From Blastocatellia bacterium (GTDB lineage Bacteria > Acidobacteriota > Blastocatellia > UBA7656), in contig CAVXWP010000001.1 of NCBI GenBank assembly GCA_963765495.1, forward strand, positions 768,001 through 832,000: 64,000 bases of DNA, written 5' to 3'. The notes under the pieces were generated by a model. It ran no database searches. It was not told the DNA's origin and saw only the letters and a list, made by a program, of their open reading frames with translations. The translations under genes were made by a program, and so were the position numbers. Numbering within the stretch: position 1 is the first letter of the stretch; every line of letters begins with the position of its first letter. Below are positions 1 through 64,000 of the stretch, piece after piece.

Positions 1-680
1 AGCAATTGACGACCTATCAATCACTGATCACGGGAACTAAGAGAGCCCCCGACGAAGAAGGCCCGCAGGAGGTCCATATAATCCTGATGGACAACGGGCG
101 TTCGCGGATGCTCTCACATCCGGTGACGCGACAATCGCTTGCCTGCATACGCTGCGGCGCGTGTCTGAATGCCTGCCCCGTCTATCAGCAAATCGGCGGG
201 CACGCCTACGGCTCCGTCTACCCCGGCCCGATAGGCGCGGTCATCACGCCGCAGTTGATCGGGATAGGAAAGGCCGCGCAGTTGCCTTTTGCATCGAGCC
301 TGTGCGGCGCTTGCCGTGATGTCTGTCCGGTTAAGATAGACATACCCGAACTGCTGCTGCATCTGCGGGCGGAGGTGGTTGAAGCAGCGAGCGGCACGAC
401 GGGCCGGAAAGGGCCGGTGAAAGGGAAACTGATCGAACGGCTCGCGTTTCGCTTGTACGCCTTTGCGTGGTCCAGCCCTGCATTGTATGAATGGAGCCTG
501 CGCGTCGGGCGACTGCTCACCCGTCGGGCAGCGCGTGAAGGGCGCATCGGCAAAATCGGCGGCGTGGTTGCGAAGCTTGTGCCGCCACTTGGCGCATGGA
601 CCGCCTGGCGCGATCTGCGTCAGGTTGCGCCGCGCTCTTTCCGTGATGAGTGGCGCGATAATTTAGCCGGTAAAAAATGA
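1..680 (+). CDS. lutB: Lactate utilization Fe-S protein LutB/LldF, C-terminal part (5' truncated by window)
   Basis: CIRCGACLNACPVY, YGSVYPGPIG and SSLCGACRDVCPVKIDIPELL motifs; overlaps the next LUD-domain gene (ATGA). Confidence 0.9.
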   Translation, partial: QLTTYQSLITGTKRAPDEEGPQEVHIILMDNGRSRMLSHPVTRQSLACIRCGACLNACPVYQQIGGHAYGSVYPGPIGAVITPQLIGIGKAAQLPFASSLCGACRDVCPVKIDIPELLLHLRAEVVEAASGTTGRKGPVKGKLIERLAFRLYAFAWSSPALYEWSLRVGRLLTRRAAREGRIGKIGGVVAKLVPPLGAWTAWRDLRQVAPRSFRDEWRDNLAGKK

Positions 681-1423
681 AAGAGATTGGAGGGAGTTTG
701 AACGAACGCAGGCAAAACGATCAGGCGCGGCGCGAGATGCTTTCGTCTATCAGAGAACATCTCGCGGCGAGTGCCCCACTTGATCGCGCCCGTGATTTCA
801 CCAGTGATCGAGCCCGTCACGGGCGCGAACAACAACACCAGAATGCGAAACACAAAAGCCCTGCCTCAGTCGTTTCTCACAAGCAAACCGCTTCGCCTGT
901 CGAGCGTTTCCGGCGGTCTCTCGAAGCTGTCAGCGGGCACTCTTCTGTTGCGCGAAATGAATTGGAAGCGGCCGAAACGATACATGCCATTTTAGAGCAG
1001 GTGAAAGCGCGTCGAGTCGCGATCTCAAATTCACCGCTTGTCGAGCGTGTGATGGAGAGTGTGAGCACAGAGGCCGCGATTCTGAGAAACATTGATGCGT
1101 CTGAGTTGTTTGATTGCGATCTAGGCATAACGGGCGCTCAGTGGGCCGTAGCCGAAACAGGCACGCTGGTTCTGGAATCGGATGCCGAGCGCCATCGCCT
1201 GACCTCGCTCGTCCCACCCGTTCATATCGCGCTCATCGAAGCCGAAACGATTCGCGAGTCCCTGGAAGAGGTGCTCGGGTCGCTCAGTGAGGCTGGCCGG
1301 GATGGCCTGAATCGCGCGGTGACATTTATAACAGGCCCGTCGCGCACCTCGGACATTGAACTGACTCTGGCAATCGGAGTACACGGCCCCGCGGAGGTTT
1401 ACGTAATCATCCTTGAACGCTGA
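677..1423 (+). CDS. lutC: LUD-domain lactate utilization protein LutC/LldG
   Basis: AVAETGTLVL, SLVPPVHIA and FITGPSRTSDIELTLAIGVHGP motifs; follows lutB. Confidence 0.9.
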   Translation: MKEIGGSLNERRQNDQARREMLSSIREHLAASAPLDRARDFTSDRARHGREQQHQNAKHKSPASVVSHKQTASPVERFRRSLEAVSGHSSVARNELEAAETIHAILEQVKARRVAISNSPLVERVMESVSTEAAILRNIDASELFDCDLGITGAQWAVAETGTLVLESDAERHRLTSLVPPVHIALIEAETIRESLEEVLGSLSEAGRDGLNRAVTFITGPSRTSDIELTLAIGVHGPAEVYVIILER

Positions 1424-1634
1424 CAGAGAGCGCGTGACTGAGATTGAAATCACAAATCTCCATTCACAAATCTCAAATCACACAGGTATTCTTCGGATTG
1501 CGCGGATATTTTCTCTGTACGGCTTTCCCGTAAATAGTGCTATACTTGGCCAATTCCGGCCCGCGCCCCTGTGATTTCTCAGGTATTACCAGGTGTCGGG
1601 CAGGGCATATCAAGCGAGGACAGAGATCAAGTTT

Positions 1635-3863
1635 ATGGGCGTTCGCGGAGAGATTCATTTTCTAAACGAAGATGCAGGTGATGTCTTCACGGTTGAAACC
1701 CCACGATTCACAATCGGACGCGGGATTGAAAACTCGCTCTGTCTGCCCGATCCAAGCGTCTCTCGCTTTCACGCAGAGATCATACGTCTCGGCAAAGATT
1801 TTCTCCTCAGAGACCTCGGCTCCACAAACGGCAGTTATGTCAACGGTGTTCGCGTTGCCGAGCAAATGCTCAACGACGGCGACCTTGTTTTGTGCGGCGA
1901 GTTCGGCCCCCGATTGCTTTTCAAGCAGATTGAAGATTCACAGGAGATCCTCGCGCAAAAGCGGCCTCGCTGGGGCAGGACCGAAAACCTTATAAAATCG
2001 CTCTCACACAAGCTCGACGATCTGACAACGGATGAGCGCGAAGAGGTGAGCCTTCGCTGCGTGCTGGCCGAAGCCTACATCAACAAGGGCAAGCACGAAG
2101 ACGCATTCGATATGCTCTCGAAATATGTGGCCCCGGTCAGGTTGCTTTCGCTGTCGCCGGAATTTCGCGCCTCGGTCCTTTACTGGGTGGGCTCCGTCTA
2201 CATCGAGAGAAAGCAGTACGCAAGCGCCATAGACGCCTTGCATCGCAGTCTCGATTATTACACACAGGTTGGAGACAGCACCGGGATAGCCGGCGCGCAT
2301 ACTTCGCTCGGTCGCGCCCTGAGCAGCACGGGAGATTTGCTTGCGGCCCGCGACTCTCTGCACAGGGCTATGCTTGTCGCGCGGCGTGCCGGAAACGCGC
2401 GGCTTCGCGCCGAGGTCCATCTGCTCGTAGGAAAGCTGGATTGGAAGGAAGGCGATCTGGAGGGCGCGCGCTATAACTGGATGCGTGCCGCGCGTCTGGC
2501 CGAAGGCTCAAGCGATGCGCTGTTGCAGGCGCGCGCGCAGCTTCAGCAGGCGTTCGTGCTCTACAGTGAAGGCAAGCTCAAAGAGGCCGTGCCCGCTTAT
2601 CAGGCGGCTATAGATCAGATCGAGGCGGTCGAAAACGTGCGCTTTTTGCTGAAAGCCTACAGCAGCCTGTCTCGCGTGCTGACGCATCTCGGGTCCTGGA
2701 TTGCGACCGAGCGCCTTTTGGAAGACCGTATGCGCCTTGCGCGCGAAAATTCTATCAGTAAGGCCGAAGCCATAGCGCTCACCGACCTTGCAGAGTTGAG
2801 ACTGAGGCAGGGAAATTTCATCGCCGCCTGGAATGTGATTCACGAAGCGATAGAGCGTCACGGCCCGGTTGTTTATGCGCGCACGCAGAGAATACTGGGG
2901 CGCATACTCTGGGTGCGCAAACGCCATCTGGAAGCCGTCGAGGCGCTCGAAAAAGGGCTTGCCTCGGCATCGAAAAAAGGCTCGCTCGAAGAACAGATTC
3001 TGATAGGGCTCGAGCTTGCATTGATCTACCTGGAGAGCGGCGACACGGCGCGCGCATTCGAACATCTGGTCGCGGCCGAATCGGTCACACCGCTCGACCC
3101 GGCTCTCGGTTTAATGGGGCGGGCGCTTTACACGCGCGGGCGCATACAGGCCGAGGCAGATCAAACGGCGGAAGCAAATCGCTGCTTTACGCAGAGCCTC
3201 TCGATACACCAGACGATAGGCGACCCGTTCCGAGCCGCTATGTGCCACGCGGCCATAGGGGCTTTGCGGGCGCGCATGGATCGCCCCGAATCGGCTCGCG
3301 GTCACCTTGAAGAGGCGCATGAAATCTTCACACGCCTCGGAGCCGCCTTCGAGCTTGAACAGGTCGAAGCCGAATTAAGATCGGGCGAACTCGATCTGGT
3401 CGAGGCGAGTATGACCCGCGCGCTTTCGCCCGGTCTGACGATGACCGCGCCCCTGTCGCTTTCAAGTACGACGACCGTGACGATGATAAGCCCCAGCCCG
3501 CATCGTGTACTTGTGGGCGAGGCAAATGATGATCTGGCCGCATTGCTTACAAGAGGGCTTGAAGTCGAGAATTATGTCGTAGAGCGAGCCCGCGATGGGC
3601 GCGAAGCCTTTGAGCAGGCCACTGACCGCAAAGAGTCTTTCGACCTGCTTGTGCTCGATACCTTGCTCGAACACCGCTCAGGCTTCGATGTCTGTTGCGA
3701 GTTGCGAAAGATCAAGCTTGAGATCCCGGTCATTTTGCTGGGGAATCGTCAGGGAGTCGAAGACAAGATCGAGGCGCTACAGGCCGGAGCGGATGATTTC
3801 ATCGCCAAAAAAGATATGGTCTTCGAAGAATTGCTGGCAAAAATAGAAGCACTTTTAAGATAA
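1635..3863 (+). CDS. FHA + TPR-repeat + C-terminal receiver-domain signalling protein
   Basis: FHA (IGR...VSRFHAEI...DLGSTNGSYVNG), a long helical TPR-like repeat region, and a REC domain (FDLLVLD...AGADDFIAK). ATG 1635 preferred to the upstream GTG. Confidence 0.85.
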   Translation: MGVRGEIHFLNEDAGDVFTVETPRFTIGRGIENSLCLPDPSVSRFHAEIIRLGKDFLLRDLGSTNGSYVNGVRVAEQMLNDGDLVLCGEFGPRLLFKQIEDSQEILAQKRPRWGRTENLIKSLSHKLDDLTTDEREEVSLRCVLAEAYINKGKHEDAFDMLSKYVAPVRLLSLSPEFRASVLYWVGSVYIERKQYASAIDALHRSLDYYTQVGDSTGIAGAHTSLGRALSSTGDLLAARDSLHRAMLVARRAGNARLRAEVHLLVGKLDWKEGDLEGARYNWMRAARLAEGSSDALLQARAQLQQAFVLYSEGKLKEAVPAYQAAIDQIEAVENVRFLLKAYSSLSRVLTHLGSWIATERLLEDRMRLARENSISKAEAIALTDLAELRLRQGNFIAAWNVIHEAIERHGPVVYARTQRILGRILWVRKRHLEAVEALEKGLASASKKGSLEEQILIGLELALIYLESGDTARAFEHLVAAESVTPLDPALGLMGRALYTRGRIQAEADQTAEANRCFTQSLSIHQTIGDPFRAAMCHAAIGALRARMDRPESARGHLEEAHEIFTRLGAAFELEQVEAELRSGELDLVEASMTRALSPGLTMTAPLSLSSTTTVTMISPSPHRVLVGEANDDLAALLTRGLEVENYVVERARDGREAFEQATDRKESFDLLVLDTLLEHRSGFDVCCELRKIKLEIPVILLGNRQGVEDKIEALQAGADDFIAKKDMVFEELLAKIEALLR

Positions 3864-3887
3864 GGTGGCCACCGATCCAATGGAGGA

Positions 3888-5048
3888 ATGGCTGTGCGCG
3901 TGATCATAATAGGAGCCGGGCGGGTTGGATGCGGCGCACTGGGGATGGCGCTGGCCTTGCAGGGGCACGAAGTAGTCTTTGCGGCCCGGCGCGATGACAT
4001 AGTTGATTCGATAGCCCGGTTTGGTTATGACATCGTGACCAAGGGCGATGTAGAGGCTCGCGTTCAGGTGCGCGGAGTGCGCGCCGTAAATTTCAATCGG
4101 CCTGAATTTGCCTCTGAAATAGCCCTTGCCGATCAGGTCTATACCTGTGTGCGACCGGATAATCTTCCAACGGTCGCCCCCGTGCTTGCCGAAGCGATTC
4201 TTCACAGAATCAGATCCGACATAAGACGCACGCTTGATGTCTTTTGCTGCGAGAACCTGAAGAACGCCGGGTCGCAACTCGAACGCCTGACGTTTACATA
4301 CGTGCCTTTTGCTTATGCGCAGCAGGTACAGAGCCTCATCGCCTTTAATGCGGCGGTCTCAGACCGCGTAGTCTCCGGGCAAGAGATGGACCCGGAGGGC
4401 CGACTCGTCTTTACATCGGACGCGAAAGGCGATGTGTTGTTTGATGTCTTGCAGATAAAAGGCGATTTCGAAATATTGCCGCCCTTCAAGGGTCTCGAGA
4501 ACTTTCCCGCCTGCATAGAAGAGAAGCTCTATATCCTCAATTGCGGTCATGCCGCCTGCGCCTATCTGGGTTACAAACGCGGCTATACATACATTCACGA
4601 AGCGATGGCCGACGAAGCGATCAATCGGTGCGTGGTCGGGGCTATGCTTGAAGCGCAGCGGGCGCTTCATCTCAAACACGGGCACACGCTCCATTACGGC
4701 GGATTCATAAACGAGATACTCGCAAGCTTTTCAAACGCCGCGCTGATGGATACGATTGCGCGCGTAGGTCGCGACCCCGTCAGAAAACTTCAGGCGGATG
4801 ACCGCCTGATCGGGCCTGCAAAGCTGGCCTTTCGTTACGGCCTGAACCCAACCTATCTCATAAAGGGGGCGGCGGCGGCTCTCTCTTTTACTTATGCCAG
4901 TGACCCGCAGGCGGTCGAGCTTCAGAAGACGATGAGCGGTAGCGGCATCGAACAGACGCTCGACACAATATCTCAACTGCGCCCCTGGAATCCTATATCG
5001 GAACTCATCCGCAAAGAGTTCGAACGAACCACGGCCGCCGCCTCTTGA
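3888..5048 (+). CDS. mtlD: Mannitol-1-phosphate 5-dehydrogenase family protein
   Basis: GAGRVGCG Rossmann motif, CEN, DRVV, KLYILNCGH and RVGRDPVRKL..DDRLIGPA; RBS GGAGGA. Confidence 0.75.
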   Translation: MAVRVIIIGAGRVGCGALGMALALQGHEVVFAARRDDIVDSIARFGYDIVTKGDVEARVQVRGVRAVNFNRPEFASEIALADQVYTCVRPDNLPTVAPVLAEAILHRIRSDIRRTLDVFCCENLKNAGSQLERLTFTYVPFAYAQQVQSLIAFNAAVSDRVVSGQEMDPEGRLVFTSDAKGDVLFDVLQIKGDFEILPPFKGLENFPACIEEKLYILNCGHAACAYLGYKRGYTYIHEAMADEAINRCVVGAMLEAQRALHLKHGHTLHYGGFINEILASFSNAALMDTIARVGRDPVRKLQADDRLIGPAKLAFRYGLNPTYLIKGAAAALSFTYASDPQAVELQKTMSGSGIEQTLDTISQLRPWNPISELIRKEFERTTAAAS

Positions 5049-5058
5049 AATGAGTGGT

Positions 5059-5147
5059 CGTGATGCGTGATGCGTGATGCGTGACTTTCAAACAGGCAGC
5101 ATGTTTTAGACATATTGCAAGTCCGGTAAATCACGAATCACGCATCA
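5059..5147. repeat. Inverted pair of heptamer (CGTGATG/CATCACG) tandem arrays
   Basis: cgtgatgcgtgatgcgtgatgcgtga at 5059-5084 and tcacgaatcacgcatca at 5131-5147. Confidence 0.8.
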
Positions 5148-5374
5148 TCCACCGGCCTGTTTTATCCTTAAACACAGGGGCCCTGTTGCTGAGTTGCAAT
5201 GCCACTGTTTGAATCAAATCGGCTCGGATTTTTTGCCTGATTTTTCTGAGAGTAGAGCGGCATAAATTACAATTATTCGCTTGTAATTTATCGCGTTGGG
5301 TGTATATTAGACCGAGCGAAGCGACTGGCAGCATTTTTTGAACATACGACTTTTGAAATAGCGTCGTGTCGGTT

Positions 5375-5800
5375 ATGAAAATCCGGTTGAGCAAATTTGC
5401 GAAGCTGCGCGCTGTTTGCGTGCTTCTTGCGATGTTGGCGGGCTGGCTATCGCCTTCGATAGCGATTGCCGTCACCTCCCCGGATGTTTGCTCGATGACC
5501 TGCTGTGTCAACGAGGGTTATTGCTGTTGCAGCCCGCGCCACAGATATGTCGAAGGCCAGTTGCCCGGCGAGGGCGAGCATATCAGTGACCAGCAGATTG
5601 CAGCGCCCTGTTCAAAAGGCTGCTCAACGCCGTCGTCTTCATCGAATTCGCTTTTCCGCAATGCCGACCGCACAGCTACCGGCCATTTACTTGCTCTAAC
5701 ATCCGGCTCGATTCATTCCCACACGCCGCTTGCTTACGGAAAGACTTTTGAATCAGGCCGGCCCTCTCCTCGCGCTCCCCCTCGATCCTTAAAACTTTAA
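5375..5800 (+). CDS. Cys-rich exported leader protein ending in a RAPP motif (DUF2946-like, putative ribosome-arrest uORF)
   Basis: N-terminal signal-like segment; CSMTCCVNEGYCCC and CSKGC; C-terminus PSPRAPPRSLKL; directly upstream of a TonB-dependent receptor. Confidence 0.7.
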   Translation: MKIRLSKFAKLRAVCVLLAMLAGWLSPSIAIAVTSPDVCSMTCCVNEGYCCCSPRHRYVEGQLPGEGEHISDQQIAAPCSKGCSTPSSSSNSLFRNADRTATGHLLALTSGSIHSHTPLAYGKTFESGRPSPRAPPRSLKL

Positions 5801-6064
5801 TCGCTTAAACATTGAAGGCAGACCGGGCAGTCCGATAAGGCCGATTATTTTATAAGGCCGATTATTTTATTGAGATGCCTTTTATCGAGCTGCCTTGCCG
5901 CGCCTTCCATGCTCAGGTGACGACTGGTTGCAGACTTGCCGTGGTTGGAAAGATGTTTCGCATTCCGGGCTGATTTTAGTCTTTCGACCCGCACTGACAA
6001 CCGGCAAAGGGTCTTTGCCTCCGCTGCCAGTGGACTGCGGGGGCAAAGATCGGGGAGAAGAGAG

Positions 6065-8881
6065 ATGGCTTCAAAGAGCAAGAACCGACTCATTCGCAGT
6101 TTGGTCTTATTCGTTCTTATCAATTTGATCGGTGGAGACGGGTTGCCTGCCTTCGCTCAACAGTCGGTAGCCGCGGCCACGCTCAGCGGTCGGGTTGAAG
6201 ATACGACCGGGGCGGCGCTCACTGCTGCATCGGTTAAGGCTACCAATACTGACAGAAACCAGACCTGGACTACCACAAGCGACGATGAGGGTCGCTACAA
6301 CTTTCTTTATCTGCCCGTAGGCACCTATCGCCTGACGGTCGAGCAAACAGGTTTTGCCCGAATGACCAGAGAGTTTCCGCTTTCGGTCGGGCAATCACTC
6401 AACGTGCCGGTGCGGCTTTCGGCTGCCGGGGTAGATGAGAACATCAGCGTCACAACGGTGCCTGTGATCGAAACGGTCCGCACGCAGATAGCCGAGACGG
6501 TCGTTCCGCGCGAGATAGACTCGTTGCCGCTCAACGGGCGCAACTATCTTGATCTGGCGGCGCTGACGCCGGGCGTAACGCGTGCCAACCCGGTTGCCAA
6601 TCAACGCTTCGCGGAGACTTCCGCGGTGCCCGGGACGCAGATCAACATAGCCGGTCAGCGCAATATCAATAACGGCTTTGTCATTGACGGGCTGTCGGCC
6701 AATGATGACGCGGCCGATCTGCCGGGGACTTTCTTCAGTCAGGAAGTGATACGCGAGTTTCAGGTCATCACCTCGGGCGGCATCGCAGAGTTTGGACGCG
6801 CCTCGGGCGGCATAGTCAACGTAGTGACCCGTTCGGGCGGCAACGACTGGCGCGGGCGCGCATACGGATTCCTGCGCAACCAGCGACTCGATGCGCGCAA
6901 CCCTCTTGCTGCGACAAAGGACCCGCTGACGCAGACGCAATACGGCGCTTCACTGGGAGGTCCGATCAGACGTGACCGCACATTTCTGTTTGGAAATTTC
7001 GAGCAGACGCGGCTGCATAACTCCACCGTTTTGACTATCTCACCCGCCAATGTAGCGGCGCTCAACACGGTGCTCGATGAAATCAACTACACTGGCCCGC
7101 GCCTAAGCACGGGGCTTGCGCCGACCGGCTACAACGCAACGAATATCTTTTTGCGCGGCGATCATCGGATCAATCCGTCGAATCTGCTGACCCTGCGTTA
7201 TAACTTTTACGATATTGAAAGCACGAATGCGCGCAACGTAGGCGGCTTGAACACCGTGAGCCGTGGGACCGCGCTTGACGACCGCGACCAGACGGTGGCC
7301 GTAAGCGAAGTGGCGACTCTTTCACCGAGCCTTGTCAACGAAGCGCGCTTTCAATTTACGCGCAGCCGGCTCGCCGCGCCCCCCAATGATCTGGTCGGTC
7401 CGGCAATCAATATTTCGGGTGTAGCAAATCTCGGAACGGCTACTTTTTCGCCCACGGGACGCGACCTCGACCTGTATGAACTGACCGACACCGTAGCGAC
7501 CGAACGCGGCGCGCACGCGCTGAAAATGGGCGCTGATTTCCTTTACAACCGCGTAAATATAACCTTCCCTGGCGCGTTGCAGGGAGTCTACACATTCTCT
7601 TCGCTCGACAATTTGAAGACCGGGCAGTACTCGACTTATCAGCAGGCATTCGGTGAGCCGACACAGTATCAATCGAATCCGAATACAGGTTTTTTTGCGC
7701 AGGATGAATGGCGCGCGCGGCCCGATCTTACGATCAATTTAGGGCTGCGCTACGATCTGCAATTTCTCCCCGACCCGATCCGTACGGACAGGGATAACAT
7801 CGCTCCGCGCATCGGACTGGCCTATGCGCCCGCAGGCGGCAAGACGGTGATTCGCGCAAGCTACGGTATCTATTACGACCGAATTCCACTGCGCGCGACC
7901 TCGAACGCTTTGCAGCGCGACGGATCGAAATACAGGGTCGCTTTCTTTTCATTTGGTCAGGCGGGCGCGCCGGTCTTCCCAAATGTAGCGGCGGCTTTCC
8001 CGACAAATTTCCTCCCGAGTGTTACGACGATTGACACGGCTATCGAAAACGCCTACTCGCAACAGGCGAGTCTACAGATCGAGCGCGAGTTGACGACGAA
8101 GACCTCGGCTTCGGTCGCCTACCTGCACACGCGGGGCCTGCACCTGATTCTGTCGCGCAACGCAAACGTGCCTGCGCTGTCGGCTGCCGATGCGGCAAGG
8201 CTCGGCATACCAAATCTTGGCCGCCCCAATCCGAACTTCGGCAATATCAGTCGATACGAAGGGTCGGGCGATTCTTATTACAATGCGATGACCGCTTCGC
8301 TGAATCATCGCTTCAGAAGCTGGGCGGGGCTTCGCTTTTCCTACACGCTCTCGAAGGCGATTGACGACACGGGCGGCGCATTCTTCTTCACGCCGCAAAA
8401 CAACTTCGATCTGCGCGATGATCGGGGGCTGTCGGATAATGACCAGAGGCATGTGCTCGCGATAAGCGGCTCGCTTGCGATGCCGGAATTGGAGAGCGAT
8501 GCCTTGTGGCGGCGGGCAGTAAGCGGCTTCCAGTTGAGCTATATCTTCAGATACGGATCGGCGTTGCCCTTCAACATCGTCACAGGCGCTGATCGCAACT
8601 TCGATACTAGCACAAATGATCGCCCGGTCGGAGTGGGGCGCAACACGGGCAAAGGATTCGACTTCAAATCTTTTGACCTGAGATTGAGCCGCCGTATTCG
8701 TTTCACCGAGCAGGCGGGATTGGAGGTGATCGCGGAAGGTTTCAACCTGTTCAATCGCTCAAATTTCCAGTTGCCCAACAACACGTTCGGACAGGGCGTG
8801 ACGCCTTTGCCATCGTTTGGTCGTCCGACGGCGGCGGCCGACCCCCGGCAGGTTCAATTCGGTCTGCGACTCAATTTTTAG
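6065..8881 (+). CDS. TonB-dependent receptor, Oar-like, with N-terminal carboxypeptidase-regulatory-like domain
   Basis: LSGRVEDTTGA, LPLNGRNYLDLAALTPG, FAQDEWR..LTINLGLRYD and a C-terminal PRQVQFGLRLNF; ATG 6065 follows GGGAGA. Confidence 0.92.
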   Translation: MASKSKNRLIRSLVLFVLINLIGGDGLPAFAQQSVAAATLSGRVEDTTGAALTAASVKATNTDRNQTWTTTSDDEGRYNFLYLPVGTYRLTVEQTGFARMTREFPLSVGQSLNVPVRLSAAGVDENISVTTVPVIETVRTQIAETVVPREIDSLPLNGRNYLDLAALTPGVTRANPVANQRFAETSAVPGTQINIAGQRNINNGFVIDGLSANDDAADLPGTFFSQEVIREFQVITSGGIAEFGRASGGIVNVVTRSGGNDWRGRAYGFLRNQRLDARNPLAATKDPLTQTQYGASLGGPIRRDRTFLFGNFEQTRLHNSTVLTISPANVAALNTVLDEINYTGPRLSTGLAPTGYNATNIFLRGDHRINPSNLLTLRYNFYDIESTNARNVGGLNTVSRGTALDDRDQTVAVSEVATLSPSLVNEARFQFTRSRLAAPPNDLVGPAINISGVANLGTATFSPTGRDLDLYELTDTVATERGAHALKMGADFLYNRVNITFPGALQGVYTFSSLDNLKTGQYSTYQQAFGEPTQYQSNPNTGFFAQDEWRARPDLTINLGLRYDLQFLPDPIRTDRDNIAPRIGLAYAPAGGKTVIRASYGIYYDRIPLRATSNALQRDGSKYRVAFFSFGQAGAPVFPNVAAAFPTNFLPSVTTIDTAIENAYSQQASLQIERELTTKTSASVAYLHTRGLHLILSRNANVPALSAADAARLGIPNLGRPNPNFGNISRYEGSGDSYYNAMTASLNHRFRSWAGLRFSYTLSKAIDDTGGAFFFTPQNNFDLRDDRGLSDNDQRHVLAISGSLAMPELESDALWRRAVSGFQLSYIFRYGSALPFNIVTGADRNFDTSTNDRPVGVGRNTGKGFDFKSFDLRLSRRIRFTEQAGLEVIAEGFNLFNRSNFQLPNNTFGQGVTPLPSFGRPTAAADPRQVQFGLRLNF

Positions 8882-8894
8882 TCGAAGGGCGCTT

Positions 8895-9006
8895 GAGGTT
8901 GATTTGAACGAAAGGCTGATAGTAATAGGCCAGGACGGGCGCGGTTCAGACTCTCTTTGAGTTAATCCGTGTAAATCCGTCCGATTTGCGCCCGTCCTGG
9001 TCTATA
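8895..9006. repeat. Dispersed intergenic repeat, copy 1 (about 36-bp head plus variable hairpin)
   Basis: gaggttgatttgaacgaaaggc is identical to 13418-13439; it is followed by the inverted repeat taggccaggacgggcgc...gcgcccgtcctggtcta. Confidence 0.7.
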
Positions 9007-9058
9007 CCCGTTTCCCCGGTCTACAATTTTAGGGATTGAATTTACGAAAAGAGGAATT

Positions 9059-10264
9059 ATGAAATCGAGAATTATCATAGTCGCTTTCCTGCTGATCGTC
9101 GCTTATCCGGCAGGCGCGCAACATCACGGACACGGCTCGATGGCTGACGGAGAAGGGCAATTCAATCCATTTGTGGCCGCAGATTTGCGCGGCGGGTTTT
9201 ATCTCGCTTATGTCGAACGCAAAGACGGGGCAAGCAATGTCATGTTGCGCCGCTCTTCGGACGGGGTGAGTTTTTCCGCGCCGGTTCGAGTCAATTCGAT
9301 TGACGGGGACGCGACCGTGCGCAATGAAAATCCGCCGAAGGTGATTGCCGATTCAGGCGGAAATGTATACGTCTGCTGGGCCAACGAGCGAGGCAAATGG
9401 AAAGGCAATGTGCGCTTTGCGCGCTCGACTGACGGCGGAAAGAATTTTCTCTCGGCCCTGACGATCAATTCCGACGGCGACGGCGAGCCTGCCGGTCACG
9501 CTTTTCAATCCATTGCCTTAGACAGGCGCGGCCGAATCTATATCGCGTGGATCGACGAACGCAACAAGCAGCCAAAGGATCGCGGCGCACAAATCCGGCT
9601 TTCGGTTTCAACGGATCAAGGCAAGACTTTTTCGTCTGATCGCCCCGTCTTGAGTGATGTGTGCGAATGTTGCCGCACAAGCCTGCAAATTGACGCGGCT
9701 GGAAATCTTTATCTCGCCTATCGCAGGGTGCCGAGCACCGGGCCGATGTGCCGCGACATCGTTCTGGCCCGCTCGGAGGACGGCGGCAAGACTTTTACAG
9801 AGAGCGTGGTCAGTCACGATAACTGGGAAATCGACGGCTGCCCGGTCGCGGGTCCGAGCTTCGGTTTTGACAGAGCGGGCAATATTACGGTGATCTGGTT
9901 CATGGGCGGCGGCGGGCAACCCGGCCTTTACTATGCCACTTCGACCGACAAAGGAAAGACTTTTTCTGTGCGCCGACCGCTTGACTCTTCCGAGCGGATT
10001 GGAAAGCACGCGCAAACGGTCATGCTTTCCGACGGCAGACTCTTTGTCGCGTGGGATTACGCAGCGGACAAAGCTTCGACCGCATGGGGCGTGCTTGATC
10101 CAAAAAGGGGATTGCTCGGAAGAAGCGGCGACGAGACAGGAATCATCTATCCGGTGACGGCTGTCAGCGGCAGGGTCGCAATCGTTGTGGGAATGCGGTT
10201 GGCGACACACGAAATCGCGACCTATGTCGAGGATGTGAAGATTGCTTCCGAGTCCGCGCAATAG
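9059..10264 (+). CDS. Secreted BNR/sialidase-fold protein with His/Cys motifs
   Basis: Signal peptide, HHGHGSM, repeated S-x-D-x-G-x-T/S-F Asp-boxes, CECCRT and WEIDGCPVAGP. Confidence 0.8.
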   Translation: MKSRIIIVAFLLIVAYPAGAQHHGHGSMADGEGQFNPFVAADLRGGFYLAYVERKDGASNVMLRRSSDGVSFSAPVRVNSIDGDATVRNENPPKVIADSGGNVYVCWANERGKWKGNVRFARSTDGGKNFLSALTINSDGDGEPAGHAFQSIALDRRGRIYIAWIDERNKQPKDRGAQIRLSVSTDQGKTFSSDRPVLSDVCECCRTSLQIDAAGNLYLAYRRVPSTGPMCRDIVLARSEDGGKTFTESVVSHDNWEIDGCPVAGPSFGFDRAGNITVIWFMGGGGQPGLYYATSTDKGKTFSVRRPLDSSERIGKHAQTVMLSDGRLFVAWDYAADKASTAWGVLDPKRGLLGRSGDETGIIYPVTAVSGRVAIVVGMRLATHEIATYVEDVKIASESAQ

Positions 10265-10280
10265 GGCACATATAGATTTA

Positions 10281-10350
10281 AGGTTTATTTGGAAGAAAGG
10301 GGAGTTGAAACAGGCCACGAATCCGTCGAATCCGTGGCCTATTTCTATTT
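10281..10350. repeat. Dispersed intergenic repeat, copy 2 / terminator-like hairpin
   Basis: aggtttatttggaagaaaggggagttgaaacaggcc, then aggccacg...cgtggcct and a T-rich tail. Confidence 0.65.
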
Positions 10351-10497
10351 CCCGTACTACATTTTGGCAAACCGAATAGCATCAGGCCCCTCAAGCTAAC
10401 CCTGCTCGATAATCTCGCCTGTGCTTTGGTATCCGCGCCGCGAGTGCTATCATAGCACCGCCTGTCAAAGCAGCCTGATCTTTTCAGGAGATAACAC

Positions 10498-11997
10498 ATG
10501 AGCGAAGACTATGTACTCGCGCTCGATCAGGGCACAACCAGTTCGCGCGCCATTCTATTCGACAAATCCGGTCAGCCAGTCCACATAGCGCAGCAGGAAT
10601 TCGAGCAATTGTACCCGCAACCCGGATGGGTCGAGCATCGCCCCGAAGATATATGGAATTCACAACTCGACGCCGCCCGGCAGGTGCTCGCCCGCGCGGA
10701 TGTCAAGCCGGGTCAACTGGCCGCCATAGGCATAACCAACCAGCGCGAGACCACGCTGATCTGGGATCGCGAATCGGGCGAGCCAATTGCCAACGCCATA
10801 GTCTGGCAGTGCCGCCGCACAGCGGAAGAGTGCAATCGGCTGCGGCAGGAAGGGCTGGATCAGATATTTCAGCAGCGCACGGGGCTTGTGCTGGATGCTT
10901 ACTTTTCGGGGACAAAGGCGCGGTGGCTGCTTGATGAAATTCCTGATGCCCGCCGGAGGGCTGAGCGCGGACGCCTTGCCTTTGGCACGGTCGATTCGTG
11001 GCTGATATGGAAGCTCACGGGCGGGCGCATACACGCGACCGATCCGTCGAACGCGAGCCGCACATTGATGTTCAACATAGAGACCGGCGACTGGGATGAT
11101 GAACTGCTTGAGGCGCTCAAGGTCCCGCGCCAGATTCTTCCTCACGTTGCGCCTTCAAGCGCCATCCTGGGCGAGACGGACGAAGCGATATTTGGGCGCG
11201 CTATTCCGATAGCAGGGATCGCGGGCGATCAGCAGGCGGCGCTTTTCGGGCAGGCATGCACTTCTCCGGGGATGTCGAAAAACACCTACGGCACGGGCTG
11301 TTTTCTTTTGCTCAACACGGGCCGGGAACCTGTTGAGTCGGCGAGCAATTTGATCACGACCGTGGCATGGAAGATAGACGATGAGCCTATGGAGTATGCG
11401 CTCGAAGGCAGCATCTTTATCGCGGGCGCGGCCGTTCAGTGGTTGCGCGACGGGCTGAAGATAATCGAGACGGCTGCCGAGACCGAACAGATGGCCACAA
11501 GCCTCGAAGATAACGGCGGAGTCTATTTCGTCCCGGCCTTTGTAGGGCTTGGCGCTCCGCACTGGGACCCTTATGCGCGAGGTACGATCATAGGTTTGAC
11601 GCGCGGTTCCACACGCGAGCACATAGCGAGGGCGGCGCTCGAATCAATCGCCTATCAAACGCGGGATGTGCTCGACCGAATGAGGGAGGATTCAGGTGTA
11701 AAGTTGAGCGAGTTAAGAGTTGACGGGGGCGCAACCGCAAACGATTTTCTTATGCAATTCCAGGCCGACATACTTGGCATACCCGTAGTGCGACCGAAAA
11801 ATACGGAGACTACGGCGGCGGGCGCGGCCTATCTTGCGGGGCTCGCCACGGATTTCTGGCCCGATGTGAAGGGACTCAACGAGATGTGGCAGGCCGAACG
11901 GGTCTTCGAGCCTGAGATGAGTGAAACCGAGCGTGAGCGATTGCTGGAAGGATGGGAACGGGCAGTCGGGCGCGCGGGCAAATGGGTCTCTCCGTGA
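10498..11997 (+). CDS. glpK: Glycerol kinase
   Basis: [38 protein letters not shown] and [14 protein letters not shown]; RBS AGGAG. Confidence 0.97.
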
Positions 11998-12046
11998 CTT
12001 CGAAGACTGGTCATGTCGGCAGCCGGTTGATAGAATTTTTTGAGTT

Positions 12047-13405
12047 ATGGAAGAGTCATCGCTATCAGCGATCCTGTTAAAGATTGGCGTAGTAATTCTG
12101 CTTGTGCTCAGCAACGGGTATTTCGTAGCCGCCGAATTCGCTATGGTGAGCGTTCGCCGATCACGCATAGCCGCGCTGGTTTCAGAAGGCAACAAACGCG
12201 CGCAGGCGGTTATGCGCGTGCTCGACGACATCACAGCCTTTATTTCCGCTGTTCAGTTTGGAATCACAGTAGCGAGCCTGGCGCTTGGCTGGCTGGGTGA
12301 GGCTACGTTTGCGCACCTGCTGGAACCGCTGTTTGAGCGCATAATGCCCGGCCCCGTTTCGGTGCTGATCGCCGCGCATTCGATTGCCACGGCATCGGCG
12401 CTTGCCGTTGTAACTTATCTCCATCTTCTGTTTGGCGAATTTATACCCAAGGCCCTGGCTCTGGAACGTACCGAAGCCATAGCGCTGGCGGTCGCCCGCC
12501 CGATGGAGGTCTTTTATCGAGTCTTTAAGGCTCCGATCTGGCTGATAAATAAATCGGGACAGGTGGGACTGCGGCTGCTCGGGCTTCACACTACGGATGA
12601 GCACGGCAAGGCGTACAGCGAAGAAGAGTTGCGCCAGTTGATCGCGGTCTCTCAGAAAAGCGGCCACCTGATAGAAGACGAGCGGCGGCTGATCTATAAC
12701 ATCTTCGATTTCACCGACGCGACGCTCGACGAAATCATGCTGCCGCGCACCGAAATCGAGGCGCTCGACGCCGATATGCCCGCCTCTGAAATGCTCGCGC
12801 TCTTTGCGCAACTGGGCTATTCGCGGATGCCCGTCTATCGCGGCTCGCTCGATAACACGATAGGCATTGCGCTCTACAAAGATCTGGTCAACCGCTCTTA
12901 CACGGGCCAGAGCTTCAATATCGAAGATATAATCCGCGAGGCGCTTTACCTGCCTACCTCCATGAGGCTCAACGATGCGTTGCGGAGTCTTCGTCAGTCG
13001 AACGCTCACATGGCGCTCGTCATAGACGAGCACGGAGGGGTCGAGGGGCTTGTGACGCTCGAAGATTTGATCGAAAAGATAGTGGGCGATATCCGCGACG
13101 AGCACGACGAGATAATGGTCCGCCAGATAGTCGAGCACCCGGACGGCAGCTATACCATAAGCGGGCGATTATCAATCAGAGAGGTGAACCGGCAATTGTC
13201 GCTCGGGCTTGCCGAATCCGACACCTATCACACCATCGCAGGATTTATGATGGCGCGCGCCGGGCGGCTCTTGAAATCCGATGAGAGCATAGATTACAAC
13301 GGCCTGCGACTGACGGTCGAATCCGCTACTCGCAATCGCATAGACGCAGCCCGAATCGAACGACTCAAAGACGAGCAGGCGCCCGCCTCGCCCGTCGCCA
13401 GTTAA
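12047..13405 (+). CDS. Hemolysin/TlyC-family CNNM-CBS-CorC_HlyC membrane protein (Mg/Co homeostasis family)
   Basis: NGYFVAAEFAMV, GEFIPK, YSRMPVY and DEHGGVEGLVTLEDLIEKIVGDIRDEHD. Confidence 0.92.
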   Translation: MEESSLSAILLKIGVVILLVLSNGYFVAAEFAMVSVRRSRIAALVSEGNKRAQAVMRVLDDITAFISAVQFGITVASLALGWLGEATFAHLLEPLFERIMPGPVSVLIAAHSIATASALAVVTYLHLLFGEFIPKALALERTEAIALAVARPMEVFYRVFKAPIWLINKSGQVGLRLLGLHTTDEHGKAYSEEELRQLIAVSQKSGHLIEDERRLIYNIFDFTDATLDEIMLPRTEIEALDADMPASEMLALFAQLGYSRMPVYRGSLDNTIGIALYKDLVNRSYTGQSFNIEDIIREALYLPTSMRLNDALRSLRQSNAHMALVIDEHGGVEGLVTLEDLIEKIVGDIRDEHDEIMVRQIVEHPDGSYTISGRLSIREVNRQLSLGLAESDTYHTIAGFMMARAGRLLKSDESIDYNGLRLTVESATRNRIDAARIERLKDEQAPASPVAS

Positions 13406-13417
13406 GAGACATCGGTG

Positions 13418-13472
13418 GAGGTTGATTTGAACGAAAGGCGAGTTGGAATAGGCCGTCCCGGCCTATTTCAAA
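13418..13472. repeat. Dispersed intergenic repeat, copy 3 / terminator-like hairpin
   Basis: gaggttgatttgaacgaaaggcgagttggaataggcc-gtccc-ggcctatttcaa. Confidence 0.7.
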
Positions 13473-13500
13473 TTCCATTATCTGGTGTCCGGCGCTCAGC

Positions 13501-13529
13501 TTGACCCGGATGTGCCTTTGCTGTAGCCT
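13501..13529 (+). promoter_or_regulatory. Putative sigma70 promoter
   Basis: TTGACC-17 nt-TAGCCT upstream of the ORF at 13567. Confidence 0.4.
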
Positions 13530-13566
13530 CAAACTTAAGGATTTAGAGAGTAGGAGGTAACAAATC

Positions 13567-13806
13567 ATGAGTGCAAATGCCAACACGAGCGCAGCCGAAG
13601 ATGTAAGACGAGCCTTTGGCGCTCTGCCTCTGGGAGAGAGGCTTTCAACGCTCATAAAAGTAGAGATGGATATGGTGGGAGATGTGGCAGACGCTATAGT
13701 TGCCGCGGCCTCAAGGGTCGCTGATGATATAGTAGACGCATGCGCCGGGCCTGATCAGGCGACTCAAGCGCCGTCTGATACCGCAGGCCAGGCTCCCACG
13801 AGTTAG
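13567..13806 (+). CDS. Small helical hypothetical protein
   Basis: Strong RBS AGGAGG; 79 aa; same strand as neighbours. Confidence 0.7.
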   Translation: MSANANTSAAEDVRRAFGALPLGERLSTLIKVEMDMVGDVADAIVAAASRVADDIVDACAGPDQATQAPSDTAGQAPTS

Positions 13807-13886
13807 ACTCGACGAACAAAACGCGGGCATAAATTATTTATGTCAGGCATCAATTATTGTGGTTCGAATCATCGGATGGATTGGTT

Positions 13887-14216
13887 ATGAGCGAAAGTAT
13901 TCAATTGCAGGACCCGCTTTTCAAGTTGATAGTTCGATTCAGCAACGGCGAGATGGTTCATCACGTCATGAATTCCCCGATTGATGAGCGCCTGATTGCG
14001 CCCGAGACCCGCTACGTTGTCATCAGTTCGTTCTCTTGCGAGAAACCGAGCGAATGCACCGATATAACGGTTATCAATCTCAAGGATGTGACCTTTATAA
14101 AGACCGAGCGGGTCACGCTCGATCAACTTGCGGGCGAGCGCCGCTCGGCAGGCATGCGCTCAGGCGGCGACGACGAGAGATTGCCCAGGAATCTGGCTCA
14201 GTTGAAATTCATTTAA
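13887..14216 (+). CDS. Hypothetical beta-rich protein
   Basis: 109 aa; its stop overlaps the ATG of the M28 peptidase (TAATG). Confidence 0.65.
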   Translation: MSESIQLQDPLFKLIVRFSNGEMVHHVMNSPIDERLIAPETRYVVISSFSCEKPSECTDITVINLKDVTFIKTERVTLDQLAGERRSAGMRSGGDDERLPRNLAQLKFI

Positions 14217-15214
14217 TGAAGCGATTCGGATTGGAAAACAGGATGGCAGTTGCGCTCAGTTTGTTACTTTTGATAATCAGCGCCGCCGGTTGTCAGGGGC
14301 AGGCGTCCTCGAAAACTTCAACCTCGGCCTCAAATGCTTCGGCTCTTTCCGGCAAGGAAAAGGTCGTGGGTGTTGATGCCGGTCGCGCCTACGAGCACAT
14401 GACAAAACTCGTAGCGATGGGCCCGCACCCGCCGGGGTCTGCGGCTATCAAAAAAGCCCAGGATTACATCAAAGCGGAAATCAAAGGCTACGGATTGCGC
14501 GTCATCGAAGACCGTTTCGACGCTCAGACGACAAAGGGCGTCGTGCCTATGAATAACATCATTGCCGAGCTTCCCGGACAAAAGACCGACACTATAATGA
14601 TCGCGGGCCACTACGACACAAAGCCGCAGGCAGGCTTTCTAGGCGCAAATGACGGCTGTTCGAGCACAGCCGCCGTGCTTGAGATGGCGCGTGTGCTTGC
14701 AAAATCGAAACCCGAATACACGCTCTGGTTTGTCTTCTTTGACGGCGAGGAAGCCTTTGTAGACTGGAACGCCAACGACGGCATGGATAACACATACGGC
14801 AGCCGCCATATGGCCTCGAAGATGAAGGCGGACGGCTCGATCAGCCGCATCAAAGCGCTTGTGCTGGTCGATATGATTGGAGATAAAGACCTGGACCTGC
14901 TCAAGGATTATGAATCGACTCCGTGGCTGATGGAGGCTATATGGAATACGGCCCAGCAGGCGGGGATGTCAAAGTATTTTCTGAAGGACGGGAGCGGGTA
15001 TTCGGACGACCATCTGGCGTTTAAGGAAGTGGGCGTCCCCGTAGTGGATATAATTGACTTCAATTACGGACCCGATAATTCTTACTGGCACACAGATAAA
15101 GACACGCTCGAACACGTCAGCGGCGAAAGCGTCAAGATCGTCTGCGACGTTGTGATCAAAGCTCTGCCCGAGATCTCAAAACACCTCAACAACTCAAACG
15201 GCGCGTCTCATTAG
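14216..15214 (+). CDS. M28-family metallopeptidase / glutaminyl cyclase-like lipoprotein
   Basis: Lipobox AAGC; GHYDTK, GANDG, FFDGEE, DMIG, SDDH and YWHT motifs. Confidence 0.88.
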   Translation: MKRFGLENRMAVALSLLLLIISAAGCQGQASSKTSTSASNASALSGKEKVVGVDAGRAYEHMTKLVAMGPHPPGSAAIKKAQDYIKAEIKGYGLRVIEDRFDAQTTKGVVPMNNIIAELPGQKTDTIMIAGHYDTKPQAGFLGANDGCSSTAAVLEMARVLAKSKPEYTLWFVFFDGEEAFVDWNANDGMDNTYGSRHMASKMKADGSISRIKALVLVDMIGDKDLDLLKDYESTPWLMEAIWNTAQQAGMSKYFLKDGSGYSDDHLAFKEVGVPVVDIIDFNYGPDNSYWHTDKDTLEHVSGESVKIVCDVVIKALPEISKHLNNSNGASH

Positions 15215-15241
15215 CTCGCTTTATCGCGCAGGAGGCGAATC

Positions 15242-16303
15242 TTGAAACGTGTAGCTGTCATCCCCGGCGACGGCATCGGGCCGGAGGTCATAAATGAAGC
15301 TGTCAAAACTCTGGAACTCGCAAGCCGGATATTCGGCTTCGATCTTGCCCTCACCGATTTCGACTGGGGAGCCGATAAGTATCTTACGACGGGCATCACC
15401 ATGCCCGAAGGCGGGCTTGAGATGCTCGCGCGCGAATACGACGCCATACTTGCCGGAGCATTCGGCGACCCCCGCGTGCCCGATAACAAACACGCGGCAG
15501 ACATCCTGCTCGGAATGCGGATGGGGCTCGACCTCTACATAAACCTTCGCCCGGTCAAACTGATAGACTCCCGCCTTTGCCCTCTCAAAGACCGCGCTCC
15601 AAAGGATGTGGATTTCGTGGTCTTTCGCGAGAACACCGAAGGGATGTATGTCTTCATGGGCGGCAATTTCAAGAAAAACTCAAGCGACGAGATAGCCGTT
15701 CAGGAAGAGGTCAACACCCGCAAAGGCGTCGAGCGAATAATAACTGCTGCCTTCGAATATGCCGCACGGCACGGTCGCAAGCGCGTGACGATGAGCGATA
15801 AATCGAACGTCTTAACCTACGGCCACGACCTCTGGCAGAGGACTTTCAAAGAGGTTGCCGCGCGTTTCCCCGACATCGAGGCCAATCACCTGTATGTAGA
15901 CGTGCTGGCGATGTGGATGGTGCTCGACCCTTCGAGGTTCGATTGTGTAGTGACCAACAACCTGTTTGGCGACATAGTGACCGATCTGGGTGCGGGCTTG
16001 CAGGGCGGATTGGGGATGGCCGCATCGGGCAATATTCATCCCGGGCGGGTGTCGCTTTTCGAGCCCGTGCACGGAAGCGCCCCGCAGTTTGCGGGCAAGA
16101 ACGTCTCTAACCCGATTGCCTCTGTGCTCACGGCGGCGATGATGCTCGAATACCTTGAACTCCCCGAACCGGCTCGCGCAATCGAAGCCGCCGTCGAAAA
16201 ATCTGTCGCGCTCGGCCAGACCACAAAAGACATAGGCGGCGGGCTTTCGACCACCGACGCGGGAGAAGCGATCAGGCGGCACCTGAAGGCTGCAACAGAC
16301 TAA
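15242..16303 (+). CDS. 3-isopropylmalate/tartrate dehydrogenase family protein
   Basis: IPGDGIGPEV, RENTEG, NLFGDIVTD and FEPVHGSAP; substrate cannot be determined from motifs. Confidence 0.88.
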   Translation: MKRVAVIPGDGIGPEVINEAVKTLELASRIFGFDLALTDFDWGADKYLTTGITMPEGGLEMLAREYDAILAGAFGDPRVPDNKHAADILLGMRMGLDLYINLRPVKLIDSRLCPLKDRAPKDVDFVVFRENTEGMYVFMGGNFKKNSSDEIAVQEEVNTRKGVERIITAAFEYAARHGRKRVTMSDKSNVLTYGHDLWQRTFKEVAARFPDIEANHLYVDVLAMWMVLDPSRFDCVVTNNLFGDIVTDLGAGLQGGLGMAASGNIHPGRVSLFEPVHGSAPQFAGKNVSNPIASVLTAAMMLEYLELPEPARAIEAAVEKSVALGQTTKDIGGGLSTTDAGEAIRRHLKAATD

Positions 16304-16330
16304 ACTCGTAAAAAATGAAAAAACCTGGGC

Positions 16331-16403
16331 AAGATTAACAGGATTAACAGGATTTTCTTTCAATCCTATTTCAGAAAACTTGTTAATCTTGTTAATCCTG
16401 TCT
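16331..16403. repeat. Inverted pair of 9-mer (CAGGATTAA) arrays
   Basis: aagattaacaggattaacaggatt ... cttgttaatcttgttaatcctgtc. Confidence 0.7.
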
Positions 16404-16438
16404 AAGATTCCGGCATCAATTTGCGAGGATAGTCAAAT

Positions 16439-17275
16439 ATGATAAGTCCGTTGCACATAGGAGTTCTCGTCGAAGCTCGCTATCTCGTTCAGAGTCAGCC
16501 TTCGGGCATGATTCGGGCTCTTAAGGCCGAGGGGCATCGTGTTGAGGTGATAGACCCGCAGACGGATGCCTATGTGTTGGGCGATGATCGATGGCTTGAA
16601 GGGTTTGACGTGGCGCTTGGGCGTGGGCGCAGCAACGCGTTGTTGTGTCTGCTTGCCTGGGCGGAATCCTTTGGCATCCCCGTCATCAACCGCGAAGCGG
16701 CAATCGCCTCCGTTTATGATAAAGCCGAAATGTCTGTGATTCTGGCAAGGGGCCGCATACAGACTCCGCGCACTTTTTTTGGCAGCATCGCTTCACTCGC
16801 CCGGCAGGTCTCCGAAGGTTTCTATCCGCTTATACTCAAACCTATCTTTGGCGATAATTCTCAAGGTTTGCTTGTAGTCTCTTCTCCCGAGGAGATGGCC
16901 GGGATAGAATGGCGAGACCCCGTGGCCCTCGCTCAGAGCTACCTGCCCACGGATGGATATGATGTGAAGCTTTACGGCATTGGCAATGAGGTATGGGTAG
17001 TGCGAAAACCGTCTCCGTTCAACAAGCCTGTTGAACCGATTACCGGCAAATCGGAGGCCGAGTTGCTGCCGCTCACGCCGGAGCTTGAAGCGCTTGGCAG
17101 GCGTTGCGGTCAATTGTTTGACCTTGAGCTTTACGGCGTTGATTGCATACTGACGGAAGAGGGGCCGCTCGTGATCGAGATAAACGAATTTCCGAATTAT
17201 ACGGGCGTGCCTGAGGCCGACCGCAGGCTTGCCGAGTACGTCACCGAGCGGGCGCGGCAGGAGCAATCAAAATGA
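16439..17275 (+). CDS. ATP-grasp enzyme 1 (RimK-fold, ITPK1-like motifs)
   Basis: PLILKP, AQSYL, DVKLYGIG..VWVVRKPS, LYGVD and VIEINEFPNYTGVP. Confidence 0.85.
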   Translation: MISPLHIGVLVEARYLVQSQPSGMIRALKAEGHRVEVIDPQTDAYVLGDDRWLEGFDVALGRGRSNALLCLLAWAESFGIPVINREAAIASVYDKAEMSVILARGRIQTPRTFFGSIASLARQVSEGFYPLILKPIFGDNSQGLLVVSSPEEMAGIEWRDPVALAQSYLPTDGYDVKLYGIGNEVWVVRKPSPFNKPVEPITGKSEAELLPLTPELEALGRRCGQLFDLELYGVDCILTEEGPLVIEINEFPNYTGVPEADRRLAEYVTERARQEQSK

Positions 17276-18102
17276 GGATCGCGATAATCGGAGTCCGCCA
17301 CAAGGAGGACCGCAAAAGCCCGCTGGTCGCTGAGCTTATCGGGTTGCTTTCCGAAAAAGGCGCAAGCGTGGATATGCTCTATCCCGAAGACGATCTGATT
17401 GATCTTGCGCGTGTGCGCGTCGCCTATGACCTCTATGTTTACAAATCGGGAACCGAGACGGCCTTTGCGCTTGCGGGGATTTTGAACGCGGCGGGCGCTC
17501 AGATACTCAACCCTTACAGCGTAGTGGCCGCGATGAAAGACAAGTTCATCGCCTCAAAAATCCTCGAAGCCGCGCGCATCCCGCTGCCCGAAGCCTACAT
17601 GGCGGCAGAGGCCGGTCAGCTTGCCGGGTTGCTTGACGGGGGGGCGCTTGTCGTCAAACCTTTCTGGGGGTCGCAGGGGCGCGGCGTTCAGGTGATACGA
17701 AACCTCGAAGAACTCGACCGGATAGAGACAGGGCAGGGGCCGATATTTGCGCAGCGCTACCACGAGCCTGACGGGCGCGACCGCAAGATATATTGCATAG
17801 GCGGAAAGCTCTTTGGCGTGATGCGGATTTTTCCGGCGCGAACATACGAAGAGAAACTCGGCGAGGTGTTCACACTCACAGACGAAATGCGCGACATCAC
17901 CGAGCGCGCGGGTCGGGCCTTTGGCATTGACCTGTTCGGGCTCGACATCATATTGAGCGACGGGCGTCCTTACGTGGTAGACATAAACACATTTCCCGGT
18001 TTCAAGGGAGTGCCGGAGGCGGCCCGCCTGCTTGCCGATTATATTTACGGCGCAGCCACGCGCGCGCTAAAAGGCGAGCCGTTGATCGAGGGTTGGGAGT
18101 GA
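17272..18102 (+). CDS. ATP-grasp enzyme 2 (RimK-fold, ITPK1-like motifs)
   Basis: YDLYVYK, LVVKP..GSQGRGV, DRKIYCIG, LFGLDII and VVDINTFPGFKGVP. Confidence 0.85.
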   Translation: MRIAIIGVRHKEDRKSPLVAELIGLLSEKGASVDMLYPEDDLIDLARVRVAYDLYVYKSGTETAFALAGILNAAGAQILNPYSVVAAMKDKFIASKILEAARIPLPEAYMAAEAGQLAGLLDGGALVVKPFWGSQGRGVQVIRNLEELDRIETGQGPIFAQRYHEPDGRDRKIYCIGGKLFGVMRIFPARTYEEKLGEVFTLTDEMRDITERAGRAFGIDLFGLDIILSDGRPYVVDINTFPGFKGVPEAARLLADYIYGAATRALKGEPLIEGWE

Positions 18103-18208
18103 ATTTGAAATTGATTTGAGGCCGAGACGCCTCAGATTGATTTGATTCACACGCGCTCATCTGAGATTTCAAATCTGAAATCTCAAACCTTTGGGGTGAG
18201 GAAAGATC

Positions 18209-19033
18209 ATGAGACTTTACTTTATGGTAGTCCGTCGCGTTCCGCCCGTGCCGAGCCCGGTGCTTGTGGAAGCCTACGAGATATTGCGACATCGCGGGTT
18301 CGAGATCGAATCCGGCATAGCCGAAGAGGTTCTGTTGCGGCCCGACGAACTGGTTCCCTCCTACGACCTCTACATACTCAAGTCGCACACGGAGTTGTCG
18401 CTCAGCCTGGCGGGGATTCTTTATACTCAGGGCGCGCGACTGCTAAACCCTTACGAGTCGTGCGCGCTGACGCAGAACAAACTCGTAGTCTCGCGGCTTT
18501 TGCAGAAGGCAAACGTCCCGGCCCCGCGCTCGTGGGTGACGGCTGACCTCTCGCTTTTGCGCGAAGTGGTCGAAGAGACGCCGCTTATAATCAAGCCATA
18601 CATGGGCCATCGCGGAGCCGGTATAGTCAAGGTGACAAACCCGGATGAGCTTATGGCGGTTCCAAACCCCGACGCGCCCGTGATAATTCAGGAGTACATC
18701 GAAGGCAGCGGCGAAGACCTGAAAATTTACGTAGTGGGCGAACAGGTCTTTGGCGTGCGTAAGCCGTTTTCGGAAACGAGCTTTACGGTGCCGGGCCGCC
18801 CCGTGCCGGTCTCGGATGAGGTGCGCGACCTGACCATACGCGCGGGCCGGGCTTGCGGGCTCGGGTTGTACGGGCTCGATGTTATCGAAAGCCCTCGCGG
18901 CCCGTTTGTCGTGGATGTGAATTACTTCCCCGGATATAAAGGCGTGCCCGATGTAGCGCCCATCATCGCCGATTATATCGAAGGCTACGCCCGCGAGCGG
19001 TTTACTCTCACCCCGCCCGCACCCGTTCAGTAA
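18209..19033 (+). CDS. ATP-grasp enzyme 3 (RimK-fold, ITPK1-like motifs)
   Basis: [34 protein letters not shown] and [14 protein letters not shown]. Confidence 0.85.
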
Positions 19034-19061
19034 CCCCGCGGATTTGCCGGGCAGACTCCGA

Positions 19062-20330
19062 ATGCGACTTAAGCCTGAACAGATAAACTCCTCTCTGCTG
19101 GTCCTACTCGCGGAGGGCTTTCTCTCAAGACTCAGCTTTGGGCTGATCAGCTTTGCCCTGCCGCTTTATGCCTACTATCTGGGGCTGAGCCTGACCGAAA
19201 TCGGATTGCTTGCCTCGCTCAACCTCGTGGTCGAACAGACGTTCAAACCTGTGATGGGCTGGGCGGCGGATCGATTCGGACTGAAGCGAAGCTTTACGAT
19301 TGCAATCGCGCTCAGAAGCGTAGTCGCCTTGATGCTTGCCTTCGCCTCCGCGCCGTGGCAATTGTACGCGATACGCATCGTTCACGGTTTATCGGAATCG
19401 CTGCGCGACCCGTCTGTCAATTCGCTTCTTGCAGATAACGGCACACCGAAAAATACCGCTTCGCATTTCGCGTGGTATTCGACCGCAAAGACCGTCGCGG
19501 GCTCGCTCGGCAAAACCACGGCGGGGTTGCTGCTCACTTTTACGGCTTACAATTATTCAAGGGTCTTTATGGTCGCGTTCGTTTTATCCGGGTTGCCGCT
19601 TTATGTCGTAGCCCGTTACGCGCGAGAGAGATCGTCGCTCGACCAATCAAAGAGCGGGCATACGTCTGAGGCGAGCGCCCCGCCTGAGGCTCTCGAAATT
19701 GAGAATACGACGGTCGCGGCCCCCGAGCGCATGGCGATATTTCCGGTCGCGGTGCTCGGGTTTCTGATCGCCTCCTCGGCAAACATGATGAGCAATCTGT
19801 TTCCAATTCTGGCAAAGGAGTACGCCGGATTGAGCGCGGCAGAAACGGGGCTGATCTATTCGATTTCGATAGCCGTTGTGATCGTTTCAGGACCGCTTTT
19901 CGGATGGCTTTCCGATAACGTCAGCCGAAAACTGGTGCTGATGGTGCGAGGCATTTCCAATACCATCTCTTCAATTCTTTTCATAATATTCCCGACCTTT
20001 GCCGGGATAGCCGTGGGCAAGGCCGTCGATGATCTCGGCAAATCGGCCTATCGCCCGGCATGGGGCGCGGTGATGGCACGCGTCTCGGGTTTCGACAGGC
20101 GGCGGCGGGCGCGTACCATCGGGTATCTGAGCATGGGCGAAGGGATTGGCGAGACCGTGGGCCCGGTGCTCGCAGGGTTGCTCTGGAACGTGTGGGGGGT
20201 GGGCGCGTTGCTTGGTGCGCGAGTGGCGCTTGCCCTCATCAGCGAAATCTATACGGTGATCGTTACAAGAGAGTTGGATAAGGGAAGCGAGCAGGTTGGA
20301 GCGAGACGTTTTATAATGCGTGATGCGTGA
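19062..20330 (+). CDS. MFS transporter
   Basis: About 12 hydrophobic segments; MFS motif A in both halves (GWAADRFGLKR, GWLSDNVSRK). Confidence 0.9.
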   Translation: MRLKPEQINSSLLVLLAEGFLSRLSFGLISFALPLYAYYLGLSLTEIGLLASLNLVVEQTFKPVMGWAADRFGLKRSFTIAIALRSVVALMLAFASAPWQLYAIRIVHGLSESLRDPSVNSLLADNGTPKNTASHFAWYSTAKTVAGSLGKTTAGLLLTFTAYNYSRVFMVAFVLSGLPLYVVARYARERSSLDQSKSGHTSEASAPPEALEIENTTVAAPERMAIFPVAVLGFLIASSANMMSNLFPILAKEYAGLSAAETGLIYSISIAVVIVSGPLFGWLSDNVSRKLVLMVRGISNTISSILFIIFPTFAGIAVGKAVDDLGKSAYRPAWGAVMARVSGFDRRRRARTIGYLSMGEGIGETVGPVLAGLLWNVWGVGALLGARVALALISEIYTVIVTRELDKGSEQVGARRFIMRDA

Positions 20331-20400
20331 TGCGTGAGTTTTGGAGTCCCAGTTAAAAAGAAACCATCTTTCAGATCACGCATCACGTATCACGCATCAT
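20316..20400. repeat. Inverted pair of heptamer (GTGATGC) arrays
   Basis: atgcgtgatgcgtgatgcgtga ... tcacgcatcacgtatcacgcatca; the first array supplies the MFS stop codon. Confidence 0.8.
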
Positions 20401-20478
20401 TGAGCGCATCACGGAGCGGCTGTGGTATAAGAATGAGCCAGACAGGCCGCACCCGTATGAGTCAGGAAAGGAAGCCTT

Positions 20479-21339
20479 ATGCGAATCTGTTTTTTGATGG
20501 AACCGCCCAGAAGCAAGACCTCTGTCACGCACGACATACTCGATGGCTTGAAAAGCGAAGGCGCTGATGTGGAGATAGTCACCGAGCGCACGGGGCTTGT
20601 TGACCTCGAAGGCTTCAAGTTTGACTACGACCTCTATCTTTTCAAGTCTCACTCGCCGCTTGCGGAGTCCTTAGCCGCCGCCGCTCATTACAGAGATTCT
20701 CTTTTGTTAAACGAATACCCGGCGACGATGAAGGTCCGCGATAAGGTGCTGACCTGCACGATGCTCTTGCAGGCGGGGCTGCCCACGCCGCGCACTTTTG
20801 TGACCGATTCGATAGAGACGCTTCGCCCGGTTGTGCGACGTATGCCGATAGTTGTAAAGCCTTATCGCGGCAGACGCGGGCAGGGAATAGAGGTTTGCAT
20901 GGATGAGGCTCAATTTGATGCGCTCATCAAGCGCCGCGCCGGAGAGTCTGTTTCAGATGACGAAGGCGGCGAAGACGGGACCGCGCTTGGCGAGCGGCTG
21001 ATCTTTGCTCAGGAATTTGAAGAACACGAGCCGTTCGATTATAAAGCCTACGCGATAGGCGATTATGTTCACGCGATAAAGCGGATATTTCCGGCCACGA
21101 CCAGAGAAGAAAAAGACGGCACGCCCGTTGGTGACGATCCCGAGCTTCAAGACCTTGTCAAGCGCACGGGCCGATTGTTTGGCCTCGAACTCTACGGCGT
21201 CGATCTGGTCAAGACGCCAAAGGGATTCTCGGTCATCGAAGTCAATTGTTTCCCCGGTTACAAAGGGGTTCCTCAGGCGGGCGAGCGCATAAGCAAATTT
21301 ATCGTGGATCGTGGCAGGCAACTTATTTCTGCGCGATAA
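20479..21339 (+). CDS. ATP-grasp enzyme 4 (RimK-fold, ITPK1-like motifs)
   Basis: [34 protein letters not shown] and [14 protein letters not shown]. Confidence 0.85.
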
Positions 21340-21377
21340 TCTCTGACCTCGACGGCCACTAAATCAGCCGGTCCAGA

Positions 21378-21406
21378 TTGACAAACAAAAGGGCGAGGAG
21401 TAAAAC
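21378..21406 (+). promoter_or_regulatory. Putative sigma70 promoter
   Basis: TTGACA-17 nt-TAAAAC about 110 bp before the ATG at 21516. Confidence 0.55.
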
Positions 21407-21515
21407 GACGATGTTCACAAGCCATGCGTAAGCGCCCCAAACTCAGGCAGCAACGCTAACGGGCCGGACTCTCATTCAGGTTGTTTCCGGCTCTGTCGTT
21501 ATTAGGAGGAATTTT

Positions 21516-22892
21516 ATGAGCAGAAGCCCCGTATTTAAGACTCAGTTCACAAGTTCTATGACAACGGCTGTGATGATCTTTCTCTTGCATCTGGCCGTTG
21601 CCGGTTCCGCACTGGCACAGGCGCAGACAGGCAACGCGCCGCCTGAGCCCGAGAAAGACCCGCAGCGCGCGCACTGGCGCATAGAGGTCGAGCCTTATGC
21701 CGTTTTAGGCAGCGGGCAGCCCGGCAAACTGGCCTCCGATTTCGGCAAACCCGACGGCGCTGCATTCACTCCTACGGGTTTGCTGCTTGCAACCGACGGG
21801 AAGAATCGCCGGGTGCAGGTCTGGGACGTGCGCAATCGCACGCACCTGGGCGAATTCGGCCACAAAATCTTTGGAGGCGAGATCGTCGATATAGCCGTTA
21901 TGCCCGACGGACGAGTGCTTGTAACCGATCAAACGCTCAATCTCGCTTACGTATTCGCCCCTCCCGCGCCGGGCGAAAAGGACGAGAACGGCAAGACGCT
22001 CGGCCCTTACGATTACCAGTTCAAGGGCACGCATTTCGGCGAGCAGGGATTCAATAAACTCGGAGGCATAGCCGTTGATTCGCGAGGCAGGATCTATCTG
22101 GTCGACGCGCATCTGAACGATGTGCGCCGCTTCAACTCCGACTTCTCGCTCGATTCGTCGTGGAAGTTCGAGCGGGCGCGACCGGATGGGACCACCTATC
22201 TTCACGGCTGCGAAGGGATCGCTATAGATGAGCAGGAAGGAAACCTTTTTATAGCGAGCGAAAAGGATTACATCATTCAGGTCTTCGATCTTGAGACAGG
22301 AGCCTACAAGCGCCGACTCATCGGCGCGGGCGTGGATAAATCGGGACAGCCCGTCGGGCAGTCCGTATTTTCGGGTTCGGTCGAAGGTCTCGCCGTCACG
22401 CGAAATCATCTTTTCGCCGTAGACGAAAACGCCGGTTTTATTCAGATATTCGACATCATGAAGCCCGACAGCTTCAATGTTGATCTTGCCGGATACAATC
22501 GGACGCGGCGCACTCGATCAGGCGGATACAGGGGATTTTTCGGCCATTCGCCTCTGGTCAACTTTGCCGATAAAGAAGATACAGCGCTGCAAAAACGCTT
22601 GAAGGATGGTTCGATAATACCGGGGCAGGCCAATCCGCCCGGCTATTTCTGCTCGCCTGACGCGATTGCCAGCTACACCGATGACGAATCGGGCGAGACA
22701 TATATCGCCATAGCCGATCAGTGGAATTTCCGGCTTGCCGTCTATCGCTGGTCCGATCTGACCAAAGCGATGGAGCCCGCCTCGGCAAAAAGCGAAGCCG
22801 GGGCGAAAGGCAAATCGAAAGGCGGAGGGAAGAAGAAAGGCGATGGAAAGGGAAAGAATAAGGACGGCAAGAAGAAGAAAAAAAAGAATTGA
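21516..22892 (+). CDS. Secreted NHL-repeat beta-propeller protein with Lys-rich tail
   Basis: Signal peptide (ALAQA); NHL-like blades (GGIAVDSRGRIYLVD, EGIAID, EGLAV); tail KGKSKGGGKKKGDGKGKNKDGKKKKKKN. Confidence 0.8.
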   Translation: MSRSPVFKTQFTSSMTTAVMIFLLHLAVAGSALAQAQTGNAPPEPEKDPQRAHWRIEVEPYAVLGSGQPGKLASDFGKPDGAAFTPTGLLLATDGKNRRVQVWDVRNRTHLGEFGHKIFGGEIVDIAVMPDGRVLVTDQTLNLAYVFAPPAPGEKDENGKTLGPYDYQFKGTHFGEQGFNKLGGIAVDSRGRIYLVDAHLNDVRRFNSDFSLDSSWKFERARPDGTTYLHGCEGIAIDEQEGNLFIASEKDYIIQVFDLETGAYKRRLIGAGVDKSGQPVGQSVFSGSVEGLAVTRNHLFAVDENAGFIQIFDIMKPDSFNVDLAGYNRTRRTRSGGYRGFFGHSPLVNFADKEDTALQKRLKDGSIIPGQANPPGYFCSPDAIASYTDDESGETYIAIADQWNFRLAVYRWSDLTKAMEPASAKSEAGAKGKSKGGGKKKGDGKGKNKDGKKKKKKN

Positions 22893-22967
22893 CCTGATTA
22901 AAGACTTGCTCGTAAAAGTAAATATATTACGGTCCTCTGCCGGGACTTCTGTATCTGAGGAAATGTT

Positions 22968-25900
22968 GTGAAACTCTGTCCCGTCTGCAAAAAAGAAGCC
23001 CCCGACGAGCGCAAATTTTGCCCTTTTGACGGGACACCTCTTCCTGATCTTGCGCCGCCCGCCTCGCCCGGCGATGCCGCGAGAGCCTTTCCCCTGCTTA
23101 TAATTCAATCTCCCGGCGGGCAGGTTCAGGAAGAGGCGATCACAACAACGCCGATCAATATAGGCCGCGCGCCCGATAACGACCTCTCGCTTTCCGACCC
23201 TACCATCAGCCGCCATCACGCGACGCTTATCTGGGAGGATGGGCAGTACAGAGTTGTGGATGCGGGCGGGCGCACGGGTCTCTTTGTCAACGGGCGTAGA
23301 GTAGATGAACAGGGATGGGCACTGTGTCAGGACGATGTCATTACAATCGGGCGAACTCAGATCACCTTTCAGATTCCCGGCATCGAGCTTGGCGGGCACC
23401 CATCCAGAACTGCTCGCACACAGGGCCAGCCAGATTCCACCCCCGATTCGGCTTATCCCGAACAGGCGGGGCATATCGAAATACTGACCCCTTCCGGGGA
23501 ACGCCTCTATGTAAATCTCGCGGGCGACCCGGTAAGGATAGGCGCGGGCGCAGACAATGACGTAGTGCTCGACGACCCGGCCATCAGTCACAACCACGCG
23601 ATCATAGGTTTGCGCGACGGCGGGTGGTACATTCAGGATGCGGGCAGCCGCAACGGCGTCTTTGTCAATAGGAAACGGGTAGGCTCGGACGGGCAGCCCA
23701 TCGAGCCGGGTGATTCGATAATAATAGGCCGCACACGTATCGCGCTCGCGCTTGGCCCCGAGACAGCCGATGTTCCCGTGCTCGACGAGAAGGCCACGAA
23801 ATCCGGTTTGACCGGGTTGCCGCCCACCAGACCTTTCTCCCCAAAATCTTCTCCTTCGGAGGCGGAAGGCGCTCAGGGCTACAAGACGCCCGCCGCTATA
23901 CCTAAGACCGGCCCCGCCGGTCTGCCTTCCATAGTCCTGGACAACCGATATAAGCTCGGAGCCCGAATCGCGCAGACATCGACCGGCACTCTTTATCGCG
24001 CCCGTCGCATAGCTCTTGGCGATGAAGTTCTTGTGAGAGTCCTGTACCCGGATCTGGTGCGCGACCCGGCAGCTTACGCGCGGTTTCGCAGGGGCGCGCA
24101 GGTGGCGGCAAGGATACAGCATCCGAATTCAGTCAAGATATTCGATTTCGGCTCGACCGAGGATGGGGTCGTCTATGTCGTAGAAGAGTTGCTATCGGGC
24201 CGCACCTTGCGCAATCTGATAGTCGAAGAGCGCGGCCTGACCTTGCAGCGCGTCGTCGGGCTGTTCAATCAGATATGCGGGGCCGTACACGCGGCGCACC
24301 TCAACGGCATAGTGCTGCGCGACATAAAACCCGAATCCATCTTTATCGAAAAGGGGCCGGACGGCAAAGAGCTAATCAAGGTGGGCGGTTATGGTCTGGC
24401 CAAGCTCAGCCCCTCGGAAAGCGCGGGCGTGACTATGGCCAGTCAGGCAAAAGTCTTCGGAGCGCCGCAATATATGTCGCCCGAACAATGGCTCGAACGC
24501 CCGCTCGACTCCCGATCCGATGTCTATTCGCTCGGCGTCATCCTCTTTGAATTGCTCACGGGCGCTGTGCCTTTTGACGCGCTTATGCCGGGAGAAATCG
24601 CCCAATTGCATCTGACCGCAAGGGTGCCGGATATTACCGAACTGGGACGCCCCGATCTAAACGAGGATGTGGCGGCTGTGGTAAATCGCGCGCTCGCAAA
24701 AGACCCGAAAGACAGACAGCCCACGGCACTCAATCTGGCCTCCGAGCTTCAGGCCGTATCGGGCGCGCCGCGCGGCATACTGAGCGATTTCCTGAGCCGG
24801 ACCATAGGCATAAAAGCCCTGCCGCCTGTTGTCGTACCGACTGCGCCCGCCTCGGTCCCTGCCGGAGAAGAGACCTTGCCATCGGTTGTCGCCGCGCCCG
24901 AGCCTAAAGCGGGCGGCTCGCTCAACCCTGTGGTCCTCGCCCTGATGTGTGAGGCCTTTCTTTCGCGCATATCGAGCGGGATGATAAAGACGGCCGTGCC
25001 GCTTTATGCGCTGCTGGTCTTTGGCCTCGACATCACTTCCGTCATGGTGCTCGTGCTGATTCAAAACATAGTGCCCCTGCTGCTGCGCCCCTTCTTTGGC
25101 ACGCTCGCCGACAGGTACGGCAAGAAGCGCGTATTTTTGATCGCGCTTGCCATTCGCACGCTTGTCAGCATACTTTACGCGCTAGCCACGCTGCCGCTTT
25201 TATTTATCATCAGCGCCATAAGGGGGATAGCCGATTCGGCAAAAGGGCCGTCGGCCTCGGCTATGATAGCCGACAACACGGACGAGCGACACATAGCCAA
25301 AGCCTATTCCTGGTATACGACTACGAAATCGACATCGGGCGGCATCGGCGAGGCGCTGGCGGCTTTCCTGCTGGTCACACTGATAGTCTTTCTCTCTGGC
25401 AGCCAGAATGTGACTGTAAATGTGGCCGTGCTCGAAGAGAATCATCTGGGCAAGCCTGTGGAAGAGATTTTAAAAAGCCCGGCGGATGTGACCGCAGACC
25501 GGATGCTGCCGGGAACCGAGGCCAACCCGAAGCCGCGCCGTGTGCTCATGGTAGAGCAGCGCCAGATGCCGCTCAGTCAGGTTCCGCTCGAAGATTTGCC
25601 AAAGGTCATAGAGGACACGTTCCTCAGGAGGGCGCTCGTTGTCATCTTTGTGGGTTCGACTATTCTTTCGGCCATCTCGCTCATATTGGTTGCCGTCTTT
25701 ATTCGCGAAAAAGACAAGTCAAAGAAAGTGAAAAAGAGCGCATCCAATGAATCCGCCCTGCTCGACAGATCAACCTCGCCCGCCACGCAGCCAAACATCT
25801 GGGCATTTGCGCTGATGGGCACGGCGCTCACGGCTCCGGCCTACATGGTAACGGGCGAGTTTTTCACCGTGCTTGCGGTGAAACTGGAAGTCACATCGAA

Positions 25901-26369
25901 TGCGCTCGGATGGATAAAGATACTGGCCGAGACCATAGTGCCGCTCCTGTTCGGCCCGTTTTTCGGCTGGCTTGCCGACCGCGTAGGAACAGGAAAAGTG
26001 ATCGCGACGCGCTCGATTGCCAACCTGGCCACGTCGCTGCTGTTTTGGATAACGCCCTGGTTTGCCGGAACCTTTTTGCTCAGCACGATGATGGGGCTTG
26101 CGCGCGGGGTTGACGAAATAGGCAAGGCCGCCTTCAAGCCTACGTGGGGAGCCATCGCGGCCAAAGTGTCGAGTTTCAATCTGAGCAATCGAAGCCGGAC
26201 TATGGGCATACTCGAAGGCGGTGTTGACGCATCGGACCTGGCTTTCCCGGTGCTTGCGGGGTTGTTGTTGCAATACCTCTCGCTCGGCCTCCTGATGGCC
26301 GTCCGCGCCTTGTTTGCCATCGCCGCCGAAGTTTACACTTTTATCCTCATGCGGAGATACAGGATTTAG
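22968..26369 (+). CDS. Zn-ribbon-FHA-FHA-Ser/Thr pseudokinase-MFS transporter fusion
   Basis: CPVC...FCPFDG; two FHA domains; Hanks-type kinase fold ([22 protein letters not shown]); C-terminal MFS with [11 protein letters not shown] and GWLADRVG. Confidence 0.88.
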
Positions 26370-26491
26370 CATATCGAGATTTGAGATTTGAGACTTGAAA
26401 CCTCAGATGGGCGCGTGTGAATGAGATTAATTTCCAGCGTATTTGGTTTGCATTTGACGATAAAGGCGAAAATCGAAAGGTAAAGGATAAG

Positions 26492-27526
26492 ATGAGAAGT
26501 GATATGGATAGGATAAGAACAGGTGGTTCCGGCCTCCCACACGGGTCGGCCTCCGCTTTTTTGTGTATGGCTATAATCGTTATTTCGGTTATCGGGGCCG
26601 CCTCTTGCCACGGAAGTTCCAACAATAATGAGGCTAATGAGACGATGGCAAAGGGCGAGAAGAAGCATAAGGAAAGATCGAAAGGGATAGGCGAAGGCAT
26701 TGCGATCAAAGGGGGAACGTTTGAAACATCCGGGGCGGCGCAGGTTCCCGGAACCGATTATCTGCTCGTCGTTGACGACGGCAGAAACGATCAGATTCTC
26801 TTGCTGCAAATAGACAAAACGGGCCAGCAGGTAGGCGACCCCACTCCCTTAGACCTCGGGGTGAGCGTCAACGACCCGGAAGGCATCACCTTTGACGGAA
26901 CATATTTCTACATCGCGGGCTCGCAATCCCGGCCAAAGCAGGAAGAGAAAAACGCGCTCGCGCGATTTGTCTTTGACTCAAACACGCGGCAGATAAAGAG
27001 CGCGGAGGCGATAAAGGATTTCAGGTCGTGGCTCCTCGAAAAAGCGCCCGAGTTAAAGGCCGAAGGCGACCAGAAGGGCGAAGACGGCGGGCTGAACATC
27101 GAAGGCATCGCGTGGGACCCCGATCATAAGCGCCTTCTGCTCGGGTTGCGCTCGCCGTTTGTCGGCGACAAGGCAATGATTATACCCGTGAGTTTACGCA
27201 CGCCAACCGGCCCGTTTTCAGCCGACAATTTGCAGGTTGAAAAAGCCATCGAGTTGCCACTCGGCGGTGCGGGCGTCAGGGACATTCAATACGACAACCG
27301 ATTGAAATCTTTCCTGATAATTTCGGGCGCGCCTGAAACGCGCAAGAAAGGCGAATTTGATCTCTGGCGGTGGGACGGCAATTCAGAACCGCAGAAGATG
27401 GCCGTGCTTGATCGCAAATTGAAACCCGAAGGCGTAGCGCCGATCAAAATGGCCGATAGCGATTTTATCTTTGTAGTCTGCGACGCGAGTTTTTATTTCA
27501 AAATCGACTACCCCGAGGGGCAGTAG
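26492..27526 (+). CDS. DUF3616-like beta-propeller lipoprotein (start uncertain)
   Basis: Lipobox-like AASC; DPEGITFDG.YFYIAGSQS, GGLNIEGIAWD, LLLGLRSP, LGGAGVRDI and KPEGV motifs. Confidence 0.7.
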   Translation: MRSDMDRIRTGGSGLPHGSASAFLCMAIIVISVIGAASCHGSSNNNEANETMAKGEKKHKERSKGIGEGIAIKGGTFETSGAAQVPGTDYLLVVDDGRNDQILLLQIDKTGQQVGDPTPLDLGVSVNDPEGITFDGTYFYIAGSQSRPKQEEKNALARFVFDSNTRQIKSAEAIKDFRSWLLEKAPELKAEGDQKGEDGGLNIEGIAWDPDHKRLLLGLRSPFVGDKAMIIPVSLRTPTGPFSADNLQVEKAIELPLGGAGVRDIQYDNRLKSFLIISGAPETRKKGEFDLWRWDGNSEPQKMAVLDRKLKPEGVAPIKMADSDFIFVVCDASFYFKIDYPEGQ

Positions 27527-27697
27527 GCAGTAGGCAGTAGGCAGTTTTTAAGGGGGAATATCGCTATCTATACAGATGCCTGATTAGAACGGTGGGAATA
27601 GACCACGGACGGACGCGGATCGGGCGGATTTACACGGATGAACTCATCGCTTCAAAATAACTGCCTACTGCCTACTGCCTACTGCATACTGCCTACT
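27519..27697. repeat. Inverted heptamer (GGCAGTA/TACTGCC) arrays between convergent genes
   Basis: ggcagta about x4 at 27519-27545 and actgcct about x5 at 27660-27697; each array contains the stop codon of its flanking gene. Confidence 0.85.
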
Positions 27698-28747
27698 ATC
27701 CATAGGCCACTGTCTGGGCTTGCGGCCTCGTTTGAACATCAATTGGGGGAACATCAGATTGGCGCGAAACCGCTCAATCGAGTGGTCTCGTTCGACGTGT
27801 ATTCGCGGCAGGGCGAATCGGTCAAACTCATCATAAAATGCCATCGAGTCTTCATAAGATACAGCGTAGTGAAATCCTGCGCGGGCCACTGCTTCCTTTG
27901 CTTCGAGGCTGAATCTGGAGAGCGTCCCCGCCGGATAGGCGAATGCTATGGCCTCTTTCCCCAGATGTCGTTCGATGGCTCGCTTGCTTTCAAATATCTC
28001 CTGCTCAAGCTGCGCGTGGCCGACATTGGCAAGAATCGGATGTGTGATCGTATGACTGCCAAACTCGATGCCTTCGGACGCCATCAGATTGATCTCTTCC
28101 CAGGTGAGCATCATCTTTCGGGCAAGGTGCTCGGGCATCTCTACATCGAGTTCCAGATTGAGTCTTTCCAGAAAGCCCTGTCTGACCTCTTCGGGAACCT
28201 CCTTGATCCATTCAAGCACGCGCTCGATGGCGCTGCGTCTGTCGATTGCAGACCGAAGCGACATAGGCTCTCCTGAAACTGAGGGGAAGGAGATTTCCGC
28301 GCGCCGGGTTTTTTTCAATGAGTAAGTGATCCGATCCCACCAGAAGAGCTTCGATTGATTTATACAGCCCGTCGTGAGAAAGATGGTCGCAGGGAGCGCC
28401 AGAGCTTTCAGCACGGGGAAGGCATTGGTGTAATTGTCTTTGTATCCGTCATCGAAGGTGATCAGCAGAGCGCGGTGGGGCAATTTTCGCCCTTCGATCT
28501 CCGACTGGCGCAGGTCTTGAAAAGAGATAACATCAAAATTGTTCCGCGCAAACTTCATCTGATTATAGAAGCTCTCGGTGTCGGCGCTTATCAACTCTTC
28601 GTCAAAAGGAAAGGTGGCCGGGTCATCATCTATCACGCGATGATAGGCGAGTATGCGCAAGCCCTCCGAGCGGGCGCTGGCAAGCGACCATATTCGGCTG
28701 GTGAATTGATTGCCCAATAAGCGGGATGCAATCTCTCGTCTGCTCAT
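27665..28747 (-). CDS. Polysaccharide deacetylase (NodB homology)
   Basis: ILAYHRV, ITFDDGYKDNY, GSHTITHP and FAYPAG. Confidence 0.92.
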   Translation of the reverse strand: MSRREIASRLLGNQFTSRIWSLASARSEGLRILAYHRVIDDDPATFPFDEELISADTESFYNQMKFARNNFDVISFQDLRQSEIEGRKLPHRALLITFDDGYKDNYTNAFPVLKALALPATIFLTTGCINQSKLFWWDRITYSLKKTRRAEISFPSVSGEPMSLRSAIDRRSAIERVLEWIKEVPEEVRQGFLERLNLELDVEMPEHLARKMMLTWEEINLMASEGIEFGSHTITHPILANVGHAQLEQEIFESKRAIERHLGKEAIAFAYPAGTLSRFSLEAKEAVARAGFHYAVSYEDSMAFYDEFDRFALPRIHVERDHSIERFRANLMFPQLMFKRGRKPRQWPMDSRQYAVGSRQ

Positions 28748-28756
28748 AATCGGCTC

Positions 28757-29905
28757 TCAAGACGCCGCGCTGCGAAGGCTGCGCCGGGCTTCGCGCAGAT
28801 GGGCGATAACCCGATCAGCCGCGCTGAAGACGGCTTCCTTTGAGTGCGCGCGCGCAAGTCGCAACTGGCGAATGCTACGGCTCTCAGCGCCCCACCTGAA
28901 CTTGTAGCTGCCCGGCTCGCCTTTCAGGAAATCACATTCCCTCAAGCCCATCTCTATGGCTTTCTCGACGGCGAAACTGCGAATCAGAACTCCGGGGCTT
29001 GATATACGGCCTCCTTCGAGGATGAGGCCGCTTTGATAATAATACATTTTGTTGTTGTAGATGAAATCATAGAGCGCGGCGGCAGGCTCTCCCGATTCGA
29101 AAAGCACGAAGAGCTTGAGCCACCCCTTTTGCAATGCCTTTGGCGCAAGCAAGCGATGAAAGCGCGTGAATCTTTCGCTTGAGAAAACACCCGGTCTTCC
29201 ACGCGAGGTCCATCGCGCCTGATGCAGCCGGATCAGTATCTCGAAGTGCTCGTCAAAACCTTTGAGGCTTTCGATCAGGCGCACTTCTCCCTTCAGGCTT
29301 TCGAGCGTTCTTCGCTCTTTGCGTATCTTTCTGCGAAAATCCCGGCTGAGCCCGCTCATAAATGTCTCCCAGTCGCCGGGCAGAGGAACATAGACGCAGA
29401 TTTGATCGCGCAGGGTTTGAAATTTTGTATCGCTCGCTTCGCATAAGGTTTCAAGGAAAGGCAGATTCGGCGACTCGCCGGAAATGTCGGTCAGGATGAA
29501 TTCATCCCAGTCCCTGTCTTGTTTGTGCAGGAATTCGAAGATGGCCCGAAGAGATTCGGCTTCGCGCCCGCCGAGAAGTATGAAATCGAGATAATCCGAG
29601 CAAATCTCGTCGGCCTCGTCTTCACCTGACCCGAGAAATTCAAGCCTGCGGTAAGGCAGCACTCCATAATGCCGCACCGTGCGTTTCAATAGCGGGGCGA
29701 TGCCGATAAGTTCTTTCCCGTCGCGGACCAGCAAAATATAAAGCTCTCTGCCCTCGCCAAACACATCCCACCACGTGCTCAGCCATTCCCATGTAAGTGT
29801 GATCGAGTTGCTGGAGCTTGCTTCAAGAAGGCCGTTCCACACCGATTCGAGATCGTTGAAATCTTCGCGGGTCGTTATCTTTTCAATCGTGATCTTGCTA
29901 CGCAA
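28757..29905 (-). CDS. GNAT acetyltransferase, CelD/BcsL-like
   Basis: TWEWLSTWW, GIAPL, SDYLDF, SPGVL and DFLKGEPGSYKFRW. Confidence 0.88.
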   Translation of the reverse strand: MRSKITIEKITTREDFNDLESVWNGLLEASSSNSITLTWEWLSTWWDVFGEGRELYILLVRDGKELIGIAPLLKRTVRHYGVLPYRRLEFLGSGEDEADEICSDYLDFILLGGREAESLRAIFEFLHKQDRDWDEFILTDISGESPNLPFLETLCEASDTKFQTLRDQICVYVPLPGDWETFMSGLSRDFRRKIRKERRTLESLKGEVRLIESLKGFDEHFEILIRLHQARWTSRGRPGVFSSERFTRFHRLLAPKALQKGWLKLFVLFESGEPAAALYDFIYNNKMYYYQSGLILEGGRISSPGVLIRSFAVEKAIEMGLRECDFLKGEPGSYKFRWGAESRSIRQLRLARAHSKEAVFSAADRVIAHLREARRSLRSAAS

Positions 29906-29928
29906 AACTTATCTCCAAATCAGGCTCA

Positions 29929-31467
29929 TCAAAGACGGGAAGACTTTATCGCCGGTCGCGCCACATCAGGCTTGCGGGTACTGTTAAAAGGGGTACTCTT
30001 AAAAGCGCTCTCGTGCGCGCCTATGTCATAGCCTGCGCCTTGCGGACGCCCGGACGTTGAATAATCCGTCATCACTTCCGTAATACTCTCTCCGTGATCG
30101 ATGGCGGGGCTTGTTGGGCGCAGCCTGTACAGATCATGTTCATCCAGCATAGGATTGGCGACAATAGAGTTATAGTCAACTCTTATATTTTTCTTCCACT
30201 CGTCAAACCGCCAGGAATCGGCCTCGCCCGCAGGGGTTTCGCGGCGAAACTCTACGCCCTTTTGCCCGCTGAAATATATGTTCGAGTTGCATATGAGTTG
30301 ATCCGCAAGATTCTTGATAAAGATGACGGGCCGCGAGTTTGAAACGACTATGTTGTTCTTAAACATCACGCGCTCGCTCGGCACATCCCGCTCGTTTACT
30401 ACTACCCAGAAGGCCGCCTGCATCCGTTTTGCCACATCGTAAAGCGTGTTGTTTATGAATCGAACATTGTTGCCCGAATAGGTGCCTGCGCCCGCCGCCT
30501 CAGACCCGATGATCAAATTATTGCGCGCCACACAATTTATCGCTTCAAACCGAGCGCCGTCTCTCATAAATTCAAGATCGGTAGACTGACCGAGCAAGAT
30601 GCCTGCGTGGCCCGAGCGTTCGACCAGACAGCCTTCTATCAGGCCGTCACGCGCTCCGCCTTTGAGGTAAAGGCCGTTTGTCGCCGCATCGTGTATGTGG
30701 CATCGGCGAATGGTTATGCCCACCGAGCCTATCGAGTCAATGCCCTCGGCATTCGACGAATCGCGCGCGCCGGTCGGGCCGATTTCGCAGTCTTCGATCA
30801 AGAGGTTATCGGCATTGAATGTCTTTACGGCATCGCGTCCGGTATTTTGAATGCGGCAGCCGCGAATCACTACGCCGGTGGTCGAAGCCTGTTTATCCAC
30901 ATCCACCTTTACGCCGTAATAAGATGCGCCCTCAATATCGAGATTGATCAAAGAGACGCGGTTTGCGGCGATGATGATGATGCTCGTAGGGTTATCGGCG
31001 CGCTCATCAATTCCGCCGACGATACTTGCGCGCTCGCCCGGATATGAAGAGATGGTAACTCCCTCCTCATCAACCCAGAGAAAACGATTGATCGTGTAGC
31101 GGCCTGCTCTGAGGTAAACCGTATCCCCGGCAGAAAGCATCTCGGTCGCCTGCGCGGGTGTCGAGACGGGGCGTTCGAGAGTGCCGGGATTGCTGTCATC
31201 ACCCGAGGGGGATACATAGATTGTCTTAGCCTGCGCGCAAACGACCGATGCCGATGTGATGAGCGCAAACGAGAAGACAAATTGAAAAATCAGTTTTTTA
31301 GACCGGATTCCGATTGAATGTAGGGGCAGGGCTTGTCCCTGCCCGGATCGCGCGTTAGCGCGATGGCAGTCATCGCCCTTTGGACGATCCGGGCAGGGAC
31401 AAGCCCTGCCCCTACATTTATCATATATGCAACTGGAACTCGGTCTAAGATTCGCTTTAATCATCAT
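29929..31467 (-). CDS. Secreted right-handed beta-helix protein (pectate lyase-like), with a REP-type palindrome in its 5' region
   Basis: YVSPSGDDSNPGT..P, AGDTVYLRAGRY, parallel beta-helix repeats and SPAID...YDIGAHE. Confidence 0.8.
   Translation of the reverse strand: MMIKANLRPSSSCIYDKCRGRACPCPDRPKGDDCHRANARSGQGQALPLHSIGIRSKKLIFQFVFSFALITSASVVCAQAKTIYVSPSGDDSNPGTLERPVSTPAQATEMLSAGDTVYLRAGRYTINRFLWVDEEGVTISSYPGERASIVGGIDERADNPTSIIIIAANRVSLINLDIEGASYYGVKVDVDKQASTTGVVIRGCRIQNTGRDAVKTFNADNLLIEDCEIGPTGARDSSNAEGIDSIGSVGITIRRCHIHDAATNGLYLKGGARDGLIEGCLVERSGHAGILLGQSTDLEFMRDGARFEAINCVARNNLIIGSEAAGAGTYSGNNVRFINNTLYDVAKRMQAAFWVVVNERDVPSERVMFKNNIVVSNSRPVIFIKNLADQLICNSNIYFSGQKGVEFRRETPAGEADSWRFDEWKKNIRVDYNSIVANPMLDEHDLYRLRPTSPAIDHGESITEVMTDYSTSGRPQGAGYDIGAHESAFKSTPFNSTRKPDVARPAIKSSRL
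31317..31418. repeat. REPIN-like element (34-bp perfect inverted repeat, 34-nt spacer)
   Basis: aatgtaggggcagggcttgtccctgcccggatcg (31317-31350) and its exact reverse complement (31385-31418); GTAG-headed arms. Confidence 0.85.
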
Positions 31468-31506
31468 AAGGTCCGTCGAGGCTCTGGAAATCTCTAATCT
31501 CAGCCT

Positions 31507-32439
31507 TCAAATCTTAAAACCCTTCCTGAGTTTTAGCCGCCAGTAATCGGGGTCGAACCCGGCCACGCGCGCTCTGAGGGCGAGCCGGCTCAGGTGGCCG
31601 TTGCCTACGTCTATGCGGCGGATGTTGAATACATCGAGCCCGCGCGAATTGGCCCCGCCGTAAGCCGATGCCGCGCAATAATAACCCGCGCGCTTTACTT
31701 CCTTGACGGCCTCGGTTGAAATATCTTCGGGCTTGCCCCAGGGAAACGAGAAGGCGCGAGGTCGAGCGCCAAGCTCGCGCCTGAGCGCCGCAAGCGAATC
31801 GTTGACTTCGGTTTCGATGGTCAGATAATCGGCGCTTCCCAGATTTGCGTGGTTGACCGTATGCGATCCTATCTCGAACCCTTCCGACTCCATCGCGCGG
31901 AGGTCGTCCCACGTGAGCTTTACGTGGCCCAGACTTTCGGCGCGTATGTCGTGCGAAAACTCTCTGTCGGTTCCGATGAAACCTGTAGAGACGAAAAAGG
32001 TCGCGCTCACCCCGGCGCTCTTGAGCGCGGGCACGGCTTCGGTGAAGTTGTCGCGGTAACCGTCGTCGAAAGTTATAGCGACCGCACGCCTGCGGAAGGG
32101 CGCGCGAGCAAGCGAACGACGGCAGAGTTCGACGAGACTCAGGCATTCGTAATTTTCTTTGAGGTAGAGGAGGTCGCCTCGAAATTCATCCGCAGGTTTT
32201 GTGAGCACATCGCGGCTGCCTATACGATGATAGTACAAAACTACTGCGCGTGACCGGCCCATCATGGCAAGTATCAGATCGCGCAATTGGATGTAGCCGC
32301 AATAGAGATAGATAAAAAAGAGGCCCTCTTTGGCAGCCCGGATCATGCGAGACGTAAATGATGCGCGAGAGTTTTCGCCGCGCACGCTTGCCCGGCTCGA
32401 TACCAAAGTAGAGATGGTTTCCTCAGTCAGTCTCATCAT
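31507..32439 (-). CDS. Polysaccharide deacetylase (second copy)
   Basis: VLYYHRI, ITFDDGYRDN, IGSHTVNH and FSFPWG. Confidence 0.9.
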   Translation of the reverse strand: MMRLTEETISTLVSSRASVRGENSRASFTSRMIRAAKEGLFFIYLYCGYIQLRDLILAMMGRSRAVVLYYHRIGSRDVLTKPADEFRGDLLYLKENYECLSLVELCRRSLARAPFRRRAVAITFDDGYRDNFTEAVPALKSAGVSATFFVSTGFIGTDREFSHDIRAESLGHVKLTWDDLRAMESEGFEIGSHTVNHANLGSADYLTIETEVNDSLAALRRELGARPRAFSFPWGKPEDISTEAVKEVKRAGYYCAASAYGGANSRGLDVFNIRRIDVGNGHLSRLALRARVAGFDPDYWRLKLRKGFKI

Positions 32440-32452
32440 TTTTCACTCTCTT

Positions 32453-33742
32453 TTACGCGACTCGAGCGCCCGATAAATCGGCATCCGATAAATCAGCCTC
32501 CGGCAAATCAGCGCCCGGCAGCAACCGGCTATAAATCTCAAGCAGAGCCGCGAGTCGCGCCTCAGGCGCGTGATTGCGCAAAACCCTGTCGTAAGCGTTG
32601 CGAGCCAGCCCTTGCGCAAGTTCACGGTTCTTTAGCAAAAGATCAAGCGCCCCGCCCATCGCGTTTCTGTCACGAGGTTCGACAAGCAGGGCGCTCTCTC
32701 TGTGAGAGACTATTTCGGGCACGCCGCCCGCGAGAGTCGCCGCTATGGGAAGCCTTGCCGCCATCGCTTCGAGCAGTACGTTGGGCGAGCCTTCGGTGTG
32801 CGACGGCAGGGCAAGCGCCGAACTCATTCGATAAAACGGTTTTACATCGCTCACCTGCCCGGCAAAGATAACCTGCCTGCCTAGGCCGAGCGCGGAAGCG
32901 GTCTTTTCCAGTCGCGCGCCCTCAGGCCCGCAACCGACAATGATCAGCTTGATGCGCTCAGACGGGTTGAGTTTGCAAAGCCGGTCGAATGCATAGAGAA
33001 GATCGAGATGTCCCTTCTCGCGTGACAGTCGCCCTACCGCGAGCACTACGCTTTCGCCGCCCGCGACGCCCAGCCGGGTTCTGAGGGCGTTCACTTCCTT
33101 ATCGCTGATATGTGCGTAAGCGCCCGGGTCTATCGCGTTGTGCAGCACGCTTATGCGATTTGAGGGAGCGCCCGCGCGCGCAATGTCAAGCGCAAATGCG
33201 CGGCTTACGGTAAGGATGCGCGCGGCGGCTCTGAGCGACCACCTGTCGAGTTGGTTATAGACGCGCATCTTCAGATCGGTAGCCGTATATCCGTGATGAA
33301 AAGCAAGCCACGGAATCGAGTTGCAAATTCCCGATTGCCTCAACAGAAAATGCGATTTCACATTATGAGTCTGGATGATGTCGGGCGAGCGCCGGTTTAC
33401 AATTTCTCGCAATTGAACGCGCGCGCGCGGGTCGAATCGGAAGCGTTCGCTGATAATGTCAACGGGTATGCCCGCCTGCCGGGCCGCCGCTACAAAGGGG
33501 GCAGGCTGCGAAGCCTGTAAATCCCGGTCGCCGCGAGAGAAGGTTATAAAGGAGGTCTCGATTGAAGAAAAACCGAAGCGTGAGTGTGCAAGCTCCCGCG
33601 TATGCCTGCAAAATTCCACAAGGTTTTTGGCCGGACCCGTGACGGTAGAGGCCTCTATCACGGCGACCAGTTTAACCTTCTGCCCGGTTGTGGTTGTTCC
33701 AAATAGCATCCACTTCCTTAAATTGCCTGTTCCCGATTCCAT
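32453..33742 (-). CDS. Glycosyltransferase family 4
   Basis: VGRLSREKGH and LPSHTEGSPNVLLEAMA. Confidence 0.92.
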   Translation of the reverse strand: MESGTGNLRKWMLFGTTTTGQKVKLVAVIEASTVTGPAKNLVEFCRHTRELAHSRFGFSSIETSFITFSRGDRDLQASQPAPFVAAARQAGIPVDIISERFRFDPRARVQLREIVNRRSPDIIQTHNVKSHFLLRQSGICNSIPWLAFHHGYTATDLKMRVYNQLDRWSLRAAARILTVSRAFALDIARAGAPSNRISVLHNAIDPGAYAHISDKEVNALRTRLGVAGGESVVLAVGRLSREKGHLDLLYAFDRLCKLNPSERIKLIIVGCGPEGARLEKTASALGLGRQVIFAGQVSDVKPFYRMSSALALPSHTEGSPNVLLEAMAARLPIAATLAGGVPEIVSHRESALLVEPRDRNAMGGALDLLLKNRELAQGLARNAYDRVLRNHAPEARLAALLEIYSRLLPGADLPEADLSDADLSGARVA

Positions 33743-33754
33743 CGGGCAGGGTGT

Positions 33755-35170
33755 TCAGACTCGTTCAGGCACAGGCGATAACGCTCGCTGGAAGGGCGCT
33801 TTCTGAGCGTGCCTCGCCTGATTCAATAATCTCGCGTGCAGATTCAGCAAGGACGAACCGAGCGCCGACCAGTCGTAGCGGGCGCTTACAAAAGAGCGCG
33901 CCGCGCGCGCCAGTCTCTGCCGCAACAGATCGTTTTCAGAGACGGCAGAGATTGCGCGGCAGAATTCCTTCGGCGTTTCGGCCATCAGAATATCTTCGCC
34001 GTCGGTTGCTCTTATGCCTTCGGCCCCGAGCCGGGTTGATATTACCGGGACGCCTGCGGCCATTGATTCAAGTATCTTGAGCCGCGACCCGCCGCCTACT
34101 CTCAGGGGAACTACGGCGGCAAGGGCCTCGCGATAGAACGGTCGCACATCTTCGACGGTGCCGGTCACTTCGATGCCCGGCAAACCGGCAAGCGCGCGAA
34201 TGCTTTCGGCGGGCTTGCGGCCTACGATGGTGAATACGAGATCAGGATTTTGCCTTCGCGCTTCGGGCCAGACTTCGCGGGCAAAGTGCGCGCAGGCGTC
34301 TATGTTGGCGTGATAGTCCATAGAGCCTACGAATACGATTCGATTGCGTTTGCCTGCGTACTCTTCTGAGAGATGGCGGCTTGAAATCCACGATCTGTGC
34401 GCCTCTTCGATATTTTTCTCGGAGTGATGATTCACATCCACGCCGTTATCTATGACAAAGACTCGAGCATCGGGCGCAAGCTCGCGCAGGTGCTCGCGGT
34501 CACGTTCGCTCACAACGATGTGAGCATCGAACTCATTGAGCAGTCGTCGCTCCATCGCGGCGATGCTTCGGGCCGTCACTTTCGCGTAGAGGCGATGGAG
34601 CGCGCTCGGCGCGTGCTCGCTATATCGCCTCATCACTTCGGAATCTATATTATGCCAGTCGCAAACCATCACGGGTCGGCTTCGGGCCGAGCGTATGATC
34701 GGCACATAAGATGCCAGATGATGCCCTTCGACCTGAACTATGTCGAAATCCTGTTTATAGAGCAGTCGTTCAAGCTCGCGGGCCATAGCATTTGTGGTGT
34801 AGTTGAGCACGGTGAGAGGCGTTCGGCCCAGAGCGCCGCGAATCATCTTGGACAGCGTGTAGCCGCGCTCGCGCAACACGATGCTTACCTGCTCGCACAC
34901 GTTTTCAAGCGAATCAGCCGGTTCATCCGTATAGCTTTTTGCCGCAGGGTCGGCAACCGGGGCCGCGTAGCCTTCCGAGAAGCATAGATATGACAGGCGG
35001 GCATTGCGGGCCATTTCTCGGGCGAGATAGTAGTTTCTGAGCTTTGCGCCTGTGTTGCGCGGCCAGCACTCATTCGGCGCAAAATAGAGTATGCGGGTTG
35101 TCTCTGTTGCCTGATCCGTTGTGCGAGAGTTTATTGATGAAAACGGGGCTTGTTCGTAAAAATTCTGCAT
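33755..35170 (-). CDS. Glycosyltransferase family 4
   Basis: VFVGSMDYHANID and VPLRVGGGSRLKILESMAAGVPVIST. Confidence 0.92.
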   Translation of the reverse strand: MQNFYEQAPFSSINSRTTDQATETTRILYFAPNECWPRNTGAKLRNYYLAREMARNARLSYLCFSEGYAAPVADPAAKSYTDEPADSLENVCEQVSIVLRERGYTLSKMIRGALGRTPLTVLNYTTNAMARELERLLYKQDFDIVQVEGHHLASYVPIIRSARSRPVMVCDWHNIDSEVMRRYSEHAPSALHRLYAKVTARSIAAMERRLLNEFDAHIVVSERDREHLRELAPDARVFVIDNGVDVNHHSEKNIEEAHRSWISSRHLSEEYAGKRNRIVFVGSMDYHANIDACAHFAREVWPEARRQNPDLVFTIVGRKPAESIRALAGLPGIEVTGTVEDVRPFYREALAAVVPLRVGGGSRLKILESMAAGVPVISTRLGAEGIRATDGEDILMAETPKEFCRAISAVSENDLLRQRLARAARSFVSARYDWSALGSSLLNLHARLLNQARHAQKAPFQRALSPVPERV

Positions 35171-35357
35171 GCTCGATCTGCTCCCAATTACCAGAAACCA
35201 TGTTCAAAGGCATATATCAGGAACCCTCTTTTTGAGAGAGATGTAAAAAGCAGAGCCATTTCCAGAACGAGTGTCTGCCTGATCTGGAATTTCGTGTTTC
35301 AGATCTCGGACATGCAAAAGCAAATATAACGAAGCGCGGGGCAGAAATCCTCAGAAA

Positions 35358-36704
35358 CTATGCGTATTCGATCTCTTCCAGATCGTCGGCCTCCGGCTCG
35401 GTGGAGGCTTTATATCGAACAATCAGCGCGCCGGCCATCCCTGTAAGAAAACAGAAAATGGATGAATATGCCTGCGACAGGAAAAAGCCCGATACAACAA
35501 ATCCTATAAAACTTACCTCGATAGCCGAAGCCAGCCACCACATCTCTTCGGGGGCCAGCCCTTCGCGTGCGCGCCGTCGGATCAATCTCATCTTTCGGAT
35601 CGAAATTATAAGAATGGCTGTGAAGAGCGCGAGTCCGATAGTCCCAAGCTCGGCCGTGATCTGCACAAATATATTGTGCGGCGAGATGTTTATCTCTGAC
35701 TTCGAATAACGGTCATAGGCCGCGTTGAAACAGCCTATGCCGACTCCGGCAATGGGATGAGCCGCCCACATCTTCAGTCCGGTCTGCCATATCATTACGC
35801 GTCCGGTCTTTTCGTGCAGGTTGTAATCATCCTGATAATCGTAGATGGTGCTGATGCGGCTCCAGTATTCGGGCGGAGCGGCGAATGCGAAAAGCATTAC
35901 GCCTACGGCAAGGGTGAGCAGCGTGTATTTGCGCGCCTGTTTCGACCCGCGCATCAGGATGAGCGTGCCCACAACGATCAGCCCCAGAAACCCGCCGCGC
36001 GAGCCTCCCTTTCCCATGCCTATGAGCATCAATCCGATGGCCGAAATTAGCAGGACGCGCACGAGGGGGCGGCTGGATTTGAGCATAAAGAAGGCAAACG
36101 GGATGCTTACGACAAACAGCAGCGCCAGATCATTCGGGTCATAGGCTTTGCCTACGGCGAGGCGCACTTCCTGTTCTTCGATAAAGCTCTCCCCAAACCC
36201 GGCGAGCATTGCAAGCACAAGAAGCGCGCAACCCGAGACGAGCGCGCCCGCGATTATGCGGCTGTCGCGGTTGGAACGCGCTATCTGTATAAGGAGGTAT
36301 GTGAAGATGACATTCTTGACGTAATAGTCGGTGACGAATTGAAAGCTTTGAGCGGGCCACGCGGCGAGCGGAATCGTTATCGCGCCAAGCGCGAGAATCC
36401 CGAGAATGTATTTGAAAAGCGGCGCGGAACGAAGCCTGATTCGCGAGGCGATGCGCTCGCGTGAGGCGAGAAACATTATTATTACCGCAAGCACCGTGAG
36501 CTTTGCCAGCTGAAGCTTTCCAAGCGCGGGGAACAATTCGAGTATCTGCACTACGAAAAAGAGAGTCATCAACGCAGCGCCAATGACGGGCAATGACGGA
36601 CGCGGCTTTGCGGCGACCGGCGGTTGTTGTTCGATGTCGCCGTCTAATTCAATATCGGCAGCCTGGCTGTATGCGCTTGTCATATCCGAATCAATATGAG
36701 GCAA
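35358..36704 (-). CDS. O-antigen ligase / Wzy polymerase family protein
   Basis: Multi-TM protein with DPNDLA, SRGGFLGL, R..IW, P..GVG.G.F and PHNIFVQITAELG. Confidence 0.9.
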   Translation of the reverse strand: MPHIDSDMTSAYSQAADIELDGDIEQQPPVAAKPRPSLPVIGAALMTLFFVVQILELFPALGKLQLAKLTVLAVIIMFLASRERIASRIRLRSAPLFKYILGILALGAITIPLAAWPAQSFQFVTDYYVKNVIFTYLLIQIARSNRDSRIIAGALVSGCALLVLAMLAGFGESFIEEQEVRLAVGKAYDPNDLALLFVVSIPFAFFMLKSSRPLVRVLLISAIGLMLIGMGKGGSRGGFLGLIVVGTLILMRGSKQARKYTLLTLAVGVMLFAFAAPPEYWSRISTIYDYQDDYNLHEKTGRVMIWQTGLKMWAAHPIAGVGIGCFNAAYDRYSKSEINISPHNIFVQITAELGTIGLALFTAILIISIRKMRLIRRRAREGLAPEEMWWLASAIEVSFIGFVVSGFFLSQAYSSIFCFLTGMAGALIVRYKASTEPEADDLEEIEYA

Positions 36705-36736
36705 GAATCAGGAGGTTGGAATACAAATTTCCCGAG

Positions 36737-37906
36737 TCAGCCCTCGACCTTTACCCTTTCATTGACCGTCCACACGTTTCGTTTGCCGAAGATGAAGTAG
36801 AAAAGCCCCAGGAGCGCCGCCGCGTTCATCACCGAAAAGATGTAAGCCATATTCAGAAGCCGAACCCTGCGATTGCGTTTTAGCAAATAGGCTCCGGCCA
36901 CGACGCTTGCGTAAAACCCGATCTGCCCCGCCAGAAAAAGCCGATAAAAAACCTGCTCAAACCCCTGGGCGGCGGAACCGATCATCGCGATGTTTGCGCC
37001 CAGCAGAAGCAGGAAGAAGATGGGCGCAAGCAGCCTCATAAGCTTGTGCGAATAGAACTGAAAGAAGAGGTTGTAATTGGGCATCAACAGCGCGGGCATC
37101 AACTGACAGAGCTGGTAATTGCCCGTGAGCGTTCGGACCTTGCGCGAAAACTCGCGCCCGGCCGAATCGACGGCCCGGTCGTGCGCTCTTGCTTTTTCTT
37201 CTATCACCGTGCGGAATCCTCGGAGTGCGATCTGCATGGGTGTGTACACATCGTCGAGGATGGTCGAAGGGGGAAGAGGTTTCCAAAGCCCCCGGCGAAT
37301 GGCATAGATCGCTCCGACGGCTCCGACAAGCGAGTTGAAACGCGCTTCGCTCTTGCGAATCCACTCTTCGTATTTCCAGTAAAGTCCCACGCCTTCCCCG
37401 ACGGGCGCTCCTGCGCCTCCATCGAGCAGATACGCGCCCGAAACGGCCCCGACCGAAGGGTCGGCGAAGTTGCTCACCATCGCTTTGATCGAGTCGGGTT
37501 CGAACCACTGCCGGGCATCGGCAAAGACTATGATCTCGCCTTCGGCGGCTGCCACGCCCAGATTGAGCGCCCCGGCCTTGCCCTGCCGCTCGGCGTAATC
37601 GCACACGCGCACGCGTTCGGACTCAAAGCGGCGCGCGATTTCTGCCGTGGCGTCATTTGAGCCGTCCGATACGACGATTACCTCAAGAAGCTCCGGGGGA
37701 TAATTTGAAGCAAGCAGGTTTTTGATTCTGGTTTCAATGTTGATCGCTTCGTTGTGGCAGGGAAGGATCACCGACACGCGGGGCGTGATCGGAGCCTTTG
37801 CGACCTTGCGATTACGCAAGCGGGCCAGCAGCCACACCACTACCGGGTAGCCGATATATGTATAGAGCAGGGCTGCGATTGAAATCCAGAATAGGGATCG
37901 TAGCAT
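36737..37906 (-). CDS. Glycosyltransferase family 2 (processive-type, membrane anchored)
   Basis: SVILPCHNE, SDGSND, GKAGALN, FADA, GAIYAIRR, LDD and RKVR; ATG 37906 opens a TM helix. Confidence 0.92.
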   Translation of the reverse strand: MLRSLFWISIAALLYTYIGYPVVVWLLARLRNRKVAKAPITPRVSVILPCHNEAINIETRIKNLLASNYPPELLEVIVVSDGSNDATAEIARRFESERVRVCDYAERQGKAGALNLGVAAAEGEIIVFADARQWFEPDSIKAMVSNFADPSVGAVSGAYLLDGGAGAPVGEGVGLYWKYEEWIRKSEARFNSLVGAVGAIYAIRRGLWKPLPPSTILDDVYTPMQIALRGFRTVIEEKARAHDRAVDSAGREFSRKVRTLTGNYQLCQLMPALLMPNYNLFFQFYSHKLMRLLAPIFFLLLLGANIAMIGSAAQGFEQVFYRLFLAGQIGFYASVVAGAYLLKRNRRVRLLNMAYIFSVMNAAALLGLFYFIFGKRNVWTVNERVKVEG

Positions 37907-38233
37907 GCGAGATTTTCCTGTTGAGTCAGGCCCCCTCATCAAAACAAAATGCTTAAAGCGAATCCATTTCCAGAGCGGAGGCGGGTTCAAAAGTGGTTGA
38001 AGAAATATCTGGAATGTTCTCGCTCAGACCTGATAATATGTTTCGCGAATTAAAGGAAGGGCGGGGCAGCAAAGACCCGTCAATTCCTCATTCAAGTTCC
38101 TGGCTCATTCAGCTCAATTACTGACCGAGATTTATTTCGTCGGGGAAAGGTTTAGCTTATGAAAAAAGCATTAGTTCCCGCCTGCGGTCCATCGGTATGC
38201 CGTAGTTTCAGACGCTTTGTATTGATGAGAGTT

Positions 38234-39247
38234 ATTAGATGATCCGACAAATAAAAAAAGAAGCGTGCTTGGGAGACCCACCCGAAAGTGGGCTCACTTC
38301 ACCCCTTGCACCCTCCTCACTGAAGTATGCGATTGAGATGTACCAGCCCGACCACCGCCGACGCTACCATCGGGAACAACCCCATTGCCAGCCGATACTT
38401 CTCTCTCATAATCTTGAATCCTTTCACTCTTCTTATTCCGTGTTCTACATGTACTCTCACTCGCGCCTTCGCTCGATTCTCCTCTCGCTCATCATCACTT
38501 AGCTCACCTCCTTTCGGCTTCTTGTGCGGTACTTCGATTCCCTCTGTCCCTTGATAGCCCAAATCTCCTTGCTTGCTCGCTTCTCGATATTGCTCCCCCA
38601 CTCGACTCGCTTCATAGACTCGCTTATCCGATGCTGGCCCGCGATGTCCAGCACTAATGCCCAGCACTTCTCCCTTTCGATCACTCTCTACTTAACTCTT
38701 GAGCGTATGGCATTTCTTTTTGCCCGAATATACACGCTTTTGACGCTCATAATTGGAAGGGCGGGGTATTGGCGTCTCGAAGCTAGAGATGAGAATTCGG
38801 TCTATCTCTTCGATTTTGAGGCTCGGCTCCTGACCTCGAAATCTCTTCTGTGCCTCAAAGCGATTGGAGGGAAAGAGTTCTCTGAGCAAGGGGAGAATCT
38901 CGTGAAAGAGATTCTCAGACGTGTCGGCGCTGACACCAAACAAGGCTGCGACAACGCGCGTGAGCGAGGTTGTGACGCAGGTAGATGAGAACGAGCAAGA
39001 CCTCCTGAGAAGGAGTGAGTTTGGGTTTTCTACCGCCGCCGAAAGAGCGTTTGCGATCAGGGCGTTGAAGTTTGGCCTGTTGACGGAGATGAACCAACTG
39101 CGGCACGGTAGTGGACAACAATTGTTGAAGGGCATTTGTGGTCATGCCGGTCAAAGCGCGGAGTCTTGCAGGTTTGAGCTTGTTGATATGTTCGATTGTC
39201 ATGCGAATAGTTTACCAAAACCCATCTTATTTCTCGGATCATCTAAT
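38234..39247 (-). mobile_element. IS5-family-like insertion sequence (DDE_Tnp_4/HTH_Tnp_4 type), about 1 kb
   Basis: Terminal inverted repeats attagatgatccgacaaataa (38234-38254) and ttatttctcggatcatctaat (39227-39247), 20/21 match; likely TA target duplication. Confidence 0.85.
38317..39202 (-). pseudogene. Disrupted transposase
   Basis: Three pieces: RLRALTG...GGGRKPKL...LIYLRHN; YSGKKKCHTLKS then an in-frame TAA; GDLGYQG...PHKKPK...RVHVEHGIRRVK. One frameshift, one nonsense codon, and the expected first catalytic Asp reads Ser (ILISSFE). Confidence 0.85.
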
Positions 39248-39889
39248 GATCAGCGACAGAAGACGAAGCCGGACCCGGCCACCCCGGCTACCAAATTGAT
39301 CGGCAAGAAGACGGGCAAGAAAGTAAAGCCGGGTGACAGATTACGCGTTCGTAACTCTGATGGAAGCGAATCGTCGGAATTTATCTATCCCTGATGATTC
39401 AATCGCACCGACTCTTTAGCCGGTTGCGGCTCTCATAGGCATCAAAAACTTGCAGATAAGTTGAACGAAAGACGATTGGAAATAGACCAGGTATTCGACG
39501 CATGCGGCGGACCAACGCGGATCTTATGCTCTTGAGTAATCCGTGGCCTATCTCCATTTTCCTGTCCTGCGCTTTGGAAAACTGAATAACCCTGTCTCTT
39601 GAAGCGCCTCCGATCCCGTTTTTGAAGATTCTTGACATCGCTTCGCAGGTCTGTTACTACTACTGCCATCGAAGAGTACACTGGCAAACGTATTCTCGAT
39701 TTATTTTGCCTCCGCAAGGTAATGAGTCTGATCGCTTACCGATTTGCCCCAATGTTCGCGCTGTCGCTCTGTGATAACCGACCCGGTTTGTTTATGCCGG
39801 ACAAGTCAAGCGTGACAAAAGATCGCGCATAAGGCTTGAAGTTATGGCGCGAATTTAATGCGGTTCGCGTTATAGGTGGGAGATTATTG

Positions 39890-41185
39890 ATGACCGAGAT
39901 AGATTGGGCTGGGCTGCTCGCCGCCGAAGATGTCGAGATGTTGTGGAACGGGCTGTTTCAGATGATCTCTCGCCATCCGGCTGTGCGACCTCTTCATTTC
40001 GCAACCGATGGGGCCGCCGTCACCTCTCAAAGCGAGATCAATGCCGATCTTACGCAGGAACTCTTTCTGGAACTCTTTCAAAAACAGCGCTTCGAGCATT
40101 ATCTGGACAACGACTACACGAGCGCCGAAATCGAAAACGAGATAGCGCGAATAGAGGTGCCCAATCTGGTTGGGGCGCGATTGCGCAAGCAGTACCCGGA
40201 ATCCTTCCGAATGGCCCGGCGCGTGAGCGCGCTTCTAAAATCAAGCTCCAATTTTCGCCGGTTCGGACCCGGCTCGGAGTCAAGCCTTGAGAAGCCTCTG
40301 CGCCGTCGCGGGCGTCCGCCTAAAAATGCCAAGCCTCCCGCCGGTCCGTCAAATGATGAAAGCCTGAGCTACGGCGAAGAAGAAGACGATTTTGAAGCGA
40401 TAAATGAAGCTCAGGATGAAGAGTGCGTTTGCCGGGATAACGATAAGGTCGCGTCAAACGAGCCGCGCCGCCGCCGTATGGTGAATCAGGTCTTCGGCCT
40501 CCGTGAATGGCCTTCGACAAAACCAATAGGAGACTCGGGCCATTTCGCCGAAAAGATAAAGACTGTGCCGATGCGAAAGCGCGACACGAGGCTTGTGGGA
40601 CGATCAGGCACGACGCAGTTGATACTGTCGAACCCCGAACTTGAACGGTTGATAATCGAGGTACTTCGGGCGATAGAGTCGCCTGCCGATGTCCGCACTA
40701 TTCGCCAGCTTGTGCTGTCAAAGATACCTCTTCAGGATTATAACGTGGCCTCGCTCGATGAAGAGCTTCGCGCCGGTAACAACGGCTCAACCGTTCGCCG
40801 CGAGACGGCAGATACGCGTGAAACCCCCGAATCCGCTATGCTCAGGCGAGAGCGACACGAGGAAGCGTCAAAACTGGCCTGCGATTTTTTGGATTCGCTG
40901 CGTCATTCGGTCAACAACAACGAGCGGCGATTTACCCGATTGCTTTCGACTCTATGGTATTGCTATTACGATCCCAAGAGTCTTTCACAGATAGAGATCG
41001 CTCAATTGCTCGGTGTTTCGGATTCGCTTGTAAGCGACAACCGCCGACTCATCGAATATGAGTTGAAGAAGTTGAGTCTTTCGGTCGAAGAAGGCGCGAT
41101 CTTTTCCGAGTCGCTCCAGCAACTGATTGCCGGGAAGACAAACCGACAGGCTAAAGGCGGCCTCTCGCAAAGGAAATCTCATTAA
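39890..41185 (+). CDS. Divergent sigma-factor-like/HTH regulator with an AT-hook
   Basis: Region-2-like DLTQELFLELF; AT-hook RRRGRPPK followed by an acidic tract; region-4-like SQIEIAQLLGVSDSLVS. Confidence 0.6.
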   Translation: MTEIDWAGLLAAEDVEMLWNGLFQMISRHPAVRPLHFATDGAAVTSQSEINADLTQELFLELFQKQRFEHYLDNDYTSAEIENEIARIEVPNLVGARLRKQYPESFRMARRVSALLKSSSNFRRFGPGSESSLEKPLRRRGRPPKNAKPPAGPSNDESLSYGEEEDDFEAINEAQDEECVCRDNDKVASNEPRRRRMVNQVFGLREWPSTKPIGDSGHFAEKIKTVPMRKRDTRLVGRSGTTQLILSNPELERLIIEVLRAIESPADVRTIRQLVLSKIPLQDYNVASLDEELRAGNNGSTVRRETADTRETPESAMLRRERHEEASKLACDFLDSLRHSVNNNERRFTRLLSTLWYCYYDPKSLSQIEIAQLLGVSDSLVSDNRRLIEYELKKLSLSVEEGAIFSESLQQLIAGKTNRQAKGGLSQRKSH

Positions 41186-41220
41186 CAAGGAAATCTCATT
41201 AACAAGGAAATCTCATTAAC
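41170..41220. repeat. Perfect 17-bp tandem repeat x3
   Basis: aaggaaatctcattaac at 41170, 41187 and 41204; the first unit contains the stop of the 39890 ORF. Confidence 0.95.
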
Positions 41221-41271
41221 TCCGCAGTTGCGCGTGATCCAATCAGGGCTGAGTATTTCGGGGCTCTGGTG

Positions 41272-41622
41272 TCATACCATCTGCTTGTTTGCGCCCGGAT
41301 TCGAGTAGAAGCGCCGCAGCAACTCGTCCACTTCCTTTTTTCCTATGACTTCGAAAATAATACTGGGCGGCAGTTCCAGACCGTCGGCCAGTTTCAGGGC
41401 CGTCTCTACGTTTAGCGTGTTGACGACAGATGAAAGTATTTTTGACAGTAAGCCCTGATCGAACCCTGTCCGGCGGCAGAAATCAACCTGCCTCATGCCT
41501 TTTGCTTTCAACTGCGTGTTGACTAAATCGGCCAGTGGAGAGTGACGGGACTGTCCGTTCGAGGCGCCGTTTGAGTTGGAATGAGTTGCGATGCTCGTGG
41601 CGGAGAAGAGTGGTTTAGACAT
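41272..41622 (-). CDS. XRE/Cro-type HTH transcriptional regulator
   Basis: KGMRQVDFCRRTGFDQGLLSKIL...TALKLADGLEL; AGGAG RBS before ATG 41622. Confidence 0.8.
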   Translation of the reverse strand: MSKPLFSATSIATHSNSNGASNGQSRHSPLADLVNTQLKAKGMRQVDFCRRTGFDQGLLSKILSSVVNTLNVETALKLADGLELPPSIIFEVIGKKEVDELLRRFYSNPGANKQMV

Positions 41623-41722
41623 AGGGGGCTCCTGAATCATATTCAATTTCCATTTCTTTTGCGCGGCTATCGCGCTTTTACTCGATTCTATAATTGCTTT
41701 CCTGTTGACAGGGGCGAGCGGG

Positions 41723-42577
41723 CTATCGCGCTCCGTGCGTAAGGAACGTGACGAAACTCGTCAGCCCCACAACGCTTGTGATCTTACTCATTTTCTTGAA
41801 CAGATTCCCGTGTACTATGATCGTATCGCCTGCCCGCAGGTAGGTGTTTTCTTCCGGGCTTGCCTGGCCCTTGAGTATCTTCTTCACGTCAACGGTGAGC
41901 GTCTTCACGCTGCCGTCTTCGTACTGTCTGAGGATGGATACCTTTGAACTGTTGCCGGTCTCAGCGATGCCGCCCGTAGCCGTTATGGCGTCAAGCACGC
42001 GCATCGGGCGCGAAAGCAGCACTACGCCCGGCTGTCGCACATCGCCGAGCACGCCTATCTTGGCGCTGTTGGCTTCAAGAAGCGAGAGCGTCACGCGCGG
42101 GTCTTTGATGTATTCCGAAATCGCCGTGGTGAAGTAATCCTGAAGCTGGCCGAGCGTTTTTCCGGCGACCGATATGTTGCCAAGCAGTGGGTAATAGACC
42201 TGCCCGAAAGGCGACACGGTGGTGTGCTCGATGGTGTCCTGGGGGTGACGGTCTACGTAGATGGCGATGATGTCGCCCGCGCCGAGCCGATAGGTGTTAT
42301 AGAAATTCTGATAGATCGAATTTATCTGCGCCTGGATAGCGGCTTCATCCGGGGGCGCGATTTGGTCGGCCGTGCCCGAAAGACTCGCCGAAGTCTTCAC
42401 GCCTGAGGCGCGCGGCTTTGCAGCCGCCGAGGTGTCATCAACCATTTTGGAGGAAGCGGATTTCGATTGCCCCTGCGCAGGAATCCCTGTACCCGAAAGG
42501 CCCAGGGCGATCATCGCCATCAGTGTGAAGCTCAGGAATTTTCTTGTTGTCGTCATCATATTCATACTCTTTCTCAC
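41723..42577 (-). CDS. Polysaccharide export protein (Wza/Poly_export + SLBB)
   Basis: YRLGAGD, G.VYYPLLG.ISVAGKT, VLGDVRQPG, DAI..TGG and LRAGDTIIV. Confidence 0.92.
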   Translation of the reverse strand: MRKSMNMMTTTRKFLSFTLMAMIALGLSGTGIPAQGQSKSASSKMVDDTSAAAKPRASGVKTSASLSGTADQIAPPDEAAIQAQINSIYQNFYNTYRLGAGDIIAIYVDRHPQDTIEHTTVSPFGQVYYPLLGNISVAGKTLGQLQDYFTTAISEYIKDPRVTLSLLEANSAKIGVLGDVRQPGVVLLSRPMRVLDAITATGGIAETGNSSKVSILRQYEDGSVKTLTVDVKKILKGQASPEENTYLRAGDTIIVHGNLFKKMSKITSVVGLTSFVTFLTHGAR

Positions 42578-42586
42578 GACGGGCGT

Positions 42587-43957
42587 TTATCTTCCCCCGC
42601 GACCGAACAGGACGATCTTGATCGTCTCGAATACAATTATCGCGTCCAGAATAAAGGACTGGTTTTTGATGTAGTAGAGGTCATACCTCAGTTTCTCTAT
42701 GGCGTCTTCGACCGACGCGCCGTAAGGATACTTGATCTGTGCCCAGCCGGTGAGTCCCGGTTTAACGAGATGTCGTTGAGTGTAGAAGGGGATGATTTCA
42801 GTCAACTGATCGACGAAGACCGGGCGTTCCGGGCGCGGGCCCACGAAGTTCATATCGCCCCGCAGGACGTTTACGAATTGCGGCAACTCGTCGAGCCTGA
42901 GCTTGCGAATGATCCGTCCCACTCGCGTGACGCGGGGGTCGGATTCGCCCGCCCAGACCGGGCCGTTGGCTTCGGCATCAATACGCATGGAGCGGAACTT
43001 GATTATGTTGAACCGGCGGTCGTTTTTGCCTAAGCGCTCCTGGATATAAAAGATCGGTCCGGCAGATTCGAGTTTGACCGCGATGGCCACAGCCAGCATT
43101 ATCGGCAGCGAGAGCAGAAACCCTACCGCCGCAAGAGCGAAATTAACGATCCTGCGCGTGTGATGAGCGATGTCCGAGAAACGGCTGCCGCTCGAAAATA
43201 TCAACCAGCTTGGCCTGAGCATATCGGTAGCGATCTTGCCCGTGAGCCGTTCGTAATAGCAGGCGCTCTCTTCGACCGCCGCCCTCCCGCTGAGGCTCAG
43301 GTTCAATAGTTCTTCGGTAGGAAACTGTCCGCGCCGATCTTCGACCGCGACAACTATACGATCAATCTGATGTTGCTCGACCAGATTCGATATATCGCTG
43401 GTCAGCCCGATTACGGAAGGATTTATCAGGCTCTTGCCGACGAGTTCGGGCTTGTTGTCTACGAACCCGACGATGTGAAATCCGGCGTTGCTGCGCTCAA
43501 GCGTGGCGCGGGCAAGCTCTATGGCCTGCTCTCCCGACCCGAGTATCAAGACGCGTTCGCGCACACCCAGTTGAGGATGTCCCGCGCTCCAGGCAACCAG
43601 CCACCGCCACGCAGTTATCAGAGCGAAGCTGATAGCGATCATCCACAGATAGACGCCGCGACCAAGCTGGAGCACCGGCAGGACGTAGAAAAGGATTGAT
43701 ATGAGGACAGTCGTTACACCGAGCGCCTTTACGAGGTTGATCATCACCCGGCGATAGCTGCGCATCGCAGGAAGATCGTAAAGATCGAAGAGGTAAAACG
43801 TCAGTTGAGCCACGAGCGCCACGAGCAAAAGCTTTTGCCAGCTCTGACGCTCAAGCACCTCATACCATATGGCGTTTGCCAATCTGATGTAGGTCGCGGC
43901 AAGTCCCGCCACGAGCATCAATACAAATTCGGCTGCTACCAGAAACATGCGTCTCAT
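42587..43957 (-). CDS. Priming (undecaprenyl-phosphate) sugar transferase, PEP-CTERM/XrtA-system-like
   Basis: [50 protein letters not shown] and YDLYYIKN. Confidence 0.93.
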
Positions 43958-44065
43958 ATAATTTTCTCGTCAGTTGCGCCATTCAAGCGGTTGCAACTCA
44001 GGGGTGAGGGGGCATTAGTTTTAAATACGATTCTTAAAATCATCTTTTGATAATCTCAATAACCC

Positions 44066-45208
44066 TTATTTCTTGCGTTTGAACAGACGCCCAAAACCGC
44101 CCTTCGTTTTGCGGTTGTGATAGGCGATCTCTTCTTCAACCTGTGCCTCGTTCAGAACCACACCGACGCGGCGTTCCTTTGGCACAAGCTTGAGGGCGTC
44201 GGTCACATTGCTGTGATGAGTATTTCCTGCGCGGGTCACAAGCACTGTGCCGTCAACTATGGAAGCCAGCCGTTGCGCGTCGGCAAAATCGAGTATCGGG
44301 GGCGTGTCAATAATTATGAAATCAAAATGCTGCTCAAGCTCTGTCAACATCTCCTCGACGCGGGAAGAAGAGAGCGCGTCGGCTATCCCGGGAAGCCCGA
44401 CCTCGCTTTTGTCGCTCTTCGCCTTTGTAGAGGAATCGCCTACGCTGTTTGGCGTCATCACGTAAAGGCCGTTGGGATCGAGCCGTACGGCCGTGTCTTC
44501 GAATCGTTCGGTGCCTGCGAGCATATCGAGCCACCCGCTGCCTGACCGTATGCCGAGAAGACGGGCAACCGACGGGTAGCGCAGATCGGCGTCTATCAAA
44601 AGCACGCGCCGCTCGGAAGGTTTCGACATCACCCAGGCGAGATTCGTAGCCACGGTGGATTTGCCTTCGCCTTCGCGGGCGCTTGTGACGACAATCGTCT
44701 TGAGCTTGCGGCGAGCGGCCAGATTTAGCAGTCTGACCGCAAGCGTTCGGTAACGCTCGCTTGAAAGAACATCGTCGCCTGTGAGTGCCGCCATGTGCGG
44801 CTCGATGGTCAGCGTGGATGCATCTGCTATCTGTTTCGGCTCTACGAAAGAAGGTTTGGCGGGGGCTGCGACAGGCGCGGGAACCGCCTGCGGGAACTGT
44901 GCTTGCGGGAACTGCGCTTGTGGGAACTGGCCTATAGCCAGATTCGCGCCCGTGTAATCGACCGCTATCGGGTCCGTGTTGAGATCGAAGGGGAATGCCG
45001 GTGGCTGGTGGCCTTGTTCTGTCTGATCATTAAATCCGGTTTGTGCGGGCTGTTGCTCGACGAGATACTGGCCGGTGTTTTGTTGACCAGCGACGGGTTC
45101 CAGCGCTTGTGAAGACGCGTTTCCCGAAATCTCTGTGGGGCGACCGATTGGTCGGCTATTGTCTTTCCACCTATCGGATTTCAACAGTGCGTTGTAGACT
45201 CTGCCCAT
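44066..45208 (-). CDS. CpsD/CapB-family BY tyrosine kinase (Wzc C-terminal type)
   Basis: VTSAREGEGKST, VLLIDADLR and FIIIDTPP. Confidence 0.9.
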   Translation of the reverse strand: MGRVYNALLKSDRWKDNSRPIGRPTEISGNASSQALEPVAGQQNTGQYLVEQQPAQTGFNDQTEQGHQPPAFPFDLNTDPIAVDYTGANLAIGQFPQAQFPQAQFPQAVPAPVAAPAKPSFVEPKQIADASTLTIEPHMAALTGDDVLSSERYRTLAVRLLNLAARRKLKTIVVTSAREGEGKSTVATNLAWVMSKPSERRVLLIDADLRYPSVARLLGIRSGSGWLDMLAGTERFEDTAVRLDPNGLYVMTPNSVGDSSTKAKSDKSEVGLPGIADALSSSRVEEMLTELEQHFDFIIIDTPPILDFADAQRLASIVDGTVLVTRAGNTHHSNVTDALKLVPKERRVGVVLNEAQVEEEIAYHNRKTKGGFGRLFKRKK

Positions 45209-45236
45209 ATCAGTAGACCTTTCACACAGGAGCGGC

Positions 45237-46322
45237 TTAGGCGTGCCGGGTCACACGCACTCGCGAAAAGAACTTCGACGGCATTTCCTGATCGCTGTCG
45301 TTTTCAGAATCGATCACGAATCTTGCTTTGTTGCCTGCGACACTTGCGCTCTGCCCTGACGACGTTTCCGCAGGGTCGCGGTGGATGTAGTGAACGTTTG
45401 GCCCGGCCTGATCCTGATTTCTCGCCTGTGACCATCCATCGTTTTGCGGGTTGCGGGCCATAAATGCGTCTCGCTCGGCGCTGGCCTCGGCGGCCATCTG
45501 CATCGAAGTGGCCTCCATCGGCATCAGGTCGAGTTCCATGATCACATCGCTCACGATAGAGGCTGTAACGCGGGGGCTCTCTTCGCCAAAACCATTCAGC
45601 AGAGCGTTATCGCAGATGTTGTTTATGATGCGCGGGATGCCGCCGGAAAACTGATGGATTATGCGAATCGCTTCGGGCTCGAAAATGTTTTCGTCTCTGG
45701 CTCCGGCTACCCTCAATCGCCAGTGGATGTACTCGGCGGTTTCGCGGGCCGATAGCGGTTTGATCGAGCATTTGAGGCTGACGCGCTGCTTTAGTTGCCT
45801 CAGTTCCGGCTGTGCCAGCAGGTCGTGGAGTTCGGGCTGGCCGCACAATACGACCTGAAGCAGTTTGTCTCGATTGGTTTCAAAATTTGAGAGCAAACGG
45901 ATCTCTTCGAGCAGGTGACGGGGGAGCAGGTGCGCTTCGTCTACGACCAGCACCGTGCGAAGTCCCTGCGCGTGACGCGACATCAACACATAACCGAACA
46001 TCCGCAGCATAGTCGCTTTCGATGTCTGCGACCGCAGGCGAAACTCGCTTCCGAGCAGGTCAAAGAAATCTTCGGTCGAAAGCAGGGGATTGAAGATGTA
46101 GGCCGCAAGCACCGAACGGTCGAGCGATTGCAGCATCGAGCGCAGTATGGTGGTTTTGCCGGTTCCAACTTCGCCCGTAACCACTACCAGCCCTTTGCCG
46201 TTCTCGATTCCATACTGTAAGTTGGCAAAGACTTCGAGCAGGCTTTCGGTGCGGAACAGATACCGGGGGTCCGGCGCAAGACTGAATGGAATGTCGCGTA
46301 ATCCGTAAAATTGCTTGTACAT
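45237..46322 (-). CDS. ExeA-type AAA ATPase associated with EPS/PEP-CTERM loci
   Basis: MYKQFYGL...PFSLAPDP, GEVGTGKTT, VVDEAH, GQPEL and GGIPRIINNICDNALL. Confidence 0.92.
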   Translation of the reverse strand: MYKQFYGLRDIPFSLAPDPRYLFRTESLLEVFANLQYGIENGKGLVVVTGEVGTGKTTILRSMLQSLDRSVLAAYIFNPLLSTEDFFDLLGSEFRLRSQTSKATMLRMFGYVLMSRHAQGLRTVLVVDEAHLLPRHLLEEIRLLSNFETNRDKLLQVVLCGQPELHDLLAQPELRQLKQRVSLKCSIKPLSARETAEYIHWRLRVAGARDENIFEPEAIRIIHQFSGGIPRIINNICDNALLNGFGEESPRVTASIVSDVIMELDLMPMEATSMQMAAEASAERDAFMARNPQNDGWSQARNQDQAGPNVHYIHRDPAETSSGQSASVAGNKARFVIDSENDSDQEMPSKFFSRVRVTRHA

Positions 46323-46374
46323 TTATTCTCCCAATCCCTCTCGATTCAATTAAATGACTAATGGCGCGATCTTT

Positions 46375-47991
46375 TCACTTCCTGCCTATGAGGGCGAACA
46401 AATTTGCGACGATCAATAGTTTTGTGAGCGCCACGGTTGCCACAATCGCCACGGCTGTGCCGAGCGCCATTCGCATTCTCGCTCGCCGCTCGTTGCGCTT
46501 GCGATCCTCGGCCGTCTGCGTGCGAGGGATGGCGGCAAGCATCGGCAGCCTTGTGTAGTGCTCTACGTCCCTGGCGTCCTGAAGCGAGGTGAAGCTGCGC
46601 ATTTCAAGCAGAAACGCGAAACCGGCTCCCACGGCCAGCCCCAGGGCTACGGCCACAAGCGAGAGAAGGCGGCGATTTGGCCAGGCCGGCAGTTGAGGCA
46701 GGTTCGCCTGATCGAGCACGCGGAATTGCTCTACCTTATCGCTGCCGAGAGTCTGTTTCTTGAGTTCGGCGTCCTGTAGCTTGGCGAGCACCTCTTTGTA
46801 TGTCTGCTTGAGGCCCAGATAATCCTGAGCCATGCGCGCGGCTCCGGCATCGCGTGTGGCGGGAGACGCAGGCACGGCGGGAGCGGACGAGACGGCGGCT
46901 ACGGGCGGGTTGGCTATGCGGCGTTGGAGTTCGCGGCCTGTGACTTCAAGCTCGATCTTCAAGCGGTTGCGGTCAGATTCAAGCGCGCGGAGGTCGCGCA
47001 TCTCAGGCGACTGGTTGGTTCCGCCTTCCATCTGGCGGCGAAGTTCGGCTATCTGTTGATCTATGGCGGCTATCTGATCGTTTATGGCAATCACACGCGG
47101 GTGCTTATCCGTAAGCTCTTCGCTGTTGATGAGGTTATCGTGTTGGCCCTTAAGCTCTGTGCGTTTGGCAATGAGCGCGGCGTAGGTCGGGTTGTCGCGA
47201 AGATTGACGGTCTTCTTTTGCTGATCGACGATGTGCTGCTGCTCGCTTATGCGGCGCTCGACATCGGCCAGTTCCTGCTGGAGCTTGTATTGCTGATCCT
47301 TGAGGTTTTCAACGGTCATCTGCTGGGCGCGAAGCGCTTCGGCCGATACAGTGCCGCGCCCGCCCGAACCCGTTGGAACGACGGGAGCGTCTTCTTTTAG
47401 CGAGAGCAGCCAGGAGGCTTTCTCTTCAAGCTCGTGCAGTTGAGACGACAGATCGGCCGCGCGCTGGCGCAACACATCGGCTTCGCCCGAAACCTGAGAC
47501 TGCATCGCCTGAACGTTATCGGCTATAAGCTGGTCTGAGAGTTCCGCCGTCACTTTACGCGCGGTCTCGGGGTCGTTTGCGCGATATGAAATCGTAAAGG
47601 CATCGGTCACGTTATCTCTGCTCGAATTCACCTCGACCTTGATGGTCGAGCGCATCTCTTCGATCACATCGTCAATGCGCGTGCCTTTTTGAAGCTCGTT
47701 TTGATAGAGCCCGAACTTTGAAATGATCCCTTCAAGACGAGTGCGGCTTGTGACCTGCTGGCGTATGGTGGCCAGTCTGCGCGCAAGATCGAGCGATGCG
47801 TCCTCGCCTGAGCCTTTGCCCGAAGGTGAGTCTATGATTATAAAGGTCGAAGACTCATAGGCATTGGGCAACTGTTTTATGGCGACGGCCGACGAGATCA
47901 CGATGACGAGCGCCGGAACGATTATGGCAGCCTTGCGACGGCTTATACTGCGAAGATACTCGTTGATGGTGCGTGGTCTGAGCGAATCCAT
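46375..47991 (-). CDS. Wzz/GumC chain-length determinant (Wzc N-terminal type)
   Basis: N-terminal TM, LPNAYESS, coiled coil with TDKHPRVI, and EQFRVLDQANLP..P..PNR before a TM. Confidence 0.9.
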   Translation of the reverse strand: MDSLRPRTINEYLRSISRRKAAIIVPALVIVISSAVAIKQLPNAYESSTFIIIDSPSGKGSGEDASLDLARRLATIRQQVTSRTRLEGIISKFGLYQNELQKGTRIDDVIEEMRSTIKVEVNSSRDNVTDAFTISYRANDPETARKVTAELSDQLIADNVQAMQSQVSGEADVLRQRAADLSSQLHELEEKASWLLSLKEDAPVVPTGSGGRGTVSAEALRAQQMTVENLKDQQYKLQQELADVERRISEQQHIVDQQKKTVNLRDNPTYAALIAKRTELKGQHDNLINSEELTDKHPRVIAINDQIAAIDQQIAELRRQMEGGTNQSPEMRDLRALESDRNRLKIELEVTGRELQRRIANPPVAAVSSAPAVPASPATRDAGAARMAQDYLGLKQTYKEVLAKLQDAELKKQTLGSDKVEQFRVLDQANLPQLPAWPNRRLLSLVAVALGLAVGAGFAFLLEMRSFTSLQDARDVEHYTRLPMLAAIPRTQTAEDRKRNERRARMRMALGTAVAIVATVALTKLLIVANLFALIGRK

Positions 47992-48141
47992 TTTTACTCG
48001 CTTTGTCCCGTCTCTTTTGGGAGCAGGACCGTTAAAAGATGATCTGAAAATAACCTGCCTGATCTGTGCGCGCGATTCAGGCCTAACCATTCCATCTAAT
48101 GAAAGTGCCAATTGTGCCCGGGTTCCAGATGCGGGATAGGC

Positions 48142-48272
48142 AGTGATGCGTGATTCGTGACAGGTGATTCGTGACAGGTGATTCGTGACGGGTGAATCAT
48201 GAGATTTGGAGTCCATCGTAAGAAGAAAACCGCCTTTAAGTCACGGATCACGGATCACGCATCACCCATCAC
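48142..48272. repeat. Inverted heptamer-derived (GTGAT../..ATCAC) arrays
   Basis: gtgatgcgtgattcgtgacaggtgattcgtgacaggtgattcgtga ... tcacggatcacggatcacgcatcacccatcac. Confidence 0.75.
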
Positions 48273-48313
48273 ATGATGTGTATCACTTATTACGAATTAT
48301 TAAAATGAAAGTG

Positions 48314-48342
48314 TTGACAAGGCATGGGGAGTGAATTATAAC
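48314..48342 (+). promoter_or_regulatory. Near-consensus sigma70 promoter
   Basis: TTGACA-17 nt-TATAAC upstream of the LuxR-type gene. Confidence 0.65.
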
Positions 48343-48545
48343 CTTGCCGAAGCTACCTTTTGCCCTGTGAAAGTGTTCCCCGGGTCAATGCCGGCCATTG
48401 GCGCAAGTTGGTTGCCTCTGTAATAGCCCGGCTTTCGATCTCCCTGCCCCTCATTGGACTGGCGAGTTGCCGCATCAGGAGTTGAATTTGCACGATTGCA
48501 AAGGCTTCTCTGCCTCCTGCGAGCAATAATCAAATGAGGAATGAT

Positions 48546-49181
48546 ATGTTGGCTCAAGGGTCATATGGTTCTGCGTCCATCGAAGCACCCATGTCTGATG
48601 ATACTGACCGCCTGTATAGTCTGGCGGCTGCGCTCGATGAAATAAACGAAGGTGCGGTTTTCTTAAATCCGGAAGGGCAACTGGTCTGGCACAATCGAGC
48701 ATTTGATAAACTTCTGGTTGATAATAGCGAAGGTCATCTGCTGGTGGCTTCGGTCCTGGAGCTTGGAGCCGATTTTTATCAGGATTTCTATGAATTGCAG
48801 TACCCGGTCAAGCTGAACGGAGAGGCGCTGACCTCTGTTGTGCGCGAGGTTATGGTCGGTCGCATAGAGCATACGCTGCACTGCACCTTGATGCCGGCAG
48901 GGATGCTTGGAGCCGACAGCTATCTGTTATGTCTGGTCAAACGTTCGGCATCGCGATGGTCGAGCTATGGCGAGCATCTGCGCCAGACCTGGGGGCTTAC
49001 CGAGCGTGAATCTCAGGTAGCGCTCGAATGCCTCAGGGGCAAAAAGAACCTTGAAATAGCCGAACGGCTCAGGATAAGCGTCGAAACCGTGAATAAACAT
49101 CTCGATAAGGTCTATCAAAAAGCGTCCGTGAGGGGACGCGCTGAACTGGCTTCCCGCCTGCTCGACAGCGGGCTTTTCTGA
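48546..49181 (+). CDS. LuxR-type HTH regulator with PAS-like N-terminus
   Basis: ALDEINEGAVFLNPEGQLVWHNRAF and GLTERESQVA...GKKNLEIAERLRISVETVNKHL. Confidence 0.88.
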   Translation: MLAQGSYGSASIEAPMSDDTDRLYSLAAALDEINEGAVFLNPEGQLVWHNRAFDKLLVDNSEGHLLVASVLELGADFYQDFYELQYPVKLNGEALTSVVREVMVGRIEHTLHCTLMPAGMLGADSYLLCLVKRSASRWSSYGEHLRQTWGLTERESQVALECLRGKKNLEIAERLRISVETVNKHLDKVYQKASVRGRAELASRLLDSGLF

Positions 49182-49239
49182 CCGCTCAGATACGTAGAAG
49201 GCTTGCGCGCTTGCGGAGGGAAGAATTATTGTTGTTTTA

Positions 49240-49509
49240 ATGCGAATAGAGAAGAGTTCATCAACCGTATTCACTCCGCTTCCCGACGACAACGGTGTTT
49301 TGTTGAATCTGGAAACTCTCTATTATTACCGCCTCAACCGCACAGGCGCGATTATCTGGAAGCAGATAGATGATGGGGGAACCATCACGCTCGATGAACT
49401 GGTCAGAGGTGTTTGCGAGAGGTTCGAGGTAAACGAAGAGGCCGCGCGCCGCCATCTCGGCGCGTTTGTAGAGCAGCTTGAACAGTTCAAGATGGTCAGT
49501 GTTGCCTGA
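49240..49509 (+). CDS. PqqD/RRE-family protein
   Basis: GVLLNLETLYYYRLNRTGAIIW...LVRGVCERFEVNEEAARRHLGAFVEQL. Confidence 0.85.
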   Translation: MRIEKSSSTVFTPLPDDNGVLLNLETLYYYRLNRTGAIIWKQIDDGGTITLDELVRGVCERFEVNEEAARRHLGAFVEQLEQFKMVSVA

Positions 49510-49577
49510 TCGCTCACGACTTCCCGTTCAAGTATCGCAGGTTTCAAATCTCAAGTCTCAAATCTCAGATTCGATCC

Positions 49578-49624
49578 TGTCAAACTGACATGTTCTGTCA
49601 GGCCCAGGCATCGAAATTTGTCAG
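49578..49624. promoter_or_regulatory. Putative enhancer (bEBP-binding) sites
   Basis: TGTCA-aac-TGACA (49578-49590), overlapping CTGACA-N5-TGTCAG, and another TGTCA near 49619; about 70-110 bp upstream of the sigma54 motif. Confidence 0.5.
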
Positions 49625-49687
49625 TCACGGGGAAGTGCTCCAATGATAAATCGTTAGATTTTAACGGTTTAGACTCCCCTAAACAGG

Positions 49688-49702
49688 TGGCACGAAGCTT
49701 GC
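49688..49702 (+). promoter_or_regulatory. Sigma54 (-24/-12) promoter
   Basis: TGGCAC-GAAGC-TTGC matches the TGGCAC-N5-TTGC consensus. Confidence 0.8.
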
Positions 49703-49713
49703 CCAAATAAATT

Positions 49714-49850
49714 ACGCAGCACGAAAGGCTGCACAGCGGACGGGGTTACGGGGGCAACACCGTCCGCCGTCAAATCGAAGAAGTAAATAGGAGAGCCACA
49801 GGGATCGGAGTTAGGGGGGCAACACCGATTTCTGTGGTTCGTGCTGTTTA
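49714..49850 (+). ncRNA. Putative structured RNA with two isostructural G-rich-loop hairpins
   Basis: Hairpins 49736-49767 and 49795-49838 share GUU-A(C/G)GGGGGC-AAC caps; 5' CAGCACGAA can pair with 3' TTCGTGCTG; starts at the predicted sigma54 +1. Confidence 0.6.
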
Positions 49851-49949
49851 CGGGCTTTATTCAGAAAATGTTTGCCCGCGCTTAACGCATCTGTAACTGC
49901 TCTTTCGTATGCTTTTATTAGAAGAGTGTGCGAAGGAGGCGAGTATTTT

Positions 49950-50168
49950 ATGTCAATCACAGTTTCAAACGTCGAATCCTTCCTGCCTGGTCAGATGGTG
50001 CAAACCAGTTTCGGACAGGGCGTAGTATCGGCCATCAGCCGTCTGGATTCGATCATATATGTAACTCTGTCAAAACACCCTGCGGGCCTTTACCTCTTGC
50101 GCCCCGAACAAGTGGAGGCATTAGGCGGCGCAGATTCGGCAAGCGTTGATCGCAGACACGATCTGTGA
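49950..50168 (+). CDS. Small hypothetical protein (72 aa, possible SH3/KOW-like barrel)
   Basis: AAGGAGG RBS; FLPGQMVQTSFGQGVVSAI pattern. Confidence 0.65.
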   Translation: MSITVSNVESFLPGQMVQTSFGQGVVSAISRLDSIIYVTLSKHPAGLYLLRPEQVEALGGADSASVDRRHDL

Positions 50169-50193
50169 GCTTGCCGAGGACGCGGAGGCTGTA

Positions 50194-50325
50194 ATGGAAT
50201 TTATGACCGTCACGGGAGTATCTGATAAACGGCGTTATATCGCGATATATCGTAAATGGTTCAACGATAAACTTGGAGCCTGGGAATTTGAGATGATACC
50301 CGGCACCCTCCGCTGGCTTGATTAA
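50194..50325 (+). CDS. Microprotein, 43 aa (not in ORF track)
   Basis: GGAGG RBS; MEFMTVTGVSDKRRYIAIYRKWFNDKLGAWEFEMIPGTLRWLD. Confidence 0.5.
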   Translation: MEFMTVTGVSDKRRYIAIYRKWFNDKLGAWEFEMIPGTLRWLD

Positions 50326-50550
50326 AGAAAAACCTCGAAGGGTCTTGATAGATTCTTTCCAGACGATTTATCTGTTTGCGCCGGTCCCTGGCGCGGTATT
50401 CAGTCGATTTCTTGCCTGGCTGCATCCGGTTTGCCGTAAGCCGGTCCTTCTGCTCTTGACTTTTTATCCTTCTGCTATAAAGTGATTTCGGTGTTGTCAG
50501 GCCCTGACAACTTCATTGAACAATACGGAGTTTTTAAGGAGAAAATCGAC

Positions 50551-51204
50551 ATGGCATTTTGTCCGAGGTGTGGCACGCAAAGCACCGAATGGGAGCAGGT
50601 CTGCCGCCAGTGCTCATCCCCGCTCCCGAATCGCCCGGCGGAAAACCCTTACGGCGCGCAGCCACCCATGCAGCAACCGCCGCCACAGATGCCGCCTTAT
50701 GGCGCCCCGCCCGTTTATGGCGGCTATCAGCAGCAGCCCGCTTACGGCTATGGAGCGCCTTACTCAGGAGCCTACGCAAGTATAGGCAAGCGCATCGCCG
50801 CTGTGTTGCTGGACGGATTGCTTGGATTTGCAGCAGAGGTGCCCGGATTCGTGTTCATTGCGATTGGAGCAGCTTCGGCAGGCCCCAGCGGACGCTTGGA
50901 AGGCGGAGCCGCCGCGCTGTTTTTTCTCGGATACTTCATTGCATTCGTAGGCGCGCTCGGCATAGGTATTTATAATATCTATTTGCTGGGTCGGGACGGC
51001 GCGTCGCTCGGAAAGAGGTGGATGCACATTAAAGTGCTCGACCCCGCCGGCCAGCCGCTCGGATTCGGCAAGGCTTTCCTGCGCGAGTTTCTCAAAGGGC
51101 TGATTGGAGGTCTTTGCTTTATCCTCTGGCTCTGGCCGCTCTGGGACAAGGAGCAACAGGGCCTTCACGATAAGATCTTCGGCACTCACGTCTATGACGC
51201 TTGA
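50551..51204 (+). CDS. Zn-ribbon + RDD-family membrane protein
   Basis: FCPRCG...CRQC, a Pro/Gln/Tyr linker, YASIGKRIAAVLLD, GASLGKR and QGLHDKIFGT; AAGGAG RBS. Confidence 0.9.
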   Translation: MAFCPRCGTQSTEWEQVCRQCSSPLPNRPAENPYGAQPPMQQPPPQMPPYGAPPVYGGYQQQPAYGYGAPYSGAYASIGKRIAAVLLDGLLGFAAEVPGFVFIAIGAASAGPSGRLEGGAAALFFLGYFIAFVGALGIGIYNIYLLGRDGASLGKRWMHIKVLDPAGQPLGFGKAFLREFLKGLIGGLCFILWLWPLWDKEQQGLHDKIFGTHVYDA

Positions 51205-51222
51205 GGCTGATAGAGCTTTTCG

Positions 51223-51393
51223 TTACCACTTCAGGACGAGCGCGAGCCCAATTCCGAGAACCATCAGGCCTACTCCGTCGAGGGGCAGTTTCGAGCTTCG
51301 ACGTGACAGGCTCAATATCAGGTGGACGATGTAGACCACAGCGCCGATCAGAAAAATAATTCCGCCTATTCCGAGATTTCCTAAATTTGGCAT
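51223..51393 (-). CDS. Small two-TM membrane protein, 56 aa (not in ORF track)
   Basis: GGGAGA RBS; MPNLGNLGIGGIIFLIGAVVYIVHLILSLSRRSSKLPLDGVGLMVLGIGLALVLKW. Confidence 0.6.
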   Translation of the reverse strand: MPNLGNLGIGGIIFLIGAVVYIVHLILSLSRRSSKLPLDGVGLMVLGIGLALVLKW

Positions 51394-51415
51394 GTTAAAT
51401 CTCCCGCAAAGCCTC

Positions 51416-53086
51416 TCAGGGCTTTCTCGATTTTTCGTCTGTAAAAAGGATGCTGATCACAAGGGCTACACCGCCGCCCGCCGCGATCAGAAAAAACAGT
51501 ATCGCAAGCCCCGGATAGCCGAGTATTTTGAAAGGGGTTTCCACGCGCATGAGCATAGCCGCCCCAACGATCATCGCGGCCAGAATCAATCCAAGCGTGA
51601 TGCGATTCGCCAGTTTTTGAAAACCCTCCATCAAATGCGTCTCGTCTATCGCATCTACTCTTATCTGTATCTCGTTGTTTGCGACCGCGTCTAAAATCTT
51701 ATTGACCCGCGTAGGCAGGCGTTCGACGAAATCCTTCATCTCGAGCGCGCTGCTGAATACGTTGCCCGGAGACAGGCTCTTGAACATACGCTGCTGCATA
51801 ATGCTTGCGGAGTTGCGGCGAATTGAGGCGTTGGGATCGAACTCCGGGTCGAGCGTGCGCCCCACCTGATCCAGATTGAGCAGGGTCTTGCCAAGCATGG
51901 CAAGCTCGGGCGGAAGACGGATGCCGCAATGGGTGGAGACCTGAGTGAGTTCAAGCACTATGGTTCCGATTTCAATCTGCTGCATATTTGCGCTCTGATA
52001 CCGGCTGACCAGATCGGTGATACGCCGCCTGAACTCCGCCTCGTCGAATTGCTCTCTCGCTTCGGCAACATCTATGGCGAGGGTTGCGGCCTCTTCGCCG
52101 CGACCCTCGCTTATGGAAAGCAGTAATCGCAATAGACGGTCCTGCAATCCCGGCGTGATGCGTGCGACCATCCCCAGATCGAGCAGCGCGATCCGGTTGT
52201 CGCTGGTCAGAAACACGTTGCCCGGATGCGGGTCGGCGTGGAAAAAGCCGTCTACCAGAATCTGCTTCAGATAGGCCCGAAAAAGCTGCTCGGCCAGTTC
52301 CGCCCCGTTCAGGTCGAGGCGCGCAACCGGGCTCAAAGAAGTCACCTTCTGCCCTTCCACATACTCCATCGTCAACACCCGCGAGGTTGTGTAATCTTCA
52401 ATAGGGCGCGGCACAACTATGCGGTCGAACTCCTTGAGGTTTTCGGCCATCGTGAGGAGATTGCGCGCCTCTTCGCGATAATCGAGTTCTCGCAAGAGGC
52501 TCTTTCGGAATTCATCGAGCAACTGCTGAAACTGATAATGCCTGCCCATGTCGGTATTGTTGTCGAGGAGTTCGGCTACGCTTTCGAGCGCCTCCAGGTC
52601 CTTGATGAGGTCTTCGCGTATGTCGGGCCGCTGCACCTTGACGGCCACCGCCCGCCCGTTGCGCAATCTCGCGCGGTGCACCTGACCGAGCGATGCCGCT
52701 GCCATCGGTGTCGCTTCAAATTCCGAGAAAGCCCTTGAGATGCGCACCCCCAACTCGTTTGTCACCGTCTTTTCGACATCCGCGAAAGAGAACGACTCGA
52801 CGTTATCTTGCAGCCGGGCAAGCGCCTCCATGTAGGCGAAAGGCAGGATGTCGGGACGGGTAGAAAATAGCTGGCCCAGCTTGATAAACGTAGGCCCCAT
52901 CCGTTCCAGATCATCAGCCAGCGCCTTCGCCTCAGAAGGAATCTCGTTCGCCTGCTCCGCGTCTTCGCCCGCGAGGGCTTCATCCAATCCGACCTGCTTG
53001 ACCAGATCGCCCCGGCCATACTTCATCAGCAGCCAGGCAATGTCTTTGTATCTTTTCAGATGTTCGGGTTTAAGTGAGATACCCAT
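51416..53086 (-). CDS. AarF/UbiB/ABC1-family atypical kinase
   Basis: GPTFIKLGQ, AAASLGQVH, VAVKVQRP, GFFHADPHPGN, LLDLGM and two C-terminal TMs. Confidence 0.95.
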   Translation of the reverse strand: MGISLKPEHLKRYKDIAWLLMKYGRGDLVKQVGLDEALAGEDAEQANEIPSEAKALADDLERMGPTFIKLGQLFSTRPDILPFAYMEALARLQDNVESFSFADVEKTVTNELGVRISRAFSEFEATPMAAASLGQVHRARLRNGRAVAVKVQRPDIREDLIKDLEALESVAELLDNNTDMGRHYQFQQLLDEFRKSLLRELDYREEARNLLTMAENLKEFDRIVVPRPIEDYTTSRVLTMEYVEGQKVTSLSPVARLDLNGAELAEQLFRAYLKQILVDGFFHADPHPGNVFLTSDNRIALLDLGMVARITPGLQDRLLRLLLSISEGRGEEAATLAIDVAEAREQFDEAEFRRRITDLVSRYQSANMQQIEIGTIVLELTQVSTHCGIRLPPELAMLGKTLLNLDQVGRTLDPEFDPNASIRRNSASIMQQRMFKSLSPGNVFSSALEMKDFVERLPTRVNKILDAVANNEIQIRVDAIDETHLMEGFQKLANRITLGLILAAMIVGAAMLMRVETPFKILGYPGLAILFFLIAAGGGVALVISILFTDEKSRKP

Positions 53087-53229
53087 CCATCATCTCCCGT
53101 GATAGATGGCCTTGAGTGAAACAGGCCGTTCAGAACGAGCGTCCAGGACTCGCTGGCATTATGTGGGATTGGCTGGCTCAAGTCCAGGAGTATTCGTGTG
53201 ATTGTTCGGCGACAACCATATCGAATCTC

Positions 53230-53284
53230 GATTTGAGCGAGAGGCGAATACGAATAGGCCGCGAACGGACGCGGCCTATTTCAA
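53230..53284. repeat. Dispersed intergenic repeat, copy 4
   Basis: gatttgagcgagaggcgaatacgaataggcc-gcgaacggacgc-ggcctatttcaa aligns with the copy at 13418. Confidence 0.65.
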
Positions 53285-53335
53285 TTGTATTGATTGACAT
53301 CTTAGAGAAAGCGGATCAATCAAAGCGAAGTCTGT

Positions 53336-53920
53336 TCAATTCGAATCAGGATGATTTGGGTCTGATTCCTTCTCTTCATCTTCACCGGGGCTATCTTCCT
53401 GATCGTGGTCCTTATCGTCTTTTAGCGATATGCCCATTATATTCGGATTGTCTATAAACTGGCTCAGTCTGTCGGGGTCGAATTTGAACTGGACCACGAA
53501 CGCCTGTTCCTGCTGTAACGTGACGACGAGGAATTTTATATGTTTTCCCTCTTCCGAAGCATAGACATAAGTCCACTGGGTTTTACGCGGTTGAGCGATC
53601 TCTATGACCGGCTGCCACGCGGGGTCGACCGCGTCGTGAACGAATTTGTGAAAATCGGTTTGCGAGTTCTCGGAAAAATCGAGCTCCTTGAGCATCACTA
53701 CCTTGAAGTTCTTGACTCCCGCCGGGCGTACCATCTTTACGGCCAGCCTCGCAAAACTGATCAATCCGAACGTGCTCTGGCTCTTGGCCCCGTAGTGCGC
53801 TTTGATGTGTTTGACCACCGAACTGAAGCTCTTGTCGGTTGCAAGCCCCGGTGTCGCGCCAAAGATCACGCTGAGAATCAGGATTAAGATCGTGAGGGAG
53901 AATCTTTTTCCCGCTTTCAT
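53336..53920 (-). CDS. Exported hypothetical protein (possibly DUF4252-related)
   Basis: Signal peptide; overlaps the DUF4252 gene (ATGA). Confidence 0.7.
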   Translation of the reverse strand: MKAGKRFSLTILILILSVIFGATPGLATDKSFSSVVKHIKAHYGAKSQSTFGLISFARLAVKMVRPAGVKNFKVVMLKELDFSENSQTDFHKFVHDAVDPAWQPVIEIAQPRKTQWTYVYASEEGKHIKFLVVTLQQEQAFVVQFKFDPDRLSQFIDNPNIMGISLKDDKDHDQEDSPGEDEEKESDPNHPDSN

Positions 53921-54498
53921 TGCTTGTCCTCCTCGTGCGTGTCGCCCGTCTCAAGCCCGAATCGCGGGATGCCGAATTTGCCTTCGAGTTGAGAGAGCTT
54001 CTCTAAATCAATAGGCCCGACAATGTTTACGACCGTGAGCGCCTTTGGCTCGACCGCGAGCACCGCGAGCCCTTTGATCACGTTCCCCTCCGTCATGATG
54101 ACAACATCGAAACTGGCTTTCTTCTTGCTGCGAACATCGGCGATCTTAGTCCAGCCCGGAGCGTTTAGTTGCGCGCGGATTGTTTCGACATCCGACGGCA
54201 GGTATTCGCCTTCATTCTCGAATTGAAACCTCTTGACATAGACGCCCTTCAAATTCTGGATCAATTCCTTGGCCTTGGCTTCGTCGGGCGATCTCTCCGG
54301 TCTGAGGAACGTAGCCGCGAGCTTGAGCAGATTCTCGGGCACATCCACGTTTATGACTTCCGATGCCTTATCGGTGAAGCGGTCGAGGTGCGCGATATTC
54401 AATCTGGCCTCTTGCCCGTAGGCGGGCAGCGCCCCAACGACTGAAAGTATCAGGGAAAGAAAGATCAATCTCATCGAAGTAGTTACTATAAATTTCAT
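53917..54498 (-). CDS. DUF4252-family exported protein
   Basis: Signal peptide; LKGVYVKRFQF, PGWTKI and LTVVNIVGPIDLEKLSQLEG; GGAGGA RBS. Confidence 0.8.
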   Translation of the reverse strand: MKFIVTTSMRLIFLSLILSVVGALPAYGQEARLNIAHLDRFTDKASEVINVDVPENLLKLAATFLRPERSPDEAKAKELIQNLKGVYVKRFQFENEGEYLPSDVETIRAQLNAPGWTKIADVRSKKKASFDVVIMTEGNVIKGLAVLAVEPKALTVVNIVGPIDLEKLSQLEGKFGIPRFGLETGDTHEEDKQ

Positions 54499-54545
54499 GA
54501 TTCCTCCATTAAACACACAGACTATTTACCGACCTGGAAGCTATT

Positions 54546-55175
54546 TCATTCATCGTCTCCATTGACCGCCTTTTGAGCTTCGCCAAGGGTGCTGCTGGCG
54601 ATGTGAAGGGCCAGCATGAGTTGTTCTTTGGCAATCTCCCCTTCGGACTTTACAGCCACATTGATTCCGGGCTCATCCGGTCGCGCCGATTTGCGAACAG
54701 ACCGGGGCCGGTGCTTTACCGGGTGTTTCGCGTCTTCAAGCTCGGTTGATTCAGCACCCTTCGCAATATCATCGCCGGGCTGATGCTGATTTGAAACATC
54801 GGGCGTCTGCTGATTTTTCGGCCCGGCAGATTCCCGATCCCCCGCCTGTATAGCGCCGTCGCGCTCGCCTGCGCGGTCCTTCTCTACGCTCGCGGCCTGC
54901 TGTTCAGGCGAGGCAACATGACGGGGCCAGTATTGAAACGCGCCAATCGCTATCAGCAACAGGGCGGCAAGCCCCGCCGCGAGCCACCGAACTCTGGGCG
55001 GCTCGATGAGAATCAGCAACGACTCCCACCATCGCCTTCTCGTCGGAGCCTTCTTCGCGGCAGCTTTTTTCATAGTTGCCTGAGCGTTGATTTGCTCCAT
55101 CACTCGCCCGGTGAAATCCGGTGAAGGCTCCTGGCGGCTGAATGCCAGTCTTAATTCATCATCAAGGCGACTCAT
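54546..55175 (-). CDS. Putative single-TM anti-sigma factor
   Basis: LDDELR.AF...PSPDFTGRVM followed by one TM; overlaps the ECF sigma stop. Confidence 0.75.
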   Translation of the reverse strand: MSRLDDELRLAFSRQEPSPDFTGRVMEQINAQATMKKAAAKKAPTRRRWWESLLILIEPPRVRWLAAGLAALLLIAIGAFQYWPRHVASPEQQAASVEKDRAGERDGAIQAGDRESAGPKNQQTPDVSNQHQPGDDIAKGAESTELEDAKHPVKHRPRSVRKSARPDEPGINVAVKSEGEIAKEQLMLALHIASSTLGEAQKAVNGDDE

Positions 55176-55753
55176 ATATGTGCTTCCCCCAGGCAGCGCG
55201 TCAGCTTCTCGCGCAACAACACGAGCGACCGCCGCAAATGGCTCTTCACGGTATTTACCGGCATATCAAGCGCCTCGGCGATCTCAAGCGGTTCGAGGTC
55301 TTCCTGATACCGGAGTATCACTACCATCCGTGGTTTTTCCGGCAAGGTGTCCACGACTCGCCGCAAAGTTTCCGAGAGCAAAAAATCGTCCACCGGTTGC
55401 TCTGCTACGGGCTCCGGCACATCTTCCAGACTCACCTGCGGGCGGAGTTTCCGCCGCCGAGACTGGTCTATGCATCTGTGACCGGTCACCTTCCGCAACC
55501 AGAAGGTGAGGTGAGCCGGGGACTGTATGGCCGAAAGATTCTGGTGGAGATGAAGGAACACTTCTTGAGCCAGCTCCTCCGCCAGCGCGCGATCTCGCAG
55601 AAAATGATAAGCCATGCTGAAGACCATCGCCTGATGTTCCCGCACAATCTCAGCAAATGCCGATTGATCACCCCCGGCAGATTTCGCCAGCCGTTCTTCC
55701 GCCCGGTCAAGGGTTTTGCTTCCCAAGTCGTATGTCCCTTTCCACCCCACCAT
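55172..55753 (-). CDS. ECF RNA polymerase sigma factor
   Basis: GDQSAFAEIV, AEELAQEVFL, WLRKV and EIAEALDMPVNTVKSHLRR. Confidence 0.93.
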   Translation of the reverse strand: MVGWKGTYDLGSKTLDRAEERLAKSAGGDQSAFAEIVREHQAMVFSMAYHFLRDRALAEELAQEVFLHLHQNLSAIQSPAHLTFWLRKVTGHRCIDQSRRRKLRPQVSLEDVPEPVAEQPVDDFLLSETLRRVVDTLPEKPRMVVILRYQEDLEPLEIAEALDMPVNTVKSHLRRSLVLLREKLTRCLGEAHI

Positions 55754-55918
55754 CTGTAAGTACGCAGGACCGTAGTCGAGCGAATGCAAATTATTTTGTA
55801 CGGTCAGAGAAGGCAAAAGGTTAGCATAACCTGCCGAAAGACACACTCAGACGTTAGGAGGCGGGGAAGATGAGAACATTCTCTGACCTCTATTTCGTAA
55901 GATAAAACGGAGGGAACA

Positions 55919-56128
55919 ATGAGCAATTCGGGAACAGCAGCGGTCTTGAGCCTTGTTATTCCAGGCGTGGGCCAGATTTATAACGGCAAGATACTGCGCG
56001 GCATCTTCTGGCTGATCGTCACGCCCGGCCTCTGGATAGGCACGGGCGGATTGTTGGGATGGGTCTGTCACGTCATCGCTGCTTATACGGCTTACAGCTA
56101 CGCCGACAAACACAGATACGAAAGGTGA
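55919..56128 (+). CDS. Small membrane protein
   Basis: AAVLSLVIPGVGQIYNG motif, hydrophobic; GGAGGG RBS. Confidence 0.8.
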   Translation: MSNSGTAAVLSLVIPGVGQIYNGKILRGIFWLIVTPGLWIGTGGLLGWVCHVIAAYTAYSYADKHRYER

Positions 56129-56231
56129 TGCGTGATACGTGATGCGTGATACGTGATTTTCAGGCATATGGTTGTTAACAGATGATTGCCGATCTCCAGG
56201 TCACGTATCACGCATCACGTATCACGCATCA
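56125..56231. repeat. Inverted heptamer (GTGAT[G/A]C) arrays between convergent genes
   Basis: gtgatgcgtgatacgtgatgcgtgatacgtgat ... tcacgtatcacgcatcacgtatcacgcatcac; they contain the stops of both flanking genes. Confidence 0.85.
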
Positions 56232-56812
56232 CTCTCATCTCTTCCATCGCGCCCGACTCCTAGCGCGTCGGCCACGCGGTTGATGTAGTTGAACCATGAG
56301 GCGATCAGGGTAATTTGCAATATGGCTTTGTCGTCAAAGCCCACACCACGCAACCGCTCGTGATCCTGCGGGGAAATTCGCGTGGCGTCTTTTGTCAACT
56401 GCACTACGTAATCGAGCATGACTCGATCCTGTTCATTGATAGGTGCAGACGTGTAATCATCTTCGAGCGCCTGAACCAGTTCTTTATCCAGCGTGACTCG
56501 ACGCAGAAACTCTGCGTGCGACTCGATTCAGTAAAAGCACCGATTCGTCACCGAAACCATAGTCGCGATCATTTCGTGCTGCCGCCTTGCCAGAGGCAAC
56601 TCAGGCGACATCAGCGCACCAAAGGTTGAGAAGGCATGAAAGAGCGCATCGGGGATCAGGCTGTGCGAAGCGACTATGCCGCTTGTCTCGCCGCCCGACA
56701 CGGGATGAACCGGCGTGGCGTACTCTATCGGGTATAACTCTTTCTGGCCCTCCATAGCGCGGCGCAATTCCTCGCTTGCCTCAGACAATTCTATAGTCTT
56801 GATCCAGGTCAT
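56222..56812 (-). CDS. AhpD/carboxymuconolactone-decarboxylase-like protein with in-frame UGA (probable selenoprotein, CxxU)
   Basis: The two track ORFs are in one frame separated only by TGA at 56528-56530 ([15 protein letters not shown]); 196 aa if read through; SECIS-like hairpin follows. Confidence 0.8.
56498..56527 (-). promoter_or_regulatory. Putative bacterial SECIS hairpin
   Basis: After UGA: AUCGAG-UCG-C-ACGCAGA-GUU-UCUGCGU-CGA; the apical loop starts with G, 17 nt after the UGA. Confidence 0.65.
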
Positions 56813-56840
56813 TGTTGACGGCTCCCTTCTTCTATGTTTT

Positions 56841-58187
56841 TCAATGGCCGTTCACTGATTCACGTTTGCGAAAGAAAAGATGATAAACCGGGGCGCCGAG
56901 TGCCACAACTCCCGCTCCGAGAAATGCCTGCTTCGGATTGCTTCCCGCCAGCAACACAAGCAGCACCATTACAAGCGCGAGAAACAGAAGCGGCGTAAAC
57001 GGATAACCGGGAGTTCTATAAGGCAACCCGTCCGCCCCTCTGCGACGCAACACGAATACGGCTCCAACGGTCAGCGCGATAAATATTACCGTCACAAAGA
57101 CGAAATAAGCTATGATGCCATCGAAAGAACCGAGCGCCACAAGCAGACTCGCAAGCGATGCTTGCAGGCAAATAGCGCGAGCCGGGGTATTGAATTTTGG
57201 ACTCAGCGCCGCTATGGAATCAATAAACAGCCCGTCGCGCGCCATCGCGTAATAAACACGCGGCGCTGTCATAATCAACCCGGCCAGGCTGCCCAGGACT
57301 GAAATAATCACTATGCCGGAAAGCACTTCGCCGCCCGCTTTGCCAAAGAGAGCTTCTCCGGCCTGAGCCGCGAATGTCTCGCCCGACGTGACGCGCTCGA
57401 CCGGGACAAGATACAAAAACACGGCGCTCGTAAGGATGTAAACCAGCGTTACGGCCACGACTCCAAAGGCGAGCGCGCGCGGAAGGCTGCGGGCCGGGTC
57501 GCGCACCTCGCCCGCTATCTTGCTCAGGTCCCACCACCCGCCAAACGAAAAAAAAGCCGCCACCATCGCCCCCGAAAGCGCCCCCACGAGCGGAGACGAA
57601 CCGGGTCGTTGCGCTGCGAATGGAATGAAGTTTGACCAGTCGCCAAGCCTGAGCCCGAATCCCCAAACGACTACGAAGGCGATCAGCCCGAGCTTGATTA
57701 TAGTCAGCCAACGCATCAGCCACGCGCCAAATCGCACGCCATAAATATTCGCGGCGGCAAGCAGCACAATCACAGCGATAGCCACCGCTTTTAACCCTGT
57801 CGGAGACAGACCGAGCGAGTACCCCACGTAGCTTGCCAGCCCCACCCCGAGCGCCGCCGTGATTCCGGGGTCCATCACAAGCAGACACATCCAGCCGTAG
57901 AGAAAAGCCAGTCGCGGCCCGTACGCCTCGCGCAGGTAGACATATCCGCCGCCCGCCTCCGGGTATTGTGCCGCCAGTTCTCCGTAACAGAGCGCGCCGC
58001 ATAAAGCCATCGCGCCCATCACCGACCAGACCACAAACAGCCACAGGGGCGAGCCCAGCGATTTCGCCATTCCGGCAGGAGTCAGAAAGATTCCCACCGC
58101 TATAACCTCGCCTACGACCAGAGCCGCTGCCGTGCCCGTGCCTATCTGGCGCTTTAGCCTGCTCGCTTCCTGGGCTTTTGACGTCAT
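56841..58187 (-). CDS. APC-superfamily amino acid permease
   Basis: GIFLTP, CYGELAAQYPEAGGGYVYLREAYG, GEVRDPARSLPRA and PYRTPGYP. Confidence 0.92.
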   Translation of the reverse strand: MTSKAQEASRLKRQIGTGTAAALVVGEVIAVGIFLTPAGMAKSLGSPLWLFVVWSVMGAMALCGALCYGELAAQYPEAGGGYVYLREAYGPRLAFLYGWMCLLVMDPGITAALGVGLASYVGYSLGLSPTGLKAVAIAVIVLLAAANIYGVRFGAWLMRWLTIIKLGLIAFVVVWGFGLRLGDWSNFIPFAAQRPGSSPLVGALSGAMVAAFFSFGGWWDLSKIAGEVRDPARSLPRALAFGVVAVTLVYILTSAVFLYLVPVERVTSGETFAAQAGEALFGKAGGEVLSGIVIISVLGSLAGLIMTAPRVYYAMARDGLFIDSIAALSPKFNTPARAICLQASLASLLVALGSFDGIIAYFVFVTVIFIALTVGAVFVLRRRGADGLPYRTPGYPFTPLLFLALVMVLLVLLAGSNPKQAFLGAGVVALGAPVYHLFFRKRESVNGH

Positions 58188-58189
58188 AT

Positions 58190-61156
58190 TTAGAACGAGA
58201 GTTTTACCGCAAACTGAAACGCGCGTGGGCCGCCCGAGCCGAATACGCCGCCTGCCGTCGTCACCGCCTGCCCGAACCTCGACGAGCGCAGAAAGCCGGG
58301 GCTGGCCGGATTGTCGCTGTCACGCACAAGCGCGTTCGCGTATCCCGAATAATTTACGTTCGACACTCCCAGCACGTTTGTCATATTGAAGAGGTTGAAG
58401 ACTTCAAGTATAGGCTCAAGCCTTACACTCTCTGAAAACCTGAACTGCTTCGACACGCGCAGGTCGAAAGAATTGAATCCGTCGCTGAATCTGGCATCAT
58501 CGCTGACGAGTGGCAGGAACTCGCCGTTTATGCCTCCGCCCGCGTTGACTTGATTTATGAATCGGTTGAGCTCGGCTCCCGTGTGGAAGAGTCGCCCGCC
58601 CGCATTTCGCTGCAAAAGAGGAATGCGCGAGATGCCGTCGGGCAAGAGAATATCCATTGGAACGCCGGAGGCCAGCGTCCAGATGGGCGATAATCGAAAG
58701 CCCTCGAACAGATCGAACACGCCCGAAAAAGTGAAGCGATGGCGCTGGTCGTTTGGCGTAGGCCCGTATTCCAACCCGAGATTGTTCGGATCGAGCGGCC
58801 CGTTGGAAAAAGGGATCTGATCGTCGTTGGCATAGTTGAATGCCTTAGACAGCGTGTATGAAGCGCGGAATTGGTAACGATTCGAGAATCGCTTTTCAAG
58901 GCTGACTAGCAACCCGTCGTATTGTGTATTAACACTCGATTCCAGATTCACAACCGAGTCCGGCCCGCCCACCACGGGATTGAAAACGGTTCCTATCGTC
59001 CGGCCTATGATGAAATGTGTGCCGAGATTGTGCAGGTAATCAACTCGCGCCACGAAATTCTCTCCTAGCTCTTGCTCTATGCCGATGTTGGTCTGCTGCA
59101 CGGAAGGGTTTTGCAGTCTGTTATCAATGATGTTTATCCCGCCCGCGCCCGCGCCCGGCAGTATGAAACCCGTAAATGGATTTGAGATGGTCGGCGCAAA
59201 GGGCGGGAACTGGCCTGTCATCGGGTCTATAAAAAAGAGGTTACCCGCCCTGACTTCGATGGGCAGTGCGCGCCCGTCAAGCCCGCGCTCCAGAGATTGA
59301 ATCTGCAAGATGACGCGGTCGTAATAGATGCCGTAGCCGCCGTGTATGCTTGTATGTCCGCCTTTGCTCGCCCAGTTGAATCCTATTCGCGGGCCGAAGT
59401 TGTTTCTGTCACGCGAGCGGGTGACGCCGAGAAAAGAGAGTATTATCGGGTTTAGCTCATCCGTGCGACTGATGTTTTTGACATCGGTGTCGAGTTCGTA
59501 TCGCAGGCCGAGATTCAAAGTAAGTTGCGGATGTATTCGCCAGTCGTCCTGCGCGAAGAAGGCCAGATGCACATTGTCGGCGTTGTCGATAATAAGGGGT
59601 CGGTCGGGTACTCCGCTTCTGAGGGTCACGGCAAACAGCAGGTCGTCATCATCTACGCGACCGTCGCCGTTGTGATCGAAATCAGGGAAGTCCTGAACAA
59701 ACTCGATGCGGCCCTGTTGAAATACGCCGAGATCGAAATCGGCGTCTATTTTCTGAACCTCGCCTCCGAAACGCAGAGTGTGAGCGCCTTTCACAAGCGT
59801 GAGGGTGTCTGAGAACTGAAGTCTGTTCTGGCGGGTTTGCTGCGGGACGCGGAAAGAGGCTCCATCCTGCAAAGACGGGAATGTCAGTTGCGGCGCGACG
59901 GTGACCGGCTCGATTTCATTTATGAAATTATTCACGCTGAAGCCAAAGCTGTTTACGACATTTGGCGAAAACAGGCGCGTGTAGTTAGTCAGAAAAGTTT
60001 GATAATGATTCGTGCTTTGCTGGCGCTGAGAGGCCGAGCCGATGGCGCGTATCAGGGTGCTTGCCGTCACGTCATCGGCGCGCTCAAGCGAGTACCGAAA
60101 CGTGAGATTGTCGTTGTCGGAGACGACGATATCGCCTCGCGCGGTCGCAAGCAGATCGTTGAGCGGCGCGGCGGCAAAGTTGCGATTGATCGTTCGCGTA
60201 GCCGCATCGCGTTCGCCCACGAGCACCGCGCCGTCCTGATTTCGATACTCGATGGAGCCAAACCAGAATGCTTTGTCGCGAATTACCGGGCCGCCGAGGG
60301 CAAAGGCGTATTGCTCTCGATCAAAGGGTGGCTCTTCATTGCCGCGGTCGAACGTAGCGGGGAGCCCTTGAAGCCTGCGGTCGCGCACAAAAAAAGAGGC
60401 CGATCCATGCAACTCGTTTGTTCCCGTCTTGGTGAGTATGTTTATGATCGAAGATCCCGAGCGTCCGTATTCGGCCGAGAAGCGATTCGTGGCTATTTGA
60501 AACTCCTTGACGGCGTCCTGCGAGATGTTTTCAAGCGGCCCGCCCACTACATCATCGTTGTTGTCGGCTCCGTCAATCGAGTAATTCCCGCCGCGCCCAA
60601 GCTGCCCGGCCGAAGAGATGGTCACGCTGTTGGTCTTTGTAGGGTCGAAATTCGGCGCGGGCGAGTTGCCGGGAATCAGCAACGCCAGTTCCAGAAAATT
60701 GCGCCCGTTAAGAGGCAGCGACTCGATCTGCCGCGCGGCTATCACACCGTCAACTACTGATGTGGTCTTATCAATCGGCTCGACTTCGGGAGAAGAAAAA
60801 TTGTCGGCTTCTAAAAAGCCAACTTCAAGAGTCAGATCAAGCGTAGCACTCTGCCCGACTCGAAGCACGATGATCGAAGAACTTGCCGTTGTAAATCCAG
60901 GTGACTCGACTTTTATATCGTAATCGCCCGGCGGCAGGTTCGTCAGTACATACAGACCTTCGCTGTTTGTCTCGGTTTCGCGCTTGAGGCCGGTAGCCGA
61001 TTGCGTCAACGTCACCCGCGCTCCCGGGATGACGGCATCCTGAGGATCGGTGATTCGCCCTCCGAGTGTGGCCGTCGCCGATTGCTGAGCGCGGGCCGCA
61101 ATACTCAACAAGCATATAAGTACAAAATAAAGAGTTGTCGTAAGTATTCTTCTCAT
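58190..61156 (-). CDS. TonB-dependent receptor, Oar-like (second copy)
   Basis: LGGRITDPQDAVIPGA, LPLNGRNFLELALLIPG, FAQDDWR..LTLNLGLRYE and a C-terminal PRAFQFAVKLSF. Confidence 0.92.
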   Translation of the reverse strand: MRRILTTTLYFVLICLLSIAARAQQSATATLGGRITDPQDAVIPGARVTLTQSATGLKRETETNSEGLYVLTNLPPGDYDIKVESPGFTTASSSIIVLRVGQSATLDLTLEVGFLEADNFSSPEVEPIDKTTSVVDGVIAARQIESLPLNGRNFLELALLIPGNSPAPNFDPTKTNSVTISSAGQLGRGGNYSIDGADNNDDVVGGPLENISQDAVKEFQIATNRFSAEYGRSGSSIINILTKTGTNELHGSASFFVRDRRLQGLPATFDRGNEEPPFDREQYAFALGGPVIRDKAFWFGSIEYRNQDGAVLVGERDAATRTINRNFAAAPLNDLLATARGDIVVSDNDNLTFRYSLERADDVTASTLIRAIGSASQRQQSTNHYQTFLTNYTRLFSPNVVNSFGFSVNNFINEIEPVTVAPQLTFPSLQDGASFRVPQQTRQNRLQFSDTLTLVKGAHTLRFGGEVQKIDADFDLGVFQQGRIEFVQDFPDFDHNGDGRVDDDDLLFAVTLRSGVPDRPLIIDNADNVHLAFFAQDDWRIHPQLTLNLGLRYELDTDVKNISRTDELNPIILSFLGVTRSRDRNNFGPRIGFNWASKGGHTSIHGGYGIYYDRVILQIQSLERGLDGRALPIEVRAGNLFFIDPMTGQFPPFAPTISNPFTGFILPGAGAGGINIIDNRLQNPSVQQTNIGIEQELGENFVARVDYLHNLGTHFIIGRTIGTVFNPVVGGPDSVVNLESSVNTQYDGLLVSLEKRFSNRYQFRASYTLSKAFNYANDDQIPFSNGPLDPNNLGLEYGPTPNDQRHRFTFSGVFDLFEGFRLSPIWTLASGVPMDILLPDGISRIPLLQRNAGGRLFHTGAELNRFINQVNAGGGINGEFLPLVSDDARFSDGFNSFDLRVSKQFRFSESVRLEPILEVFNLFNMTNVLGVSNVNYSGYANALVRDSDNPASPGFLRSSRFGQAVTTAGGVFGSGGPRAFQFAVKLSF

Positions 61157-61200
61157 CGTGAGTCCGTCCATAGGTGTAATCGAGGAAGCGCAAACAGCGA

Positions 61201-61230
61201 GACGATCTTCGATCCATATCGAAGATCGTC
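61201..61230. other. Perfect 13-bp-stem palindrome in the receptor leader
   Basis: gacgatcttcgat-ccat-atcgaagatcgtc. Confidence 0.7.
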
Positions 61231-61310
61231 AGGAGGGCGCTTGTTTTCTCCCTGGTTGAATCTATTGAGCCGGGAATCGCTTCGAGTGCGCTTTCACCTG
61301 ATAAGATTAA

Positions 61311-61389
61311 CCGCCGCAGACACCACGGGATGCAGAGGCAATTAGTTCGAATCTCTGCAATATATATTTGCTCTCGGTGTCTGCGGCGG
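61311..61389. repeat. REP-like inverted repeat
   Basis: ccgccgcagacacc ... ggtgtctgcggcgg with inner tgcagag/ctctgca. Confidence 0.6.
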
Positions 61390-61670
61390 CCAGCTCTACC
61401 CTGGATTATTCAATCTGGGGGGTGAACCGTTTTCCGTAAACTTGAAGTCTGCCGTAGAAAAACAGCGCCTAGAGAATAACGTCTGACCTTCGATTTGTCA
61501 TCAGACCAGAGGAGAGGATTTGGCTACAACTTTCGATCTAAGCAGAGGTAATACTGTGCGGGATTCGAGATTTGAGATCTGAAATTTGAGACCTGATCCC
61601 CGAGTTTGAAATTTTCTCTTTAAAAGAAAACAGGTCTTTACCTTACGCCTCACGCATCACGTCTCACGCA

Positions 61671-62588
61671 TCAATGCGTGGTTTTTGGCTTTAAGCTTTC
61701 GATAAAATCGCGGTCTTTCGTCCCCTGATGACAGACCATGCAGGATTGCTGGCCTCGCTCTTCGAGGTCGCTCACGAGCGCGTAGGTCAATCCGCGATCC
61801 GACCAGGTCATCACTTTCAGCCCGTCTATCGAATCGTAATGAAATGTGATCCCCTTTGAGGTTATCTCTTCGCCGCCCGACGGGTGCGCTACGGTGGCCG
61901 AAGTGACTACGAGGCTGATGGGGCGCTGCCGCATCTGGTAGGCGACATAAGCGGCATAATCGTTTTTGAAACCTACAAGCCGCGCGCCTTCCAGTTGATA
62001 AAGTTTTTCCTGCCCGGATGATTCCTGATACGCGGGCAGCCTGAAACTGAACGGGACTTTGCCCTTGAACCAGTCGGATATTTCTTCAGGCGAGAGGCTC
62101 GCGATCTCAAGTGGAAGCTGACCTCGCAGGTGTCTGAGGTGAGTGTCTACGGCCATGACGGCGAACTCTGATGGGGGGAGCGGGCGCGAGATATCTTTGC
62201 GGTTGATGCCCGCCCAGATGCCAAGCGCAGCGAGGACGACAAGCAAAACGGCAAGCACCGCCACCTGGCGGGCATAGCGGAATCGGGACGCGAAGGGCGC
62301 GCCTCGCCGGACCGCTTTCTGCACGCGACGGCGCAGCCCGGAAGGTGCCGTATAGGTCGGCTCTGCCTTATCCAGTAGCTGCTCTACTCGGGCGCGAAGC
62401 TCGGGCGGGGCCTCGTGAAGTGGGCGTGACTGCCGTATGTTTTCCAGAAAGCGCCGTTCATCTTCTATCGCAGCGCGACAGGCGGCGCACTGGCTGAGGT
62501 GCGACTGAAAACTGGCAAGCTCGCTGCCGCGCAATTCGTCGTCCAGATAAAATGCCATCCGTCCGTGATTTTCTTCACATTGATTCAT
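61671..62588 (-). CDS. Zinc-finger (zf-HC2) anti-sigma factor with TM and C-terminal CxxCH
   Basis: YLDDEL...HLSQCAAC, one TM, LEGARL...YALVSDL and CMVCH. Confidence 0.88.
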   Translation of the reverse strand: MNQCEENHGRMAFYLDDELRGSELASFQSHLSQCAACRAAIEDERRFLENIRQSRPLHEAPPELRARVEQLLDKAEPTYTAPSGLRRRVQKAVRRGAPFASRFRYARQVAVLAVLLVVLAALGIWAGINRKDISRPLPPSEFAVMAVDTHLRHLRGQLPLEIASLSPEEISDWFKGKVPFSFRLPAYQESSGQEKLYQLEGARLVGFKNDYAAYVAYQMRQRPISLVVTSATVAHPSGGEEITSKGITFHYDSIDGLKVMTWSDRGLTYALVSDLEERGQQSCMVCHQGTKDRDFIESLKPKTTH

Positions 62589-62630
62589 AGCACTTCGATA
62601 CACCCTCTCGTCCGAACGAGTCAATTTGAT

Positions 62631-63203
62631 TCAGGCTCTTTTCGCGTGCAGAGGTTTCGGCTCTCTTCCACTTTGCCACTGATAAAGCAGTTGCCTGAGT
62701 TTCTCTCTGGCCCGTCCAAGTCGGCTCATCACTGTTCCGGCGGGGCACTCCAGAATGCCCGCTATTTGCTGATAACTGAAGCCTTCGATATCGCGCAGGA
62801 CGATGACCTCGCGATATAGATCGGGCAGACTCGCAATCGCATCCCGCATCTCTTCGCGCTCCACCTTGCTGACATAGACCGCGTACGGGTCGCACGCTTT
62901 CTGGTCAAGCCACCACGACTCGTTCTCTGCTTCGGAATCGAGTTCGACAAACTGGGGTCCGCTCCGATGATGGCGAAGCTGGTTGAGCCAGATGTTTCGC
63001 ATGATGGCAAAAAGCCAGCTCTTGAGATTGCTGTCAGGCATCAACTGCCCAAATGCTCGAACGGCCCTCAGATACGTCTCTTGCACGAGGTCTTCCGCTT
63101 CGGTCCGATCACGGGTGAGCGTCATGGCAAATCCATAGAGCGGATCGAGGTGCGCGAGCGCCGCCTGAGAAAACTCCGATGTGCGCATATTGGATTTGCT
63201 CAT
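62631..63203 (-). CDS. ECF RNA polymerase sigma factor
   Basis: AEDLVQETYLRA, KSWLFAIMRNIW and FSYQQIAGILECPAGTVMSRLGRAR. Confidence 0.95.
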   Translation of the reverse strand: MSKSNMRTSEFSQAALAHLDPLYGFAMTLTRDRTEAEDLVQETYLRAVRAFGQLMPDSNLKSWLFAIMRNIWLNQLRHHRSGPQFVELDSEAENESWWLDQKACDPYAVYVSKVEREEMRDAIASLPDLYREVIVLRDIEGFSYQQIAGILECPAGTVMSRLGRAREKLRQLLYQWQSGREPKPLHAKRA

Positions 63204-63243
63204 ATCAGGATTATCCGTATCGCGATTTCCGCGACCTCTTAAT

Positions 63244-63270
63244 ATAACACGCTACGGGCCGAAATATTCC
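63244..63270 (-). promoter_or_regulatory. Putative ECF promoter of the sigma/anti-sigma operon
   Basis: GGAATA-N12-GCGTGTTAT on the minus strand. Confidence 0.65.
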
Positions 63271-63307
63271 CGGTCTGGCAGTTTTTCCGCCACAGCGAAA
63301 TAGGCGT

Positions 63308-63334
63308 GGAATAAATCCGGGCCTCGCGTGTTAT
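63308..63334 (+). promoter_or_regulatory. Putative ECF promoter of the cytochrome c peroxidase gene
   Basis: GGAATA-N12-GCGTGTTAT on the plus strand. Confidence 0.65.
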
Positions 63335-63519
63335 TACAGGTGCGGCCGAATTATTAAAGCGGCACAAGGCCGAAATCAAGCAACTCAATTCTACTGACAT
63401 TGCGCCCTTGCGCTATTCAAGAGAGGGCATTTTTACAATACGCTGCGAATATGCAGGCGTGCGAAAGTGGGCAAAGAGAGGCGTGAGACTCCCTTGCCAT
63501 GAGAATCAGGAGGAAGCAG

Positions 63520-64000
63520 ATGACCAAGATAGCTGGTTTACGGCGGCGGCTGTTGATGAAGCTTGTGGCGCTCGCGCTCTTTTCGGCAGCAGCGGCAGCC
63601 CTGATGAGCGGCGGCGGAAGTCGACATCAAGTGGAAGCAGCCGCGCCGCAGGTGAAGAAGTTTCAGATGAAAGTTCCTCTGGGATTGCCTGCCGATATGT
63701 GGGAGGCGATGGTGCCGCCGAGTAATCCCATTACCGAAGAGAAGGTCGCCCTGGGCGAAAAGCTCTATTTCGACAAGCGCCTTTCAGTTGACCGCACGGT
63801 CAGTTGTGCTACCTGTCACGACCCGGCTACGGCGCTCGCCGATCACAACATGGTCGGCGTAGGCATCGAGAACAAAAAAGGTGCGCGCAATTCGCCCACC
63901 GTACTCAACGCCATGTTCAATGAGGCGCAGTTCTGGGACGGACGCGCTCCTTCGCTTGAAGAACAGTCGAAACTCCCTATCATCAACTCGGTCGAGATGG
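63520..64000 (+). CDS. Di-heme cytochrome c peroxidase (CcpA/MauG family), 3' truncated (not in ORF track)
   Basis: Manual translation gives NPITEEKVALGEKLYFDKRLS...VSCATCHDP...RNSPTVLNA...QFWDGRAPSLEEQ; AGGAGG RBS. Confidence 0.93.
   Translation, partial: MTKIAGLRRRLLMKLVALALFSAAAAALMSGGGSRHQVEAAAPQVKKFQMKVPLGLPADMWEAMVPPSNPITEEKVALGEKLYFDKRLSVDRTVSCATCHDPATALADHNMVGVGIENKKGARNSPTVLNAMFNEAQFWDGRAPSLEEQSKLPIINSVEM

Follow-up and report, generated by a model that had tools for sequence, protein, structure and literature searches.

A gene in the window, the 64,000-nucleotide stretch of Blastocatellia DNA analyzed here, was found to encode a genuine and conserved fusion of FHA domains, a Hanks-fold pseudokinase, and a predicted MFS transporter. 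It closes a conserved operon that also comprises four RimK-like ATP-grasp genes, a paralogous MFS gene, and usually a gene for a secreted beta-propeller phytase.

Domain architecture and conservation of the fusion

A single ORF of 1133 amino acids at 22968-26369 had been claimed in the initial annotation, and the frame proved intact, with zero internal stops in the ORF call. A Shine-Dalgarno-like GAGGA motif was located 8-9 nt 5' of the GTG start, the N-terminus aligned with the MKxCPxC of homologs, and an identical protein was present in the database (P0002). Pfam identified two FHA stretches (E 2.2e-36), a Pkinase domain at residues 330-584 (E 2e-31), and an MFS_1 domain (E 1.2e-28; 100.5 bits against a cut-off of 33.4). 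The AF2 model of the protein had a mean pLDDT of 82.7 and included 12 transmembrane (TM) helices and disordered interdomain linkers. The parts of the fusion are as follows.

22968..26369, + strand: whole fusion ORF, Zn-ribbon-like/FHA/FHA/pseudokinase/MFS; GTG start, stop at 26367-26369, 1133 aa
22968..23051, + strand: Zn-ribbon-like knuckle CPxC...FCxxD, residues 1-28; three Cys plus Asp/His, beta-hairpins in AF2
23091..23372, + strand: FHA1, residues 42-135; Pfam, alignment, AF2 pLDDT about 90-96
23469..23753, + strand: FHA2, residues 168-262; Pfam, alignment
23754..23942, + strand: disordered Pro/Ser/Thr-rich linker, residues 263-325; AF2 pLDDT below 50 at 265-309
23943..24761, + strand: Hanks-fold pseudokinase, residues 326-598 (R357, G376, L450-R-D452, S457, G474-Y-G; activation-loop Thr489)
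24762..24917, + strand: juxtamembrane linker, residues 599-650; conserved Thr motif and GExxLPSVV motif
24918..25397, + strand: MFS TM1-TM5, residues 651-810; motif A-like 11-residue stretch after TM2
25398..25613, + strand: TM5-TM6 insert, residues 811-882; three beta-strands and a short helix in AF2
25614..25796, + strand: TM6 and Lys-rich disordered central cytoplasmic loop, residues 883-943; AF2
25797..26366, + strand: MFS TM7-TM12, residues 944-1133; second motif A-like 11-residue stretch and an invariant 14-residue block

Conservation was counted over the 120 best database matches, the query included. Pkinase and MFS_1 were found in all of them and FHA in 117, to which the FHA counts refer. 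The proposition that the fusion arose from a misassembly or a lost stop codon between a kinase-like and an MFS gene is already refuted by these data and retains a negligible probability: 119 other database clusters show the fusion in the same colinear order, it is encoded at 59 independent loci in species genomes labeled Blastocatellia or Acidobacteriota, and a junction-spanning probe had matches in 61 of the 301 genomes of the class. Conserved motifs inside the junction linker itself and an even base composition over the kinase-MFS junction also argue against an artefact. At about 4-5x depth, Logan contigs from the run that is the probable source left 19 nt (24803-24821) unbridged, a gap that is uninformative and lends no support to an artefact. 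Given an intact frame and an ancient, conserved fusion, none of the grounds on which it might be dismissed, whether an assembly error or lost stop, homologs that are always separate genes, or a catalytically normal kinase, was found to hold.

Loss of catalytic residues in the kinase-like domain

The kinase-like domain matched PknB (1o6y) with an E-value of 1.8e-47 and about 35% identity, and PknB was also the best structural match in a Foldseek search (TM-score on target 0.77-0.89). Alignment to 1o6y placed every previously quoted kinase motif where it had been reported. The Gly-rich loop reads AQTSTG (335-340) against the canonical GxGxxG, and its sole conserved Gly (G340) was present in 111 of the 120 sequences. 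The beta3 Lys is replaced by R357 in VLVR (Arg in 107 and Lys in 13 members), and the alphaC Glu by G376 in RFRRG, a position held by Gln in 106 members and by Glu in four. In the catalytic loop, LRDIKPES, the His has become L450 and the Asn S457, while D452 is kept; among the 120 members, the His of HRD was found in none, the Asn in one, the Asp in 97, and the Lys at +2 (K454) in 102. The DFG motif is GYG, where G474 replaces an Asp found in a single member. The query lacks four of the five catalytic residues, and a full catalytic set was found in none of the 120 best members, the maximum being three of five.

Other features of the domain persisted. The RD Arg (R451) occurs in 120/120, the C-lobe motifs YMSPEQ and SDVYSLG are intact in the query, and the activation loop is of full length (residues 477-506 aligned to PknB), with a Thr at position 489 or 491 in every member. 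Past the domain, a juxtamembrane Thr (KATGLLP in the family, T612 in the query) was found at column 613 in 101 members, 88 of which have a hydrophobic residue at +3, and the GExxLPSVV motif retained G633 and P638 in 117 members each.

Alignment of the homologs revealed the same losses across the family, and the kinase is not catalytically normal. Judging from these comparisons, the domain is a pseudokinase under purifying selection. Conservation is highest in the MFS (mean pairwise identity of 78% and 81% in its halves), with 66% in the pseudokinase, 45% in FHA, and 30-48% in the linkers (30% in the stretch 263-322). As the catalytic loss is family-wide and yet the domain is at 66% identity as against 30-48% in the linkers, a retained non-catalytic role fits; the earlier idea of a scaffold or allosteric module stands to that extent, while the steps of its mechanism are inferred.

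An atypical but active kinase, in which Arg357 would take the place of Lys, D452 would serve as the base, and autophosphorylation would feed the protein's own FHA, is very unlikely. It would be in keeping with the retention of D452, K454, and the activation-loop Thr, and with the bacterial 'DYD' kinases, which also have a beta3 Arg and no alphaC Glu and were modeled with ATP bound (PMC12599244, in its available text). However, the two metal ligands are lost (a single one of the 120 sequences has the DFG Asp, and a single one the catalytic-loop Asn), one Gly is left in the Gly-rich loop, and no member exceeds three of the five catalytic residues; the DYD kinases, as far as that text describes them, retain the Asn and an acidic DFG-like motif, of which the query family has neither.

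Zn-ribbon-like knuckle and FHA domains

The N-terminal 'Zn ribbon' of the initial annotation was upheld as a Cys knuckle but not as a full four-Cys ribbon, for only C4, C7, and C18 are present. The position of the fourth ligand (21) is occupied by Asp in 60 and His in 21 of the 81 sequences having the region. The knuckle was found in 80 of the 120 best members (C4 in 79, C7 in 79, and C18 in 80).

The phospho-Thr-binding motif of FHA domains consists of G-R, S-x-x-H, and an S/T-x-N-G loop. The FHA fold of the query is indicated by the two Pfam stretches and by the beta-sandwich strands of the AF2 model (pLDDT about 90). The alignment agreed with the first description, in which FHA1 keeps GR and SRHH while FHA2 has lost the phospho-Thr-binding Arg (GA, SHNH); it also revealed a feature missed there, namely that FHA1 has lost the S-x-N-G loop and reads GGRTG (G-R-T-G) instead. 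FHA2 keeps SRNG. Each FHA of the query is thus imperfect, FHA1 lacking the S-x-N-G residues and FHA2 the Arg, which counts against gating by phospho-Thr.

Across the family, the FHA keeps residues of the phosphopeptide-binding type, although the predominance of Lys over Arg at the key position (67) also counts against such gating: of 117 sequences, G66 was found in 117, Lys or Arg at 67 in 100 (Lys in 82 versus Arg in 18), S81 in 116, R82 in 112, H84 in 117, S101 in 108, and N103 in 91. A second FHA was detected in eight of 120 members by alignment occupancy and in 12 of 119 homologs by BLAST. By these counts, the two-FHA form with Arg loss in FHA2 is a minority lineage, and most members have one FHA.

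The MFS part and its stand-alone paralog

The MFS helices of the AF2 model form two halves (654-911 and 944-1131) with 12 TM helices in total, TM1 to TM5 spanning 654-684, 689-717, 719-738, 742-770, and 776-810. Motif A of the MFS, GxLaDrxGrkr, follows TM2 and is repeated after TM8; both motif-A-like loops were read in the fusion. Position 711, D715, G718, K719, K720, G1000, D1004, and G1007 of these loops are invariant in the 120 sequences, as are the intramembrane charged residues in the family. The MFS part is accordingly predicted, from sequence and model together, to be a complete 12-helix transporter with both loops.

Paralogy with a stand-alone MFS of the same operon was supported by BLASTP (37% identity over 153 aa, E 6e-31; 33% over 245 aa, E 4e-33), although the start given for that gene, 19062, is an internal ATG, and the gene starts at 19044. 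An extra insertion of about 75 aa had been described in the fused copy, and about 80 residues (803-892) indeed lie between the BLASTP blocks. This TM5-TM6 insert is present in 120/120 fused members and absent from the stand-alone paralog; its pLDDT was about 86-96 in the full model, and it folded poorly when modeled alone. Given MFS topology with a cytoplasmic N-terminus, its place between TM5 and TM6 would make it periplasmic rather than a cytoplasmic loop. The nearest solved relatives of the stand-alone MFS are drug/H+ antiporters (NorA, E 1.8e-10), which is weak evidence on transport direction and substrate.

Operon context and related fusions

The neighboring genes of the fusion in the window are listed below.

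1593..3863, + strand: FHA-TPR-receiver protein, 756 aa
3888..5048, + strand: mannitol-dehydrogenase-family protein; adjacent to the FHA-TPR-receiver gene, as in 13 other loci
16439..17275, + strand: ATP-grasp 1 (AG1), RimK-like, 278 aa
17272..18102, + strand: ATP-grasp 2 (AG2), RimK-like, 276 aa
18209..19033, + strand: ATP-grasp 3 (AG3), RimK-like, 274 aa
19044..20330, + strand: stand-alone MFS paralog, 428 aa, same operon
20479..21339, + strand: ATP-grasp 4 (AG4), RimK-like, 286 aa; most conserved neighbor, 74-87% identity in other loci
21516..22892, + strand: NHL/'Phytase-like' beta-propeller protein whose N-terminus resembles a signal peptide; immediately 5' of the fusion
26417..27526, + strand: DUF3616/'Phytase-like' protein, directly downstream of the fusion; conserved in just three other loci

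The order AG1-AG2-AG3-MFS-AG4 was found on the same strand upstream of the fusion in 27 of the 38 loci with at least 7 kb of upstream sequence, and AG4 was immediately upstream in 36 of the 38. In 37 of 46 loci, a gene for a beta-propeller phytase was found no more than 4.2 kb upstream; in the source genome it is not in the operon and is found on another contig. The ortholog cluster of the NHL/'Phytase-like' protein comprises 21 loci including the window, and 18 of the 46 with at least 3.5 kb upstream. The FHA-TPR-receiver gene is beside the operon in 24 of the 34 loci with 10 kb upstream; its ortholog adjoins AG1 divergently in most other loci, and in the window it has been shifted some 12.5 kb upstream.

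Colinear pseudokinase-MFS fusions of the same small MFS subfamily were also found in Actinomycetota-labeled metagenome bins (P0127 and P0271-P0277; 29% identity over 501 aa). Like the query family, these proteins have lost the DFG Asp and are linked to RimK-like ATP-grasp domains. Unlike it, they have no FHA, Zn-ribbon-like knuckle, or TM5-TM6 insert, and their pattern of decay differs (HGD, S/N/Q-FG, and APE lost). They are likewise uncharacterized. Among the 120 relatives of P0127 listed, the MFS is fused to a pseudokinase in eight and to HTH_25 in 14, and two (P0276 and P0277) are ATP-grasp-pseudokinase-MFS triple fusions.

In the triple fusions the pseudokinase sits between the enzyme and the transporter, which together with the position of AG4 and its unusual conservation would suit an assembly scaffold, where the module anchors the ATP-grasp enzymes, perhaps in phosphorylated form, at the transporter and physically couples synthesis to transport without gating. 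Such a scaffold is rather improbable, as just two triple fusions occur among the 120 proteins listed, and FHA domains suggest phospho-dependent rather than constitutive binding.

Alternatively, the fused MFS and its periplasmic beta-insert may mainly sense substrate while the stand-alone paralog carries out bulk transport, the conformational state being relayed through the pseudokinase and FHA to cytoplasmic partners such as the FHA-TPR-receiver protein. The two paralogous MFS genes per operon in most loci, the insert confined to the fused copy, the repeated fusion of the subfamily to cytoplasmic regulatory domains, and the neighboring FHA-TPR-receiver gene all speak, circumstantially, for a transceptor of this kind, a transporter-like receptor in which signaling on substrate binding would be independent of transport. 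The idea is weakened because four loci (L037, L040, L041, and L043) and four genomes (G021, G085, G093, and G162) have the fused MFS without a stand-alone paralog, the fused copy being the sole MFS of the subfamily found there. In addition, the invariant motif-A-like loops and intramembrane charges are as expected of a cycling transporter, and the fusion has no output domain; we regard the transceptor as unlikely on balance.

A broader version, also unlikely, makes the fusion a transceptor and the hub, at the membrane, of a phosphorylation-controlled system so far undescribed in soil Acidobacteria, of which the Actinomycetota-labeled bins would have a simpler relative. A dedicated small MFS clade would be coupled physically and genetically to a secreted phytase and four RimK-like ATP-grasp enzymes; the availability of substrate, possibly tied to phytate or phosphorus scavenging, would be reported by the pore together with the periplasmic beta-insert; and the signal would pass via the dead kinase and FHA reader to the FHA-TPR-receiver protein.

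Proposed mechanism and significance

The reading that we favor, giving it about as much credence as doubt, is that the fusion is a working MFS transporter set by Ser/Thr phosphorylation, which is read by the fused N-terminal module. One of the roughly 50 Hanks-type kinase-like gene products of the source genome, which has about 50 kinase-domain matches, would phosphorylate the module on a Thr. Against this reading, conserved genes for an active kinase or a phosphatase were not found within 10 kb of the fusion gene in the loci compared, and the phytase is missing from the operon of the source genome. The phosphorylated Thr could lie in the activation loop, in the juxtamembrane KATGLLP motif, or in the disordered S/T/P-rich linker. 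FHA would then bind the phospho-Thr in cis or between protomers, and the rearranged pseudokinase/FHA module would free or block the MFS at its cytoplasmic face. As cargo, a product or substrate of the ATP-grasp enzymes is most likely.

Blastocatellia are common in soils, and bacterial pseudokinases are, to our knowledge, almost unstudied. The fusion represents a conserved but unstudied design in which phosphorylation probably switches transport on or off. With reader (FHA), scaffold (pseudokinase), and effector (transporter) in one polypeptide, it is a clean natural case, so that dead-kinase control of a membrane machine becomes addressable with one construct. The new gene cluster around it, with four ATP-grasp paralogs, two MFS genes, a beta-propeller phytase, and an FHA-TPR-receiver gene, may also bear on phosphorus acquisition.

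Comparison with known systems

The literature search found no paper on the FHA-pseudokinase-MFS architecture, and the initial statement that no characterized protein has it is literally correct; nevertheless, each half has a characterized analog. In its available text, a 2025 review of bacterial pseudokinases describes seven families, all without an MFS partner and with no mention of Acidobacteria as a source, and the terms 'MFS', 'major facilitator', 'transporter', and 'Acidobacteri' have zero occurrences there (PMC12599244).

PknB-type kinases are the best sequence and fold match of the query and share its C-lobe motifs. The query has lost their catalytic Lys, Glu, Asn, DFG Asp, and Gly-loop, and it carries a 12-TM transporter instead of PASTA or another extracellular sensor of the PknB type.

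The first analog is MviN (Rv3910) of Mycobacterium tuberculosis, where, according to the same review text, a pseudokinase-adjacent Thr is phosphorylated by PknB and read by FhaA, regulating the pathway of the transporter (PMC12599244). As described there, MviN is, like the query, a polytopic transporter bearing a cytoplasmic Hanks-fold pseudokinase. However, its transporter is a MurJ/MOP flippase rather than an MFS, its pseudokinase comes after the membrane domain rather than before it, and its FHA reader is a separate protein (FhaA) whereas that of the query is fused. MviN also belongs to the actinobacterial ActPs3, with all three motifs degraded and the activation loop deleted, whereas in the query family the RD pair and the full length of the loop are preserved.

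The second is Rv1747 of M. tuberculosis, an FHA-FHA-ABC exporter that is positively regulated by PknF phosphorylation (PMC3138270, PMC8339232). It resembles the query in having two N-terminal cytoplasmic FHA domains, a disordered Thr-bearing linker, and a fused transporter. It is an ABC transporter without a pseudokinase, whereas the query is an MFS with one and has no ABC family among its Pfam matches; the cognate kinase is encoded in the Rv1747 operon, while none is conserved near the query fusion gene. Regulation by phosphorylation in the query would merge the two M. tuberculosis modes, the pseudokinase with its reader in MviN/FhaA and the FHA on an exporter in Rv1747/PknF.

Domain architecture of the fusion protein

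The fusion gene at 22968-26369 (+) forms a single, uninterrupted frame of 1133 codons, as the initial annotation had stated, with a GTG start that follows a GAGGA motif 8-9 nt upstream. The N-terminus of the encoded protein (the query) could be aligned with the 'MKxCPxC' start of its homologues, and the base composition was even along the gene. A scan of 16000-27800 for promoters and terminators returned counts indistinguishable from those of shuffled sequence. Pfam identified FHA in two stretches (E = 2.2e-36), Pkinase at residues 330-584 (E = 2e-31), and MFS_1 (E = 1.2e-28). An AlphaFold2 (AF2) model built on an alignment of 120 family members (mean pLDDT 82.7) contained a small N-terminal knuckle, two FHA beta-sandwiches, a kinase fold, and twelve long MFS helices spanning 654-911 and 944-1131, with disordered connections at 28-39, 140-164, 265-309, 602-616, and 918-939. 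Transmembrane (TM) helices were called from this model, which replaced a crude hydropathy scan that was too noisy. The proposed zinc ribbon is composed of three Cys plus Asp or His; this Zn-ribbon-like knuckle was found in 80 of the 120 family members.

Residues lost and kept in the kinase and FHA domains

The closest solved relative of the kinase domain was M. tuberculosis PknB (1o6y, E = 1.8e-47), which was also its top fold match (TM-score on target 0.77-0.89). The family alignment included the query and 119 homologues, with P0002, the database entry of the window's own protein, left out.

Table. Catalytic elements in the query, as aligned to PknB 1o6y, and in the family (n = 120)
Gly-loop: query AQTSTG
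beta3 Lys: query R357; family R 107, K 13
alphaC Glu: query G376; family Q 106, E 4
HRD: query L450-R-D452; family His 0/120, catalytic Asp 97/120
Catalytic-loop Asn: query S457; family Asn 1/120
DFG: query G474-Y-G; family Asp 1/120
Catalytic residues retained, out of five: none in 14 sequences, one in 97, two in 8, three in 1, more than three in 0

The degradation seen in the query was thus largely repeated at the same positions over the family alignment. The APE region (YMSPEQ), SDVYSLG, and the alphaH-alphaI Arg were retained in the query. Judged by these residues, the domain is a pseudokinase both in the query and across the family. An atypical active kinase is considered improbable. Among 1500 random pairs of family members, mean pairwise identity was 66% in the pseudokinase domain, 45% in the FHA, 55% in the MFS insert described below, 30-48% in the linkers, and 78% and 81% in the two MFS halves. 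As the catalytic losses are family-wide while the domain is well conserved, catalysis was probably lost early and the fold maintained by selection.

In FHA1, both the GR and SRHH motifs read from the sequence were present, and the S-x-N-G loop was replaced by G-R-T-G. FHA2 has indeed lost its Arg (G-A) and carries SHNH, and its SRNG is intact. Neither FHA domain of the query thus has the full complement of residues usual for phosphopeptide binding. A single FHA is the commonest form in the family, and two domains were found in 8/120 members by alignment occupancy or in 12/119 homologues by BLAST. The Arg position of the eight aligned second domains was occupied by R in five, F in two, and A in one, the query. 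Among the single FHA domains, G66 was conserved in 117/117, S81 in 116, R82 in 112, H84 in 117, S101 in 108, and N103 in 91, while the Arg position held Lys in 82 and Arg in 18 (n = 117).

The MFS part and its insert

Paralogy of the fused MFS with the stand-alone MFS gene at 19044-20330 was supported by BLASTP, with identities of 37% across 153 aa and 33% across 245 aa, and the latter is the sole other close relative in the 7.3-Mb genome. The solved structures nearest to this paralogue were the drug/H+ antiporters NorA, QacA, and VMAT2, with weak E-values. The extra insertion reported for the fused copy was located between the two BLASTP blocks, where about 80 residues (803-892) separate TM5 from TM6; it was common to 120/120 fused members. 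With a presumed cytoplasmic N-terminus and the Lys-rich central loop, the insert should be periplasmic. It formed three strands and a short helix in the full-length AF2 model (pLDDT about 86-96), and reached a mean pLDDT of 58.8 when modelled alone (residues 800-895, 47-row alignment). Being poorly folded alone, it is probably packed on the MFS body.

Invariant features of the family included both motif-A-like loops and many charged residues within the membrane. A docking prediction of the MFS part (640-1133) against the pseudokinase (318-600), made without control runs, scored 0.00, which weighs neither way on contact between them. A sensor or transceptor, the role raised in the initial annotation, is regarded as unlikely.

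The MFS subfamily is small: a search of 1.84 billion cluster representatives with the MFS part returned 1441 matches at E <= 1e-3, including 170 at E <= 1e-10 and 57 at E <= 1e-30.

Occurrence of the fusion

Pkinase and MFS_1 were found together in all of the best 120 matches from a collection of 5.8 billion proteins (52-68% identity to the query), and FHA in 117 of them. Source names among these matches included 'MFS transporter [Blastocatellia bacterium]', and one was already named 'bifunctional serine/threonine protein kinase/MFS transporter, partial'. Scanning a single genome for each species identified 63 loci, where L001-L059 encoded the family and L060-L063 represented unrelated kinases or a weak MFS match. 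Additionally, a 311-residue probe from the kinase C-lobe to TM5 had a full-length match in 61 of the 301 genomes sampled from the class; this count over listed rows takes in G245, which is unpublished, and the genome of the window. Part of the stretch was recovered in four soil-metagenome runs, in each case on Logan contigs of low depth, and no RNA run was among those listed; in the best of them, which may be the source sample, two low-depth contigs leave 24803-24821 unbridged, a gap that carries no weight for or against the junction. The fusion is real and conserved, and an artefact is given next to no credence. In one class genome, the kinase-MFS junction was matched piecewise in different frames, with a TGA in one piece (G197:C11:81233-82139); a frameshift, a split gene, and misassembly are all candidate causes.

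The record titles of the loci were Blastocatellia or Acidobacteriota, with one Chloracidobacterium bin and some Heliomicrobium or Clostridia bins. Titles of Heliomicrobium, Heliobacteriaceae, or Clostridia were attached to L006, L007, L013, L014, L023, L028, L032, L034, L035, L041, L043, L050, and L055, where the locus was 56-70% identical. The locus is otherwise restricted to Blastocatellia, and these taxon labels are suspected to be wrong.

Gene neighborhood

The genes of the window considered here are the following:

1593-3863 (+), FHA-TPR-receiver gene
3888-5048 (+), mannitol-dehydrogenase-family gene
16439-21339, four tandem ATP-grasp paralogues (AG1-AG4; about 275 aa apiece), arranged in a conserved order with the stand-alone MFS gene among them
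21516-22892, NHL/'Phytase-like' propeller gene

Synteny was counted over the 38 loci for which 7 kb or more of upstream sequence was available. The same-strand order AG1-AG2-AG3-MFS-AG4 was found directly upstream of the fusion in 27 of them, AG4 was immediately upstream in 36, and four (L037, L040, L041, L043) had all four ATP-grasp genes without the stand-alone MFS. AG4 identity across species was 74-87%. Across the sampled genomes of the class, the stand-alone paralogue was almost confined to those bearing the fusion, the exceptions being two incomplete genomes (G241 and G247), and the fusion occurred without it in four genomes of one family. A scaffold that tethers enzymes is considered somewhat less likely still than a sensor. 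L009, L010, L022, L028, L053, and L054 have two small ORFs between AG2 and AG3, one of about 117 aa and one of 123-129 aa; all are on the opposite strand except for one in L028.

The ATP-grasp genes were named RimK-like because RimK and LysX alignments cover most of their length, while the Pfam Ins134_P3_kin model, whose cut-off was passed by all four, and the PDB matches to ITPK1 are limited to the C-terminal 55-60 residues. Their ESM Atlas neighbours were likewise 'RimK-like' clusters. A function as inositol-phosphate kinases, an idea that arose from Ins134_P3_kin and the phytase described next, was set aside on these C-terminal-only matches and kept as a lead.

Clustering of ORFs over the loci revealed a beta-propeller phytase (PF02333) between AG4 and the fusion. 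Three members were scanned, with E-values of 2e-111, 1.7e-100, and 5.1e-108. Three of the genes are the following:

L010:6738-8168 (+), beta-propeller phytase
L007:8584-9891 (+), beta-propeller phytase
L001:8015-9544 (-), beta-propeller phytase

Of the 46 loci that extend 3.5 kb or more upstream, 37 had a phytase no further than 4.2 kb upstream of the fusion. The window belongs to the remaining nine: the sole phytase gene of its genome is on a different contig (G000:C16:207064-208041), and the position is taken by the NHL propeller gene. The protein of this gene has a Lys/Gly-rich C-terminal tail, some 35 residues long and composed largely of K and G.

An FHA-TPR-receiver gene was divergent beside AG1 in 24 of the 34 loci with 10 kb upstream. 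Its orthologue in the window is followed by the same mannitol-dehydrogenase-family gene. Both genes, divergent beside AG1 in other species, are here on the strand of the operon and about 12.5 kb away, and the gap contains genes for a TonB-receptor-like OMP, a BNR protein, an FGGY kinase, a CNNM/CorC protein, an M28 peptidase, and an isocitrate/isopropylmalate dehydrogenase-family (Iso_dh) protein.

Relatives outside the family

P0127, a database protein of 715 aa, joins a kinase-like domain colinearly to an MFS and has neither FHA nor the insert. Among 120 of its relatives listed, eight were kinase-like-MFS fusions, two of which (P0276 and P0277; 908 and 945 aa) are extended at the N-terminus by a RimK-like ATP-grasp domain that Pfam confirmed. 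The kinase-like domains of such fusions have HGD and S/N/Q-FG, where the DFG Asp is again lost. Another 14 of the 120 listed were HTH_25-MFS fusions by precomputed domains, and the two scanned were both confirmed; in P0296, P0320, and 12 others, the HTH_25 (XRE/RodZ-type) is N-terminal on a stand-alone-type MFS of the same subfamily. The few names given pointed to Actinomycetota lineages, with the HTH_25-MFS fusions from Actinomycetota-labelled metagenome data. Both kinds of fusion indicate that this MFS clade was repeatedly joined to cytoplasmic regulatory domains. Gene order and gene fusion both tie the clade to ATP-grasp enzymes.

Proposed mechanism and comparison with known systems

The favored reading, a phospho-gated transporter, is put at roughly even chances. 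A separate Hanks kinase, for which about 50 kinase-domain matches exist in the window's genome, would phosphorylate a Thr of the regulatory module; binding of the phospho-Thr by FHA would then reposition the module and alter transport. The groundwork consists of an intact transporter, a conserved dead kinase fold, disordered linkers, operon membership, and a family FHA that, by its residues, appears to keep most of those for phosphopeptide binding. Candidate phospho-sites are an activation-loop Thr at 489 or 491, found in 120/120 members with an invariant neighbouring Arg of the RD pair, and a juxtamembrane Thr of 'KATGLLP', found in 101/120 with a hydrophobic +3 residue in 88 (T612 in the query, one position off). 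The link to ATP-grasp genes suggests an amino-acid-derived product as cargo, and the link to phytase suggests phosphorus scavenging.

A literature search, judged by title and abstract, found no publication on the FHA-pseudokinase-MFS architecture or joining beta-propeller phytase with ATP-grasp, and none on this cluster among the papers on Blastocatellia and phytase. As some members are auto-annotated as kinase/MFS fusions, the architecture is already visible in databases; its operon context is new.

A 2025 review of bacterial pseudokinase families described ActPs1-3, GLW, CP1, DYD, and DLHK, with zero occurrences of 'MFS', 'major facilitator', 'transporter', or 'Acidobacteri' (PMC12599244). 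As described there, the DYD family resembles the fusion family in its beta3 Arg and missing alphaC Glu, but retains the Asn and an acidic DFG-like motif (PMC12599244). By analogy, the proposed gating would combine the logic of MviN/FhaA (PMC12599244) and of Rv1747/PknF (PMC3138270), as these sources describe them, within one chain.
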